From the NCBI GenBank assembly GCA_023898585.1, contig CP060229.1, positions 205,388 to 245,706 of the forward strand: a stretch of DNA of 40,319 bases, written 5' to 3'. The notes beneath the pieces were generated by a model that saw nothing but the letters and a program-made list of their open reading frames with translations, made no database searches and was not told the DNA's origin. The stretch comes from Candidatus Nomurabacteria bacterium (GTDB taxonomy: Bacteria; Patescibacteriota; Minisyncoccia; Phycocordibacterales; UBA918). The position numbers were made by a program, and so were the translations under genes. This document shows, piece after piece, positions 1-40,319 of this stretch (its first letter is position 1; the number at the start of each line of letters is the position of its first letter).

Positions 1-2
1 AA

Positions 3-92
3 GTCGAAAAGACCGACATCGAAAAAGCCGGCTCAATAGTAACTAAATTTGCCGACTATCAAAAAGACGGTCCATTTCGTCGACTAAAATAA
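3..92 (+). CDS. 3' end of an unidentified CDS entering the window (partial)
   Basis: Frame 3 is open from the window edge to TAA at 90-92 (..VEKTDIEKAGSIVTKFADYQKDGPFRRLK*). Hairpin terminators follow. Too short for a family call. Confidence 0.3.
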   Translation, partial: VEKTDIEKAGSIVTKFADYQKDGPFRRLK

Positions 93-122
93 AGAAACTA
101 AGGATCAAAAATCCTAGGAAAT

Positions 123-149
123 GCCCCGATGCACAATGTGCGTCGGGGC
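123..149 (+). terminator. Hairpin terminator after the partial + strand CDS
   Basis: gccccga..tcggggc stem followed by the T-rich tract tattatttt. Confidence 0.5.
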
Positions 150-185
150 TATTATTTTACTTTTCACATAGACAAGGCTAATCGG

Positions 186-226
186 GCACGAAAAATCCGG
201 CTTTTTATAAGCCGGATTTTTCGTGC
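186..226. terminator. Strong hairpin between the convergent partial CDS and rplE
   Basis: Perfect 16-18 bp stem gcacgaaaaatccggc / gccggatttttcgtgc followed by tttt. It lies 20 nt downstream of the rplE stop on the other strand. Confidence 0.7.
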
Positions 227-246
227 TTTTTCATTTATCTTGATAA

Positions 247-795
247 CTACTTCTTATCCTCTGCTTTTTGCAACGGCACCCCAATATGTCGCAATAGTAC
301 TTCCGCTTCTTTCTTGTCTTTGGCAGTCGTCACAATGGTGATTGACATACCAAACACATCTTTAATGTCTTCATCAGCAGTCTCCGGAAAGATGGTGTGT
401 TCTTTTATACCAAGAGTGTAATTGCCCATCTCGTCAATTGAGGTGGTTTTAAGACCACGAAAATCACGCGTCTGCGGAATGGCAATGTGAATAAGTTTAT
501 TTAGAAAATCTATCATCCTCTGTCCTCTGAGCGTAGCCTGATAGCCAACCACATCACCCTCGCGTAGTTTGAAAGCTGCGATTGATTGCCTAGCCTGTCG
601 GGGTGCCGCTTTTTGACCGGTAATTCTGGCGAGTCGGTCTTGAATCAAAGCGATTTTAGCTTTGTCATCTACTCTACCTGTACCGACCGAAACCACAACC
701 TTCTCGACTGTCGGTGCTTCATTAACGTTACTGTATCCGAAATCTTTTTTTAAAGTCTCAAATACACTTGCCAATTGAGCCTGTACTGTTTCCAT
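247..795 (-). CDS. rplE: 50S ribosomal protein L5
   Basis: 182 aa. The stretch ..AFKLREGDVVGYQATLRGQRMIDFLNKLIHIAIPQTRDFRGL.. is typical of uL5, and the gene sits after L24 in spc order. Confidence 0.95.
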   Translation of the reverse strand: METVQAQLASVFETLKKDFGYSNVNEAPTVEKVVVSVGTGRVDDKAKIALIQDRLARITGQKAAPRQARQSIAAFKLREGDVVGYQATLRGQRMIDFLNKLIHIAIPQTRDFRGLKTTSIDEMGNYTLGIKEHTIFPETADEDIKDVFGMSITIVTTAKDKKEAEVLLRHIGVPLQKAEDKK

Positions 796-823
796 ACTCT
801 AACTAGTTAGTGTTTTTATTAAA

Positions 824-1135
824 TTAAATCTTCTTTCCACTTGGTCTCGCGACACGAATTTTTTTCTTTTTATCACCCTCACCCTCGATTGTAAAACCGG
901 CACGAACAGCCTTGTTTCCTTCCATCAGTGATACGTTGGAAACGTGTATCGGCATGCTTTTCTCAATAATTTGGCCTTGGGAACGAGTTCTTTTATTTTT
1001 TTGGTGTCGTTTTACCTCATTAATTCCTTCAATAATAACCTGATTGGTTTTTCTCAGCGCAGTAAGAACAGAACCGGTCTTGCCTTTATCTTTACCGGCA
1101 ATTACTTTGACTGTGTCACCTTTTCGAATTTTCAT
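824..1135 (-). CDS. rplX: 50S ribosomal protein L24
   Basis: The N-terminus MKIRKGDTVKVIAGKDKGKTG is the KOW motif of uL24. Position is between L14 and L5. Confidence 0.95.
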   Translation of the reverse strand: MKIRKGDTVKVIAGKDKGKTGSVLTALRKTNQVIIEGINEVKRHQKNKRTRSQGQIIEKSMPIHVSNVSLMEGNKAVRAGFTIEGEGDKKKKIRVARPSGKKI

Positions 1136-1147
1136 ACGCTATTTTGA

Positions 1148-1519
1148 TTACACGACTTCCGGCGCGAGACTGACAATTTTTTGGTAACCAGCTTCCGACA
1201 ACTCTCTCGGAATCGGACCAAACACACGGTTAGCGCGAGGTTCTTTTTTAACTTTGTCGACAAGGACAACCGCGTTGTCGTCAAAGCTTACGTAAGAACC
1301 ATCCTTGCGACGAAACGGTTTTCGTTGTCGCACCACCACGCCGTAGACGACTTCCTTTCGCTTTACTTGTTTTCGTGGCTCCGCGGTTTGTACCGCAAGG
1401 ACAACGATCTCTCCGAGCTCGGCATAACGCTTCTTTGAACCACCAAGCACCTTAAAAACTCGGCCTATTTTAGCTCCTGAGTTATCGGTAATTTTCACGA
1501 TTGTTTGTGGCTGAATCAT
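1148..1519 (-). CDS. rplN: 50S ribosomal protein L14
   Basis: 123 aa, starting MIQPQT..DNSGAK, a canonical uL14 start. Operon position fits. Confidence 0.96.
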   Translation of the reverse strand: MIQPQTIVKITDNSGAKIGRVFKVLGGSKKRYAELGEIVVLAVQTAEPRKQVKRKEVVYGVVVRQRKPFRRKDGSYVSFDDNAVVLVDKVKKEPRANRVFGPIPRELSEAGYQKIVSLAPEVV

Positions 1520-1520
1520 A

Positions 1521-1775
1521 TTATTTTGTGATTACAAGCTCAAAAGACTTTCGTTTTGAGATTGGGCGGACTTCCTTAATTTCGACCGTTTCACCGACTT
1601 TTGCAGTGTTTCCTTTGTCGTGCACCAAGAATTTCTTCGTTCGACGTAGGAATTTCTTGTACTTTGGATGCTTCACGTATCGCTCAACAGCGACCGTGCA
1701 AGTGTCAGTCATTTTTGATGACACAACTTTCCCGCGAAGCACACGACCATTATTGGTTTTCTCTGTAGTACTCAT
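1521..1775 (-). CDS. rpsQ: 30S ribosomal protein S17
   Basis: 84 aa. [27 protein letters not shown] is the uS17 pattern. Operon position fits. Confidence 0.95.
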
Positions 1776-1787
1776 AACTATTATTCT

Positions 1788-1988
1788 TTATTTGGTTTCT
1801 TGATTACGTCGTCGGGCTGTTAACTCGGTAAAAGAACGGGCGATTTCAAGTTTTGCGTTTTTAATAACGCTGGCTTTACGACTGAATTTATCTTTGAAGC
1901 GTTCTTGTCGCACCGTCTCGCGCGCACTCCGGACCAAGTCGGTCAACTCAGCATCAGATTTTTTCTTTATATCTTGCATGTTTGTCAT
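1788..1988 (-). CDS. rpmC: 50S ribosomal protein L29
   Basis: 66 aa helical basic protein located between L16 and S17. Confidence 0.9.
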   Translation of the reverse strand: MTNMQDIKKKSDAELTDLVRSARETVRQERFKDKFSRKASVIKNAKLEIARSFTELTARRRNQETK

Positions 1989-2024
1989 AGGTGATATTTT
2001 TTATTGCTCACGATACAAGAGTGA

Positions 2025-2459
2025 CTAAACTCTAGTGTCTTCACGAGACACAAACTTAGCTTGTAATGGTAGTTTGGCTGTAGCTTTTCGAAAAGCCTCT
2101 CTCGCCACTTCTTCTGATACACCATCAATTTCGAACAGTATTCGACCGGGACGAACTTCGAAAACAAAATGGTCTGGGTCACCCTTTCCTTTACCCATCG
2201 GTACTTCAGCCGCTTTTTCGGTTACCGGTCGGTCGGGAAAGATACGAATCCAAGACTTACCTGTCTTACCCATAGTTCGAGAAATAACCCGACGAGCTGC
2301 CTCGATCTGATTTGAACGCACACGTGAGGCCGAAGTCGCTTTAAGACCATACTCCCCGTAAGAGACCGTGATGCCTCTGGTGTCAGGACGATTCAGTCTT
2401 TCCTCGCTTTTACGACTGGTTTGCCACTTGCGGTGTTTTACTTTTTTTGGAAATAACAT
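2025..2459 (-). CDS. rplP: 50S ribosomal protein L16
   Basis: 144 aa, starting MLFPKKVKHRKWQ..; the stretch RMGKGKG-like VPMGKGKGDPDHFV is the uL16 signature. Confidence 0.96.
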   Translation of the reverse strand: MLFPKKVKHRKWQTSRKSEERLNRPDTRGITVSYGEYGLKATSASRVRSNQIEAARRVISRTMGKTGKSWIRIFPDRPVTEKAAEVPMGKGKGDPDHFVFEVRPGRILFEIDGVSEEVAREAFRKATAKLPLQAKFVSREDTRV

Positions 2460-2470
2460 AAATGAATTAT

Positions 2471-3172
2471 TTACCTGCTAGTACGAGCTTCCATGTCTTG
2501 CTGACCGGCTTTACGGTCGGTGAAGACTTCCCCTCGATAAATCCACACTTTTATACCAACAGCTCCGTATGGCAGTCGCGCTGTCACTCGTGCAAAGTCG
2601 ATATTGGCTCGAAGAGTCTGCAACGGCACTTGACCTTTTTTCAACTCTTCTTTACGAGCCATGTCAGCTCCACCAAGACGACCGGAGAGTGTGATGCGAA
2701 CTCCTTCCACGTCTCGATTAGCCATGACCTTCTCAGCAGTTTGCTTCATCACACGTCGGAAAGTCATGCGTTTTTCCAGCCCTTCAGAAATCATTTGTCC
2801 GACAATACGGGCTGATGATTCCGGTGAACGGACTTCTTCAATATCGATTTTCAACTCCGGCTTGTCGGTGAGTTTCTGCTTGCGCAAGAACAAATCAATA
2901 TCTTTTTTCAACTTGTTGATACCTTCTCCACTACGCCCTATGACCAGGCCGGGTCGTGAAGTTTTGATAATGATTCTAATATCTTTTTCGCTTCTTTCTA
3001 TTTCCGTTGCGTCAATCGACATTCCCTTAAGACGCTTATCAAGCATCCGGCGAAGAGAAGCGTCGACACGGAGATATTCGCGAAACTTCTGCGGATTCAT
3101 GGTAAACCAGCGACTTTTCCAATCGCGGTTCACTCCGATCCTCTGTATATATGGATGTGCTACGTGTGTCAT
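2471..3172 (-). CDS. rpsC: 30S ribosomal protein S3
   Basis: 233 aa with KH-domain and uS3 C-terminal patterns (..IIKTSRPGLVIGRSGEGINKLK.., ..GRLGGADMAR..). Confidence 0.96.
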   Translation of the reverse strand: MTHVAHPYIQRIGVNRDWKSRWFTMNPQKFREYLRVDASLRRMLDKRLKGMSIDATEIERSEKDIRIIIKTSRPGLVIGRSGEGINKLKKDIDLFLRKQKLTDKPELKIDIEEVRSPESSARIVGQMISEGLEKRMTFRRVMKQTAEKVMANRDVEGVRITLSGRLGGADMARKEELKKGQVPLQTLRANIDFARVTARLPYGAVGIKVWIYRGEVFTDRKAGQQDMEARTSR

Positions 3173-3174
3173 AT

Positions 3175-3504
3175 CTATTTTTTCTTCTCGCCTAGCTCAA
3201 CAGAGATGTGGCTGTTACGTTTGTTAATTCGAGATGCAGATCCACGAGCTCGTGGCATAGACCTTTTTAAAGTCACTCCCTTGTTGACAGCAACCGCTTT
3301 AACAAAGAGTTTTTCTACATCCTTTCCTTGATTTTTGGCGTTAGCAATTGCAGACTCAATCACTTTAGCAAATGGTCCGGCTGCACGCTTATCGACAAAT
3401 TGCAGAGAAGTCAGAGCGCTGGTTGCGCTTTTTCCTCGTACCAAGTCAGCCAAAAGACGAACCTTACGGGGTGACTGGCGATAGTTTTTTAGAAATGCTT
3501 TCAT
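3175..3504 (-). CDS. rplV: 50S ribosomal protein L22
   Basis: 109 aa. ..RQSPRKVRLLADLVRGK.. is the uL22 pattern. Operon position fits. Confidence 0.95.
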   Translation of the reverse strand: MKAFLKNYRQSPRKVRLLADLVRGKSATSALTSLQFVDKRAAGPFAKVIESAIANAKNQGKDVEKLFVKAVAVNKGVTLKRSMPRARGSASRINKRNSHISVELGEKKK

Positions 3505-3509
3505 ACCAA

Positions 3510-3842
3510 TTATTTACTTGCGGTCTTAGCGGCTTTGGCAGCTGAAATTTCAGCTTCCTTCTTCTTCTGCTCAAGTTCCTTCTGCATCTTACCTCCGTGT
3601 CGATGGAACTTTTTGGTTGGTGAGAATTCACCAAATTTGTGCCCCACCATTTCTTCGGCGACTAAGACTTCCAGATGACTTCGACCATTGTGAACACCAA
3701 ATTTAAACCCTACCATTTCCGGAGAAATGACAGAATTGCGAGCCCAGGTTTTGATAACACCACCCTCTCCGGGTTTTTTACCGGCGATCTTTTTGAGCAG
3801 TCTTTCGTCTACGTATGGTCCTTTATAGAGTGATCGTGACAT
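3510..3842 (-). CDS. rpsS: 30S ribosomal protein S19, with a Lys/Ala-rich C-terminal extension
   Basis: The start [19 protein letters not shown] is a canonical uS19 start. At 110 aa it is longer than the usual ~92 aa because of the tail ..[18 protein letters not shown]. Confidence 0.95.
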
Positions 3843-4269
3843 AATTAAGTGAGGAAAGGAGTGTGGTGTCTTGCGCTAAATCAGCATGTATTTTGATTTC
3901 ATCCGCTAAAATTTACTTGCGCAAACCAAAACACAACCTTACTTCATTTATTAAATTGTTACTAAATACCGCTTGTAGTTGGTAACTTTGTTCAAAAATA
4001 TATAACACTTTGAGCAAAATTACCGTCAGTGGCGGCTTGTGAACCTTCCTCCATAACCCGGTAACGGCCAGATACGGAGTTTGTTCACTACTTCGTTCTT
4101 TTTTCTTGCACTTCCTGCCAGGAAAGTGACTTGAGGTTGGAACTGCATGAGAATACTGGAAAACAGTCGTAAAGTCAACGCGCAGGTCTTTACATACATA
4201 TCATTTAGTGCTATAAACAATGTCAGTTGTTAACCCTTTTCGGGGTATTTTATTTAGAGGAGATAGTAA

Positions 4270-5013
4270 ATGAATAGTAAACGCTGTCTTGTTTTTGCCG
4301 CCCACGGAGACGATGAGACGAATGGGGTCGGTGGTACGATTCTGAAGTTGCGGGATTCGGGTTGGAGCGTGTTTATCGTATACGCGACTCTGCCGACAGA
4401 CCCGAGTCTCAATCACCGGAGAAAAAATGCCTGTCTTTCCGTCGGAAAAGCAACCGGCTCATGTGTGGATGTATGGGGTCTGCCAGACGCCAGTCTTGAG
4501 GTCACTGAAATGACAAAGAAAATGACCCAGACCGTCTTCGATCAGGTAAAGCCTGATCTGGTGCTCGTGATGAACCCAATTGATGTTCACCCCGACCACC
4601 GAGCTATGGCAAGTCTGGCCATGGGACCGGCTTTGCAAAAAGGTGTTAACACCGAGCTTATGTTCTATGAACTCTGTGCTTCCGGCCGACACATCAACGC
4701 CGACCGGCCACAGACCATCGGGCACTATCCGACACATTTCGTCGATATTACCGACGAAATCGACCGTGCCGCAGAGCTTCAAATGCTTCACGACACTGAG
4801 GACCCGGAAGCAATGATTCGAGGTATGCGAAACGTCCACAGCAACCGAGCCAAAGAATATGGTCTCGGCGCAGGTGGATACATGGAAGCATTTATGCGCA
4901 TCACTCGGGTGGGACCAATACAACACGGACTGGGAGAAATATTCCTCGAAACTCCATACGTACTACCCCGCCCCATCGGAGTCGACTTTGATCCGGGGAC
5001 GATTGGGTTGTGA
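4270..5013 (+). CDS. PIG-L / LmbE family N-acetylglucosaminyl deacetylase-like protein
   Basis: The N-terminal AAHGDDETNGVGGT (AHxDDE-type motif) and the downstream HPDH motif are typical of PIG-L family zinc deacetylases. A strong SD, agaggag, precedes the ATG. Confidence 0.75.
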   Translation: MNSKRCLVFAAHGDDETNGVGGTILKLRDSGWSVFIVYATLPTDPSLNHRRKNACLSVGKATGSCVDVWGLPDASLEVTEMTKKMTQTVFDQVKPDLVLVMNPIDVHPDHRAMASLAMGPALQKGVNTELMFYELCASGRHINADRPQTIGHYPTHFVDITDEIDRAAELQMLHDTEDPEAMIRGMRNVHSNRAKEYGLGAGGYMEAFMRITRVGPIQHGLGEIFLETPYVLPRPIGVDFDPGTIGL

Positions 5014-5023
5014 TCCTTTAACC

Positions 5024-5055
5024 AAAGGCCGGGAGCGTTTGCGCTTCCGGCCTTT
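5024..5055 (+). terminator. Rho-independent terminator after the PIG-L gene
   Basis: 14 bp stem aaaggccgggagcg / cgcttccggccttt (one G-U pair) followed by a T-run. Confidence 0.75.
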
Positions 5056-5428
5056 CTTTTTTTATTTAATATAGTGACATAATCACCATAATGAACAAAT
5101 CAGCCAATGAAGAATGTGATGTGTCTCAGCATAAAAAACTACTGGGGGTAATCCTTGAAGGTGATATAAAATCGGCCCGTATTGCAAAAAACGTATGTCA
5201 ATTTATGTGTGAGAGATTTAAATACTCAAAATATAGCCCCCGCAAATCAAATCCCAGTCTTAAGAGCTAAAAAAGTCTTATTTATCAACACAGGTTAACT
5301 TAAAAATATCGAGTTTGTTTTGTGGTGGCTATACCTTACTATCGATATGCGCAAAGCCTTTACAAAAAATGCATTCGTAGTAAGTTTGATGCGGAATAAC
5401 TTGTTTCATTAAAAAAGGAGAAGATGTA

Positions 5429-6949
5429 ATGTCTCAACGGCAAAATGGCCATCGGCCGAAACGAAAGACCGTTTCTCAGTCTACAACAAGACAACAGGTA
5501 AATAATAACCTCAAAACAAAGCCAGGTGCTTCAATCGGAAAGCAGATACCGAGCATTCCAACCAGTTTACGTACGATCACCAAGCAAGCAGGTGACGTAA
5601 TAACCTACGTGTTTGATACAAACGTGTTGATGGAAGATGCTTCTTCGGTGTATAGGTTTAAAGAACATAACATCTACATACCAGAGACAGTACTAGAAGA
5701 GCTGGACAGAAACAAAAAAGGCGATCGGGAAGAAAACCGTCAGGTTCGTACTGTAAGCCGATTGTTTGATGAATTAATACGAGGCAACCGAGGACTTAAA
5801 GCATCCGAAGGTTTTCTTCTACCGGGCGGTGGGCGGTTGTTTCTGGGCGATGATATGTTCCCTCAAAAACCGGTTAAAGCTCTAAACACAAACAAACCCG
5901 ACAACAAGATCATCAACACTTGTTTAGCCTTGGCACAACAGAATAAACCGGTGGTACTGGTATCCAAGGATATTTTATGTCGTGTTAAAGCGTTTAAAGC
6001 AGGGGTCAATGCCGAGGACTACTTGCACGAGACAGCAACCAGCAGTGGTGATGACGAGCAAGTAAGAACAGGTGTCCATGAACTGCCGGATTCATTCTGG
6101 GAAGAAGTAGAGAGTAGTCTAAAGATTGAACATATTGAAGGCCGAAATCAGTACACTTTTTCGCACACTTATCTAAAGGGGGTTTTAAACAATGAATTCC
6201 TGATCATAGGAGAAAAATTTACACTTCAGATAACGAGAAAGTTGAGTTCTCAAAGGGTAATTGCGAGAGAGATGTCAGTCTATGTCAATAAACCAAGTGC
6301 TTGGAGAGTGTCCCCACGCACTCTAAGACAAGCCATAGCTCTTGAGCTTTTACTCGATCCGAACGTCGACTTTGTCAGCCTTTTGGGAAAAACCGGAAGT
6401 GGCAAAACCCTGCTCACTTTAGCAGCCGGGCTTGCTCAAACTTTCGACTCAAATCGATACCGAGAAATAATTTTCAGTCGACTAACGGTGCCGGTTGGTG
6501 AAGATATTGGCTTCCTCCCTGGAACCGAAGAGGAAAAAATGCACCCTTGGATGGGAGCATTGATGGATAATCTCGAGGTACTGACAAATACGGAGTTTGG
6601 GGAGTGGGGAAGATCAGCTACCGCAGATCTGATTCGTAAAAGGATTTCGATTCGCTCATTAAATTTCATGCGCGGTCGAACCTTCTTAAGTAAATTCATA
6701 GTACTTGACGAGGCACAAAACTTAACTCCCAAACAAACCAAGACCCTCATCACACGTGCAGGGCCTGGAACTAAAGTGGTGCTCTTGGGTAACACAGCTC
6801 AAATTGACACTCCCTATCTATCTGAGCACACCAACGGTTTAGTATACGTAATCAAGCGTTTAGGAGGAAATTACAGCCGATTGGGTCATGTTACTTTGGA
6901 TTCGGTCGAGAGGAGTTTGTTATCAGCTGTGGCGGAGGAATATCTGTAG
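5429..6949 (+). CDS. PhoH2-type protein (N-terminal PIN domain fused to a PhoH-like ATPase)
   Basis: YVFDTNVLMED.. is a PIN-like start. Walker A is GKTGSGKT, Walker B is IVLDEAQN, and the C-terminal region is PhoH-like. About 60 aa of basic, low-complexity N-terminal extension. Strong SD aaggag. Confidence 0.85.
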   Translation: MSQRQNGHRPKRKTVSQSTTRQQVNNNLKTKPGASIGKQIPSIPTSLRTITKQAGDVITYVFDTNVLMEDASSVYRFKEHNIYIPETVLEELDRNKKGDREENRQVRTVSRLFDELIRGNRGLKASEGFLLPGGGRLFLGDDMFPQKPVKALNTNKPDNKIINTCLALAQQNKPVVLVSKDILCRVKAFKAGVNAEDYLHETATSSGDDEQVRTGVHELPDSFWEEVESSLKIEHIEGRNQYTFSHTYLKGVLNNEFLIIGEKFTLQITRKLSSQRVIAREMSVYVNKPSAWRVSPRTLRQAIALELLLDPNVDFVSLLGKTGSGKTLLTLAAGLAQTFDSNRYREIIFSRLTVPVGEDIGFLPGTEEEKMHPWMGALMDNLEVLTNTEFGEWGRSATADLIRKRISIRSLNFMRGRTFLSKFIVLDEAQNLTPKQTKTLITRAGPGTKVVLLGNTAQIDTPYLSEHTNGLVYVIKRLGGNYSRLGHVTLDSVERSLLSAVAEEYL

Positions 6950-6971
6950 CTAACAAGTTGGTTCTTAAAGA

Positions 6972-6993
6972 CCGGAAGCGCTTACGCTTCCGG
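6972..6993 (+). terminator. Rho-independent terminator after phoH2
   Basis: ccggaagcg-ctta-cgcttccgg followed by ctttttt atttttt. Its 3' arm is nearly identical to that of the terminator at 5024-5055. Confidence 0.8.
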
Positions 6994-7022
6994 CTTTTTT
7001 ATTTTTTTGTTAGTCTATTTTT

Positions 7023-7340
7023 ATGTCGAAATTGCGCGGACGCAGTCACACAACCCTAACCGAAACCGCTGATTTGGTGGTGCGCGAACTGGAAAAGGTT
7101 GCTGGCATAAAAATGATTGCTCCCGGAGAAATACGCACCAACAAACGCAGTGCCAGCGGAAGATTCGTCACCGTCTCATTCACTCAAGCCGGCTTTGAAC
7201 TTTTGATCAGTGGACAAAGTTCACAAAAAGTGGCTATTCATACCGATAAGGACTCAAGATTAATAATTGCTGAGTTAAGAAATAGTAAAAAACTGCGTGA
7301 TTTTATTTTTAAAGAAAGAGTAAGAAAGCCGGGAGAATAA
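7023..7340 (+). CDS. Hypothetical protein (105 aa)
   Basis: Clean ORF between two terminators. No motif recognised. Confidence 0.55.
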   Translation: MSKLRGRSHTTLTETADLVVRELEKVAGIKMIAPGEIRTNKRSASGRFVTVSFTQAGFELLISGQSSQKVAIHTDKDSRLIIAELRNSKKLRDFIFKERVRKPGE

Positions 7341-7378
7341 AAAAGAACGGCTGGTCTAAATGGACCAGCCGTTCTTTT
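7341..7378. terminator. Bidirectional terminator between convergent genes
   Basis: 16 bp stem aaaagaacggctggtc / gaccagccgttctttt with A/T runs on both sides. Confidence 0.8.
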
Positions 7379-7395
7379 TTATCCTCCCTGACTCC

Positions 7396-8922
7396 TTACA
7401 ACTCATCGAGCGCATCCTCGATAGCTCTTTCCGCTTCTTCAACCAGATCCATAACCTCATCCCAATCCTCCTCATCAAAAGCATCTTCGGCATCTTTCAA
7501 AGCACTTTTCGCGTCCTTGAGATAATCATAAGCGTCGCCGACGTCATCTCCTTCATCATCCGCTTCTTCGACTTCATCCCGAGCGTCCTTATACTCATCC
7601 CACGCGTCGCTAAGCGCTTCCTCTGCGTCACTCTCGCCATCGCCAGAACCTCCGATAGCATCAAGTGCTTCTTCAATCAAATCCTCAGCGTCCTTAGCCA
7701 ACTTATTTGCTCCCTTGTAATCTTCTTCATCAATAGCAATGTCCGCTTTTTTAATCTTTCGTTCAGCGTCATTGAACAAATCCCAAGCGTCCTCAACTTC
7801 TTCGTCTTCATCTTCGGCATCTTGGATTTCCTCCTCTGCGTCATACAGTTTGTCTCTCACATCCTCCACGTAACTTTCGGCGTTTTTGTCAGAAACAATA
7901 TCTATTTCATCACGCGCGTCTTCCAATAACTCTTCAGCGTCCAAAGCGTCGCTGATAGCCTGTCTATAGACGCGCTTATCGTATGAATCGTTAGCATCAG
8001 ACAGTAAATCTATCGCTTCTTCTATCATATCTTCCGCGTCCCCTACATCCTCACCTTCATCTTCCGCTTCGTTAAACAAATCCTGCACTTCTTCCAAAAG
8101 ATCTTCAACGCTTCTCAGCGTATCTTTAGCCTTGCTTTCGTCGGTTTCTCCACCGGCGTCCTCAAACACATCGCCTGCGGAATCCAGAGCATCGTTAGCC
8201 GAATCAAGCGCGTCTTCGTAATCTTCATCAAAATAACTTTCCAAAGCGACGTAGAAATCACTACGAGCATCCGCAAGATCATCTTTTAATTTGGTTTGTT
8301 TCTTTTCATTTTCAAGATCGTCAATTTGCGCCTCAGCGTCTTTTATCATTTTAATTACATCTTTAAGAATAACTTCCACTTCCTCTCTGTTCTCATCATT
8401 TGCACTGGTTGACACTCCTGCCACTTGAGGTTTCGGTGTGGAAACCGTGTTCAATATAGTCGGTTTCGAATTCGTCTCTTTTAATCCTCCATCAACCTGA
8501 GCCTGTAAATCACTCAATATACTGAGCAGTCGGTCACGCTCCGTCTCAGCTACCGAGGCAATTGGGCCACCTGCAAGCTCCTTGTATTTTGCTTGTGACA
8601 CCGGTCCAAAAATGCCGACTGCGGGAGACACTCCATTGTCTTTCTGCCATTTTGCCACCGCTTCGCGGGTGAGTGAGCCGTATTTATCGGTTTCACTTCC
8701 GGGTGAACCTGGCCCTTCGGAGGTGAGTTTGTAGCCATTGGTGTTTAGATACTCTTGAAGACAACGCACACTTTCGTCGATCACTCCTATCTCTAGAGTC
8801 TTATCAAAAGCACAATCTGACTGAGCAAGGGATAAAGAAGGTAAGGCAAAAAGAGTAATTAGCACAAGGCTGATAAAGATGAGGTTTGTTCGAAATGATG
8901 CTGATGTGTTCATGAATAACAT
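7396..8922 (-). CDS. Secreted protein with a peptidoglycan-binding domain and a long hyper-acidic helical repeat region
   Basis: N-terminal signal peptide (..LFALPSLSLAQS). A PG_binding_1-like segment (..CLQEYLNTNGYKL..LTREAVAKWQKDNGV..). About 330 aa of D/E-rich repeats of the type DAxDLIEEAxDxL / DAWDxxxDA. Confidence 0.85.
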   Translation of the reverse strand: MLFMNTSASFRTNLIFISLVLITLFALPSLSLAQSDCAFDKTLEIGVIDESVRCLQEYLNTNGYKLTSEGPGSPGSETDKYGSLTREAVAKWQKDNGVSPAVGIFGPVSQAKYKELAGGPIASVAETERDRLLSILSDLQAQVDGGLKETNSKPTILNTVSTPKPQVAGVSTSANDENREEVEVILKDVIKMIKDAEAQIDDLENEKKQTKLKDDLADARSDFYVALESYFDEDYEDALDSANDALDSAGDVFEDAGGETDESKAKDTLRSVEDLLEEVQDLFNEAEDEGEDVGDAEDMIEEAIDLLSDANDSYDKRVYRQAISDALDAEELLEDARDEIDIVSDKNAESYVEDVRDKLYDAEEEIQDAEDEDEEVEDAWDLFNDAERKIKKADIAIDEEDYKGANKLAKDAEDLIEEALDAIGGSGDGESDAEEALSDAWDEYKDARDEVEEADDEGDDVGDAYDYLKDAKSALKDAEDAFDEEDWDEVMDLVEEAERAIEDALDEL

Positions 8923-9250
8923 AATAATTGTTTGGGTAATTTATGTTAATTGTATCACTTATTCACAAACCGTTCTCTTCTCCTTAGAAATAATATACTC
9001 TCGAGACACACCACGTCTTCGCATTCACTTCGTTTCTTGCGACATGACTCCGGTCGGGTAAACGATACGTAAAAGTCGCAGAAAAGTTTTTACCGTTTAC
9101 GTCACGAGTTACTAAGTGTTCTCACTAGCTTCGCTAGTTGCGAGCACTAAGTACTCGCGACCCCGCCTCGGCTTTTCTCGCGCTAGGAAGCGCGCTCGAA
9201 ATATGCCTGTGGCTCGGGAAACGGCACGTGTCTGACGCAGGTCAGACACT

Positions 9251-9294
9251 AACCCAAAGAAAAACACCTCATTCGAGGTGTTTTTCTTTGGGTT
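9251..9294 (-). terminator. Strong hairpin terminator overlapping the rplB stop codon
   Basis: Perfect 20 bp stem aacccaaagaaaaacacctc / gaggtgtttttctttgggtt with a 4-nt loop. It separates rplB from everything downstream. Confidence 0.8.
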
Positions 9295-10153
9295 ACCGTT
9301 TCCCGCCCATTAGCTTGCCGGGCTTGCGCCTCTGCACGATGAGTGTATTTGAATACTTCTTCGGTGAACGAGTCTTTTGACCCTTTCCGGTCGATCTTCC
9401 TTGTTTGGTTCGTTGACGGCGATGTCCTCTAGGAGAACGACCTTCACCACCTCCATGAGGATGGTCAACAGCGTTCTTAGCGGCGCCACGCACTTTCGGG
9501 CGCAATCCCATGTTTCGGGCGCGTCCCGCCTTACCGAGACTGACTAGGCGATTTTCTTCATTGGACACAGTTCCGATTGAAGCCCAAGCGTCATTCAAGA
9601 TCTTACGAATTTCAGTTGACGGCATCTTGAGCGAAGTTAATCGACTGTCTTGCGCGACCACTTCAGCAGAATTTCCACCGGAGCGGATCAACTTGGCGCC
9701 GGCGCCGGGATTGATTTCCACATTGTATACCACGGTACCAACCGGAATGTTCTTTAGCATTAGACGATTTCCAGTTCGTATTTTAGCTTTTTCGGAAACA
9801 ATAACTTCATCTCCCACTTTTAGTTTTTGTGGAGCGAGAATATACCGTCTCTCACCGTCTTTGTAGCATATAAGTGCGATGAAACCGGAACGATTTGGAT
9901 CATATTCGATTGCTTCCACTTTAGCTGGAACGTCCTTCTTGTCATACTTAAAGTCGACAAGACGGTAAGTTCGCTTGTTCCCATTACCACGATTTAAAGC
10001 GGTAATTCTTCCACCACTGTTTCGACCACCGGTACTCTTCTTGCCTCTCGTAAGAGATTTAAGAGGGTTACTTTGAGTGGTGGAAAGTTTTTTTCGGTAC
10101 TCGATAACTGAACCATCACGTCGTCCAGCAGATGTTGGTTTATATTTTTTCAT
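9293..10153 (-). CDS. rplB: 50S ribosomal protein L2
   Basis: 286 aa. The stretch ..VDHPHGGGEGRSPRG.. is the uL2 signature. Confidence 0.97.
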   Translation of the reverse strand: MKKYKPTSAGRRDGSVIEYRKKLSTTQSNPLKSLTRGKKSTGGRNSGGRITALNRGNGNKRTYRLVDFKYDKKDVPAKVEAIEYDPNRSGFIALICYKDGERRYILAPQKLKVGDEVIVSEKAKIRTGNRLMLKNIPVGTVVYNVEINPGAGAKLIRSGGNSAEVVAQDSRLTSLKMPSTEIRKILNDAWASIGTVSNEENRLVSLGKAGRARNMGLRPKVRGAAKNAVDHPHGGGEGRSPRGHRRQRTKQGRSTGKGQKTRSPKKYSNTLIVQRRKPGKLMGGKR

Positions 10154-10231
10154 AATGACCTGGTTAGAAAATAGTGGCTGAAAAGAATTTCAAGCCTTAT
10201 CTTCCTAACTAATAATTCTTATAAGACTCTT

Positions 10232-10282
10232 CAAAACGAATACTTTTAGGAAGGCTCTTTACCTCCTAAAAGTATTCGTTTG
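10232..10282 (-). other. Long hairpin H1 in the rplW-rplB spacer
   Basis: About 18 bp stem aaacgaatacttttagga / tcctaaaagtattcgttt with a 12-nt loop, inside an atypically long 281-bp spacer within the operon. Confidence 0.6.
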
Positions 10283-10359
10283 TTAAAGAGCTTATTCTTC
10301 TTTATTCCTTGTTCTTTCGAAGAATTTGATTTTAATTTAAATGAAACACGAGGCGGTTA

Positions 10360-10409
10360 GCTGAAAATTTTCGAGGTAGGCTTTGTGCCTTTTGAGAAAA
10401 ATTTTCAGC
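10360..10409 (-). other. Long AT-rich hairpin H2 in the rplW-rplB spacer
   Basis: 12 bp stem gctgaaaatttt / aaaattttcagc enclosing the small inner stem aggc/gcct. Confidence 0.55.
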
Positions 10410-10434
10410 GTACCAACGAAGTGATTCGTTAAAT

Positions 10435-10806
10435 TTAGACCAAATTTATGGTGTCACCTTTTTTAAGATACACATACGCTTTTTTCATACCTGAAACCTG
10501 TTTGGTACGGTTTCGACTTCCAACTAGGCGATGTGCCGGTTTTTTGTTAACGATGTTTACCTTCACCGGCGTCACATTGTAGAGCGCTTTTATCGCATCG
10601 CGCACTTCGTACTTGTTTGCTGAACGCTTCACTACAAAGGTGTAGACGTTTTGCTCGCTTTTATCCACCGCTTTTTCGGTGACACGAGGACGTGCGATAA
10701 CTGATGTCAGATCTCGGTCAGTAGACAATGATTTAGACACTTCCACCTTCGGAGATTCTGTAGCGCTCTCTTTTACGGTTTCTTTCTTCTTTCCAAAGAG
10801 AGCCAT
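10435..10806 (-). CDS. rplW: 50S ribosomal protein L23, with an N-terminal extension
   Basis: ..RPRVTEKAVDKSEQNVYTFVV..ANKYEVRDAIKALYNVTPVKVNIVN.. is the uL23 pattern. I take the start at MALFGKKK (10806), directly after the rplD stop, because the ORF-track start at 10887 overlaps rplD. Confidence 0.92.
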   Translation of the reverse strand: MALFGKKKETVKESATESPKVEVSKSLSTDRDLTSVIARPRVTEKAVDKSEQNVYTFVVKRSANKYEVRDAIKALYNVTPVKVNIVNKKPAHRLVGSRNRTKQVSGMKKAYVYLKKGDTINLV

Positions 10807-10807
10807 A

Positions 10808-11491
10808 TTATTTTGACTTAGGTTTTGTTGGGGCGAGACGCTTCTCAAGAACCTCAACCGAACTTGGAGCATCAGCCACAACAACATACTTATAAGTTAG
10901 GAGGTCAATCGGGTTAACATCCTTGGCCTGCGTTACCTCGATATTTCCGAAGTTTCGAAAACTTTTTTCAGTGGCGATATTTCTATCAGCCAACACCACA
11001 AGAGCCGTATTCTTTCGCTTGGTAGCAAGTGATTCTTGGCCAGAACCTTTAGCGATTGCGGTCAAGATCGTCTTAGCTTCCTTGGTTTTTGGCTCGGCTA
11101 TTGCCAAAGAATCCACAAACAAGACTTCCTGTTCCGTAAACTTCTTTGATAGAACACTAGCTAGAGCCTTGGCTCTGACTTTCTTGTTAATTTTAACCGA
11201 GTACACCCTTTCATTTCGTGGTCCGAAAGTCACACCGCCACCGGTCCAAATCGGTGAACGTCGAGAGCCATGTCTCGCACGACCAGTTCCCTTTTGTCGC
11301 CACGGCTTGGCGCCGGTTCCACTTACTTCACTACGATCTTTAGTGTGAGCGGTGTTTTCTCGGGCGTTGGCTTGCATACCGACAACAACTTCATGAACGA
11401 GGTCGGGATTCCAAGCTACACCAAACACAGTTTCCGGAAGCTTTATTTCACCGGTTTCTTTCCCTTCTCGAGAATATACTTTTGCATTCAT
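10808..11491 (-). CDS. rplD: 50S ribosomal protein L4
   Basis: 227 aa. ..KPWRQKGTGRARHGSRRSPIWTGGGVTFGP.. is the uL4 signature. Confidence 0.96.
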   Translation of the reverse strand: MNAKVYSREGKETGEIKLPETVFGVAWNPDLVHEVVVGMQANARENTAHTKDRSEVSGTGAKPWRQKGTGRARHGSRRSPIWTGGGVTFGPRNERVYSVKINKKVRAKALASVLSKKFTEQEVLFVDSLAIAEPKTKEAKTILTAIAKGSGQESLATKRKNTALVVLADRNIATEKSFRNFGNIEVTQAKDVNPIDLLTYKYVVVADAPSSVEVLEKRLAPTKPKSK

Positions 11492-11507
11492 AGATGAATA
11501 TAAGTGA

Positions 11508-12131
11508 TTACTTGGTCGCGTAGACCTCTACTAAAGTTCCTTTTCGACCCGGTACAGCCCCTGATATCACGAGGGTGTTTTCGTCTGGATTAACTTGAAG
11601 GACTTTAAGTCCTTTGATAGTGACGGTATCACCGCCCATGCGACCACCCATGCGAGTACCTTTGATCACGTGCCCCACTCCGGTCGCTCCGATTGATCCC
11701 GGCTCTCGCTCAGAATGCTTCTGACCATGAGAACGACGTCCTCCTTGAAAACCATGACGTTTTACAACACCCTGGAATCCTTTTCCTTTTGAAACAGCAG
11801 AAACGGTAATCTCGTCGCCTGGTTCAAAAATTGAAACATCAAGAGTGGAGCCTTTTTCCTTCCCTTCAATCTTCGCTTCTTCACCCGCTCGCGGACGAAA
11901 TTCTCGAGCCACTGCGACAGCTTTACCGAAATGGCCTTTAACCGCTTTACCGACACGGTGTTCTTTCTGTTCACCGGTCGCTAGCTGGACAGCGAGGTAG
12001 CCGTCTTTTTCTTCAGATTTCACCTGTGACACAGTCGCCGGTGCAATCTGTAGAACGGTTGCCGCACAACACACACCTTCCGTATTGAAGACCTGTGTCA
12101 TACCGGTCTTAGTTCCCAGAATAAATTTCAT
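11508..12131 (-). CDS. rplC: 50S ribosomal protein L3
   Basis: 207 aa, starting MKFILGTKTGMTQVF.. and containing ..GKGFQGVVKRHGF.., the uL3 pattern. Confidence 0.96.
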   Translation of the reverse strand: MKFILGTKTGMTQVFNTEGVCCAATVLQIAPATVSQVKSEEKDGYLAVQLATGEQKEHRVGKAVKGHFGKAVAVAREFRPRAGEEAKIEGKEKGSTLDVSIFEPGDEITVSAVSKGKGFQGVVKRHGFQGGRRSHGQKHSEREPGSIGATGVGHVIKGTRMGGRMGGDTVTIKGLKVLQVNPDENTLVISGAVPGRKGTLVEVYATK

Positions 12132-12181
12132 TCTTGTATGAACTTAACTATTAATAAATTGCTTTAGACCCTCAAAAACAA

Positions 12182-12264
12182 AACGCCACACCTTTGCAAA
12201 CCATATCAGCGCAAGTGGTGCAACACGTGCACCAAGCGCAAATTGCGTACAAAGGTGTGGCGTT
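12182..12264 (-). promoter_or_regulatory. Terminator-like leader hairpin upstream of rplC (candidate attenuator)
   Basis: Perfect 15 bp basal stem aacgccacacctttg / caaaggtgtggcgtt enclosing an imperfect upper helix. On the minus (sense) strand it is followed by TTGTTTTTG and sits about 50 nt before the rplC ATG. Confidence 0.55.
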
Positions 12265-12524
12265 GCCCATTGGTCTCCAGCGCTACTTTTCCACATCATT
12301 TATTAGCAAACTATGATTATCAAACACGATGTAAGATATTCACGTCAGCAAACAAATGACCACAAAAAAGTAGGGTTGGGTACGTAGGTCTTTAAAGCTG
12401 TCGCCAGTATACGGATATTGAACTGTTTTGCAAGCTTTTTTGTTATCTTTATTCTATTTTGCTGGTTGTTTGACGAATGCCTTTAGTGTGCTTGAAATCT
12501 CACTGTAACAAAAAGATAACAAAA

Positions 12525-12582
12525 AGGCCTGAAGGTAGCGAAAGTCGATGTTTACACATCAACTGTCGGTATCTTCAGGCCT
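12525..12582 (-). terminator. Hairpin terminator (minus-strand sense)
   Basis: 10 bp basal stem aggcctgaag / cttcaggcct, followed on the minus strand by ttttgttatcttttt. Confidence 0.6.
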
Positions 12583-12833
12583 GATTATTTACTGATAAGA
12601 TTCTTCTAAGCTATCCCTGATATTACAGTGGAAATATGCAGATAAGCCAATATACCTATCGTAGCAAGACTTAGACATTGAACCATCCAAGTATCTTCTG
12701 TTTGGAAGGTCATCTTATTGTCTGTTAAGTTTTTCATAAAACTTTTATTTTAAAGAACACTTATTTAAAGAACTATTTCTAATACTTCTCTTCTTTCCCC
12801 GTTCTTGTTTCTTGCGAAGCTTGAATGAGGCGA

Positions 12834-12897
12834 CAGGAGGCGAATCGCGTTTACCAGACGACGAGAAAGGCGAATCGCTAACGCGATTCGCCTCCTG
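12834..12897 (-). terminator. Hairpin(s) downstream of the TrmB-like gene, built from three copies of GGCGAATCGC
   Basis: caggaggcgaatcgcg (12834-12849) and ggcgaatcgc (12869-12878) can each pair with the same 3' arm, cgcgattcgcctcctg (12882-12897). Confidence 0.5.
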
Positions 12898-12977
12898 TTA
12901 ATTACCAGTATGAATCAAACGAAAAATCGTGCAAGTTTAGGGTGTGGATAACTTTCGACAAGCCATAGTAACACAGT

Positions 12978-13709
12978 TTACTTTGTTTGCTTCCATATAA
13001 ACTTCACAAACTGTCGTTGCAAATCTGCCATCGCTTGATTCTCAACTACCACTGCGTTCAAATCATCAAATGAAACAAGTAACAATTTGTCTCCTGCAAT
13101 AGTTATGTCAACAGAGAAGATGAACTCTTTGGGCAACAACTTTGATTTTGCAACTGGCCGTCCCCACTCTTCTTTTACATATTGAATTCCAGTTGGTGTA
13201 TTGAGCACAAGGTCACGCAAACTTCCCCCCTCACTCTTAATATTAGACAGAAACTCTTCCCCATCTTTCTGAGAAAAAACCTGAAAGTAACGTTCAGCTG
13301 CAAACATTGACCAAACGGTATGTGAAGTTTTCGTAATTTCTCTATACAAATTACGAAGAGATTCCTTTCCTTCATAAAATCTCAAAACTGGACGAGAAGA
13401 CGAATAAGCAAACATATTTTGTAGTTGGGGTAGTGCATCCTGAATACGTTTTTGCGCAGTTTCTGACATTTTTAATACTCTTTTAGGGTCTTCAGGATAG
13501 TACATTACTCTTTTACCAACAACTGTCTTACGAATCAGATCACACGCTACTATTCTATCGACGTACTGATAAATAGTTGGTCGCTTCAGCTCAGCATTGC
13601 GAGCAATGTCTGTCACTGTACTTTTTCCATGTTTTAAAACAGCCAAATAAACAGCGATTTCGACTTTATTTAACCCGATAGATGCCAAAGATTTAGAGAT
13701 GTTTTCCAT
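12978..13709 (-). CDS. TrmB-family transcriptional regulator
   Basis: N-terminal winged HTH ..IGLNKVEIAVYLAVLKHGKSTVTDIARNAELKRPTIYQYVDRIV.. is typical of TrmB-type regulators. The ORF-track start at 13712 is TTG, so I use the adjacent ATG. Confidence 0.75.
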   Translation of the reverse strand: MENISKSLASIGLNKVEIAVYLAVLKHGKSTVTDIARNAELKRPTIYQYVDRIVACDLIRKTVVGKRVMYYPEDPKRVLKMSETAQKRIQDALPQLQNMFAYSSSRPVLRFYEGKESLRNLYREITKTSHTVWSMFAAERYFQVFSQKDGEEFLSNIKSEGGSLRDLVLNTPTGIQYVKEEWGRPVAKSKLLPKEFIFSVDITIAGDKLLLVSFDDLNAVVVENQAMADLQRQFVKFIWKQTK

Positions 13710-13738
13710 CAACTCATTGTATTGTTTAATCTAGGAAA

Positions 13739-13755
13739 TGTCAATTTTTGTGACA
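13739..13755. promoter_or_regulatory. Palindrome TGTCA-N7-TGACA in the divergent promoter region (candidate operator)
   Basis: tgtcaatttttgtgaca lies between the TrmB-like gene and the divergent 13893 gene. A further TGTCA occurs 15 nt downstream. Confidence 0.4.
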
Positions 13756-13892
13756 CTTTTTTAGCTTGGCTGTCAAATAAAGTGTTTAAAAATATAGTTT
13801 TTTCACTTTAACATGCGAAAGTATTTTGTCTTTATTGCGTAAGTTCTTTACTATATTGCCTAGATATTTTGTTCAATGACAGGAGAAATAAA

Positions 13893-14576
13893 ATGCGTTT
13901 ATTAGAGATGGACACCAGACACCAATTGGGGTGTGGCAAGGCCACCATTGACTTTTCTGACACTCTAGACAATGACGAACCGGCGATTCGTAACGGAGAC
14001 CGTATCATTCTACGTGGTACAGATTTGGTGGCGGAATTCTTTCTCTTCAAGTCAGCTCCACTATTCTTGTTTGCCACTATCGTAGGTAGAGAAGATATAT
14101 CTGTGTGGTTTGGCGGTACTGATGAGCAACCTTTTCTGGTTAGACTAGACGCTGTTGCATTAAAAGGATTTATGAGAAATGGCGAAAATGCTTTTCTTGA
14201 CTCTCTGATACCAGGTAAGGTGAAGGCCATTTCCGAGACAGTACAAAATCCTGTTGTACGACAAGGCGACATGATTGGCACATCCATTGCAAAGTCTTGG
14301 AAAGACGTCGAGAAAGCATTTGAAACTACTTCTTTTTTGACCAACGAAAAAAGATTTAAGTTATGCTTAAACACAAATACCAACATGCGGATGTTTGATA
14401 CCCGTCACACTATAAATGGGGATTTGGCTCGAATAAAAAATAGTTCTGGCAATACGTTAAGAGGTATTATTGTGTTAGGTAAGCTTGAAGCTCCTGACCA
14501 TGCTCCTCAGGTTTGGGACACTCCGCATTTTGTTCAGCAAACCAATTTTCTCTACGATCCAAAAAATGCAGATTGA
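13893..14576 (+). CDS. Hypothetical protein (227 aa)
   Basis: Long ORF. I take the start at MRLLEMD, preceded by the SD gacaggag. No family recognised. Confidence 0.65.
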   Translation: MRLLEMDTRHQLGCGKATIDFSDTLDNDEPAIRNGDRIILRGTDLVAEFFLFKSAPLFLFATIVGREDISVWFGGTDEQPFLVRLDAVALKGFMRNGENAFLDSLIPGKVKAISETVQNPVVRQGDMIGTSIAKSWKDVEKAFETTSFLTNEKRFKLCLNTNTNMRMFDTRHTINGDLARIKNSSGNTLRGIIVLGKLEAPDHAPQVWDTPHFVQQTNFLYDPKNAD

Positions 14577-14615
14577 AAGACAGGCATACCGGCGTCTAAA
14601 ATGGAGATATAAATA

Positions 14616-14879
14616 ATGAGTGATGAATATGTGTACACTGGAATCTTTCTTAATCACGAGGATGAAGAACAGATACTCAAACTTCGTAGTACTCCTTGGG
14701 TTGATATTGATCCAATGGGCTCAAAATGGGGGCCAACAAGCAAGCCTACTAAAATGCCACCGGTGATTGTCGAAACACAACGTTTAGCCAAAGAAATCTA
14801 CAACCTCCCCGACCGAGGCGAAGATGGCTACGCCCTCATCGGTACACTGGGTTCGCTTGAATTTGTGTATCGCAATTAA
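14616..14879 (+). CDS. Hypothetical protein (87 aa)
   Basis: ORF with a GGAG SD, tightly following the previous gene. No family recognised. Confidence 0.55.
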   Translation: MSDEYVYTGIFLNHEDEEQILKLRSTPWVDIDPMGSKWGPTSKPTKMPPVIVETQRLAKEIYNLPDRGEDGYALIGTLGSLEFVYRN

Positions 14880-14895
14880 ATTTATTTTTCTTTTT

Positions 14896-14924
14896 ACAAC
14901 CACTTCTCTAAAGGAAGTGGTTGT
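14896..14924 (+). terminator. Hairpin after the 14616 gene
   Basis: 11 bp stem acaaccacttc / gaagtggttgt. The downstream tail is only weakly T-rich. Confidence 0.5.
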
Positions 14925-14936
14925 GTACTTTATACA
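14923..14936. promoter_or_regulatory. Partial copy of the island motif (TGT-N7-ACA core)
   Basis: GTGTACTTTATACA is identical over 14 nt to part of the motif copy at 28283-28301. Confidence 0.45.
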
Positions 14937-15014
14937 TAACTCTCCAGCTAATAGATGCTTATTATTTTGTCACAAAAGTAAACATGATACCCAAAACTAA
15001 ACTTGAAACATACG

Positions 15015-15044
15015 AAAAAAGAATCTCTCGCGAGATTCTTTTTT
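15015..15044. terminator. Bidirectional terminator downstream of rpsJ
   Basis: aaaaaagaatctc-tcgc-gagattctttttt. Confidence 0.7.
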
Positions 15045-15163
15045 CTTGACAATAATGTGTGCTCGTTAATCACTCATCTTGGCAATACTTGGAATTCTTA
15101 CCTTAGAAAGGGGGATAAAATCTAAGAAAGTTCACAATGGTCGGTGACTTTCCTTTGCTCACT

Positions 15164-15508
15164 CTACATCATCTTCACATCAATATTCACTCCCGATGGA
15201 AGAGACAAATTCGTCAGAGCCTCGACCACCTTGGGACCCGGATTGAGAATGTCGATAACACGCTTATGTGTTCGCATTTCAAACTGTTCTCGCGCGTCCT
15301 TGTGAGCGAAAGTCGAACGGTTTACCGTGTACTTCTTAATTTCTGTCGGAAGTGGAATCGGTCCAACTACGTTAGCGTCGAAACGCATTGCAGTATCGAT
15401 GATCTGTTTCACTGAGGAATCGAGTATTTTGTGCTCATAAGCACGAACTCTGATGCGAAGTTTGTTGATCGCACCGGCGCTTTTTTCTGTTGTTGTTTCT
15501 GTAGCCAT
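15164..15508 (-). CDS. rpsJ: 30S ribosomal protein S10
   Basis: 114 aa. ..[25 protein letters not shown].. and ..GPIPLPT.. are the uS10 pattern. Confidence 0.96.
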
Positions 15509-15582
15509 AGTAATTTCATGTTTCTACACATGCTCTGTACACGCAATCTAGGCTTGTAGTGCTTTAGATGCGCGAAAGGCGA

Positions 15583-15630
15583 GGAAATTTTTGTGAGATG
15601 TACTTAATGGTACTTCGAACAAAAATTTCC
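15583..15630 (-). other. Long AT-rich hairpin H3 in the tuf-rpsJ spacer (candidate S10-operon leader structure)
   Basis: 12 bp stem ggaaatttttgt / acaaaaatttcc, extended by aggc/gcct. It lies in a 238-bp spacer that also holds a 22-bp AT palindrome at 15662-15683. Confidence 0.55.
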
Positions 15631-15746
15631 GAAGCCTGACAGCGTAGAGAGCGAGGGTCGCAAATTTAAATTGATTTAAATTTATGACCGGGTGAACGCC
15701 CGCTGTATCGCTGATACAAAGCAGATGAAGTGCTATCAAGCTTAGA

Positions 15747-16940
<1,194 letters not shown>

Positions 16941-17361
16941 AAATAATACTTAATTTAGTATAAATAATAATTACCGCACACAATCGCTTAAAAAAGCGCG
17001 GGTTCTTTGTGTCCAATAGAGACGGCGCGAGAACGCCGCGTCTCGGTTGGAAACCAAGAAACGTGTGAAAGAGCAGTATATTTTCGCTCTACTACAGGTC
17101 CCACCTGTATGCAGTGAGAGAATACTACCAAAGAAGGAATATTTTGCAAGGAAAAAATATAGACGTCGTCAAATCAATGGCGACGCCGTTTCTATAATCA
17201 CTGTATTGTTTAAGTACGTGCCGAGCCGAGTAATGCCAGTGGTGAATTCCCGAATCTAAAATGCTTAAGTCGTCACGTCCAGTCGGTTGCCTTTGGCGAT
17301 AACTTCTGGTAGCCTGGCTCTAAACGTTCTACTACAAATCATTAAAATTTCAGGAGGTCAC

Positions 17362-17799
17362 ATGGACAGCAAAAATGTCGAGATGCTATTTCGGGCGATG
17401 ACAAAACTGGGTATAATTGACGACCCAACAGAAGCACTAGTGGCTGAGAAACAAGAGTACGGTGGTTGGAGAGTAAGTTTTGCAAGCCAGACACACACAA
17501 AAATCATCCTTCTGTCCGCTACTGAAATAGACTGGGATTTATCGTCATTGTTAAAAACTTTCGCCCAGCCGTATTTTAGTCATCGATCCAGAAGTAGCCA
17601 CATGAAAAAACTAAACAGTCTCATGGGTGTTAACCCTAGGTTTACTATTGTGCAAGGTCTTAACAAAAGAACAGTGCGTTCTCGGCTACTGCGTGTAATA
17701 AGTGACCAACGACTGATGCCTTTGGTTAAAACCTACCAGATGTTAGCTGAAGGCACTCTGTCCGATCATGAAGCAATGGGAATCACTAGAAACCAGTGA
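17362..17799 (+). CDS. Hypothetical protein (145 aa) inserted between fusA and tuf
   Basis: I take the start at MDSKNVEM, preceded by the SD caggagg. It is antisense to the flanking translation genes. No family recognised. Confidence 0.55.
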   Translation: MDSKNVEMLFRAMTKLGIIDDPTEALVAEKQEYGGWRVSFASQTHTKIILLSATEIDWDLSSLLKTFAQPYFSHRSRSSHMKKLNSLMGVNPRFTIVQGLNKRTVRSRLLRVISDQRLMPLVKTYQMLAEGTLSDHEAMGITRNQ

Positions 17800-17865
17800 T
17801 TTAGAAACAGCCAAAAGGCCGACAGTGTAACTGTCGGCCTTCGTCATTTTTATAACAATCAATAA

Positions 17866-20034
17866 TTAACCTTCGTTTGAAATTCCCCTCGCCTTCTTTA
17901 TATCTTCCGCCACATTTGGTGGTACGACTTCGTAATGATCGAATTCCATGGTCATGGAAGCGCGACCTTGAGTCATGGATCTCAATGTATTGGTGTAACC
18001 AAACATTTCAGAAAGCGGAACCTTTGCGTTAACAATAGTCTTACCGCCAAGTTCCTCAGAAGCTTCGATCATTCCTCGTTTTGAGTTGATGTTTCCATTG
18101 ATGTCACCCATGTACTCTTCCGGAGTTCTAACTTCCACTTTCATAATCGGCTCCAGAATGACAGCATTGGCTCGCTTAGCTGCTTGATTGAAAGCATTGA
18201 TACCGGCCAGCTTAAAGGCAATTTCTGAAGAGTCAACTTCGTGATACGAACCATCGTAAAGCTCTACCGACACGTCTTCCATTTTGTAGCCGGCCACCTG
18301 TCCTCGATTCATAGCCTCCTTACAACCTTTCATTACTGCAGGAATATATTCTTGCGGAACAACTCCTCCCTTAATACTGTTAATGAATTCGAAATGATCT
18401 TCTCTGATGATGTTTTTAGCGATTTTCGCGTCTGGATCTGCCAACGGTTCAAGTGGCTTGATACGAATCTTAACGTGACCGTATTGTCCGCGTCCACCCG
18501 ATTGTTTAACGTATTTCTCTTCTCCTTCCGCTTCACGCTGAATAGTTTCACGATAGGCAACTTGTGGCTTGCCGATATTCGCCTCAACGCCAAACTCCCT
18601 CTTCATTCGATCAACCAAAATGTCCAGGTGAAGTTCACCCATACCGGCGATAATAGTTTCGAGCGTCTCTTCGTCGGTAGAAACCTTGAAGGTTGGATCT
18701 TCGTCAGCCAATCGCTTCAGAGCAACGCCCATTTTTTCTTGGTCATTTTTTGTTTTAGGTTCAACTCGAACAGCCACCACCGGCTCAGGGAAAGTGATAG
18801 TCTCAAGCAGTATGGGAGCATCGAGATCACACAAAGTATGTGAGGTTTTTACTTCTTTGATTCCGACCACAGCGGCAATTTCTCCGGCGTAAACTTCCTC
18901 AACTTCTTCTCGTTTGTCAGCCATCAAACGTACGATACGCCCGACTCGCTCTTTATTTCCGGTTGATGAGTTCAATATGTATGTGCCAGATTTAACTACT
19001 CCGGAATACACTCGGAAGAATGCCAACTGACCGACAAATTTGTCATCTTGGAGTTTAAACACGAGAGCACTGAAAGGCTCTTCGTCGGAAGCTTTTCTGG
19101 TCACGGTTATTTCTTCGTCTTTAGGATCGTGTCCGGCAGTATCAGGTAGGTCAAGTGGTGAAGGAAGATAATCAACCACCGCATCCAAGACAAGTTGTAC
19201 CCCGATGTTCTGGAGAGCGGTTCCGGTCATAACCGGGAAAATCTCATTGGCTAACACCGCTTTTCTAAGTGTTTTTTTGATTTCCTCATTGGTGGGCTCG
19301 GTTCCCTCAAGAAAAGCTTCCATCAATGAGTCATCATGTTCAACCACTCGCTCTATCAGTTCCGCTCGACGTTTCTTGGCTTCTGCCAAAAATTCTTCAG
19401 GTATTTCCTCCTCGGTCACTTGCATACCCATCTCGCCACCAAAGGTGTAAGACTTCATGGTTATGAGGTCTACTACTCCTCGCATGTTGTTTTCCGCCCC
19501 CATCGGAATTTGAATTCGACAGGCTTTTTTGGAAAGACGGTCCTCGATCGATTTGACCGAAGCATCAAAGTCAGCACCGAGCTTGTCCATCTTGTTTATG
19601 AAACATATTCGAGGTACTTGTGCCTCATCAGCATAACCCCAGTTGGTTTCGGTTTGTGGCTCCACTCCCGCCGCTCCGTCAAACACCACCACCGCTCCAT
19701 CCAAAACACGCATGGACCGTTTTACCTCAGCGGTAAAGTCAATGTGTCCGGGGGTGTCGATAATATTGAATGTGTATTTCAGCTCCTTGCTTGTTCTGTC
19801 AGTCTCAAGGGTCTTGGTCCAGTTACAAGAAATCGCGGCCGCGGTGATAGTAATACCTCTTTCTCGTTCTTGTTCCATCCAGTCGGTAACGGTTGCACCG
19901 TCATGAACTTCACCGATTTTGTGACTCATTCCGGTATAGAAAAGAATACGCTCTGAAGTTGTAGTTTTACCCGCATCTACGTGAGCGACAATGCCGAAGT
20001 TGCGTAATTTTGCGAGAGGAAATGCTCGTGCCAT
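17866..20034 (-). CDS. fusA: Elongation factor G
   Basis: 722 aa with AHVDAGKTT, DTPGHIDF and NKMD motifs and EF-G domains II-V. Confidence 0.98.
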   Translation of the reverse strand: MARAFPLAKLRNFGIVAHVDAGKTTTSERILFYTGMSHKIGEVHDGATVTDWMEQERERGITITAAAISCNWTKTLETDRTSKELKYTFNIIDTPGHIDFTAEVKRSMRVLDGAVVVFDGAAGVEPQTETNWGYADEAQVPRICFINKMDKLGADFDASVKSIEDRLSKKACRIQIPMGAENNMRGVVDLITMKSYTFGGEMGMQVTEEEIPEEFLAEAKKRRAELIERVVEHDDSLMEAFLEGTEPTNEEIKKTLRKAVLANEIFPVMTGTALQNIGVQLVLDAVVDYLPSPLDLPDTAGHDPKDEEITVTRKASDEEPFSALVFKLQDDKFVGQLAFFRVYSGVVKSGTYILNSSTGNKERVGRIVRLMADKREEVEEVYAGEIAAVVGIKEVKTSHTLCDLDAPILLETITFPEPVVAVRVEPKTKNDQEKMGVALKRLADEDPTFKVSTDEETLETIIAGMGELHLDILVDRMKREFGVEANIGKPQVAYRETIQREAEGEEKYVKQSGGRGQYGHVKIRIKPLEPLADPDAKIAKNIIREDHFEFINSIKGGVVPQEYIPAVMKGCKEAMNRGQVAGYKMEDVSVELYDGSYHEVDSSEIAFKLAGINAFNQAAKRANAVILEPIMKVEVRTPEEYMGDINGNINSKRGMIEASEELGGKTIVNAKVPLSEMFGYTNTLRSMTQGRASMTMEFDHYEVVPPNVAEDIKKARGISNEG

Positions 20035-20171
20035 AAAATAATAATTATTTACTTTTTTAATTGTGTATAAATTTACCTTCCTTGTGCTTCACCTGCGAGA
20101 GATGGAATAGCAAAATTGCCCGAAGGCAAGGTGGCGATACTATACGCTAAAGACTGCAAATCAGCAACCTT

Positions 20172-20210
20172 AAAACGGGGGCGAGAAGCTTCGCTTCTCG
20201 CCCCCGTTTT
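20172..20210 (-). terminator. Strong terminator after gdhA
   Basis: 18 bp stem aaaacgggggcgagaagc / gcttctcgcccccgtttt. A second small UUCG hairpin (ttgcc-ttcg-ggcaa on the minus strand, about 20120-20140) follows. Confidence 0.8.
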
Positions 20211-20222
20211 ACACCAACTCCC

Positions 20223-21542
20223 CTACCAACCCAATTTTTTCATCGCACTCATGACTCTTTGCAATCCGGCCACGTTGGCGCCCATGACATAATCAATTCC
20301 TTTGTCTGTCTTTCCGTATTTAACACATTGGGTGTGTATGTGTCCCATGATTCTCTGTAGCTCAGACTCAATTCGTTCACAGTCCCAGTAATAATGACCG
20401 GCGTTTTGAGCCATCTCAATACCAGATACTGAGACTCCCCCGGCATTCGCCGCCTTGCCCTGGGCATATAAAACTTTACTTTTTTGCACCGTTGCCACCG
20501 CTTTGTCAGTCAAAGGCATGTTAGCTCCTTCCACTATCATCTTGGCCGTTTTGACCATTATCTCTGCGTCATTTTCAGAGACTTCATTCTGAGTTGCACA
20601 AGGGAAGTAGGCATCAGCCGGCACCTCCCAAGGTTTGCCTGACCGAAAGTCAGCTTCGGGGATTTTAACTTCTGACAGTTGCCGATATTCCGCCTTAGTC
20701 TTCTGCACCTTTTCAATATCAGAATTGCTGAACCCGCTTTTCTTATATATGTACCCCCCGCGATCAGACAGAGTCAAAACAGTAACGCCCAGTTCATTCA
20801 ACTTACGCGCGGTATACTGAGCAACATTTCCGGAGCCGGAAACTACGGCAGTCAGCCCCTTCAAATCAAATCCATGGTACTTGGCCATTTCTTCGGCAAA
20901 GTAGACCACGCCATGACCGGTTGCTTCCGTACGCCTACAAGACCCGCCAAACAATTCATCTTTACCAGTGAGAGCACCTTCGTTTGAATTTGTGATTTGT
21001 TTATAAGCACCATAAAGATAACCGATTTCTCGAGCTCCCACTCCCATGTCACCAGCCGGTACATCTCTGTCGATTCCTATGTGTCTCTGTAATTCCAACA
21101 TAAACGCCCGGCTGAACGATCGAACTTCCGCGTCGCTCTTACCCTTGGGATCAAAATCACTACCGCCTTTACCACCACCAAGCGGAAGTCCCGTGAGGGC
21201 ATTTTTAAACACTTGTTCGAAACCGAGAAACTTCAGTACGTCTTCGTTCACTGATGGATCGAGTCGCAAACCTCCTTTATAGGGACCGATGGCGGAGTTG
21301 TACTGAACACGATAACCGGTGTTACTTTGCATAGAACCAGAATCATCAAGCCAATCAATCCTGAAAGAAATGATCCGTTCCGGTTCAATCAGGCGTCGAA
21401 GACGTGAGTAATCTTCGACACTATTTAAATTGGATTCGATATAAGGTTGTACGCTTAAAAGAAATTCTTCCACCGCCTGCACAAAAGTAACCTGATAACC
21501 ATAGCGTTCCTTAACTTCGGTAATTATTTGTTTGATTGACAT
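20223..21542 (-). CDS. gdhA: NADP-type glutamate dehydrogenase
   Basis: 439 aa. ..KGGLRLDPSVNEDVLKFLGFEQVFKNALTGLPLGGGKGGSDFDPKGKSD.. is the Glu/Leu/Phe/Val dehydrogenase active-site region. Confidence 0.93.
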   Translation of the reverse strand: MSIKQIITEVKERYGYQVTFVQAVEEFLLSVQPYIESNLNSVEDYSRLRRLIEPERIISFRIDWLDDSGSMQSNTGYRVQYNSAIGPYKGGLRLDPSVNEDVLKFLGFEQVFKNALTGLPLGGGKGGSDFDPKGKSDAEVRSFSRAFMLELQRHIGIDRDVPAGDMGVGAREIGYLYGAYKQITNSNEGALTGKDELFGGSCRRTEATGHGVVYFAEEMAKYHGFDLKGLTAVVSGSGNVAQYTARKLNELGVTVLTLSDRGGYIYKKSGFSNSDIEKVQKTKAEYRQLSEVKIPEADFRSGKPWEVPADAYFPCATQNEVSENDAEIMVKTAKMIVEGANMPLTDKAVATVQKSKVLYAQGKAANAGGVSVSGIEMAQNAGHYYWDCERIESELQRIMGHIHTQCVKYGKTDKGIDYVMGANVAGLQRVMSAMKKLGW

Positions 21543-21721
21543 GTTTCTATGTAAACTGATTTATAAATAATGATAACTATAGTACTGCAACCAATCTGTA
21601 TGTAGCAAGCACGAGAATGTGATTGATTTTAAGTCTTGGCCTATGTCTTATTTCTGATAAACTGAAAACACTAACCGGACTTATTAAATCTGCTAAAGTA
21701 TTCTTCGCATAAAATCAGTTT

Positions 21722-23806
21722 ATGAAAAAACAATCATACGACGTTGTGGTAATAGGAGCCGGGTCCGGCGGACTCACAGCCTCGGTCGGGTTTTCCAAAA
21801 TCGGCAAACGAGTTCTCTTGGTAGAACGCGAACACATGGGAGGAGAGTGCACCAACACCGGTTGTATTCCAAGCAAAGCGCTCTTACATAGAGCGAAGGA
21901 ATATTATCTAGCGACGAGGGTCGGTGGGGTCGGTGCGAAAAGCGAAGCTTTTCGCACCGAAACCTTTCCTTACGTAAGGAATGTGATAATCGAAACTTTA
22001 GCCGAGGAAACTCCTGAAACATTTAAAAAACTTGGTATAGATGTAATCAAAGGAGAGGCTGTCTTTCACACTCCTTGCTCGATCAAAGTAAATGAAACTG
22101 AGTACTCATATAAAAACGCCATCATCGCGACCGGTTCAAGTCCTCGCATGATTGAAGTTCCCGGTTTAAATCAAAACGACATCCTCACCAATCAAAACAT
22201 TTTTAATCTTGAAACAGTTCCGGAAAAAACTTTAGTCATTGGCGCCGGCCCGATCGGTCTTGAAATGGGCCAAGCCTTCTCCATGCTCGGTAGTCAAGTG
22301 ACCATCGCCACCATAGACGACGTGTTCGGTCGGCTCGAAGATAGAGCAATAAGACCAATCCTGAGAGAGAATTTTGAAAAACTGGGAGTAAGAATTCTTC
22401 TTAATGCCTTTATTAACAGAGTTAGAAACAACGTCGCCGTCTTTGATATCAAAGACGGCGACGTTGTTCTCCGAGAAGAACTCGTCGAGTTTGATAAAGT
22501 TCTGATCGCCATCGGAAGAACCCCCAACTTCCCGCAAGGACTCGATGTTGCTGGTATAAAATTCGATCAGCGTTGTATTCAGGTTGACAGCCAATACCGG
22601 ACATCAAATAAATACGTATTCGCGATCGGTGATGTTTCACAAAAGTTAAAATTCACTCACACGGCCGACGACACGGCAAGACAAGTGGTGGCTCGTATCG
22701 CCAGTAAAGGCTTGTTGAGAATTAACAAAAACAAAGCGGTTCCGAAAGTGACTTATACCTACCCGGAAGTGGCTCAGGTCGGCTTATCATTCGAAGACGC
22801 AGTGCGAGAATATGGAGAGGAGCGTCTAATGAGAATCGAAGTGCCTTTCACCCAAAACGATCGAGCAAAAACTGACAATGTTACCAAAGACGGTATGCTG
22901 GTCGTGATTGCCAGACGCCTCAACGGTAATATATTGGGCGCCAACATAATGGGACCCGGCGCGGGTGAAATGATCGCCATGTACACTCTCGCTATAGACC
23001 AAAAAATCTCACTTTGGAAATTGCAAAAATTAATCTTTGCCTACCCAACTTATTCTCTAATTATCAAAAAGGCCGGTGACCAATTTGTAGGAAAGCAACT
23101 TACAGATTTCAAAATTGATTTGATGCACTTGTTGAAAAGAGGCGCTCCGAAAATAGTCGCTTTGTTTTTTTGGGGAGCACTTGTTTATTCATTCCAACAC
23201 TATCGTATTGCTGGTGGTTATTCCTATCAAGATGTTCTTTTTCAACTACTTGAATTCTTCACCAGTACCATGTGGGGACCGCTGGTGTTTATGACACTTT
23301 ACGCACTTCGACCCCTGATACTTTTCCCAGCAACTCTTTTGACTGCTTTGTCTGGAGCTTTATTCGGCTTTTGGTGGGGTGTGCTTTACACGATTTTAGG
23401 AGAAAACGCTTCAGCTAATTTTGCTTATTGGATTGGTCGCTATTTTGGCAAAGACCTCAGACTTGAAGACACAGTGATCGGTAACTGGGTTGAGGCCTTA
23501 CGCAAGAATTCTTTTGAGACAGTTTTGTTGATGAGACTTTTTTACGTGCCGTTTGATCTGACCAACTACGGCTCAGGGATTGTACAAGCTAAGTGGCGAG
23601 AATACTTCTTTGCCACCCTCATCGGTATTATGCCCGGCCTAACTACTTTTGTAGCATTAGGCGCAGCTGTCGACATCAAGGAATTTCAGATGAACGGTTT
23701 ATCATTCAACGCTTTTGATCCGAAATTCTTAGCTCTTTCTGTAGCAATATTTGTTGTGTCTTTGGTTCTATCGAGAGCCCTGAAACGTTGGAAAGCTGAA
23801 ATGTGA
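21722..23806 (+). CDS. Fusion protein: class I pyridine-nucleotide disulfide oxidoreductase (about aa 1-460) plus a DedA/VTT (TVP38/TMEM64) membrane domain
   Basis: N-terminal FAD-binding motif VVVIGAGSGG, the redox-active CTNTGC pair, a second Rossmann motif and a dimerisation region. The C-terminal ~230 aa are multi-TM with DedA/VTT-like character. Confidence 0.85.
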   Translation: MKKQSYDVVVIGAGSGGLTASVGFSKIGKRVLLVEREHMGGECTNTGCIPSKALLHRAKEYYLATRVGGVGAKSEAFRTETFPYVRNVIIETLAEETPETFKKLGIDVIKGEAVFHTPCSIKVNETEYSYKNAIIATGSSPRMIEVPGLNQNDILTNQNIFNLETVPEKTLVIGAGPIGLEMGQAFSMLGSQVTIATIDDVFGRLEDRAIRPILRENFEKLGVRILLNAFINRVRNNVAVFDIKDGDVVLREELVEFDKVLIAIGRTPNFPQGLDVAGIKFDQRCIQVDSQYRTSNKYVFAIGDVSQKLKFTHTADDTARQVVARIASKGLLRINKNKAVPKVTYTYPEVAQVGLSFEDAVREYGEERLMRIEVPFTQNDRAKTDNVTKDGMLVVIARRLNGNILGANIMGPGAGEMIAMYTLAIDQKISLWKLQKLIFAYPTYSLIIKKAGDQFVGKQLTDFKIDLMHLLKRGAPKIVALFFWGALVYSFQHYRIAGGYSYQDVLFQLLEFFTSTMWGPLVFMTLYALRPLILFPATLLTALSGALFGFWWGVLYTILGENASANFAYWIGRYFGKDLRLEDTVIGNWVEALRKNSFETVLLMRLFYVPFDLTNYGSGIVQAKWREYFFATLIGIMPGLTTFVALGAAVDIKEFQMNGLSFNAFDPKFLALSVAIFVVSLVLSRALKRWKAEM

Positions 23807-23829
23807 TCCAAAAAGAGTCCCTGCACCAT

Positions 23830-24429
23830 TTACAAAGCAAAATCGACTTTCTTTGCCACCTGCTCCATTCGTGCAACCAAGAACGGGATTTTAATTTTGG
23901 GACTGGAATATTTCAAAAATTCATACGTTAGCCCTTTCTTGTTGTATCTATGCTCGTAATCGAAGGCTAAAAGTATGGCTTGAAATTTCTCTATTTGCCG
24001 ACAATGTTGTGCGACAATATCATCTGAATTTTCATATCTGTCATAAAGAGCAGAGATTTCACCTCCATGAGAAAGGGCTCTGCATAATTTCTTCATCGCC
24101 TCTGCCTCTGTTATTTTTTTGTTCTTCATCTGTTCGGTTGCGTCAGGCTCGTCTCCTAAGATCACCTGATCTCCGGTTATGACTTCGGGCCAATCATGGA
24201 CCTCTATCATCTTCAAAAGCTCGATGTACTCATCCTCTGTTAACGACATGTCATCTCTCCATTCCACAGCCAGTCTTATCACCGACATTACGTGTTCATA
24301 GACTGTCTCAGGATTGGGAACTTTCCACTGCAACCACCCTGTCCTTGGTATGGACTTTAATTTTGACCAAATTTCTTCAGTTTCTTCAACAAAAAAAAGT
24401 TTGTCTGGATTCACATTTAATATTTTCAT
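23830..24429 (-). CDS. HD-domain phosphohydrolase (YfbR-like 5'-nucleotidase type)
   Basis: ..VYEHVMSV.. and ..EVHDWPEVITGD.. give the H..HD..D metal-binding pattern. Confidence 0.75.
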   Translation of the reverse strand: MKILNVNPDKLFFVEETEEIWSKLKSIPRTGWLQWKVPNPETVYEHVMSVIRLAVEWRDDMSLTEDEYIELLKMIEVHDWPEVITGDQVILGDEPDATEQMKNKKITEAEAMKKLCRALSHGGEISALYDRYENSDDIVAQHCRQIEKFQAILLAFDYEHRYNKKGLTYEFLKYSSPKIKIPFLVARMEQVAKKVDFAL

Positions 24430-24456
24430 ATTCGCACAAAACTCGTTTTTTGTATA

Positions 24457-24729
24457 CTAAATATTGATTGTCACTGAAAATTCGATCTCATCTCCCGCTT
24501 CAATTTTCTCAGCTTTTCTGACCATTGCTTTGACTGGCAAAATATATGAGCCGGAGGTTTTCTCGGGAAAAATCGATGTCTTCCAGACAGTCTTACCGAT
24601 TGTCACTTCGACCGGAAGCGAGCCGAAACCTCGACTGTTCTTGGCGAATTTATCTTTTATCATTTGTCCAACCTTTTTACTTATCGGGACGAAGTGCCAA
24701 GACCCTGCCTCAGTCGACCAGACAAACAT
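24457..24729 (-). CDS. Small DUF1905-like protein (90 aa)
   Basis: MFVWSTEAGSWHFVPISKKV..LPVEVTIGKTVWKTSIFP..SYILPVKAMVRK resembles DUF1905 proteins. The longer ORF-track start would overlap the upstream small gene. Confidence 0.6.
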   Translation of the reverse strand: MFVWSTEAGSWHFVPISKKVGQMIKDKFAKNSRGFGSLPVEVTIGKTVWKTSIFPEKTSGSYILPVKAMVRKAEKIEAGDEIEFSVTINI

Positions 24730-24770
24730 CTTTCCAACCAGCTTGTAGTTGAACGATTTTTTCACGATTC

Positions 24771-24983
24771 TTATATTAGACCTTCCAAACCGGACAATGC
24801 TGATGTATATGAACTTATAAAAGCAGGAATAGCGAAAGCAAGCAATATTATCGGTAATACCACAACGACAATCGTCGTCCAAAAAGTCCACCTCATATAC
24901 TTCTCGGTTTTTTTAACCGATTGGAGTATCTGATCGATTTTAATTTCTTGTTCGTCTAGTCTGGTTCTTGTGTCAGGTTCCAT
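24771..24983 (-). CDS. Small membrane protein (70 aa)
   Basis: ORF with one clear TM helix (..WTTIVVVVLPIILLAFAIPAFI..). Confidence 0.5.
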   Translation of the reverse strand: MEPDTRTRLDEQEIKIDQILQSVKKTEKYMRWTFWTTIVVVVLPIILLAFAIPAFISSYTSALSGLEGLI

Positions 24984-25030
24984 AAGAATATTTTAAATTG
25001 TATTGTCGAATATCTATTATTGTAGCAGGT

Positions 25031-25067
25031 AACAAAGAGGCCGGCCCTCCGGGCCGGCCTCTTTGTT
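25031..25067. terminator. Strong GC hairpin terminator
   Basis: Perfect 17 bp stem aacaaagaggccggccc / gggccggcctctttgtt. Confidence 0.8.
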
Positions 25068-25250
25068 ATTATTTCTTTGCTGTCTTTTTTGGCTTCTTTA
25101 CTTCCTTCTTCATGTCTTGTCCTTTTGACATCGTATTAAAAACTGGAGGTATTACTGAGCTCCAGACAATCTTATTATATACGTTGTTAAAAAAATTCAA
25201 ATAGTGGACAAGCTGTTGGTAATTTACTTTCAGTGTTAAGATTTAATCAT

Positions 25251-25529
25251 ATGGAAGAAAACGAAATCGTATCACAAAATACCGTCAGAACTGAAACTGC
25301 CCCGCAAACTGACCGCCTGATAGATGTTCTAAAAAGCTTGGAAGGTCACATAAAGGAACAAAACTCATTTAAATACTCTTTATTCAGAGGAATGGCCTAT
25401 GGTCTTGGCACCGTAATTGGAGCCACTGTACTAGTCGCACTTTTTGGTGGAATAATCGCGACCACCTTGAGTACTCTGACAGGTAATCCGGTCGGGACGG
25501 AATTATTGGAAAAAAACAGTCAGCCTTAA
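25251..25529 (+). CDS. Small membrane protein (92 aa)
   Basis: Starts MEENEIV..; C-terminal TM segment ..GLGTVIGATVLVALFGGIIATTL... Confidence 0.55.
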   Translation: MEENEIVSQNTVRTETAPQTDRLIDVLKSLEGHIKEQNSFKYSLFRGMAYGLGTVIGATVLVALFGGIIATTLSTLTGNPVGTELLEKNSQP

Positions 25530-25530
25530 T

Positions 25531-25836
25531 TTAATTTGACTCTGCCCATGTTATGAGATTGTTTTTCTCTTTCTTGGACAACTGCTTGATTTCGTATTCG
25601 CGTCGCATAGCTTCACTTCTGGTATTGAATTTCTCAGCATGAACTAACGTTACCGGACGTTTTGATCGAGTGTACTTGGCCCCAACCAAACGGGACTTCG
25701 TTATTCCTTTTTCTCCATTATGTTCTTTGACTCTTTTGTCGATATTTGTTGTGTATCCAGTATAAAAAGAACCATCGGCACAGCGAAGAATATAGACAAA
25801 ATAAAACTTGTCGTCTTTTGTTTTATTATTCTTCAT
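25531..25836 (-). CDS. GIY-YIG nuclease family protein (small, stand-alone)
   Basis: ..FYFVYILRCADGSFYTGYTTNIDKRVKEHN.. is the GIY-YIG motif. Confidence 0.85.
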   Translation of the reverse strand: MKNNKTKDDKFYFVYILRCADGSFYTGYTTNIDKRVKEHNGEKGITKSRLVGAKYTRSKRPVTLVHAEKFNTRSEAMRREYEIKQLSKKEKNNLITWAESN

Positions 25837-26131
25837 CTTTCTTTTTGCCCCACTGCCATTTTAGAGGTTCACCCGTTCGCCACATCACAGCAAGGAACAA
25901 AAGAGTGGCTACGACAATCAACACAATGATGTGCACAGATGCCGAACTTACATAAAAATTTCTCATGTCCGAGAAATGAAAAACACCGATTATGAATAAT
26001 ATGTAGGAAAAAATCGTTATCCAACCAGCCGGCTTAGCGGGAGTCCAACCCAATCCGTACCTTTTCCGCTTAAACCAATACCCGTTTGGATTATCTCTCA
26101 GATATTCGACATGATCATTCCAAAGTTTCAT
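25826..26131 (-). CDS. Small membrane protein (101 aa)
   Basis: Two TM helices. It overlaps the GIY-YIG gene start by 11 nt, which suggests translational coupling. Confidence 0.6.
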   Translation of the reverse strand: MKLWNDHVEYLRDNPNGYWFKRKRYGLGWTPAKPAGWITIFSYILFIIGVFHFSDMRNFYVSSASVHIIVLIVVATLLFLAVMWRTGEPLKWQWGKKKDEE

Positions 26132-26195
26132 AAAAACAGTATGGACCGGGCACGATTTTCTGTAAAGCGAGACTTTGATCTGTCTACTTCTTTTT

Positions 26196-26383
26196 AGAAA
26201 CTGTCTGAAGTCTCATCGGAGTCCAAAGTGGCTAAAAATATGTGTGAGAGACAAGCTGGAGCACGAGGCATATCGGGATATGTTGAGTGCGAAGCGTAGT
26301 CTCTCGCTCATATTTTTAGCTACGACGACCCGAAATGAATTAAAATAACAATTATTTTCATGGTGAGACTTCAGACAGTTTCT
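26196..26383. repeat. Nested inverted-repeat element (20-bp perfect outer arms plus an inner long hairpin)
   Basis: agaaactgtctgaagtctca (26196-26215) is the exact reverse complement of 26364-26383. The inner imperfect stem is gctaaaaatatgtgtgagagac (26231-26252) / gtctctcgctcatatttttagc (26299-26320). Confidence 0.7.
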
Positions 26384-27863
26384 TGATCTTTAATCGGCTC
26401 AAATCCAATACTTGATCAATGTGTATTTTACTCACAAAATCAGGTACATGAGACACCAAAATCATCGCCCCTTTGTAATCATGCAATGCCTTAGCTATCA
26501 CCGGAATATGTCTGAAATTAATATGATTGGTCGGTTCATCGAGAATGAGAAGTCCGGGCTCTTCCATTTTTAATTTAGCAAAAGCCACCAGGCCCTTCTG
26601 CCCTTCGGAAAGATCTCCAACCTTGGTTTTCATTAAGTCTCCAAAGAGAATGAAGCCGGCTGCGATTGAACGCATCTCCTCTTCTAACTTTCTTTTCATT
26701 GAATCCATCAAAGTTTCAAAAACCGTTTTGTCAAAATCCAAATTTGAAAAATCTTGTCGATAATAACCGATACCGACACCGCGAGCCACTTCTTCACCCT
26801 TAGCATGACCACCGGCCAAACTTTCCAATAATGTTGTTTTGCCGATACCGTTTGGTCCCATTATTTGCAAATGTTCTCCTCGCTTTAAGACAACATCACA
26901 TTCGGCGATTTTTGGCTCATGATTTTTAATAACTTGTACCGAGGTCAGTTTCAAAACTTCAAGCGGTATATCTTTGTGTGGTTCGATAGTAAAAGGGCGA
27001 ATGGTTTTATCTTCACGCCTGACATCCACTTTACTTGCTTCACTTTCTTCAATATCAGCTCTCATCTTTTTTGCTACCAAACGCATCTTCCCCCCTTTGG
27101 ACGCAAAATAATTTATTTTGTCTTTATCAGCCTGGATTTGTTTTGCCAATTGAGCGTTTTGTCTTTTTTCTTTTTCCACTCTCGCTACAATTTCTCTCAG
27201 CACCGCGTGGTAGTTACCGTTGTACTGTTCAACTTGTCTATTTTGAGTATTGAGGTAAAGCACACCGTGAGTAAAAGCATTTAGAAAATCCGCATCATGA
27301 GAAATGACGATCACCGTCTTGCGATATTCTTTGAGAAACTCCGTCAAATGTTCGATGCCGTTGCTATCCAAATTATTGGTTGGTTCATCAAGTAGTAACA
27401 CGTCTGGATTTTGAATAAGTGCTGAAGCCAGAAGCAAGCGGGCTTGCTGACCACCAGAAAAACTGCCGATGATTCTGTCTTTGAATGTCGCCTTTATTTT
27501 TTCAGTTGGAATTAGATTCACCACTTCCAGTATTTCATCAATCCTAGGGTCGATATTGTACACCTTCTCGGTAAAACATTTTTCGAAAAATTCTCGCACT
27601 GTGAGCCCGAGTTCATGGCGAGGAATAATTTGCCTAGCAATCGCAATGGAGGTACGCGGTTGAATATTTATATCACCTTCATGTGGCTGAAGCAGTCCGG
27701 TAATCAATGAAAATAAGGTCGATTTACCGGCTCCATTTTGCCCCATCAAAGTCAACTTCGCTCCACGACGCACCACAAAATTCGCCTCTTTTAAAATCGG
27801 CTTGGTGGCATCGTACTCGTACGACACGTCTTTAAAAACAATCAATCCGTCATTATTTGACAT
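26358..27863 (-). CDS. ABC-F family ATPase (two nucleotide-binding domains, no TM domain)
   Basis: Walker A motifs GQNGAGKST and GPNGIGKTT, signature motifs FSGGQQARL and LSEGQKGLV, and a charged inter-domain linker. Confidence 0.92.
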   Translation of the reverse strand: MSNNDGLIVFKDVSYEYDATKPILKEANFVVRRGAKLTLMGQNGAGKSTLFSLITGLLQPHEGDINIQPRTSIAIARQIIPRHELGLTVREFFEKCFTEKVYNIDPRIDEILEVVNLIPTEKIKATFKDRIIGSFSGGQQARLLLASALIQNPDVLLLDEPTNNLDSNGIEHLTEFLKEYRKTVIVISHDADFLNAFTHGVLYLNTQNRQVEQYNGNYHAVLREIVARVEKEKRQNAQLAKQIQADKDKINYFASKGGKMRLVAKKMRADIEESEASKVDVRREDKTIRPFTIEPHKDIPLEVLKLTSVQVIKNHEPKIAECDVVLKRGEHLQIMGPNGIGKTTLLESLAGGHAKGEEVARGVGIGYYRQDFSNLDFDKTVFETLMDSMKRKLEEEMRSIAAGFILFGDLMKTKVGDLSEGQKGLVAFAKLKMEEPGLLILDEPTNHINFRHIPVIAKALHDYKGAMILVSHVPDFVSKIHIDQVLDLSRLKIKKLSEVSP

Positions 27864-28190
27864 GGGAGTAGACTATACACGACACAAGGTAACGATGCAA
27901 AACTGGCTTGCTTGCGCTTATAATTTTATTAATTGTTCAAAATAACTAACCACAGCTATCTTGTACTAATTTTCTCCACAAAGATCTCATATGTGAGAAT
28001 AGTAATTAATTACTAAGATTGGACACATATGTCACACAGATCACCAATAGGTAATAAGGTAGATACTAAATAAAATGAGAAATCAGCGCATGACTCAGTA
28101 CATACAAGCGACACAACTAACTCCAGGCGGAGTATATTTCTTCAAGAAACTATCCTCTATGCCAATTGTATTGTAAATTTATTATATTTG

Positions 28191-28209
28191 TGTATACTTG
28201 ACACTAAGT
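28191..28209 (+). promoter_or_regulatory. Island motif copy a (TGT-N6-GACACTAAGT), candidate NrtR box
   Basis: tgtatacttgacactaagt. Confidence 0.55.
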
Positions 28210-28282
28210 TAGTATTTTGCTAACTTACATGTAGTTGCTGAGGAAAAGGGTTGCTACTGTAGCAACCACATATCTTCTCGTA

Positions 28283-28301
28283 ACTTAGTGTACTTTATAC
28301 A
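28283..28301 (-). promoter_or_regulatory. Island motif copy b, candidate NrtR box
   Basis: The minus strand reads tgtataaagtacactaagt. Confidence 0.6.
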
Positions 28302-28352
28302 GTAAAAAATTAACTGACATAGGTCTCGCGAGAGATCAAAACTTATCAGATA

Positions 28353-28371
28353 ACTTAGTGTAAGTAATACA
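28353..28371 (-). promoter_or_regulatory. Island motif copy c, candidate NrtR box
   Basis: The minus strand reads tgtattacttacactaagt. Confidence 0.6.
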
Positions 28372-28608
28372 CTTCTAATGAGCTGGTGCGTTCGAGGGCA
28401 AAGTCTGGAGCGCTCCAGCTCATCGGAAGGTGAGGAAGTCTAGGAGACTTTCCCAATACCTTGCCAGACATTTCTGGAGTTTACGAACAGTAATATCGGC
28501 AAGGTGTACAGCACCTGTAAAGTGAGCTTGTTCTTTGAAAACCGCATACCGCATTAACACTTCCCTAACGAGGCAGTAGCCTCACCACTTCTAATAAGGA
28601 GAACGACG
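28372..28608 (+). other. Long structured leader upstream of the pncA-like gene (candidate cis-regulatory RNA)
   Basis: Stems at 28378-86/28415-23 (9 bp), about 28434-40/28446-53, and 28458-65/28498-505 (8 bp). Long-range ggtgagg (28429-35) pairs with cctcacc (28580-86) just before the SD. Confidence 0.4.
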
Positions 28609-29439
28609 ATGAAAGTACACCTGCTGGTCATTGACCCTCAGAATGATTTCATGGATCAACCGAAGGCCGCATTGCCGGTTGCAGGAGCTATGGAAGATAT
28701 GAAGCGACTAGCTACCATGGTCGACCGCGTTGGAGCAAAACTTCAGAAAATCCACGTCACCCTCGATAGTCACCACCTGGTAGACATCGCTCACCCAGCC
28801 TTCTGGCGTGACAACAGTGGTGTGTCACCGAATCCGCTGACCATCATATCGTCTGACGCCATTAAGGATGGTACTTGGGTACCGCGTCGACCGGAGCTAC
28901 GTAATTATGCCACCGGCTATGCTGAAGACTTGGAACGTGCCGGAAAGTATCAGTTGATGGTGTGGCCACCACACTGCCTCATTGGTAGCTGGGGCCACAA
29001 CATACAGTCTGACCTCTCTGCCGCACTGGATCGCTGGAGCGATGCTCGGGTTCGTAATGTAGACTTCGTAACCAAAGGCACCAACGTGCTCACCGAGCAC
29101 TATGGCGCCCTCCTGGCTGAGGTTCCAATCCAAAATGACCCATCGACACAGCTCAACGGCCGATTCTTGCAGATGCTACAGGAGGCCGATGTTATCGCCG
29201 TCGCCGGTGAAGCATCGAGCCACTGTGTAAAAGCAACTGTAGAACAGGTGGCCGATAACATCGGAGAGGAGCACATCAAGAAGTTCCGCCTGCTCAGGGA
29301 CGCGATGTCGCCAGTTTCAGCCGTGACTGCACCTGACGGTTCGGTCATTGTTGACTTCCCCGCTATCGCTAACCAGTTTCTCAAGGATATGGCCAGCCGT
29401 GGTATGAAGTTGTCGAACACTGTTGACTTTCTGGCTTGA
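28609..29439 (+). CDS. pncA: Nicotinamidase-like cysteine hydrolase (isochorismatase family)
   Basis: VIDPQNDF (catalytic Asp region), VWPPHC (nicotinamidase-type metal-binding motif) and AGEASSHCV (catalytic Cys). Genomic context with pncB and nrtR. Strong SD aaggag. Confidence 0.8.
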   Translation: MKVHLLVIDPQNDFMDQPKAALPVAGAMEDMKRLATMVDRVGAKLQKIHVTLDSHHLVDIAHPAFWRDNSGVSPNPLTIISSDAIKDGTWVPRRPELRNYATGYAEDLERAGKYQLMVWPPHCLIGSWGHNIQSDLSAALDRWSDARVRNVDFVTKGTNVLTEHYGALLAEVPIQNDPSTQLNGRFLQMLQEADVIAVAGEASSHCVKATVEQVADNIGEEHIKKFRLLRDAMSPVSAVTAPDGSVIVDFPAIANQFLKDMASRGMKLSNTVDFLA

Positions 29440-29450
29440 GCAACAAAACG

Positions 29451-29471
29451 GGCGGTGGCAAAGCCACCGCC
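29451..29471 (+). promoter_or_regulatory. Intercistronic GC hairpin between pncA and the vWA gene
   Basis: Perfect 9 bp stem ggcggtggc-aaa-gccaccgcc with no U-tail. Confidence 0.5.
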
Positions 29472-29504
29472 AACACAAACATTCACAATCAAGAGGATAC
29501 TTCC

Positions 29505-30305
29505 ATGAACGATACAATGAATGACTTTTCCTTTGGCAGCGGCTTCCAGTTCTCGGGCGCCACCATCGACAACCTCGAGGCCTCCGAGTACACCCTGGTC
29601 ACCATCGCCCTCGATGAGAGTGGCTCGATCAGTGGATTCGAATCGCAGATCGAGGACATGCTGAAGGCCGCCGTCGGCGCGTGCTTCAGCTCACCGTACT
29701 CTAACAACCTGCTCATTCGTGTGATCCGTTTCGGTTCACAGTACAAACACCAGAATGGCAACGGCGTCGACGAGATACATGGCTTCAAGCCGCTCTCGGA
29801 GATCGACGTGAACGCCTACCCCAATCTGCGCGGCGGTGGCGCAACACCACTCAACGATGGAGTCTACTCATCGGTTGGCGCTATGAACCAGTACGCTGAA
29901 AGCCTGGTCGATCTCGACTTTGCCGTCAACGGCATCACCTTCGTCATCAGCGACGGTGGCGAAAACGCCTCAGTCGCAACGGCGAAGATGGTCAAGGACG
30001 AACTCAAGAAGTCGGTCACCGGCGAAGTGATGGAGTCACACCTTTCCATCTTGATTGGTATCAATATAGTTACCGATGATATGAGAAAGAGAAATCCAAC
30101 CTACGCAAAGCAGATCGAAGCAAAAGTCGAGCAAGACCTAGAGAACTTCCAGCGTGATGCAGGTATGAGCCAGTTCATCTGGGCCGGCGAAGCGACCAAA
30201 AGCAAACTCGCGAAACTGGCAGAGTTTGTTTCGCAGTCGATCTCGTCTACCTCCCAGGCACTGGGAACCGGCGGACCGAGCCAAAACATCTCGGCCACCA
30301 TCTGA
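29505..30305 (+). CDS. von Willebrand factor A domain protein (YegL / TerY-like)
   Basis: MIDAS motif in ..VTIALDESGSISG.. (DxSxS) and vWA-fold length. I take the start at MNDTMNDF after the hairpin and the SD aagagga. The ORF-track start at 29436 is a TTG overlapping the pncA stop. Confidence 0.8.
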   Translation: MNDTMNDFSFGSGFQFSGATIDNLEASEYTLVTIALDESGSISGFESQIEDMLKAAVGACFSSPYSNNLLIRVIRFGSQYKHQNGNGVDEIHGFKPLSEIDVNAYPNLRGGGATPLNDGVYSSVGAMNQYAESLVDLDFAVNGITFVISDGGENASVATAKMVKDELKKSVTGEVMESHLSILIGINIVTDDMRKRNPTYAKQIEAKVEQDLENFQRDAGMSQFIWAGEATKSKLAKLAEFVSQSISSTSQALGTGGPSQNISATI

Positions 30306-30334
30306 GGTAGCCTTCGGCTACATGTTCTTTTACC

Positions 30335-30353
30335 GGAGGCGCTTCGCGCCTCC
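30335..30353 (+). terminator. Rho-independent terminator after the vWA gene
   Basis: ggaggcgc-ttc-gcgcctcc followed by ttttatt. It is preceded by the smaller hairpin gtagcc..ggctac (30307-30321). Confidence 0.75.
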
Positions 30354-30359
30354 TTTTAT

Positions 30360-30378
30360 TGTACTTAATACACTAAGT
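30360..30378 (+). promoter_or_regulatory. Island motif copy d, candidate NrtR box directly upstream of the PP2C gene
   Basis: tgtacttaatacactaagt, ending 17 nt before the ATG at 30396. Confidence 0.6.
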
Positions 30379-30395
30379 ATACAAGGAGAAACCAC

Positions 30396-31301
30396 ATGAA
30401 ACTCTTTACCGACCACAGCTTCCACATTGGGGAGCAACACTTACGCCAAGGCAAACCTTGCCAAGACTATGCTCTTTCGGGTAGCCTCGGACGTGAGACT
30501 GCATATGCGATCGTGAGTGACGGCTGTTCCTCAGGTGGGATGACAGACATTGGCTCGCGCTTGATGACACTCGCTACCCTTCGCGCACTGCATGAGCAAA
30601 TACCGAGCAACGACTTCGCAACAAGGGACAGCGATATCGCCCGTGATACCTACCTCGAATCTTCAAGACTAAATCTGCGACTTGAGACAAAAGACCTTTT
30701 AGCTACCTGTCTCTGGGCTGTCGTACATAAAAACGAAGTGGTGATTAACGTCACTGGTGACGGTGTTGTAGCATTGGAGTTCGAAGCAGGAATGATCATC
30801 AAGACCTTTTCCTGGCAAAAGAATATGCCGTACTACCCAGCATACCGAATCGGTGGTATGGATGAACCATTCACTGAGAATCATTCAGACAATCTTGCTC
30901 CACTAACAATCATCGAGTCGGTAATCGTGACACCAGGAGGTGATGTTCAACTTACCAACAATGTCGTGACAAAAGGTGTGAGTGTGAGAGAGGGCATGCG
31001 CGGTATCGTATACACCGAAAGTATCATTAATACCGCCCTAGGGAACCTTCGCACCGTCGCACTCTTCTCTGATGGTATCGAGCAGATCGATCAAATTGAA
31101 ACCGTATCTGCAGTCAAAGCGCTCTTGTCCTTCAAAAGTGTCAGTGGTCAATTCGCCGTCCGGCGAATGAACCGCTTTCTACAAGACGTAAAGAAACAAG
31201 GCCGCGGACCGATAGACGATATCGCGTACGCTGTTATTCACTCAGAAAACAAGGAGACAGATCATGTCAACAATCAAACGACCGAAAAAAGTAACACTTG
31301 A
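30396..31301 (+). CDS. PP2C-family Ser/Thr phosphatase-like protein (YegK/PphC-like)
   Basis: ..GKPCQDYA.. and ..AIVSDGCSSGG.. match the PP2C_2-type N-terminal metal-binding motifs. Strong SD aaggag. Confidence 0.75.
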   Translation: MKLFTDHSFHIGEQHLRQGKPCQDYALSGSLGRETAYAIVSDGCSSGGMTDIGSRLMTLATLRALHEQIPSNDFATRDSDIARDTYLESSRLNLRLETKDLLATCLWAVVHKNEVVINVTGDGVVALEFEAGMIIKTFSWQKNMPYYPAYRIGGMDEPFTENHSDNLAPLTIIESVIVTPGGDVQLTNNVVTKGVSVREGMRGIVYTESIINTALGNLRTVALFSDGIEQIDQIETVSAVKALLSFKSVSGQFAVRRMNRFLQDVKKQGRGPIDDIAYAVIHSENKETDHVNNQTTEKSNT

Positions 31302-32991
31302 AGGTTATGGTGATCTCACTCTACGGACAGCCGACTACGTCACTGAAGGTGGCGAGGGAGCGATATACCGCAAAGGAGGCTATATCATCAAGCTCTACCA
31401 TGACGCACAAAAAATGCAACGAGACGATATGTCCGAGAAGATTCACCTTTTAGCATCGTCACTCAAGCACCCATCGATCGTAACGCCGAAGGGTTTGGTG
31501 ATCGATAGTAACGAAGCCATAGGATACTATATGCCCTTTGTACAAGGCGAAGCGTATCCCAAACTTTTCACCAACGACTTCCGTAACCAAAACGGCATCG
31601 ACACACTAGGTGTGACCCACCTGGCCACGAAAATGCATGAAGTTGTAGATTACGTACATAGGCAAGGAGCTCTCTTGGTCGACGCCAACGAGCTCAATTG
31701 GCTGGCGGACATCAAAGATGTCCGCCAGCCAACCCCCTACGTCATCGACGTCGACTCGTGGCAAATCGATCACTTCAAAGCTTCCGTCATCATGCCATCC
31801 ATTCGAGATTGGCACGGAAGTATCAGCGAGGCTTCGGATTGGTTCTCTTGGGGTATTGTCACTTTTCTCTTATACACAGGTATCCACCCATACAAAGGCA
31901 ATCTCGACGGCTACAAACCGGGTGAACTGGAACGACGTATGAAGAACAACGCTTCTGTCTTTTTACCAGGTGTCCGTCTTAACAAGGCAGTTCGCGACTT
32001 TAGGATCATCCCAGGTCCACTCCTTGATTGGTATGAGGCGACATTCACGCAAGGTGAACGGACTCTGCCACCCTCGCCTCAAGCGACCGGCAAAGCCAAT
32101 ACTAACCTAGGTCAGATCATGCGCGTCGTCACCACGCAAAGTGGTGGACTTATCTTCGAGCGATTGCTCGAGGTGCCTGGCGAACGGGTTGTATCGATCT
32201 GGCCGTGCGGCGTAGTTCGTACCAATGCTGGCACTCTGGTCGATGTCGCAACCAAGCGCACCATTGGACAAACCAGCAACGGACGCGTCGCGGTGGTAGG
32301 TCGTGACAACGGCTGGGTCATTGTGGAAGAAGTGAGTGGAGCCTGGCAGTGGCGCTTTATCGACCGACGCGGCACTGAAAGCACACTTACGGTGCCACTT
32401 ACAGTAACCACCATACTCCGCAGTGGTGAACGACTCTTCGCAGTCACCGAGTCCGAACTCATCGAACTCACCCTGCAAGCGTTCAGCAAGCCAGTACTCA
32501 CGTTAGGAAATCGGTGGCAGATACTCGGGAAGGGTACCCGGTGGTTTAGTGAAGTCGGGGTAAGTAATATCCTTGGTGCCATGCACCTCATTGCACCATA
32601 TGGTGCCAACGCAGTCGCTATGGTGCGTACCTCTGAACTCGACGGACTCACTGTTGTGAACGCCAAGGCTGGCACTCGGTTTGTCGTCGTTGTGACGGTA
32701 AGCCATAATGGTGAGTACGAGGAGCATCGTTTTGCCTTCGATAAAAACTGGAAGCAATACCAGTACGATCGCGAGCTGGTGGATGGATCCGAACTCAACC
32801 TCACCATCCTCCCGAAAGGCGTGACCGCTTCGATCAGGGACGACGGCGAGCTCATCATCGCAGTGCCGTTTCAGGGCGATAAAAAGGTCGTGTCTGATAG
32901 AGATATATGCACCAATCTGCGCCTCGCTCACATCATAGACAAGGTGGTCTATCAAAAAGATGGCGTCTTGTGGTCACTGGGTATGCGGTAA
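31264..32991 (+). CDS. Atypical Ser/Thr protein kinase (YegI-like) with a ~290-aa beta-rich C-terminal domain
   Basis: Gly-rich loop EGGEGAIY, Lys in IIKLYH, catalytic-loop-like LVDANELNWL, and DVDSW in place of DFG. As I recall the E. coli YegI sequence, it shows the same non-canonical pattern. Overlaps the PP2C gene by 38 nt. SD aaggag. Confidence 0.75.
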   Translation: MSTIKRPKKVTLEGYGDLTLRTADYVTEGGEGAIYRKGGYIIKLYHDAQKMQRDDMSEKIHLLASSLKHPSIVTPKGLVIDSNEAIGYYMPFVQGEAYPKLFTNDFRNQNGIDTLGVTHLATKMHEVVDYVHRQGALLVDANELNWLADIKDVRQPTPYVIDVDSWQIDHFKASVIMPSIRDWHGSISEASDWFSWGIVTFLLYTGIHPYKGNLDGYKPGELERRMKNNASVFLPGVRLNKAVRDFRIIPGPLLDWYEATFTQGERTLPPSPQATGKANTNLGQIMRVVTTQSGGLIFERLLEVPGERVVSIWPCGVVRTNAGTLVDVATKRTIGQTSNGRVAVVGRDNGWVIVEEVSGAWQWRFIDRRGTESTLTVPLTVTTILRSGERLFAVTESELIELTLQAFSKPVLTLGNRWQILGKGTRWFSEVGVSNILGAMHLIAPYGANAVAMVRTSELDGLTVVNAKAGTRFVVVVTVSHNGEYEEHRFAFDKNWKQYQYDRELVDGSELNLTILPKGVTASIRDDGELIIAVPFQGDKKVVSDRDICTNLRLAHIIDKVVYQKDGVLWSLGMR

Positions 32992-33041
32992 AGGAAGCAG
33001 ATATTGTTCTTTCTGGAATCCTTGGATTTATTATCCTTTTG

Positions 33042-33060
33042 CCCGGCGCTTCGCGCCGGG
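33042..33060 (+). terminator. Rho-independent terminator after the kinase gene
   Basis: cccggcgc-ttc-gcgccggg followed by ttttt. It shares the 13-nt core ggcgcttcgcgcc with the terminator at 30335. Confidence 0.8.
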
Positions 33061-33100
33061 TTTTTCATATCACCAATAATTATCCAATCAGGTTTTGCTA

Positions 33101-33130
33101 TTGACAAAATCGACAATTATATTATTATAA
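33101..33130 (+). promoter_or_regulatory. Candidate sigma70-type promoter for the zinc-finger miniprotein gene
   Basis: A perfect TTGACA at 33101-33106 is followed by an A/T-rich -10 region (..attatattattataaa..). The exact -10 hexamer is ambiguous. Confidence 0.4.
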
Positions 33131-33166
33131 ATGTTGCTGTTCAATCATTAAAAAGGGAGAAAAAAC

Positions 33167-33415
33167 ATGGCGAAAAGTTGCGCCGGTGGTTCATGCCCAA
33201 ACACTGGTGGCTATTGTCCATCAGATGGTAGCTTGGCTGGATGTTCAAGAGTAAGCAGTGCCGTGGCACATAACAGTAGGAGCAGTGGAAACGCGATGGT
33301 TACTTGCACTCATTGCCTTGGATCAAAATTAATCATATGTTCGATCTGTGGTGGTAGTGGAAAAATGCCAATGTTAACAGCTCGACGTAATGCTCCTGGC
33401 CATAGGCATCTCTAA
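33167..33415 (+). CDS. Cys-rich miniprotein with DnaJ-type CxxCxGxG zinc-finger motifs (82 aa)
   Basis: CTHCLGSK and CSICGGSGK (CxxCxGxG pattern) plus four more N-terminal Cys. It has its own SD (agggag), promoter candidate and terminator. Confidence 0.65.
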   Translation: MAKSCAGGSCPNTGGYCPSDGSLAGCSRVSSAVAHNSRSSGNAMVTCTHCLGSKLIICSICGGSGKMPMLTARRNAPGHRHL

Positions 33416-33433
33416 ACTCTAATCAAAATCTGA

Positions 33434-33457
33434 AAACCGGCGAATTATCGCCGGTTT
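33434..33457 (+). terminator. Terminator after the miniprotein gene
   Basis: aaaccggcga-atta-tcgccggttt. Confidence 0.7.
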
Positions 33458-33623
33458 AGTTATTTTACACTGTCTCCTTAGGTAGCGATTTTGTGCAATT
33501 GACTCAACACGATACCGCAACTAAACATCGGGCGCGAGCTCAAAACGATTCAAATCGATCCGACCATGTGACAAACGATGAACCTCCCTCAGCAGGAGCT
33601 GGGGTTTTATATGGTTATAAAAA

Positions 33624-33648
33624 ACCTGGTCGCTGTGGGCGACCAGGT
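33624..33648 (-). terminator. Rho-independent terminator after pncB
   Basis: acctggtcgc..gcgaccaggt, followed by ttttt on the minus strand. Confidence 0.8.
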
Positions 33649-33656
33649 CATAATTT

Positions 33657-34994
33657 TTATACCACTGTCTCACGCGCTACTTCGCCGACCTTGGCAAAGA
33701 GCCGATCGTACCGAGCGATCTCAGCCAAATCCTCCCCCGAGTGCTTGTTAGGGTTGTCAGACAGCTTCACCGTCGGCAGTCCATTAGCTTCAACAACTTT
33801 TATCACCATAGACAAAGTGTGAAATCCGGTGTCTTTCGGCAGGATGTCGTTGATGTTATTGGTCGCTCCGGTTCCCCACCCAAAAGTGAGCACACCCACT
33901 TGGTCGTGGAACTTTCGCCACAACTCAACCATACGATTAGGTGTCAGACCATCTGACGGGATGATCACTTTTTTCAGCGGGTCCTCACCGTTGTCGCGGA
34001 ACCATTCGACGATCTCTGGAATCGACTGTTCTTCCACCTTTGAATCGATTCGCACCCCTTTGGTAGCGACTGCAATCTCGCGCGACGCACCTTGAAGGAA
34101 CGCGGTCGTTCGATAAGTATCAGGTAACAAGATTGCAAGCTCCGGATAAAAACGGTTCCATCTCTCTACCACATCGTAGGGCGAACGTTTGATCCATTCA
34201 TCTGAGTTGCCATTTAATGTTGACCAGACCATTGGAAGTTCATGCGCATTAGTGCCCCTCGGATTGTTTTGTCCGGTCTTAAAAGCCAACCAGACATTGG
34301 AAGGAGCAATGCACTGCTTTGGCAACAACTCATCAAATACTTCCTGTACGATCACTTCCCACATTCTTGAATGACGCCGACGATGTCCAAACTGTGCAAA
34401 TGTCAGTCCTGGGTGTTGTGCCAACTGCTTACTGTCACGCACGACACGTTGATAAAGCTCAGCGTAAAAAGTACTGAACTCAGCCCTGCTGATGCCACGC
34501 TTTTGCCACAGGTGCCAGTAATAGAGCTCGGAGATGATTGCCATCGCTGACGTTTCCCAGTTCATGACTGACAGCCACGAGCCATTGAACGACAGTTTGA
34601 TCTCTCCGCTAGGCAGATAAATCAGCTCATACTCGGTCAGATCGCGCCGTTTCAGCTCGTCGATAAACTCGATCGGGAAGAGTGCCCGCTTCTTACCGTC
34701 AACTTGTTCAACAGTCATTCCGCTGAGTTGAGACAACTCAGTCTCGGTGTATTGTAGTTTCATGAGTACATCCAACTGTTCGCGCAGTGCTTCCTCAGGT
34801 ATGACCATGCCCAACTTTACACCCTTGGTTCGCATAGTCAGTTTGAACTTCACCGGAACGTCGGCCATACCTTCTCTCCAGATGAACTGACCCATAACAA
34901 ACTTATATATGTCTACATCCAGTCGCGAGGTAATGATAGCATCGCCATCGCTGTTGGCTGGAGCAAAGATTTTACGTGGACTTATGAATGTCAT
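33657..34994 (-). CDS. pncB: Nicotinate phosphoribosyltransferase
   Basis: 445 aa. N-terminal ..DVDIYKFVMGQF.. (TDxYKxxM-type), ..FGWGTGATNN.. and ..VKLSDNPNKHSG.. match NAPRTase family patterns. Strong SD gaggagg. Confidence 0.85.
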   Translation of the reverse strand: MTFISPRKIFAPANSDGDAIITSRLDVDIYKFVMGQFIWREGMADVPVKFKLTMRTKGVKLGMVIPEEALREQLDVLMKLQYTETELSQLSGMTVEQVDGKKRALFPIEFIDELKRRDLTEYELIYLPSGEIKLSFNGSWLSVMNWETSAMAIISELYYWHLWQKRGISRAEFSTFYAELYQRVVRDSKQLAQHPGLTFAQFGHRRRHSRMWEVIVQEVFDELLPKQCIAPSNVWLAFKTGQNNPRGTNAHELPMVWSTLNGNSDEWIKRSPYDVVERWNRFYPELAILLPDTYRTTAFLQGASREIAVATKGVRIDSKVEEQSIPEIVEWFRDNGEDPLKKVIIPSDGLTPNRMVELWRKFHDQVGVLTFGWGTGATNNINDILPKDTGFHTLSMVIKVVEANGLPTVKLSDNPNKHSGEDLAEIARYDRLFAKVGEVARETVV

Positions 34995-35072
34995 GAGACA
35001 CCTCCTCTAAAACATAATTTGTTTAGTTGGTTAGATTTCAAAGATCAATTTACTTTGTGTGTATCTAACAAT

Positions 35073-35101
35073 ATCCTATACATTTCGTTTGTTGTTGTCA
35101 A
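35073..35101 (-). promoter_or_regulatory. Candidate pncB promoter (-35 TTGACA, 17-nt spacer, -10 TAGGAT)
   Basis: Read on the minus strand. The -35 hexamer is the terminal part of motif copy e. Confidence 0.5.
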
Positions 35102-35114
35102 TGGTACACTAAGT
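35096..35114 (+). promoter_or_regulatory. Island motif copy e, candidate NrtR box overlapping the pncB -35
   Basis: tgtcaatggtacactaagt. Confidence 0.6.
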
Positions 35115-35160
35115 AAAGGGTGATTTTTTTGCTTTTGTTCTATATTCATTCTCTGTCCTC

Positions 35161-35832
35161 TTACGCAAACAACTCTAATTCGAGCAGGTTTTTGCTTGTG
35201 AACTCATGTAAAGATGCAGGGCGGTTTTTAACGCCTTCTTGCATCGTACCAGTGTCTTTAACAATATCGAGTGATAATACTTTTTTGCGAAAGTTTCTTT
35301 TATCAAATTTTCTACGCAGAACAATCTCATATACTGACTGCAATTCAGAGAGCGTGAAATGTCTCGGCAATAGATATTGAGCAATTGTGGTATATGATAG
35401 TTTTCCTTGTAGACGTCTTACTGCCATGTTAAGCATATCGTCATGATCATAGGCTAAATTCTTAAGCTCTCTCACTGGAACGAACAGTGCCTTTTCGTGA
35501 GTATACGTCGCCACCACATCAGGGCGAACCAGGCCGATGTATGCTACGGAAACTACCCTATTTCTCCTGTCCCTCTTCACCGCACTAAAAGTATACAATT
35601 GTTCTGTATAAACCTGTTTGAGTCCTCCCTTCTCCGACAAGATCCGATCGCAGGTTTCTTCGGCAGTCTCCTTGGAGTCAACTATTCCCCCTAAAAAACC
35701 GAGTACATTTACGTAGTGAGGGGGACGGTTCACTGGTGCAACAAGTGCGTACAACTCTTCGTCAACAAAACCAAACACAACAACATCTACTGCCATAGCA
35801 GCAAAACGTAATTTCTCCGGGGCTTTTTTCAC
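35161..35832 (-). CDS. nrtR: NrtR-type Nudix-related transcriptional regulator
   Basis: N-terminal Nudix fold with a degenerate Nudix box (GIVDSKETAEETCDRILSEKGGL). The C-terminal wHTH segment ..FTLSELQSVYEIVLRRKFDKRNFRKKV.. is characteristic of NrtR. The ORF-track start is GTG, and an internal ATG (M13, 35796) is an alternative start. Confidence 0.8.
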   Translation of the reverse strand: MKKAPEKLRFAAMAVDVVVFGFVDEELYALVAPVNRPPHYVNVLGFLGGIVDSKETAEETCDRILSEKGGLKQVYTEQLYTFSAVKRDRRNRVVSVAYIGLVRPDVVATYTHEKALFVPVRELKNLAYDHDDMLNMAVRRLQGKLSYTTIAQYLLPRHFTLSELQSVYEIVLRRKFDKRNFRKKVLSLDIVKDTGTMQEGVKNRPASLHEFTSKNLLELELFA

Positions 35833-35833
35833 A

Positions 35834-35852
35834 TGTTAATTGTACACTGAGT
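35834..35852 (+). promoter_or_regulatory. Island motif copy f, candidate autoregulatory NrtR box abutting the nrtR start
   Basis: tgttaattgtacactgagt (one mismatch in the TAAGT part), beginning 2 nt from the GTG start. Confidence 0.55.
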
Positions 35853-35944
35853 CCTTTCGGTTTGACAACCTTTGATCGAAAATCAAGACTGGGCTTTCAA
35901 ACCAACTGGACATCTCCGTCGAGATAATAAAAGATTGTACCTAA

Positions 35945-36538
35945 CTATTCAAAATCAGAATTGGTCACTGTGCCGTAATCAACCAGTAATTGACCGCAGG
36001 CCATGGAATAAGAAAGTGATTCGTTATCCTGTCTAGTAATTTCTCTCAAACAAACAAGGCCTGGAGTCTGTGCGCTTTGCCAACCTCGAACAGAACTCAT
36101 ATCTGTAGGGTGATCTGCGTCATTAGCTAGAGCCGGCTCAAAGATATTCTCAAGAAAAAAATTATCAAGTGTGTTTTCTAATTGATACAAGACGCCATCC
36201 TCCTTTCTTGTTAGATCTTGAACAGATAGGTCGTTCATTCTGATCTCAGTCCCCGAAACTTTGGCAATTCCGCTTACGTTAGCAAATCGCCAGTAAAATT
36301 GGTGGTTGGTTGGTTCAACTGAGTGAAGGTCTGGATAGCGATCTGTGAATCTTTTCAAAATATCACCTTCCAGTGTCTTAACAACCTTATCTTTAGTATC
36401 ACCTTCGGTCATCTCCTCTGACTTGTCTGACTTCGGATAATCACAAACTGAAACAACGTTATTTTGCTGTATCGCAAATTCATAATTTTTTTGAGACACG
36501 ATTCCCAACCAAAACCCCAAAAAATGGTAGAGTAACAA
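35945..36538 (-). CDS. Hypothetical protein. The N-terminus probably continues in another frame up to 36653 (frameshift at a homopolymer).
   Basis: The ORF begins with TTG inside a hydrophobic segment. An upstream 57-codon ORF (36480-36653, ATG start) ends in the same hydrophobic segment one frame away. Confidence 0.55.
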   Translation of the reverse strand: MLLYHFLGFWLGIVSQKNYEFAIQQNNVVSVCDYPKSDKSEEMTEGDTKDKVVKTLEGDILKRFTDRYPDLHSVEPTNHQFYWRFANVSGIAKVSGTEIRMNDLSVQDLTRKEDGVLYQLENTLDNFFLENIFEPALANDADHPTDMSSVRGWQSAQTPGLVCLREITRQDNESLSYSMACGQLLVDYGTVTNSDFE

Positions 36539-36667
36539 AAAGCGCCAAAGCCAAATACTTGGAAACCGGTGTAACCACCGTTAAAGGATAATACCAAGTC
36601 TCACTTTTAAACCCCTCTTCACGCACATCGGATTTAGTTTTTTCTGTGTTCATATTACCAAAGCTAC

Positions 36668-37714
36668 CTACCCCATCTCTTTCACCTTCTGCAGAGCGAC
36701 CACGTACATACTCTCCGCCCAGCCGAGCGGGGTGTTGTCGTTTGGTTTGTCGGTGTGTGAGTAATAAAGCTCCGGCACTTCTCCGTCTTGAGTCACGGCA
36801 TTCTTGGCTCGTCGCAGATAATAGTAAGCCTTTTCCTTATCCCCCCTCTCAGCGTAAATTATAGCCAGCCACGACAAACCAAAACACCACTCCGCCTCCT
36901 CACTATAACCGTCGATGTTGTTGTTGTAGTAACGGTCGAGTTTGTAGCGAATCACTCCCTTGTCTTTCACCAAGTGATACTCAACATTTTTCAAAATCTC
37001 TACGGTTTCCTCTTCGGTAGTCACCGCAAACGGATAGATGAGGGTAAGTAAAGCTAAGTCAGTAAACTTAGTGGTTGACTCTCTCGGGAGGAGAGCTCGA
37101 AGAGCACTTTCGCCACGCTCGATAGCTACGTCAGGCACTTCAAGCCAGTCCAACCGATTGGCTTTTTTCAACGCGGCCACCACGGAACCGATCGAGGAAG
37201 CGTGAACTTCCATGTTTTCTTCCCAGATTCCGTTATCATCGTCGTGCCAGTACTCAAGATTGACCAAGTAGTCGACTATCTTCTGTACCATTTCGCGCTC
37301 TTCATCAGTCTCAACCACACTGGCTCCCAACTCCTCGAGGGTAACGATAAGATTAAGTACCTCTCCGACTGCATCATTCTGGCTATTACCCCACTCTTCC
37401 CAATATTCTTCAAAAGTTTCCGGATTAAAGCGAGCATGAATATACTGCCAAGCATAGTGAGGTTTGTTTTCGATTGCCCAGTTGATCTTGTCTTTGTGTT
37501 TTACAAACACCGTCAGAAGGGCTTTCGCGGCATTTTGCACTGTCTTGATATCACCAGTTTCCAGAAAACCAAGAACGATGAAATAAATATCGCGCAACCA
37601 CGCTTTGTTATAAAAAGTATCATCGGAAGAAGCAGTGAAGACACCGGGCTTACCTTCCAGTTTTCGTATCACATCAAGGTGCTGTTTTATTTCGGCATCA
37701 AAATCAAAGGTCAT
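36668..37714 (-). CDS. Glycoside hydrolase family 15-like (glucoamylase-type six-hairpin) protein
   Basis: ..NKAWLRDIYF.. and ..IWEENMEVHASSIG.. resemble GH15 catalytic-region motifs. Confidence 0.7.
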   Translation of the reverse strand: MTFDFDAEIKQHLDVIRKLEGKPGVFTASSDDTFYNKAWLRDIYFIVLGFLETGDIKTVQNAAKALLTVFVKHKDKINWAIENKPHYAWQYIHARFNPETFEEYWEEWGNSQNDAVGEVLNLIVTLEELGASVVETDEEREMVQKIVDYLVNLEYWHDDDNGIWEENMEVHASSIGSVVAALKKANRLDWLEVPDVAIERGESALRALLPRESTTKFTDLALLTLIYPFAVTTEEETVEILKNVEYHLVKDKGVIRYKLDRYYNNNIDGYSEEAEWCFGLSWLAIIYAERGDKEKAYYYLRRAKNAVTQDGEVPELYYSHTDKPNDNTPLGWAESMYVVALQKVKEMG

Positions 37715-37747
37715 AAGAACAAAAGAACGAGAAATAACTTTTAAATA

Positions 37748-38122
37748 TTAGGTGGCTTCTTGCATATTGATCGCTGTGTAAATACGACTAAGTCGCTCGT
37801 ACTTTTTTACTGACATTGTCTCCCTTATTTTATTCAGTTCATCATTAAGCACCAAGGCGATACCTTTATCGTCTCCCTCGACAATCCCCTGAAAGTTTAT
37901 CTTTTTAGCGAGAAGAAGTGCCTTTATCCCTCTTTTAGTTTCAACATCAAGATCTTCATCGAGACCAAGCACATACGATTCACGTAGAGCCACTTCGTCA
38001 ACCACCATTTCTGATAGCATTTTTTCCATTTGAGGCCGAGCTTCCTCACGAACAGCCTCCCTGTCGTAACCAGAACCAATAGATTCAATAGACTCAGCTT
38101 GATTGGGTATTTTCTCACTCAT
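37748..38122 (-). CDS. Hypothetical protein (124 aa)
   Basis: ORF with the start taken at MSEKIPNQ. No family recognised. Confidence 0.5.
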   Translation of the reverse strand: MSEKIPNQAESIESIGSGYDREAVREEARPQMEKMLSEMVVDEVALRESYVLGLDEDLDVETKRGIKALLLAKKINFQGIVEGDDKGIALVLNDELNKIRETMSVKKYERLSRIYTAINMQEAT

Positions 38123-38297
38123 AAAAATATCCTTAGGAAATAATAATGATTGTAGCATGATATGATTTTTGTATGAATCCAGTTAGAGACCAAAGGGTTA
38201 CTGCGCCTAACAAGGATCAGGACTTGAAAATAATGCGTCGAACTTTTACAAACAAAATTAACCGAACGGAAATCAGAGATTTCCTGTCTCTAACTGG

Positions 38298-39005
38298 ATG
38301 AAAAAAGTCTTACTCGTACTCATTGTACTTTTGATCGCTCTAGGTGGAATATTTCACAAACAAATCATTGCCACAATTGATTTCTATCAGTATCAAAGAG
38401 AAAACGCTGATGTCTTTTCTCAGGCTACAATCAAATGGAAGCCAATTCCTTTTACTTCAACTGGTGAATCGGGAGTAACTGGTGATTCTCTCTCTTTTCA
38501 TTCACTTCGAATGCCGATAACTTTTCGTGCCACTAAAGGCGAGGGTGAAGATGCCTCATTTGCTTTTGGTGGAGCTCAATCTATAACTATCAATTATTCC
38601 AGTGCCGCATCCGACCTCTTTCGCATGTACAATTTTTCAGATGAAGACAAGAAAACTACCTGCGCTTTTCTTTCTCAAACTTCCGGCCGTGGCGCCTGCA
38701 CCTCGAACTACAATCTTTACCGTGCCTTTCTAGAGCTAAACAAAACCGACATCCACATTTTCACCAGCATCACCAACAAACAGCTATACAACCGCTTAAT
38801 GGAGATACGTGCCGGACACATACCAAGCAACACGGTTTCCGGTTTTGAAACCAGTGGTTTGCGAGGATTTATTTTTACCGATAATAGTGGCGACTACACT
38901 GTGGAGCTTTTTGATTCAGAAGATCAACAATACCACCTCGAACTAGTTAACCTAGATCTGGCAGAAATGTCATTTGTACTCAGCAACATTACTTACAACA
39001 AGTAA
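38298..39005 (+). CDS. Hypothetical membrane-anchored protein (235 aa)
   Basis: N-terminal TM/signal anchor MKKVLLVLIVLLIALGGIF. No family recognised. Confidence 0.6.
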   Translation: MKKVLLVLIVLLIALGGIFHKQIIATIDFYQYQRENADVFSQATIKWKPIPFTSTGESGVTGDSLSFHSLRMPITFRATKGEGEDASFAFGGAQSITINYSSAASDLFRMYNFSDEDKKTTCAFLSQTSGRGACTSNYNLYRAFLELNKTDIHIFTSITNKQLYNRLMEIRAGHIPSNTVSGFETSGLRGFIFTDNSGDYTVELFDSEDQQYHLELVNLDLAEMSFVLSNITYNK

Positions 39006-39112
39006 GTATTCGATGGTAATCCATTCTATTAACTTGCTTGCATATACCTTAAGCAGAAAGTAACATAATGGGCATATAAATAGTTAGCTAAAGTATTCGA
39101 TAACAAATTTGT

Positions 39113-40102
39113 ATGGGCTTAGAAAATATTTCAGACAATTCGAACGAGGGAGGCGGTAGGGAAAAAGAAAACGTCGATCCAGAAGTCATCGCCTGGCATG
39201 AGCAGGAAGTAAACAAATCCAAACATCAGTTAGAAGAAATATGTGAAAGGATAAGAAAAAAACTGGCTGAAATAGAAAAATCGATTGCCTCTAACGAGAT
39301 AACTCATGACACATGGGAAGAGATCCGAGACCTGCTACGGACTCTAGAAACTGCCGAATTCCAGAAAGGTTCATACGAGCAGGTACTGCGTGCCGCATCC
39401 GAAGCTGGAGTGGATGTCTCCAACCAGGAAGATTTTTCTACGTTAGTTTCTGAACTTAGGGAAAGATTGACCAAGTGCAACGAAAAAGTTTTTACCACGC
39501 AAGACATCACAAAAATGAAAAAATACCAAACTGACAGTCGAAATTATGAAGCTGGCTTGAAGTTCTTAGGCGAGTTGATGAGACTAGAATCAGCAGTTGG
39601 AATAGGTTTGGATTTAAAATCAACTGAGGAGTGGAAGAAATTATCAGAAAGATTACAATGGTTAGAAGATAAGTTTGGATCAGGAGGCCTTGAGAACATA
39701 GACTTTACAGATCTACTAGATAGAATACCTCTACAAGCTGGACCCGATACTATTGGCGGAAATGAAGGCCGACCAAATGTACAACTGATGCAAGAGAAGA
39801 TAAACTCTGCCAAGTTCGAAGAGTTGAGAAAAATAATTGAAGACGGGCTCAAGGATCCGGGTGAGACAATCGATAGAGAAAAAGGCACCGAAGATTTGGC
39901 AGATAGCTACGCTGTTTTAGGGCTCCCGATCGATACCAAGGATGAAGTCCTGATCAAAGAAACTTACCGTAGACTATTAAGTAAAAATCATCCAGATAAG
40001 CAAACAGATGCTTCAGAGGAAGAGCAAAAAGTAGCAGCCAGTAAAACTTACGAGACAAGAAAAGCATACGAAACAATCAGGGAACATCTCGACTTTACTT
40101 AA
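39113..40102 (+). CDS. J-domain (DnaJ-like) protein with an N-terminal coiled-coil region
   Basis: C-terminal ..DSYAVLGLPIDTKDEVLIKETYRRLLSKNHPDK.. carries the HPD motif. The N-terminal ~260 aa are charged and helical. Confidence 0.75.
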   Translation: MGLENISDNSNEGGGREKENVDPEVIAWHEQEVNKSKHQLEEICERIRKKLAEIEKSIASNEITHDTWEEIRDLLRTLETAEFQKGSYEQVLRAASEAGVDVSNQEDFSTLVSELRERLTKCNEKVFTTQDITKMKKYQTDSRNYEAGLKFLGELMRLESAVGIGLDLKSTEEWKKLSERLQWLEDKFGSGGLENIDFTDLLDRIPLQAGPDTIGGNEGRPNVQLMQEKINSAKFEELRKIIEDGLKDPGETIDREKGTEDLADSYAVLGLPIDTKDEVLIKETYRRLLSKNHPDKQTDASEEEQKVAASKTYETRKAYETIREHLDFT

Positions 40103-40199
40103 GAAACATATCTATAACTGAAGAAAGTTTTTGTCATGAAAGCACTCTTTGGTATTATATGGACTGCTTGAACCTGACGACAATCAAAAGGAGAAAACG

Positions 40200-40319
40200 A
40201 TGAATAGTATAACAACTGTTACTTCAAAAACCTTCGGGGACAAAATCATCGACGACACCGAAAAAGAGAGCGTTTCCTTTGGTGCAGGGTCCGTACCGGC
40301 CTCAAAACAACTGACCGTC
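40200..40319 (+). CDS. 5' end of an unidentified CDS (partial, runs off the window)
   Basis: ATG preceded by the SD aaaggag. The frame stays open to the window end (MNSITTVTSKTFGDKIIDD..). Confidence 0.45.
   Translation, partial: MNSITTVTSKTFGDKIIDDTEKESVSFGAGSVPASKQLTV

Follow-up and report, generated by a model that had tools for sequence, protein, structure and literature searches.

Related systems

The TerY-P triad is reported to have been described by Anantharaman, Iyer and Aravind in 2012, with E. coli yegL-pphC-yegI as an example, and is said to have been presented as a defence system by Gao et al. in 2020. The four-gene cassette analysed here, in which a pncA-like gene precedes genes for a vWA protein, a PP2C phosphatase and a kinase, resembles TerY-P in its co-transcribed MIDAS vWA protein, PP2C_2-type phosphatase and Hanks-type kinase with a C-terminal non-catalytic domain, as well as in a kinase domain distantly similar to YegI. 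However, described TerY-P kinases carry a Zn-ribbon or an OB-fold (PMC11090510) in place of the beta-propeller of the cassette kinase. TerY-P also lacks the obligatory fourth gene of the cassette, which encodes the operon-leading nicotinamidase-like protein, and occurs in the context of tellurite resistance, restriction or CoCoNuT systems, as opposed to NAD salvage and NrtR.

NrtR regulons, as presented by Rodionov et al. 2008 (PMC2330246), share with this locus a regulator combining a Nudix-like domain with a winged helix; a 21-bp palindrome with the core GT-N7-AC; operators upstream of pncB, nrtR and a pncA-type gene; and an expected derepression by ADP-ribose. Unlike those regulons, the one predicted here includes a vWA/PP2C/kinase triad; a term search of that paper returned no protein kinase or phosphatase among the NrtR targets, and neither the operator variant TTAGTGTA-N5-TACACTAA nor the Patescibacteria lineage was seen among its NrtR cases.

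The phage pathways for NAD+ reconstitution, NARP1 (Adps and Namat), NARP2 (Nampt and Nmnat) and NARP3 (PnuC and a NadR-like enzyme), are comparable in that NAD-precursor genes are phage-borne and the metabolites that matter are those produced by defence NADases, namely nicotinamide and ADP-ribose, but all three lack the nicotinamidase, vWA protein, PP2C and kinase of the cassette. The ARG-centric systems with Nudix or WYL transcription factors predicted by Iyer et al. 2022 (PMC9503650) encode a vWA protein in the operon, often coupled with a phosphatase, and a Nudix-HTH repressor that is a predicted sensor of ADP-ribose; ADP-ribosylglycohydrolase (ARG) genes also flank several cassettes. In these systems the ARG enzyme is central and the phosphatases are of the rhodanese-type, calcineurin, HD or HAD kind; in contrast to the cassette, the paper describes no nicotinamidase, PP2C or kinase for them.

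Gene content of the locus

The window, a stretch of 40,319 nucleotides from a Candidatus Nomurabacteria bacterium, contains all seven ORFs described in an earlier note on this DNA, as recovered by an ORF scan, and hairpins were found where that note had placed terminators (Table 1). The protein assignments of the note were examined by profile searches. Pfam matches were solid for PP2C_2, for PncB (NAPRTase, 1.9e-25, and NAPRTase_N) and for NrtR (NrtR_WHD, 3.1e-22, and NUDIX), whereas Isochorismatase, Pkinase and VWA remained below the Pfam thresholds and were confirmed by other means: the pncA-like protein by conserved active-site residues and PDB profile matches to nicotinamidases, the kinase by PDB profile matches to Hanks kinases, and the vWA protein by an AlphaFold model with Foldseek matches to vWA/integrin I domains. 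The translated NrtR combines the NrtR winged helix with a Nudix-like domain whose Nudix box is degenerate.

Table 1. Genes and predicted regulatory features of the locus (positions in the window)
Feature	Position	Strand	Length	Remarks
Sigma-70-like promoter of cassette operon	28171-28198	+		TTGTAA-16-TATACT; -10 inside box 1
Box 1 (ACTTAGTGTCAAGTATACA)	28191-28209	-		overlaps -10-like TATACT
Box 2	28283-28301	+		NrtR-type motif match
Box 3	28353-28371	+		NrtR-type motif match
Structured 5' leader RNA	28372-28545	+		covariance model
pncA-like ORF	28609-29439	+	276 aa	long-form nicotinamidase-like protein
vWA ORF	29505-30305 (alternative TTG start 29436)	+	266 aa from ATG 29505	
Terminator-like hairpin between vWA and PP2C	30335-30353	+		also in closest relative (L190)
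Box 4	30360-30378	-		just upstream of PP2C ribosome-binding site
PP2C ORF	30396-31301	+	301 aa	PP2C_2 phosphatase, PF13672 4.8e-19
Kinase ORF	31264-32991	+	575 aa	Hanks-type Ser/Thr kinase with C-terminal beta-propeller
Intrinsic-terminator-like hairpin at cassette end	33041-33061	+		
Cys-rich ORF	33167-33415	+	82 aa	motifs CxxCxGxx / CxxCxGxG
Terminator-like hairpin	33434-33457			downstream of Cys-rich ORF coordinates
Bidirectional terminator-like hairpin after pncB	33624-33648	.		
PncB, nicotinate phosphoribosyltransferase	33657-34994	-	445 aa	profile matches
Box 5	35096-35114	-		overlaps -35-like TTGACA of pncB promoter-like site (35101-35073)
NrtR regulator	35161-35832	-	223 aa	profile matches
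Box 6	35834-35852	-		overlaps -10-like TACAAT of nrtR promoter-like site

The kinase ORF shares 38 nt with the end of the PP2C ORF. For the vWA protein, the ATG start is preferred by the relatives and by most gene callers; the alternative start overlaps the stop codon of the pncA-like gene. The G+C content of the cassette (0.49-0.55) is above that of the flanks (about 0.40-0.45). The Cys-rich ORF, which the earlier note had counted as a zinc-finger miniprotein of the island, has promoter-like and terminator-like sites of its own, has no counterpart in any of the related loci and is not annotated as a gene in public assemblies; it probably lies outside the module.

The vWA protein has an intact MIDAS (D37-x-S/T-x-S41, T114, D150) and a Ser-rich, near-invariant C-terminal tail (...SxSISSQSQALGTGGPSQ..T[IF]). 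Conservation of this tail extends from Patescibacteria to Proteobacteria and huge phages, and the AlphaFold model shows it as disordered. In the kinase, the catalytic domain (residues about 1-270, with the G-loop, K43, D140/N145, D162 and DxWxxG) is followed by the beta-propeller (about 294-575). E. coli YegI aligns with the kinase domain only (23% identity over 209 aa, E 1e-6), and the cassette vWA protein and PP2C show no significant similarity to YegL and PphC. Among the PADLOC models, none for TerY-P matched the cassette proteins; the vWA protein and PP2C had no match at all, and the kinase only a weak one to PD-T4-6. The proposed TerY-P/YegLKI type thus describes the architecture of the triad, but not its sequences, its PADLOC matches or the C-terminal domain of the kinase.

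Conservation of the cassette and its NAD gene neighbourhood

The cassette recurs in hundreds of other bacteria as well as in prophage-like DNA and huge phages. At E<=1e-30 the family of its kinase has 935 representatives (50% clusters), most of them full length. In a kinase-anchored survey of 78 loci, one genome per species, the order pncA-like, vWA, PP2C, kinase was found in each of the 70 loci that no contig end truncates, with strand and spacing likewise kept. A metagenome scan anchored on the pncA-like gene found vWA as the next gene in 51 of 56 loci and all four genes in 25 of the 30 loci that were long enough. The conserved unit is therefore a four-gene cassette: vWA, PP2C and kinase are linked, as the earlier note had it, but the pncA-like gene is the invariant first and most conserved member rather than a mere neighbour of a triad.

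At least one NAD gene lies within 10 kb in 55 of the 78 kinase-anchored loci. By ORF clustering, these are pncB (38 loci; 40 by tblastn), nrtR (37; 38 by tblastn), nadE (27), nadD (23), ADP-ribosylglycohydrolase (9), canonical pncA (8), prs (7), and pnuC, nadR and nadM (5 each). One locus (L009) carries nrtR, the cassette, pncA, nadD, pncB and nadE on one strand; two others (L079 and L190) carry nadE, nadD-like and ARG genes. The adjacency of pncA, pncB and nrtR to the triad recurs, and the proposed coupling of the triad to NAD salvage and NrtR, with linkage and operators both conserved, is not peculiar to this genome.

Predicted NrtR operators, promoters and leader RNA

The motif ACTYAGTGT-N6-KACA, searched as ACTYAGTGTNNNNNNKACA with at most one mismatch, has exactly six matches in the 40 kb window, all within 28191-35852 and none elsewhere; 0.20 matches are expected from shuffled controls, and none of 100 shuffles reached six. 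The motif agrees with the operator rule given in PMC2330246, a 21-bp palindrome with the core GT-N7-AC. From its position, box 6 can be read as a site of nrtR autoregulation. In the related loci, 118 matches were found in 1.27 Mb, against about 6-8 expected when shuffle rates are scaled; they lie upstream of the pncA-like gene (within 500 nt in 28/66 loci, or 32/66 if nrtR-first operons are included) and also of pncB, nrtR, nadD, nadM and pnuC. A box identical to box 1 precedes the pncA-like gene in six loci (L001, L002, L003, L005, L046 and L190). About half of the loci have no recognisable box within 500 nt upstream; possible explanations are divergence of the motif or an operon start at a greater distance upstream. 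All six copies of the 19-nt motif listed in the earlier note were found as placed, but the copy before PP2C (box 4) is not conserved: at up to one mismatch, none of 66 scanned relatives has an equivalent, and the closest relative has a degenerate copy. Another palindrome, TTAGTTGCA-N3-TGCAACTAA, occurs between -45 and -230 relative to the pncA-like gene in 11 loci of non-Patescibacteria type and is 70-fold denser at these upstream sites than elsewhere. NrtR-type palindromes upstream of the cassette thus exist in two lineage-specific versions.

Read by eye, the upstream sequences of the relatives show the same TTGCAC/TTGCAT ... TATACT promoter layout. The leader RNA consists, in order, of two hairpins, the first long and covarying (about 28376-28430) and the second short, followed by a ~90-nt insertion specific to this genome and an invariant GTTCTTTGA (28530-28538). 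The covariance model matches at 28372-28452 with 59.9 bits, and an Rfam search found no matching family.

A predicted nicotinamide salvage regulon

We consider an NrtR-controlled, phosphorylation-gated module for salvage of nicotinamide to nicotinate the most likely reading, with roughly even chances of being correct. The region would represent a regulon for nicotinamide salvage in a Patescibacteria (Kaiserbacteria-like) genome, with the mobile cassette as its main operon. The long-form nicotinamidase would convert nicotinamide to nicotinate, supplying the convergently encoded PncB. NrtR dimers would occupy 21-bp palindromes of the form TTAGTGTA-N5-TACACTAA over the cassette, pncB and nrtR promoters and leave them when NAD+ cleavage yields ADP-ribose, and the leader RNA would provide a second control step. 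The kinase/PP2C pair would reversibly phosphorylate a partner, perhaps on a signal sensed by the propeller or the vWA protein; the most plausible partner is the tail of the vWA protein, docked on the propeller. The vWA protein would in turn bind the nicotinamidase and gate this enzyme or its hand-over to PncB, so that recycling of nicotinamide would have a post-translational switch besides the transcriptional one. From co-transcription alone, a regulator of the nicotinamidase and a system that uses the nicotinamidase as its effector are indistinguishable.

Phage-borne cassettes and a possible role in conflict

Two huge-phage genomes, LR756511 (595 kb, 'uncultured phage' in GenBank) and LR745208 (485 kb), encode the four genes in the same order; in LR756500 (462 kb), matches were seen to the pncA-like protein and kinase only. 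About 22 IMG/VR contigs carry the cassette; 'viral' contigs of this database can include misassigned cellular DNA, and L161 carries nrtR. In a cultured Bradyrhizobium, the cassette has a prophage-like setting, surrounded by genes of phage type for Dam (PF05869), DUF3268 and DUF1643 proteins, an exonuclease and a HerA-like ATPase. Neither nrtR nor pncB was found near the Bradyrhizobium and huge-phage cassettes, and in such settings a conflict or auxiliary role fits at least as well as housekeeping regulation.

The cassette might accordingly act on its own as a module of phage-host conflict that revolves around nicotinamide; we regard this as possible but somewhat unlikely. Carried by huge phages or prophages, it would convert nicotinamide to nicotinate for the Preiss-Handler enzymes of the host, so that NAD+ is rebuilt after the action of host NADase defences. 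In the host, a sensor resembling TerY-P would turn on the nicotinamidase and starve phage NAD+-reconstitution enzymes of nicotinamide, while the host still recycles nicotinate via PncB. Under this scenario NrtR control would provide the alarm signal, since NADases release ADP-ribose. Such a role is consistent with the cassette genes in huge-phage records and IMG/VR contigs, the surroundings in Bradyrhizobium, the elevated G+C of the cassette and the ARG genes that flank it in 9/78 loci and in L079 and L190. But the cassette is very widespread in ~1 Mb Patescibacteria genomes, where it is syntenic with core NAD salvage genes, and its proteins are highly conserved (60-90% identity for the pncA-like protein). 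Defence genes are usually patchy and fast-evolving. Moreover, PADLOC defence models give a weak kinase match at most, IMG/VR contigs such as L161, with its nrtR, may be cellular DNA, and nicotinamidase alone neither depletes nor rebuilds NAD+. Further points in favour of the conflict role come from described systems: stand-alone defence by TerY-P-like triads is reported (PMC11090510, citing Gao 2020), ARG systems regulated by Nudix transcription factors and containing vWA chaperones are predicted to be conflict systems (PMC9503650), and NARP1-3, none of which includes the cassette proteins, show NAD+ to be a battlefield.

The nicotinamidase-like protein

By alignment, the invariant D9/K156/C206 and D53/H55/H62/H122 of the pncA-like protein correspond to the nicotinamidase catalytic triad and metal ligands, respectively, and the nicotinamidase-typical WPxHC motif is invariant as well. 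The protein shares with canonical PncA (M. tuberculosis 3pl1, yeast Pnc1 2h0r) the isochorismatase fold signature, the Asp-Lys-Cys triad, the Asp/His/His/His metal site, WPxHC and the genomic pairing with PncB. It differs in length (276 aa against about 185-215 aa), in an insert of ~45 aa after a metal-binding His and a C-terminal extension of ~50 aa, both absent from canonical PncA, and in being almost always co-transcribed with the triad. Because a canonical 210-aa PncA is encoded next to the cassette in eight loci, the role of the long form may differ from simple deamidation of nicotinamide.

It is thus conceivable, if quite improbable, that this isochorismatase-fold protein acts as an amidase on something other than nicotinamide. 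It could, for example, deamidate the vWA tail, which is rich in Gln and Asn, or a different pyridine or nucleotide amide, and its connection with NAD would then be through regulation alone. The score below the Pfam and NCBIfam nicotinamidase cut-offs, the insert and extension unknown in characterised PncA, and the coexisting canonical PncA point in this direction. The metal ligands of nicotinamidases position the free pyridine nitrogen, and the invariance of all four, together with WPxHC, argues against another substrate. So do the PDB profile matches at E<=0.01, three of four being nicotinamidases and the fourth a weak one to beta-galactosidase (E 0.001), and the rare loci (L097 and L158) in which the pncA-like gene is followed directly by pncB, with no triad.

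That an unrelated signalling triad came by chance to lie inside the NAD salvage cluster of this genome, as a single-window view and the hairpin between vWA and PP2C could suggest, is hardly credible and was rejected, given that the same order and linkage recur in 70/70 and 51/56 independent loci of Patescibacteria, Proteobacteria and phages and that the operators are conserved in two lineage-specific forms.

A literature search found no published description of the cassette or of its NAD/NrtR link. The cassette usually stands next to NAD genes, with NrtR-type operators in front of it, and this setting points to a so far undescribed connection of NAD recycling with protein phosphorylation.

A conserved four-gene cassette in NAD salvage neighborhoods

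A scan with the kinase profile, taking one genome per species, yielded 78 related loci, in which tblastn searches with the window proteins detected the pncA-like protein in 70 loci, the vWA protein in 71 and PP2C in 73. These three genes are located at about -2.6, -1.7 and -0.9 kb of the kinase, respectively, in constant order and strand, and the only loci missing any of them are those ended by a contig edge. In a metagenome scan anchored on the pncA-like gene, vWA was the next gene in 51 of the 56 loci whose downstream sequence reached 1.2 kb or more, and the full set was present in 25 of the 30 where it reached 4.5 kb or more; among the few exceptions is a pncA-like gene followed directly by pncB. 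By both scans, a four-gene cassette is the conserved unit, with the nicotinamidase-like protein as its most conserved member. Thus, the coupling of a vWA-PP2C-kinase triad to NAD salvage that was proposed in the earlier note is conserved, with the correction that the unit consists of four genes, the nicotinamidase-like one included. The kinase family comprises 935 representatives (50% clusters) at E<=1e-30.

NAD genes dominate the flanks of the cassette: 55 of the 78 loci encompass at least one such gene inside 10 kb. pncB was detected near the cassette in 38 loci by ORF clustering and in 40 by tblastn, and nrtR in 37 and 38, respectively. Other neighbors identified by ORF clustering are nadE (27 loci), nadD (23), ADP-ribosylglycohydrolase (ARG; 9), canonical pncA (8), prs (7), and pnuC, nadR and nadM-Nudix (5 each). 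For example, locus L009 carries, on one strand, nrtR, the cassette, pncA, nadD, pncB and nadE; the order in L017 is nadD, nrtR, cassette, pncB, nadE; in the Accumulibacter locus L078, nrtR is divergent to cassette-pncB; and in the Pfam-annotated L079 and L190, nadE, CTP_transf_like genes and ADP_ribosyl_GH adjoin the cassette. By our own rough estimate, this linkage is far above chance for genomes of ~1 Mb with few NAD genes. The adjacency of the triad and NAD genes is thus not unique to the Nomurabacteria genome.

Several additional genes were observed in these neighborhoods. A canonical 210-aa PncA adjoins the cassette in L009 and seven other loci, and the roles of the canonical and long-form proteins of the same loci may differ. 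In some Moranbacteria-type loci (L010, L042, L045), the NrtR boxes are separated from the pncA-like gene by an additional conserved ORF (...FMTYERF...GDGYTYD...NRGLMEYIVPN...), located about 700-1200 nt upstream of that gene, which might be a fifth operon member in this clade. A TrmB-like regulator encoded elsewhere in the window is 50% identical to a family adjoining nrtR in 11 related loci.

Organization of the Nomurabacteria locus

ORF and motif scans recovered all the ORFs, terminators and six motif copies at the positions originally reported (see the table). The alternative TTG start of vWA overlaps the stop codon of the preceding pncA-like gene. Terminator-like hairpins lie 3' of vWA, the kinase, the small Cys-rich ORF and pncB. 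Several metagenome assemblies carry the same locus with identical organization. The closest homologs of the kinase are found on contigs of ~1 Mb that bear the names Candidatus Kaiserbacteria, Nomurabacteria or Paceibacteria, which places the window in a Patescibacteria (CPR) genome.

The Cys-rich ORF contains two DnaJ-type zinc-finger motifs, CTHCLGSK and CSICGGSG, and has a strong promoter-like site. Nevertheless, this miniprotein, previously counted as a member of the island, was dropped from the module because tblastn detected no counterpart in the 78 related loci and public gene callers did not call it; the ORF is either real but strain-specific or a non-gene.

Features of the locus and of related sequences
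Feature	Sequence	Coordinates	Strand	Remarks
Whole locus	Window	28191-35852		
NrtR boxes alternating with short G+C-rich hairpins	Window	28210-28352		
G+C-rich hairpin GGTTGCTACTGTAGCAACC	Window	28249-28267		
Structured leader RNA	Window	28372-28545		Between box 3 and pncA-like start codon
Extra insertion in leader	Window	28441-28529		~90 nt
pncA-like protein, isochorismatase fold	Window	28609-29439	+	276 aa
vWA	Window	29505 (ATG) or 29436 (TTG) to 30305	+	ATG likelier, start used in homologs
Ser/Gln-rich C-terminal tail of vWA, FVSQSISSTSQALGTGGPSQNISATI	Window	30226-30305		
PP2C	Window	30396-31301	+	301 aa
Kinase	Window	31264-32991	+	575 aa; 38-nt overlap with PP2C
Promoter-like site of Cys-rich ORF	Window	33101-33128		11/12 matches
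Cys-rich ORF	Window	33167-33415	+	82 aa
Terminator-like hairpin of Cys-rich ORF	Window	33434-33457		
PncB	Window	33657-34994	-	Convergent to + strand genes
NrtR	Window	35161-35832	-	Convergent to + strand genes
TrmB-like regulator	Window	12981-13721	-	15 kb from cassette
Canonical PncA	L009	11854-12486		210 aa
Leader copy	L001	6814-6896		
Leader copy	L003	7280-7365		
Leader copy	L004	7278-7362		
Leader copy	L005	7243-7328		
Leader copy	L006	7331-7415		
Leader copy	L008	5493-5574		
Leader copy	L065	7179-7264		
Leader copy	L081	1428-1511		
Leader copy	L082	240-331		

Predicted functions of the encoded proteins

Profile HMM searches with the seven proteins bore out only some of the initial domain assignments: PP2C_2, NAPRTase with NAPRTase_N, and NrtR_WHD with NUDIX passed the Pfam thresholds, whereas the pncA-like protein, vWA and the kinase fell under the curated ones. 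The phosphatase matches PF13672 (PP2C_2) at E 4.8e-19. PncB contains both expected domains, PF17767 (NAPRTase_N; 2.8e-16) and PF04095 (NAPRTase; 1.9e-25), and matches NCBIfam PRK05321 at 2.2e-85, under the cut-off of that model. NrtR has the architecture of the regulator, with an N-terminal NUDIX domain (2.2e-6) and a C-terminal NrtR_WHD (3.1e-22); its match to the NCBIfam NtrR model, 4.2e-32, is under the equivalog cut-off. The Nudix box, read in the translation as G-x5-E-x7-R-ILSEK, is degenerate, as expected of a sensor rather than an enzyme.

The pncA-like protein scored 18 bits against Pfam Isochorismatase (threshold 27) and 24.6 bits against NCBIfam PRK11609 (threshold 174). Among 20 diverse homologs (59-88% identical), D9 is kept in at least 90% of the sequences and K156 and C206 are invariant in 20/20, completing the Asp-Lys-Cys catalytic triad; the metal-site residues D53, H55, H62 and H122 and the WPxHC motif are invariant as well. 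The DxH and WPxHC motifs align with those of nicotinamidases in PDB, and a PDB profile search with the homologs gave four matches at E<=0.01, three of them nicotinamidases and the fourth a weak match to a beta-galactosidase (E 0.001). The protein also contains an insert of ~45 residues and a C-terminal extension. Because of the conserved triad, metal site and WPxHC motif and the nicotinamidase matches, we classify this 276-aa protein as a predicted long-form nicotinamidase-like enzyme, which would convert nicotinamide to nicotinate.

Pfam and PDB sequence-profile searches gave no significant match for the vWA protein, and no VWA domain was detected, so that structure prediction was needed. The top Foldseek matches of the AlphaFold model (pLDDT 84.7) are all vWA or integrin I domains, and the MIDAS residues are conserved (D37-x-S/T-x-S41, T114, D150). 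The Ser/Gln-rich C-terminal tail, LAKLAxFVSxSISSQSQALGTGGPSQ..T[I/F]-COOH, is specific to this vWA family and is almost unchanged across Patescibacteria, Proteobacteria (Bradyrhizobium, Accumulibacter) and huge phages, always ending in T-[I/F]-COOH. We infer that this tail, disordered in the structure model, is a candidate phospho-acceptor and/or a peptide docked by the propeller of the kinase.

The kinase matches Pkinase below the Pfam gathering score (4.3e-5), and its profile matches Hanks-type kinases in PDB; the G-loop (GGEG), K43, D140/N145, D162/D164 and DxWxxG are invariant. Its C-terminal 280 residues were modelled as a beta-propeller (pLDDT about 90), with Foldseek matches to the clathrin terminal domain, Nup133 and WD40 proteins.

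Relationship to TerY-P

Kinases of the TerY-P triads contain a C-terminal Zn-ribbon in the classical form or an OB-fold in the defense variant (PMC11090510). The cassette resembles TerY-P in that a vWA protein with a MIDAS, a PP2C-like phosphatase and a Ser/Thr kinase are all encoded in one operon, but its kinase differs, with a predicted beta-propeller in place of the Zn-ribbon or OB-fold. Among the PADLOC-DB models, none matched vWA or PP2C, PD-T4-6 alone matched the kinase (2.5e-4), and no TerY-P or other system was called. Pairwise BLASTP comparisons of vWA and PP2C with E. coli YegL and PphC were not significant, and E. coli YegI aligns with the cassette kinase over the kinase domain only. 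A PHROGs search produced only weak matches, to families of unknown function. Hence the assignment of the triad to the TerY-P type holds for the architecture, whereas membership is not established because of the lack of PADLOC matches for vWA and PP2C, the dissimilarity to YegL and PphC, and the different C-terminal domain.

NrtR-type operators and a structured leader RNA

The window contains six copies of the 19-nt motif ACTYAGTGT-N6-KACA, all of them within the locus (0.2 expected). Three of the boxes overlap promoter-like hexamers: box 1 a -10-like one upstream of the pncA-like gene, box 5 the -35-like one of pncB, and box 6 the -10-like one of nrtR. The 78 loci (1.27 Mb) contain 118 matches with at most one mismatch, against about 6-8 expected as scaled from shuffle rates. 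In relatives, paired matches lie on opposite strands, six bases apart, so the full operator-like site is a palindrome, ACTTAGTGTA-N5-TACACTAAGT, in agreement with published NrtR sites, which are 21-bp palindromes with the core GT-N7-AC (PMC2330246).

Of 66 loci, 28 (32 if nrtR-first operons are counted) have a box no more than 500 nt upstream of the pncA-like gene. Boxes also precede longer operons containing the cassette in several more loci, as well as pncB, nrtR, nadD, nadM and pnuC. When the loci devoid of boxes were searched strictly for 21-bp GT-N7-AC palindromes, only three were gained, and a separate operator type was therefore defined: in proteobacterial-type loci, another 21-bp palindrome, TTAGTTGCA-N3-TGCAACTAA, is found in the intergenic region between nrtR and the pncA-like gene (11 loci, -45 to -230), where it is 70-fold denser than elsewhere. 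With these two palindrome types upstream, regulation of the cassette by a predicted NrtR-type operator is conserved in two lineage-specific forms. Box 4, upstream of PP2C, has no equivalent in any of the 66 other loci at up to one mismatch, and is recognizable only in degenerate form, by reading the sequence, in the closest relative, L190; it was accordingly not counted as a conserved second promoter. The NrtR motif reported as shared across the island is thus retained in relatives upstream of the cassette, pncB and nrtR, but not upstream of PP2C.

The boxes upstream of the cassette in the window alternate with short G+C-rich hairpins, forming a repeated 'hairpin + box' unit; the corresponding regions of related loci L001-L006 contain CCGCAC-N4-6-GTGCGG. 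In L186 (LR745208.1, a 485 kb 'uncultured phage'), a weak match to the proteobacterial-type palindrome with four mismatches, TTAGTTGCATTTCGTTACTAT, is located 136 nt upstream of the pncA-like gene, which hints that the phage copy of the cassette might be under host NrtR control.

A structured leader RNA separates the last of the upstream boxes from the pncA-like gene. Its long hairpin, common to the window and its 11-12 closest relatives, consists of 20 pairs, 15 of them with compensatory changes; 94% of the hairpin cells are paired, compared with 38-51% after sliding of the partner columns, and the observed values were reached by 0 of 500 shuffles. On the 3' side of the long hairpin is a short one, whose 5' arm (CCUCA) can alternatively lengthen the long hairpin, followed by the invariant GUUCUUUGA. 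With a covariance model, the element was recovered in the closest clade, exclusively ahead of the pncA-like gene; outside that clade, weak matches (E 0.004-0.6) near pncB, nadD and ARG-nadE are suggestive. Rfam gave no match at gathering scores for the whole window or at E<=5 for the leader, and no NAD+ riboswitch class was found. The leader looks like an attenuator or riboswitch of a candidate new class, which could respond to a pyridine or ADP-ribose ligand.

Occurrence in phages and cultured bacteria

The G+C content of the cassette (window 29000-33000) is 0.49-0.55, compared to about 0.40-0.45 in the flanking 10 kb, consistent with horizontal acquisition. The kinase profile retrieved 24 IMG/VR contigs, most with all four genes in order. 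Among GenBank phages, three 'uncultured phage' assemblies, 462-595 kb in size, contain tblastn matches to both the kinase and the pncA-like protein. Inspection of two of these, LR756511 and LR745208, showed all four genes in order, interspersed with ORFs of no assigned function; the intervening ORFs of LR756511 had no Pfam match except for one sulfotransferase, and accordingly no extra partner was found. The PncA-like gene of Phage G (PMC12484599) gave no match in tblastn searches and is unrelated to the cassette. By exact look-up, three cultured strains also carry the cassette (Bradyrhizobium embrapense, B. sp. USDA 4541 and B. sp. 41S5); its proteins are annotated as hypothetical there, and phage-type genes surround it.

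Functional implications

The best-supported reading, which we hold with even confidence for and against, is that the locus is an NrtR-controlled nicotinamide salvage operon in which a reversible phosphorylation switch is the obligate partner of the nicotinamidase. The main rival, a possible but rather doubtful one, is a conflict module of the host or the phage that would act on nicotinamide in the course of infection; it draws on the occurrence of the cassette in phages and prophage-like DNA and on the precedents of TerY-P defense, the phage NAD+ reconstitution pathways NARP1-3, and the ARG/Nudix-TF/vWA systems predicted by Iyer et al. (PMC9503650). The salvage-switch and conflict readings are compatible and not mutually exclusive, and, tentatively, the cassette may process nicotinamide as a mobile system, gated by phosphorylation, that takes part in the contest between phage and host for NAD+. 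Action of the pncA-like protein on a substrate other than nicotinamide is improbable, given the intact metal site, and chance adjacency of the triad and NAD salvage genes was excluded.

No description of a nicotinamidase-vWA-PP2C-kinase cassette, or of kinases or phosphatases in NrtR regulons, was found in the full-text literature, a body that leaves out many subscription-journal papers, including the 2012 work on TerY-P. Ser/Thr phospho-signalling is not known to be tied to bacterial NAD salvage, and no such tie was found in the literature searched. The cassette, into which this tie would be built, is conserved as a unit across roughly a thousand sequence clusters, in Patescibacteria, Proteobacteria, prophage-like DNA and half-megabase phages, and it would carry the NrtR regulon past metabolic enzymes. 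Patescibacteria have small genomes and probably depend on salvaged pyridines.

If the conflict reading is correct, the phage cassette would constitute a fourth type of module that restores NAD+, and the host cassette, induced by ADP-ribose, would recycle nicotinamide for the cell and withhold it from the NAD+-reconstitution enzymes of phages. Because cultured Bradyrhizobium strains carry the cassette, genetic and biochemical work can be done now. The cassette offers a concrete, testable function for a TerY-P-like triad and is a candidate new player in the arms race between phages and bacteria over NAD+.

Follow-up and report, generated by a model that had tools for sequence, protein, structure and literature searches.

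We identified seven copies of a conserved motif in the window (the whole stretch of DNA analysed, 40,319 nucleotides), and these are very probably the binding sites of the NrtR-family repressor encoded at 35161-35832, as predicted by sequence comparison. In full, each site spans 25 bp and has the dyad form ACTTAGTGTA-N5-TACACTAAGT, with the core GTGT-N7-ACAC, one strong arm, and one degenerate arm. The locus represents a concrete predicted NAD salvage regulon, made up of a single repressor, its seven operators, and three promoters, all of them predicted and one leaderless; many Kaiserbacteria share its architecture. Systems of this kind are known; what is new is the little-studied lineage (a Kaiserbacteria-like CPR bacterium), and no new regulatory principle is involved; the main scientific lead is an unannotated leader RNA beside the operators. 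CPR bacteria (Patescibacteria) are ultra-small and host-dependent, uncultured in the present case, and must scavenge cofactors; to our knowledge, their transcriptional regulation is almost unexplored, and the literature that we searched contained no paper linking NrtR with the CPR/Patescibacteria.

Copies of the motif in the window

A search for TGT-N7-ACACTAAGT, allowing at most one mismatch, found the first six copies (a to f) exactly where, and on the strands on which, the earlier note had placed them; a seventh, weaker copy (g) is additional to these:

28191-28209, plus strand, core motif of copy a
28283-28301, minus strand, core motif of copy b
28353-28371, minus strand, core motif of copy c
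30360-30378, plus strand, core motif of copy d
35096-35114, plus strand, core motif of copy e
35834-35852, plus strand, core motif of copy f (one mismatch)
35052-35070, minus strand, core motif of copy g (TGTTAGATACACACAAAGT)

TGT and ACA are separated by 7 nt in all seven copies, as had been claimed, and the terminal hexamers quoted for three of them (TTGACA at e, TTAACA at f, TATACA at b) were read correctly. Seven matches in the window compare with a mean of 0.17 in 100 dinucleotide-preserving shuffles, none of which reaches seven. We also scored the sites with a position weight matrix (PWM) trained on 39 sites of related genomes only, the window sites being excluded. Sites a, d, e, b, and c score between 24.4 and 28.0 bits, and the maxima of 20 window shuffles range from 7.3 to 21.9 bits; f (15.5 bits) and g (16.4 bits) are borderline and non-significant by score alone, and are supported because their positions equal those of conserved sites in relatives. 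The copies are indeed confined to the island, all of them being intergenic and lying within 28.18-35.86 kb, and the best PWM match outside it has 12.0 bits, which is noise; weak matches outside the island at 805, 13712, and 16948 were dismissed as being at noise level. In the DNA covered, namely the 40-kb window and, for relatives, loci of 8.5-21 kb (L201-L214), the NAD cluster alone has strong sites; the regulon in this genome of about 1 Mb may be larger than the window shows.

Such confinement could also be read as the trace of a mobile or repeated element (MITE), or of terminal inverted repeats of the island, since the copies are restricted to a region of higher GC content (0.45-0.55, as compared with about 0.40-0.45 in the flanks) whose position with respect to the ABC-F gene is not the one seen in relatives. 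But the similarity between copies ends at the 25-mer, the sites occupy orthologous promoter positions in many genomes with differing cluster arrangements, and there is no transposase or integrase among the island genes; we give this origin almost no credence. A half-site-like sequence precedes the start codon of the ABC-F gene in two relatives (L203 and L205) and is missing from the window; we take it to be chance or a -10-like sequence.

The 25-bp palindrome

The statement of the earlier note, after Rodionov et al. (2008; PMC2330246), that NrtR operators are palindromes of about 21 bp with a GT-N7-AC core is accurate; the conserved span of the window motif is 25 bp, not 21 bp. The sequence CTAAGT, which had been regarded as an asymmetric extension and perhaps a second recognition element, turns out to be the outer part of each half-site of the 25-bp palindrome. 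Orthologous sites carry its mirror, ACTTAG, on the second arm, and so do at least 17 perfect palindromes found in other phyla; a statistical trace of it shows in the weak arms, which mirror the strong arm at T3 in 26 of 37 sites, at T4 in 24, at A5 in 23, and at G6 in 21. Sites b and d match a 21-bp palindrome, TTAnTGTA-N5-TACAnTAA, exactly. Positions that were left unspecified in the genome scan described below also mirror the strong arm (A in 66, C in 57, and G in 64 of 120) among the matches listed, and at least 17 of the matches listed are perfect palindromes.

An UP element or an activator half-site, both of which had been suggested for CTAAGT, requires a fixed place upstream of the -35 box (about -40 to -60), a single orientation with respect to the promoter, and no dyad partner. 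The strong arm precedes the -35 at e and follows it at a, precedes the -10 at f, and at b, c, and g comes after the predicted transcription start; it also has a mirror-image partner, and we rejected this candidate. Likewise, the apparent inversion of copies a and d is an artefact of orienting a palindrome by its better arm: at site a, TTGACA reads toward the pncA-like gene in the same register as at e. Each window site has one near-perfect arm, and the other arm is weakened where it also serves another function: it coincides with the -35 TTGACA at e, with the start codon and first codons of nrtR at f, with a terminator T-tract at d, and with the 5′ strand of the leader RNA hairpin at c.

The NrtR-family regulator encoded in the island

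The regulated cluster contains a cognate regulator of the NrtR family:

35161..35832, minus strand, nrtR, encoding a degenerate Nudix domain and a winged-helix domain, with a GTG start

The 223-aa protein matches Pfam families PF21906 (NrtR_WHD, 3e-22), AraR_C, and PF00293 (NUDIX), and NCBIfam NF050029 (ADPR-responsive repressor, 4e-32); among solved structures, the best match is BtAraR of Bacteroides thetaiotaomicron (Chang et al., 2015, PMC4666351; PDB 5bs6, 5dd4, 5ddg, and 5deq; E 6e-34 for 5bs6), and SoNrtR (3gz5) matches at 1e-21. Its recognition helix, DKRNFRK (D177-K183), is identical to D178-K184 of BtAraR and invariant in 26 homologues. Five of the six DNA-contact residues of AraR are identical, BtAraR K179, R180, N181, K184, and R205 corresponding to K178, R179, N180, K183, and R204 in the window protein; the exception is K204 of the BtAraR wing, which is replaced by Asn. 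In the BtAraR-DNA crystal the dimer spans 25 bp, with minor-groove contacts of the wing out to ±12, and the recognition residues define GTGT at -7 to -4 from the dyad centre (PMC4666351). The window system resembles BtAraR in its GTGT-N7-ACAC core, in the 25 bp that would be covered, in the predicted minor-groove contacts of the wing to the outer arms, and in having tandem sites at some promoters, whereas the outer-arm consensus differs (CTTAGTGTA in the window; AAAAGTGTT and ATGGGTGTA in the crystallised BtAraR operator). From SoNrtR, it differs in both the recognition helix (GKSFRRR in SoNrtR) and the operator sequence.

Unlike BtAraR, which senses L-arabinose and controls arabinose genes, the window regulator has NAD salvage genes as its neighbours, with no ara genes among them. 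The residues of the L-arabinose pocket (R34, F36, L67, and G89) align with V34, R36, K68, and R90; the last two are both invariant and correspond to the ADP-ribose contacts K76 and R98 of SoNrtR rather than to L67 and G89, which fill the nucleotide cleft in BtAraR. In addition, the same cluster in relatives contains an ADP-ribosylglycohydrolase gene. Judged from these residues and neighbours, ADP-ribose, or a related product of NAD breakdown, is the most likely effector; some uncertainty attaches to this assignment because the overall sequence is nearer to arabinose-responsive BtAraR than to ADP-ribose-responsive SoNrtR, and because the position of Arg34 (BtAraR) and Arg41 (SoNrtR) is occupied by Val.

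Conservation across genomes

We scanned 185,579 species genomes for TTANTGTA-N5-TACACTAAGT and obtained at least 120 stretches of 8 kb, the taxonomic breadth of which is that of a sample. Among the 120 stretches listed, at least 19 contain an nrtR homologue and at least 18 the KRNFRK helix; the nrtR-bearing ones belong to Bacteroidota, Chloroflexota, archaea, and CPR bacteria. The ORFs directly flanking the listed motifs include at least 12 NrtR_WHD proteins, and others encode NAPRTase or NadA. In 80 metagenome loci selected solely for encoding a DKRNFRKK-type NrtR, the 25-mer occurs 92 times with at least 15 of 20 positions matched, as compared with 1-8 times in shuffles, and most of these 92 matches flank nrtR. 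The DKRNFRK reading head and the 25-bp palindrome are common to NrtR-family proteins of Bacteroidota, Chloroflexota, CPR bacteria, and some archaea, while their regulons differ; the shared head and palindrome should aid the transfer of operator predictions between lineages. A perfect palindrome was also seen in three viral contigs, none of them with nrtR or NAD genes, and was set aside as uninformative.

Closer to the window genome, up to twelve loci of related Kaiserbacteria/Paceibacteria have sites at orthologous positions, with four to seven loci for each of a, b, e, g, and f; these sites precede the pncA-like gene, NUDIX-pncB-nadE, NADK, NUDIX-NAMPT, or nrtR. The sites combine a GT-N7-AC palindrome, placement upstream of NAD genes or nrtR (at predicted promoters), and, except for d, conservation in relatives. 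The proposal of the earlier note that the motif is an NrtR operator is supported by the nrtR gene in the island, the shared reading head, the conserved sites, and the dyad, from all of which binding is inferred.

The binding protein might instead be another regulator of the NAD cluster, such as a TrmB-like protein, with NrtR binding elsewhere: in L201, L205, L124, and L208, the gene immediately upstream of nrtR belongs to the TrmB family. We consider this highly improbable. The island has no such gene, the only homologue (23% identical, 12987-13709) being 15 kb away, yet the sites are all kept; L203, L207, L209, and L210 likewise have sites without an adjacent TrmB gene. Moreover, the GTGT-N7-ACAC geometry and the 25-bp span fit the solved complex of an NrtR-family protein with DNA, and it is with nrtR that the motif is associated across phyla.

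Probable operators at the predicted pncB and nrtR promoters

In the NrtR family, sites either overlap promoters or are found after the promoter and before the start codon (Rodionov et al., 2008, PMC2330246). The overlap with promoter elements that the earlier note described holds for several of the window sites, the promoters being predicted; three of these sites lie at pncB and nrtR:

33657..34994, minus strand, pncB (nicotinate phosphoribosyltransferase; Pfam NAPRTase and NAPRTase_N; NCBIfam PRK05321, E 2e-85)
35052..35076, no strand assigned, operator g (minus-strand GGATATTGTTAGATACACACAAAGT; PWM 16.4 bits, borderline)
35073..35101, minus strand, predicted pncB promoter (-35 TTGACA at 35101-35096, 17-bp spacer, -10 TAGGAT at 35078-35073)
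35090..35114, no strand assigned, operator e (minus-strand ACTTAGTGTACCATTGACAACAACA; PWM 25.5 bits; degenerate arm is the -35 hexamer)
35828..35852, no strand assigned, operator f (minus-strand ACTCAGTGTACAATTAACATGTGAA; covers the -10 and start codon of nrtR)
35839..35868, minus strand, predicted nrtR promoter (-35 TTGTCA at 35868-35863, 18-bp spacer, -10 TACAAT at 35844-35839)

The predicted pncB promoter matches the consensus at 10 of 12 positions, and TTGACA-N17-TAnnnT is conserved in relatives; TTGACA at e, proposed earlier as a -35 hexamer, keeps the same register there, with the TAnnnT hexamer 17 bp on. The design of operator e, ACTTAGTGTAC-N3-TTGACAAT, recurs in L201, L205, L207, L122, and more distant loci. 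Operator g takes in the final 4 nt of the pncB -10 as well as the predicted transcription start, which lies near 35066. The centres of g and e are 38 bp apart, and an orthologous second operator, (A/G)GATAGTGTAAGAnnTACACAAAGT, is located 37-38 bp from the first in L201, L205, L122, L124, and L207.

For nrtR, the promoter prediction likewise matches the consensus at 10 of 12 positions. TTAACA at f, which had also been proposed as a -35, does not have this role: a single base separates it from the GTG start codon, and what f covers is the -10 TACAAT. The placement of f over the -10 and the start codon implies autoregulation. The nrtR mRNA is predicted to be leaderless, with its start at 35832, because the GTG start codon is only 6 nt after the -10; in six relatives (L121, L122, L201, L203, L205, and L209) the half-site ACTTAGTGTA is found 20-22 nt before the nrtR start codon, without a Shine-Dalgarno sequence.

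Such positions raise the question of whether the motif is a lineage-specific promoter element (an unusual or extended -10, or a sequence recognised by an alternative sigma factor) and no repressor site at all. TAnnnT hexamers are contained in both orientations of the half-site (TACACT and TAGTGT), in several genomes a hexamer starting at the TA of GTGTA precedes the nrtR start codon by 6-8 nt, and TGTATACTT in site a resembles an extended -10. We nevertheless judge this reading extremely improbable: the motif is a dyad, often a perfect palindrome, and its copies have both orientations and varied positions (over the -35, over the -10, after the start, and after terminators). Across phyla it accompanies nrtR homologues that have the KRNFRK helix, even in archaea, where promoters are of another kind, and separate conserved -35 and -10 boxes of the sigma-70 type are found beside or inside the sites.

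Probable operators of the pncA-like operon

The remaining sites, apart from d, precede an operon whose first gene encodes a divergent nicotinamidase-like protein:

28185..28209, no strand assigned, operator a (TATTTGTGTATACTTGACACTAAGT; over the -35 of the pncA-like operon; PWM 28.0 bits)
28198..28226, plus strand, predicted promoter of the pncA-like operon
28249..28267, plus strand, small hairpin early in the predicted 5′ UTR (GGTTGCTAC-T-GTAGCAACC)
28283..28307, no strand assigned, operator b (ACTTAGTGTACTTTATACAGTAAAA; PWM 25.1 bits)
28353..28377, no strand assigned, operator c (ACTTAGTGTAAGTAATACACTTCTA; PWM 24.4 bits)
28609..29439, plus strand, nicotinamidase-like (isochorismatase-fold) gene, first in the regulated operon
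29436..30305, plus strand, second operon gene, encoding a 289-aa protein with no assigned function

The first gene matches the NCBIfam nicotinamidase model at E 1.8e-5 and Pnc1 (PDB 2h0r) at E 1.6e-5, and its homologues are named nicotinamidase-related amidase by JGI, with PF00857 in a few; the 289-aa gene matches a gene of about 250 aa in relatives by position alone. The predicted promoter consists of a -35 TTGACA (28198-28203), a 17-bp spacer, and an extended -10, TGc-TAACTT (28218-28226), which puts the predicted transcription start near 28233; TTGACA and TGCTAnnnT are kept in all five aligned Kaiserbacteria upstream regions. Orthologues of site a are near-perfect palindromes, for example ACTTTGTGTATACTTGACACTAAGT, in L207, L208, L209, L210, L211, and L214. 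At the position of the small hairpin, relatives have a hairpin of different sequence (CGCAC...GTGCG), so that the structure is kept and the sequence changed.

Operator b is about 50-75 bp downstream of the predicted start, and its strong arm ACTTAGTGTA and TACA are conserved in all five aligned relatives. Only this TACA of the operator is kept, and TATACA at b, which the earlier note compared to a -35 hexamer, is not conserved as such. Operator c overlaps the 5′ base of the leader hairpin with its weak arm, and a third site at a comparable position is found only in L209 and L210. Simple occlusion does not apply to b and c, because both lie downstream of the predicted start (by 50-140 bp). The spacing between a and b varies from 91 to 121 bp across loci, without helical phasing. 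We also tried a second promoter at b or c, with the TACAnT arm as its -10; this fits L207 and L208 and not the geometry of the window, and it was rejected.

A structured leader RNA beside the operators

Between the operators and the nicotinamidase-like gene are two further elements:

28371..28448, plus strand, long leader hairpin of 23 pairs, a candidate antiterminator, adjoining the operators and outside the protein-binding motif
28524..28545, plus strand, TGAGCT followed by TGTTCTTTGAAAA, the putative 3′ half and U-tract of a terminator-like alternative helix

A covariance model of the leader (R1) scores 75.5 bits in the window and has seven instances in all; 96% of cells in the hairpin are paired, with compensatory changes at 7 pairs. 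In each of the seven, an operator adjoins the hairpin at its 5′ end (from a 7-nt overlap to a 4-nt gap). The 3′ strand of the hairpin is shared with a terminator-like hairpin, CCTCAnC-GGAAG-GnTGAGG, which is followed by UGUUCUUUG; TGTTCTTTGAAAA is invariant in the alignment of relatives, and in the window an insertion of about 90 nt separates the leader hairpin from the terminator-like element. To judge from these pairings, the arrangement appears to have the form of an antiterminator/terminator switch. Rfam gave no credible family for the leader and motif region (the window at the gathering threshold, the island at E<=5, and the L207 leader at E<=10), and a tRNA scan found none. A leader string in viral contigs, GCGCTCCACCTC-N3-4-GAAGG, was dropped: its 24 matches are what chance gives, and the covariance model fits none of them.

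We put forward, tentatively, that the pncA-like operon, and in one relative also the NUDIX-NAMPT operon, is under dual control, by NrtR operators and by this previously undescribed structured leader RNA. In CPR bacteria, the leader could sense a metabolite related to NAD, either as a new riboswitch or as a protein-dependent attenuator, and there may be a mechanistic coupling to NrtR, which would serve as a roadblock.

Site d and the PP2C/kinase-like genes

The last operator follows the end of the pncA-like operon:

30307..30359, plus strand, two intrinsic terminators ending the transcript of the pncA-like and 289-aa genes (30307-30321 followed by a T-run; 30335-30353 followed by TTTTAT)
30354..30378, no strand assigned, operator d (TTTTATTGTACTTAATACACTAAGT; PWM 27.5 bits)
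30396-31301, plus strand, PP2C phosphatase gene, downstream of d
31264-32991, plus strand, gene of 575 aa with weak similarity to protein kinases, downstream of d

Operator d is located between the terminator T-tract, which forms its weak arm, and the Shine-Dalgarno sequence of the PP2C gene. We found no sigma-70-like promoter for site d, the two terminators being all that lies directly upstream, and no equivalent of the site in the loci of relatives. The PP2C/kinase-like gene pair is kept beside nrtR in relatives. PADLOC recognised no known defence system in the four-gene module; its single hit, PD-T4-6 for the 575-aa protein, is marginal (E 2.5e-4).

Sites b, c, and d may have a role of their own, acting with the adjacent RNA elements, for example as transcriptional roadblocks that make RNA polymerase pause ahead of the leader hairpin, serving as looping auxiliaries of a, or, for d, providing an internal point of NrtR control. 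This would refine the main explanation and not replace it, since NrtR would still be the binding protein. The regular abutment of operator and leader hairpin speaks for such a role, as do the positions of b and c downstream of the predicted start and of d behind two terminators with no recognisable promoter; the variable a-b spacing, which follows no helical phase, and the restriction of d to the window genome speak against it, and we regard it as rather unlikely.

Proposed mechanism and related systems

We propose that one NrtR dimer would bind each 25-bp site, the helix DKRNFRK reading GTGT in the major groove and the wing reading the outer ACTTA/TAAGT in the minor groove. Bound at a, it would occlude the -35 of the pncA-like operon; at e and g, the -35 and transcription start of pncB; and at f, the -10 and start of the leaderless nrtR, giving autorepression. 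Sites b and c, in the DNA of the long 5′ UTR, could act as roadblocks or auxiliary sites, and d is placed just before the PP2C/kinase-like gene pair. An effector bound to the catalytically degenerate Nudix domain would re-orient the wHTH domains, so that the repressor leaves the DNA and NAD salvage is expressed; this would be classical repression, probably with relief by ADP-ribose.

Repressors of the LexA/lambda cI type use tandem dimer operators to occlude promoters. The window arrangement is similar, with dimer sites over the -35, the -10, and the transcription start, and with an autoregulated regulator gene, but it differs in protein family and in effector logic. It is close to the known NrtR regulons (Shewanella SoNrtR; Synechocystis Slr1690; PMC2330246), with which it shares a degenerate Nudix domain joined to a wHTH domain, a palindrome with a GT-N7-AC core, sites upstream of NAD salvage genes (pncA, pncB, nadE, nadV, and prs-type clusters) and of nrtR, and, as the expected mode, repression relieved by ADP-ribose, K68 and R90 being the counterparts of the SoNrtR contacts. 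Unlike those regulons, the window regulon includes a conserved four-gene module, composed of the pncA-like gene, the gene of no assigned function, and the PP2C and kinase-like genes.

Motif Copies and Island Genes

We identified seven copies of the 19-nt motif in the window by searching for TGT-N7-ACACTAAGT with at most one mismatch (0.17 expected; none of 100 dinucleotide-preserving shuffles gave seven). Six of them (sites a to f) have the same coordinates and strands as in the earlier note, whose hexamers TTGACA (e), TTAACA (f), and TATACA (b) are correct as sequence; the seventh, site g, reads TGTTAGATACACACAAAGT. All seven copies are intergenic, between 28.18 and 35.86 kb.

Motif copies in the window
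28191-28209 (+), site a
28283-28301 (-), site b
28353-28371 (-), site c
30360-30378 (+), site d
35052-35070 (-), site g
35096-35114 (+), site e
35834-35852 (+), site f

With a PWM trained on relatives' sites only, and scored on the window and 20 shuffles, sites a, d, e, b, and c reach 24-28 bits, exceeding all 20 shuffles; g (16.4 bits) and f (15.5 bits) are borderline, and the best match elsewhere in the window, within which the restriction of the sites was assessed, scores 12.0 bits. Genes of the island, the NAD gene cluster holding all copies, were assigned using Pfam and NCBIfam, with a PDB match for Pnc1.

Genes of the island
26358-27863 (-), ABC-F ATPase
28609-29439 (+), divergent nicotinamidase-like (pncA-like) protein; NCBIfam nicotinamidase 1.8e-5, PDB Pnc1 1.6e-5
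29436-30305 (+), 289-aa protein without assigned function
30396-31301 (+), PP2C phosphatase
31264-32991 (+), 575-aa protein, weak protein-kinase similarity
33657-34994 (-), nicotinate phosphoribosyltransferase (PncB)
35161-35832 (-), NrtR-family regulator; NrtR_WHD 3e-22, NUDIX, NCBIfam "ADPR responsive transcriptional repressor" 4e-32

Proteins with 64-79% identity to the regulator are found in Candidatus Kaiserbacteria, Parcubacteria, and other Patescibacteria, in assemblies of about 1 Mb, which identifies the window as CPR DNA. In relatives' loci, chosen because they contain a close NrtR homologue or a homologue of the nicotinamidase-like protein, we observed a conserved NAD module: one strand carries nrtR, NAD kinase (in some genomes), and NUDIX-pncB-nadE, and the other the pncA-like gene, a ~250-aa gene, PP2C, and a ~576-aa gene; some modules also contain prs, NMNAT, NAMPT, ADP-ribosylglycohydrolase, or TrmB-like genes. 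It is unlikely that the motif is bound by the relatives' TrmB-like regulator, since the sites are kept in the window and in several relatives without a neighbouring TrmB gene.

The Motif as One Arm of a Palindrome

The opposite flank of every copy is a degenerate mirror image once the flanks are extended, and a complete match to the 21-bp palindrome TTAnTGTA-N5-TACAnTAA is seen at sites b and d. We scanned one genome per species (185,579 species) for TTANTGTA-N5-TACACTAAGT, which matched at least 120 stretches; the taxa among the matches listed are mainly Bacteroidota, together with Chloroflexota, several archaea, and a small number of CPR bacteria. The three positions left free by the pattern mirror the strong arm (A1 in 66, C2 in 57, and G6 in 64 of the 120 matches listed), and 17 of these 120 are perfect 25-bp palindromes, ACTTAGTGTA-N5-TACACTAAGT. 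We also compared 37 sites, drawn from the window and from twelve related Kaiserbacteria loci and oriented with the stronger arm to the right. Their left arm, though unselected, still mirrors the strong arm (T3 in 26/37, T4 in 24/37, A5 in 23/37, G6 in 21/37), so CTAAGT is partnered across the dyad and forms the outer part of the half-site. Judged from sequence, the motif in the window is the well-kept arm of a 25-bp palindrome; the mirrored weak arms and the perfect palindromes among the matches listed do not support the earlier view of CTAAGT as an asymmetric second element.

In every resolvable case, the weak arm overlaps another constrained element: the -35 TTGACA at e (a design recurring in distant lineages), the start codon and MKKAPE codons at f, the terminator T-tract at d, and the 5′ strand of a leader hairpin at c and at relatives' b-type sites. 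A perfect TTGACA occurs in one fixed register in 11 of the 37 sites.

The Regulator and Its Link to the Motif

Among solved structures, BtAraR (5bs6, E 6e-34) is the best match of the window regulator and Shewanella NrtR (3gz5, 1e-21) the next. Its recognition helix, D177-K-R-N-F-R-K183, is identical to D178-K184 of BtAraR, and this helix and the wing residue Arg204 are invariant across 26 aligned homologues. In the BtAraR-DNA crystal, four residues (K179, R180, N181, and K184) define GTGT, which lies at -7 to -4 relative to the dyad centre (PMC4666351); the geometry of the BtAraR operator is that of ACTTAGTGTA-N5-TACACTAAGT.

Among the matches listed, an nrtR homologue is encoded in 19 of the 120 stretches of 8 kb selected by the motif, and the KRNFRK helix in 18; 12 ORFs immediately beside the motif encode NrtR_WHD proteins, with NAPRTase and NadA among the other neighbours. 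Conversely, in 80 metagenome loci picked solely for encoding a DKRNFRKK-type NrtR, the 25-mer (at least 15 of 20 positions) was found 92 times, versus 1-8 in shuffles, and most matches adjoin the nrtR gene. All defining features of NrtR operators and regulons that sequence analysis could test were found here; the restriction of sites was assessed locally, within the window and relatives' loci. The reading of the copies as NrtR operators is upheld by the regulator in the island, its BtAraR-identical helix, and the association of motif and nrtR across genomes: motif and regulator belong to the NrtR operator/regulon class, with binding predicted. We found no report linking NrtR with Patescibacteria or CPR in the literature searched.

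ADP-ribose frees the Synechocystis and Shewanella NrtR proteins from DNA (PMC2330246), and the architecture here fits NrtR repression relieved by ADP-ribose as described there. Alignment with structural homologues revealed a degenerate Nudix box (RILSEK instead of REUXEE), so the domain would be a sensor, not an enzyme. K68 and R90, invariant in the lineage, occupy the positions of K76 and R98 in the pocket of SoNrtR, which binds ADP-ribose, whereas BtAraR, which binds arabinose, has L67 and G89. These residues and the gene context favour ADP-ribose or a related nucleotide as the effector, which we can only infer because the Arg34/Arg41 position is Val in the window regulator. Although its DNA-reading head is common to the BtAraR subgroup, the regulator is not AraR, since its effector pocket and regulon are of the NAD type.

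Operator Positions and Predicted Promoters

The operators recur at equivalent places in related Kaiserbacteria loci. Such orthologous positions, and likeness between copies that stops at 25 bp, make it unlikely that the copies are remnants of mobile elements. In relatives, site a is a nearly perfect palindrome, ACTTTGTGTATACTTGACACTAAGT, embedding a TTGACA directed to the pncA-like gene, with an invariant extended -10 TGCTAnnnT 17 bp downstream. Alignment with these relatives gave the corresponding promoter in the window:

Predicted promoter of the pncA-like operon
28198-28203 (+), TTGACA
28218-28226 (+), TGcTAACTT

Site a covers the predicted operon -35 and is therefore not "inverted", as had been thought. 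Site b is kept in five of five aligned genomes, located ~50-75 bp past the predicted start, and site c has counterparts in some genomes only. Site d, specific to this genome among the loci compared, begins in the second terminator's T-tract and ends 5 nt ahead of the PP2C Shine-Dalgarno; no sigma-70-like promoter was detected at it. Sites b, c, and d may be roadblocks or auxiliary sites rather than occluding operators. Two tandem intrinsic terminators (30307-30321 and 30335-30353) lie between the pncA-like/p289 genes and PP2C. Immediately after the first comes ATGTTCTTTT, which is similar to the leader terminator's TGTTCTTTGAAAA tract.

Sites e and g are the local version of a tandem, ACTTAGTGTAC-N3-TTGACAAT and then (A/G)GATAGTGTAAGAnnTACACAAAGT 37-38 bp on, also present in five other loci (L201, L205, L207, L122, and L124). 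A promoter scan found TTGACA-17-TAGGAT here (10/12 matches), which bears out the TTGACA of e as -35-like; in predicted positions, e lies over the -35, and g over the -10 end and transcription start. At f the scan found TTGTCA-18-TACAAT (10/12); the -35 is predicted at TTGTCA, and the TTAACA proposed earlier is not a -35. The f region holds the -10 TACAAT, 6 nt before the GTG start codon. Six relatives have the half-site ACTTAGTGTA 20-22 nt ahead of the nrtR start codon, and a TAnnnT hexamer starts at its terminal TA, 6-8 nt before that codon. A Shine-Dalgarno sequence is absent at the nrtR start in seven Kaiserbacteria genomes (window, L121, L122, L201, L203, L205, and L209). Because the -10 is close to a start lacking a Shine-Dalgarno, and the f-type half-site is there, nrtR probably gives a leaderless mRNA and represses its own transcription at the -10. 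The predicted nrtR promoter/start region spans 35832-35868 of the window.

The motif could instead be a lineage-specific promoter element, but this is unlikely: it is a dyad, its positions and orientations vary, it goes with nrtR across phyla (archaea included), and separate conserved -35 and -10 boxes exist.

Leader RNA of the pncA-Like Gene

A long conserved hairpin of 23 pairs lies in the pncA-like leader, downstream of the operators. A covariance model found seven instances, six at the 5′ of pncA-like genes and one at the 5′ of a NUDIX-NAMPT operon (L122).

Leader hairpin in the window and related loci
Window 28371-28448
L207 9856-9935
L208 9858-9940
L209 9883-9964
L210 9856-9935
L211 5886-5962
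L122 12553-12633 (-)

In this hairpin 96% of cells are paired, with 7 compensatory pairs and a covariation score of 0.418 (0.06-0.11 in slid controls). A second covarying, terminator-like hairpin, with UGUUCUUUGAAAA after it, shares the 3′ strand of the long hairpin; in the window, the parts lie at 28371-28448 and 28524-28545, with an insertion of ~90 nt between hairpin and U-tract. The 380-nt leader has a fold z of -6.0, and no Rfam match was found for it. The predicted arrangement is built like an antiterminator/terminator switch. We regard the leader as a candidate RNA element controlling NAD salvage in CPR bacteria, either a riboswitch or an attenuator. A small hairpin at 28249-28267, ~16-35 nt past the predicted pncA-like transcription start, keeps its structure but not its sequence among five genomes, and is possibly a 5′ stabilising stem-loop.

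Variation of the Cluster and Related Palindromes

A four-gene module (window 28609-32991; L207-L214), encoding the nicotinamidase-like protein (~275 aa), a ~250-aa protein, a PP2C phosphatase, and a ~576-aa protein with faint protein-kinase similarity, adjoins nrtR with order and orientation kept in Kaiserbacteria and Paceibacteria. PADLOC gave no defence-system match for it, the sole match being a marginal one (PD-T4-6) to the 575-aa protein. Gene order differs around the flanking genes: relatives (L201, L203, L205) have GH15, ABC-F, nrtR, whereas the window (26358-37714) has GH15, p197, nrtR, pncB, the pncA-like module, and then ABC-F. The window PncB shares 32-33% identity with relatives' PncB, which share 47-60% with that of L201; neither nadE, NAD kinase, nor the NUDIX-302 gene was detected in the window, and GC is raised at 29-33 kb, up to 0.55. 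These observations suggest that part of the window's NAD cluster was rearranged or replaced.

In Bacteroidota (Flavobacteriales, Mucilaginibacter, Pedobacter, Saprospiraceae), the palindrome ACTTAGTGTA-N5-TACACTAAGT lies upstream of carbon-metabolism genes among the matches listed: pfk/phosphofructokinase at 11 loci, eno/enolase at 7, and gap/GAPDH at 3, and also pyk/pyruvate kinase, PEPCK, glycogen synthase, and GH31. An NrtR-family gene encoding the KRNFRK helix often adjoins it (in L001-L120, e.g., L007, L016, L019, L052, L083, and L114), which suggests that an NrtR-family protein regulates central carbon metabolism in Bacteroidota.
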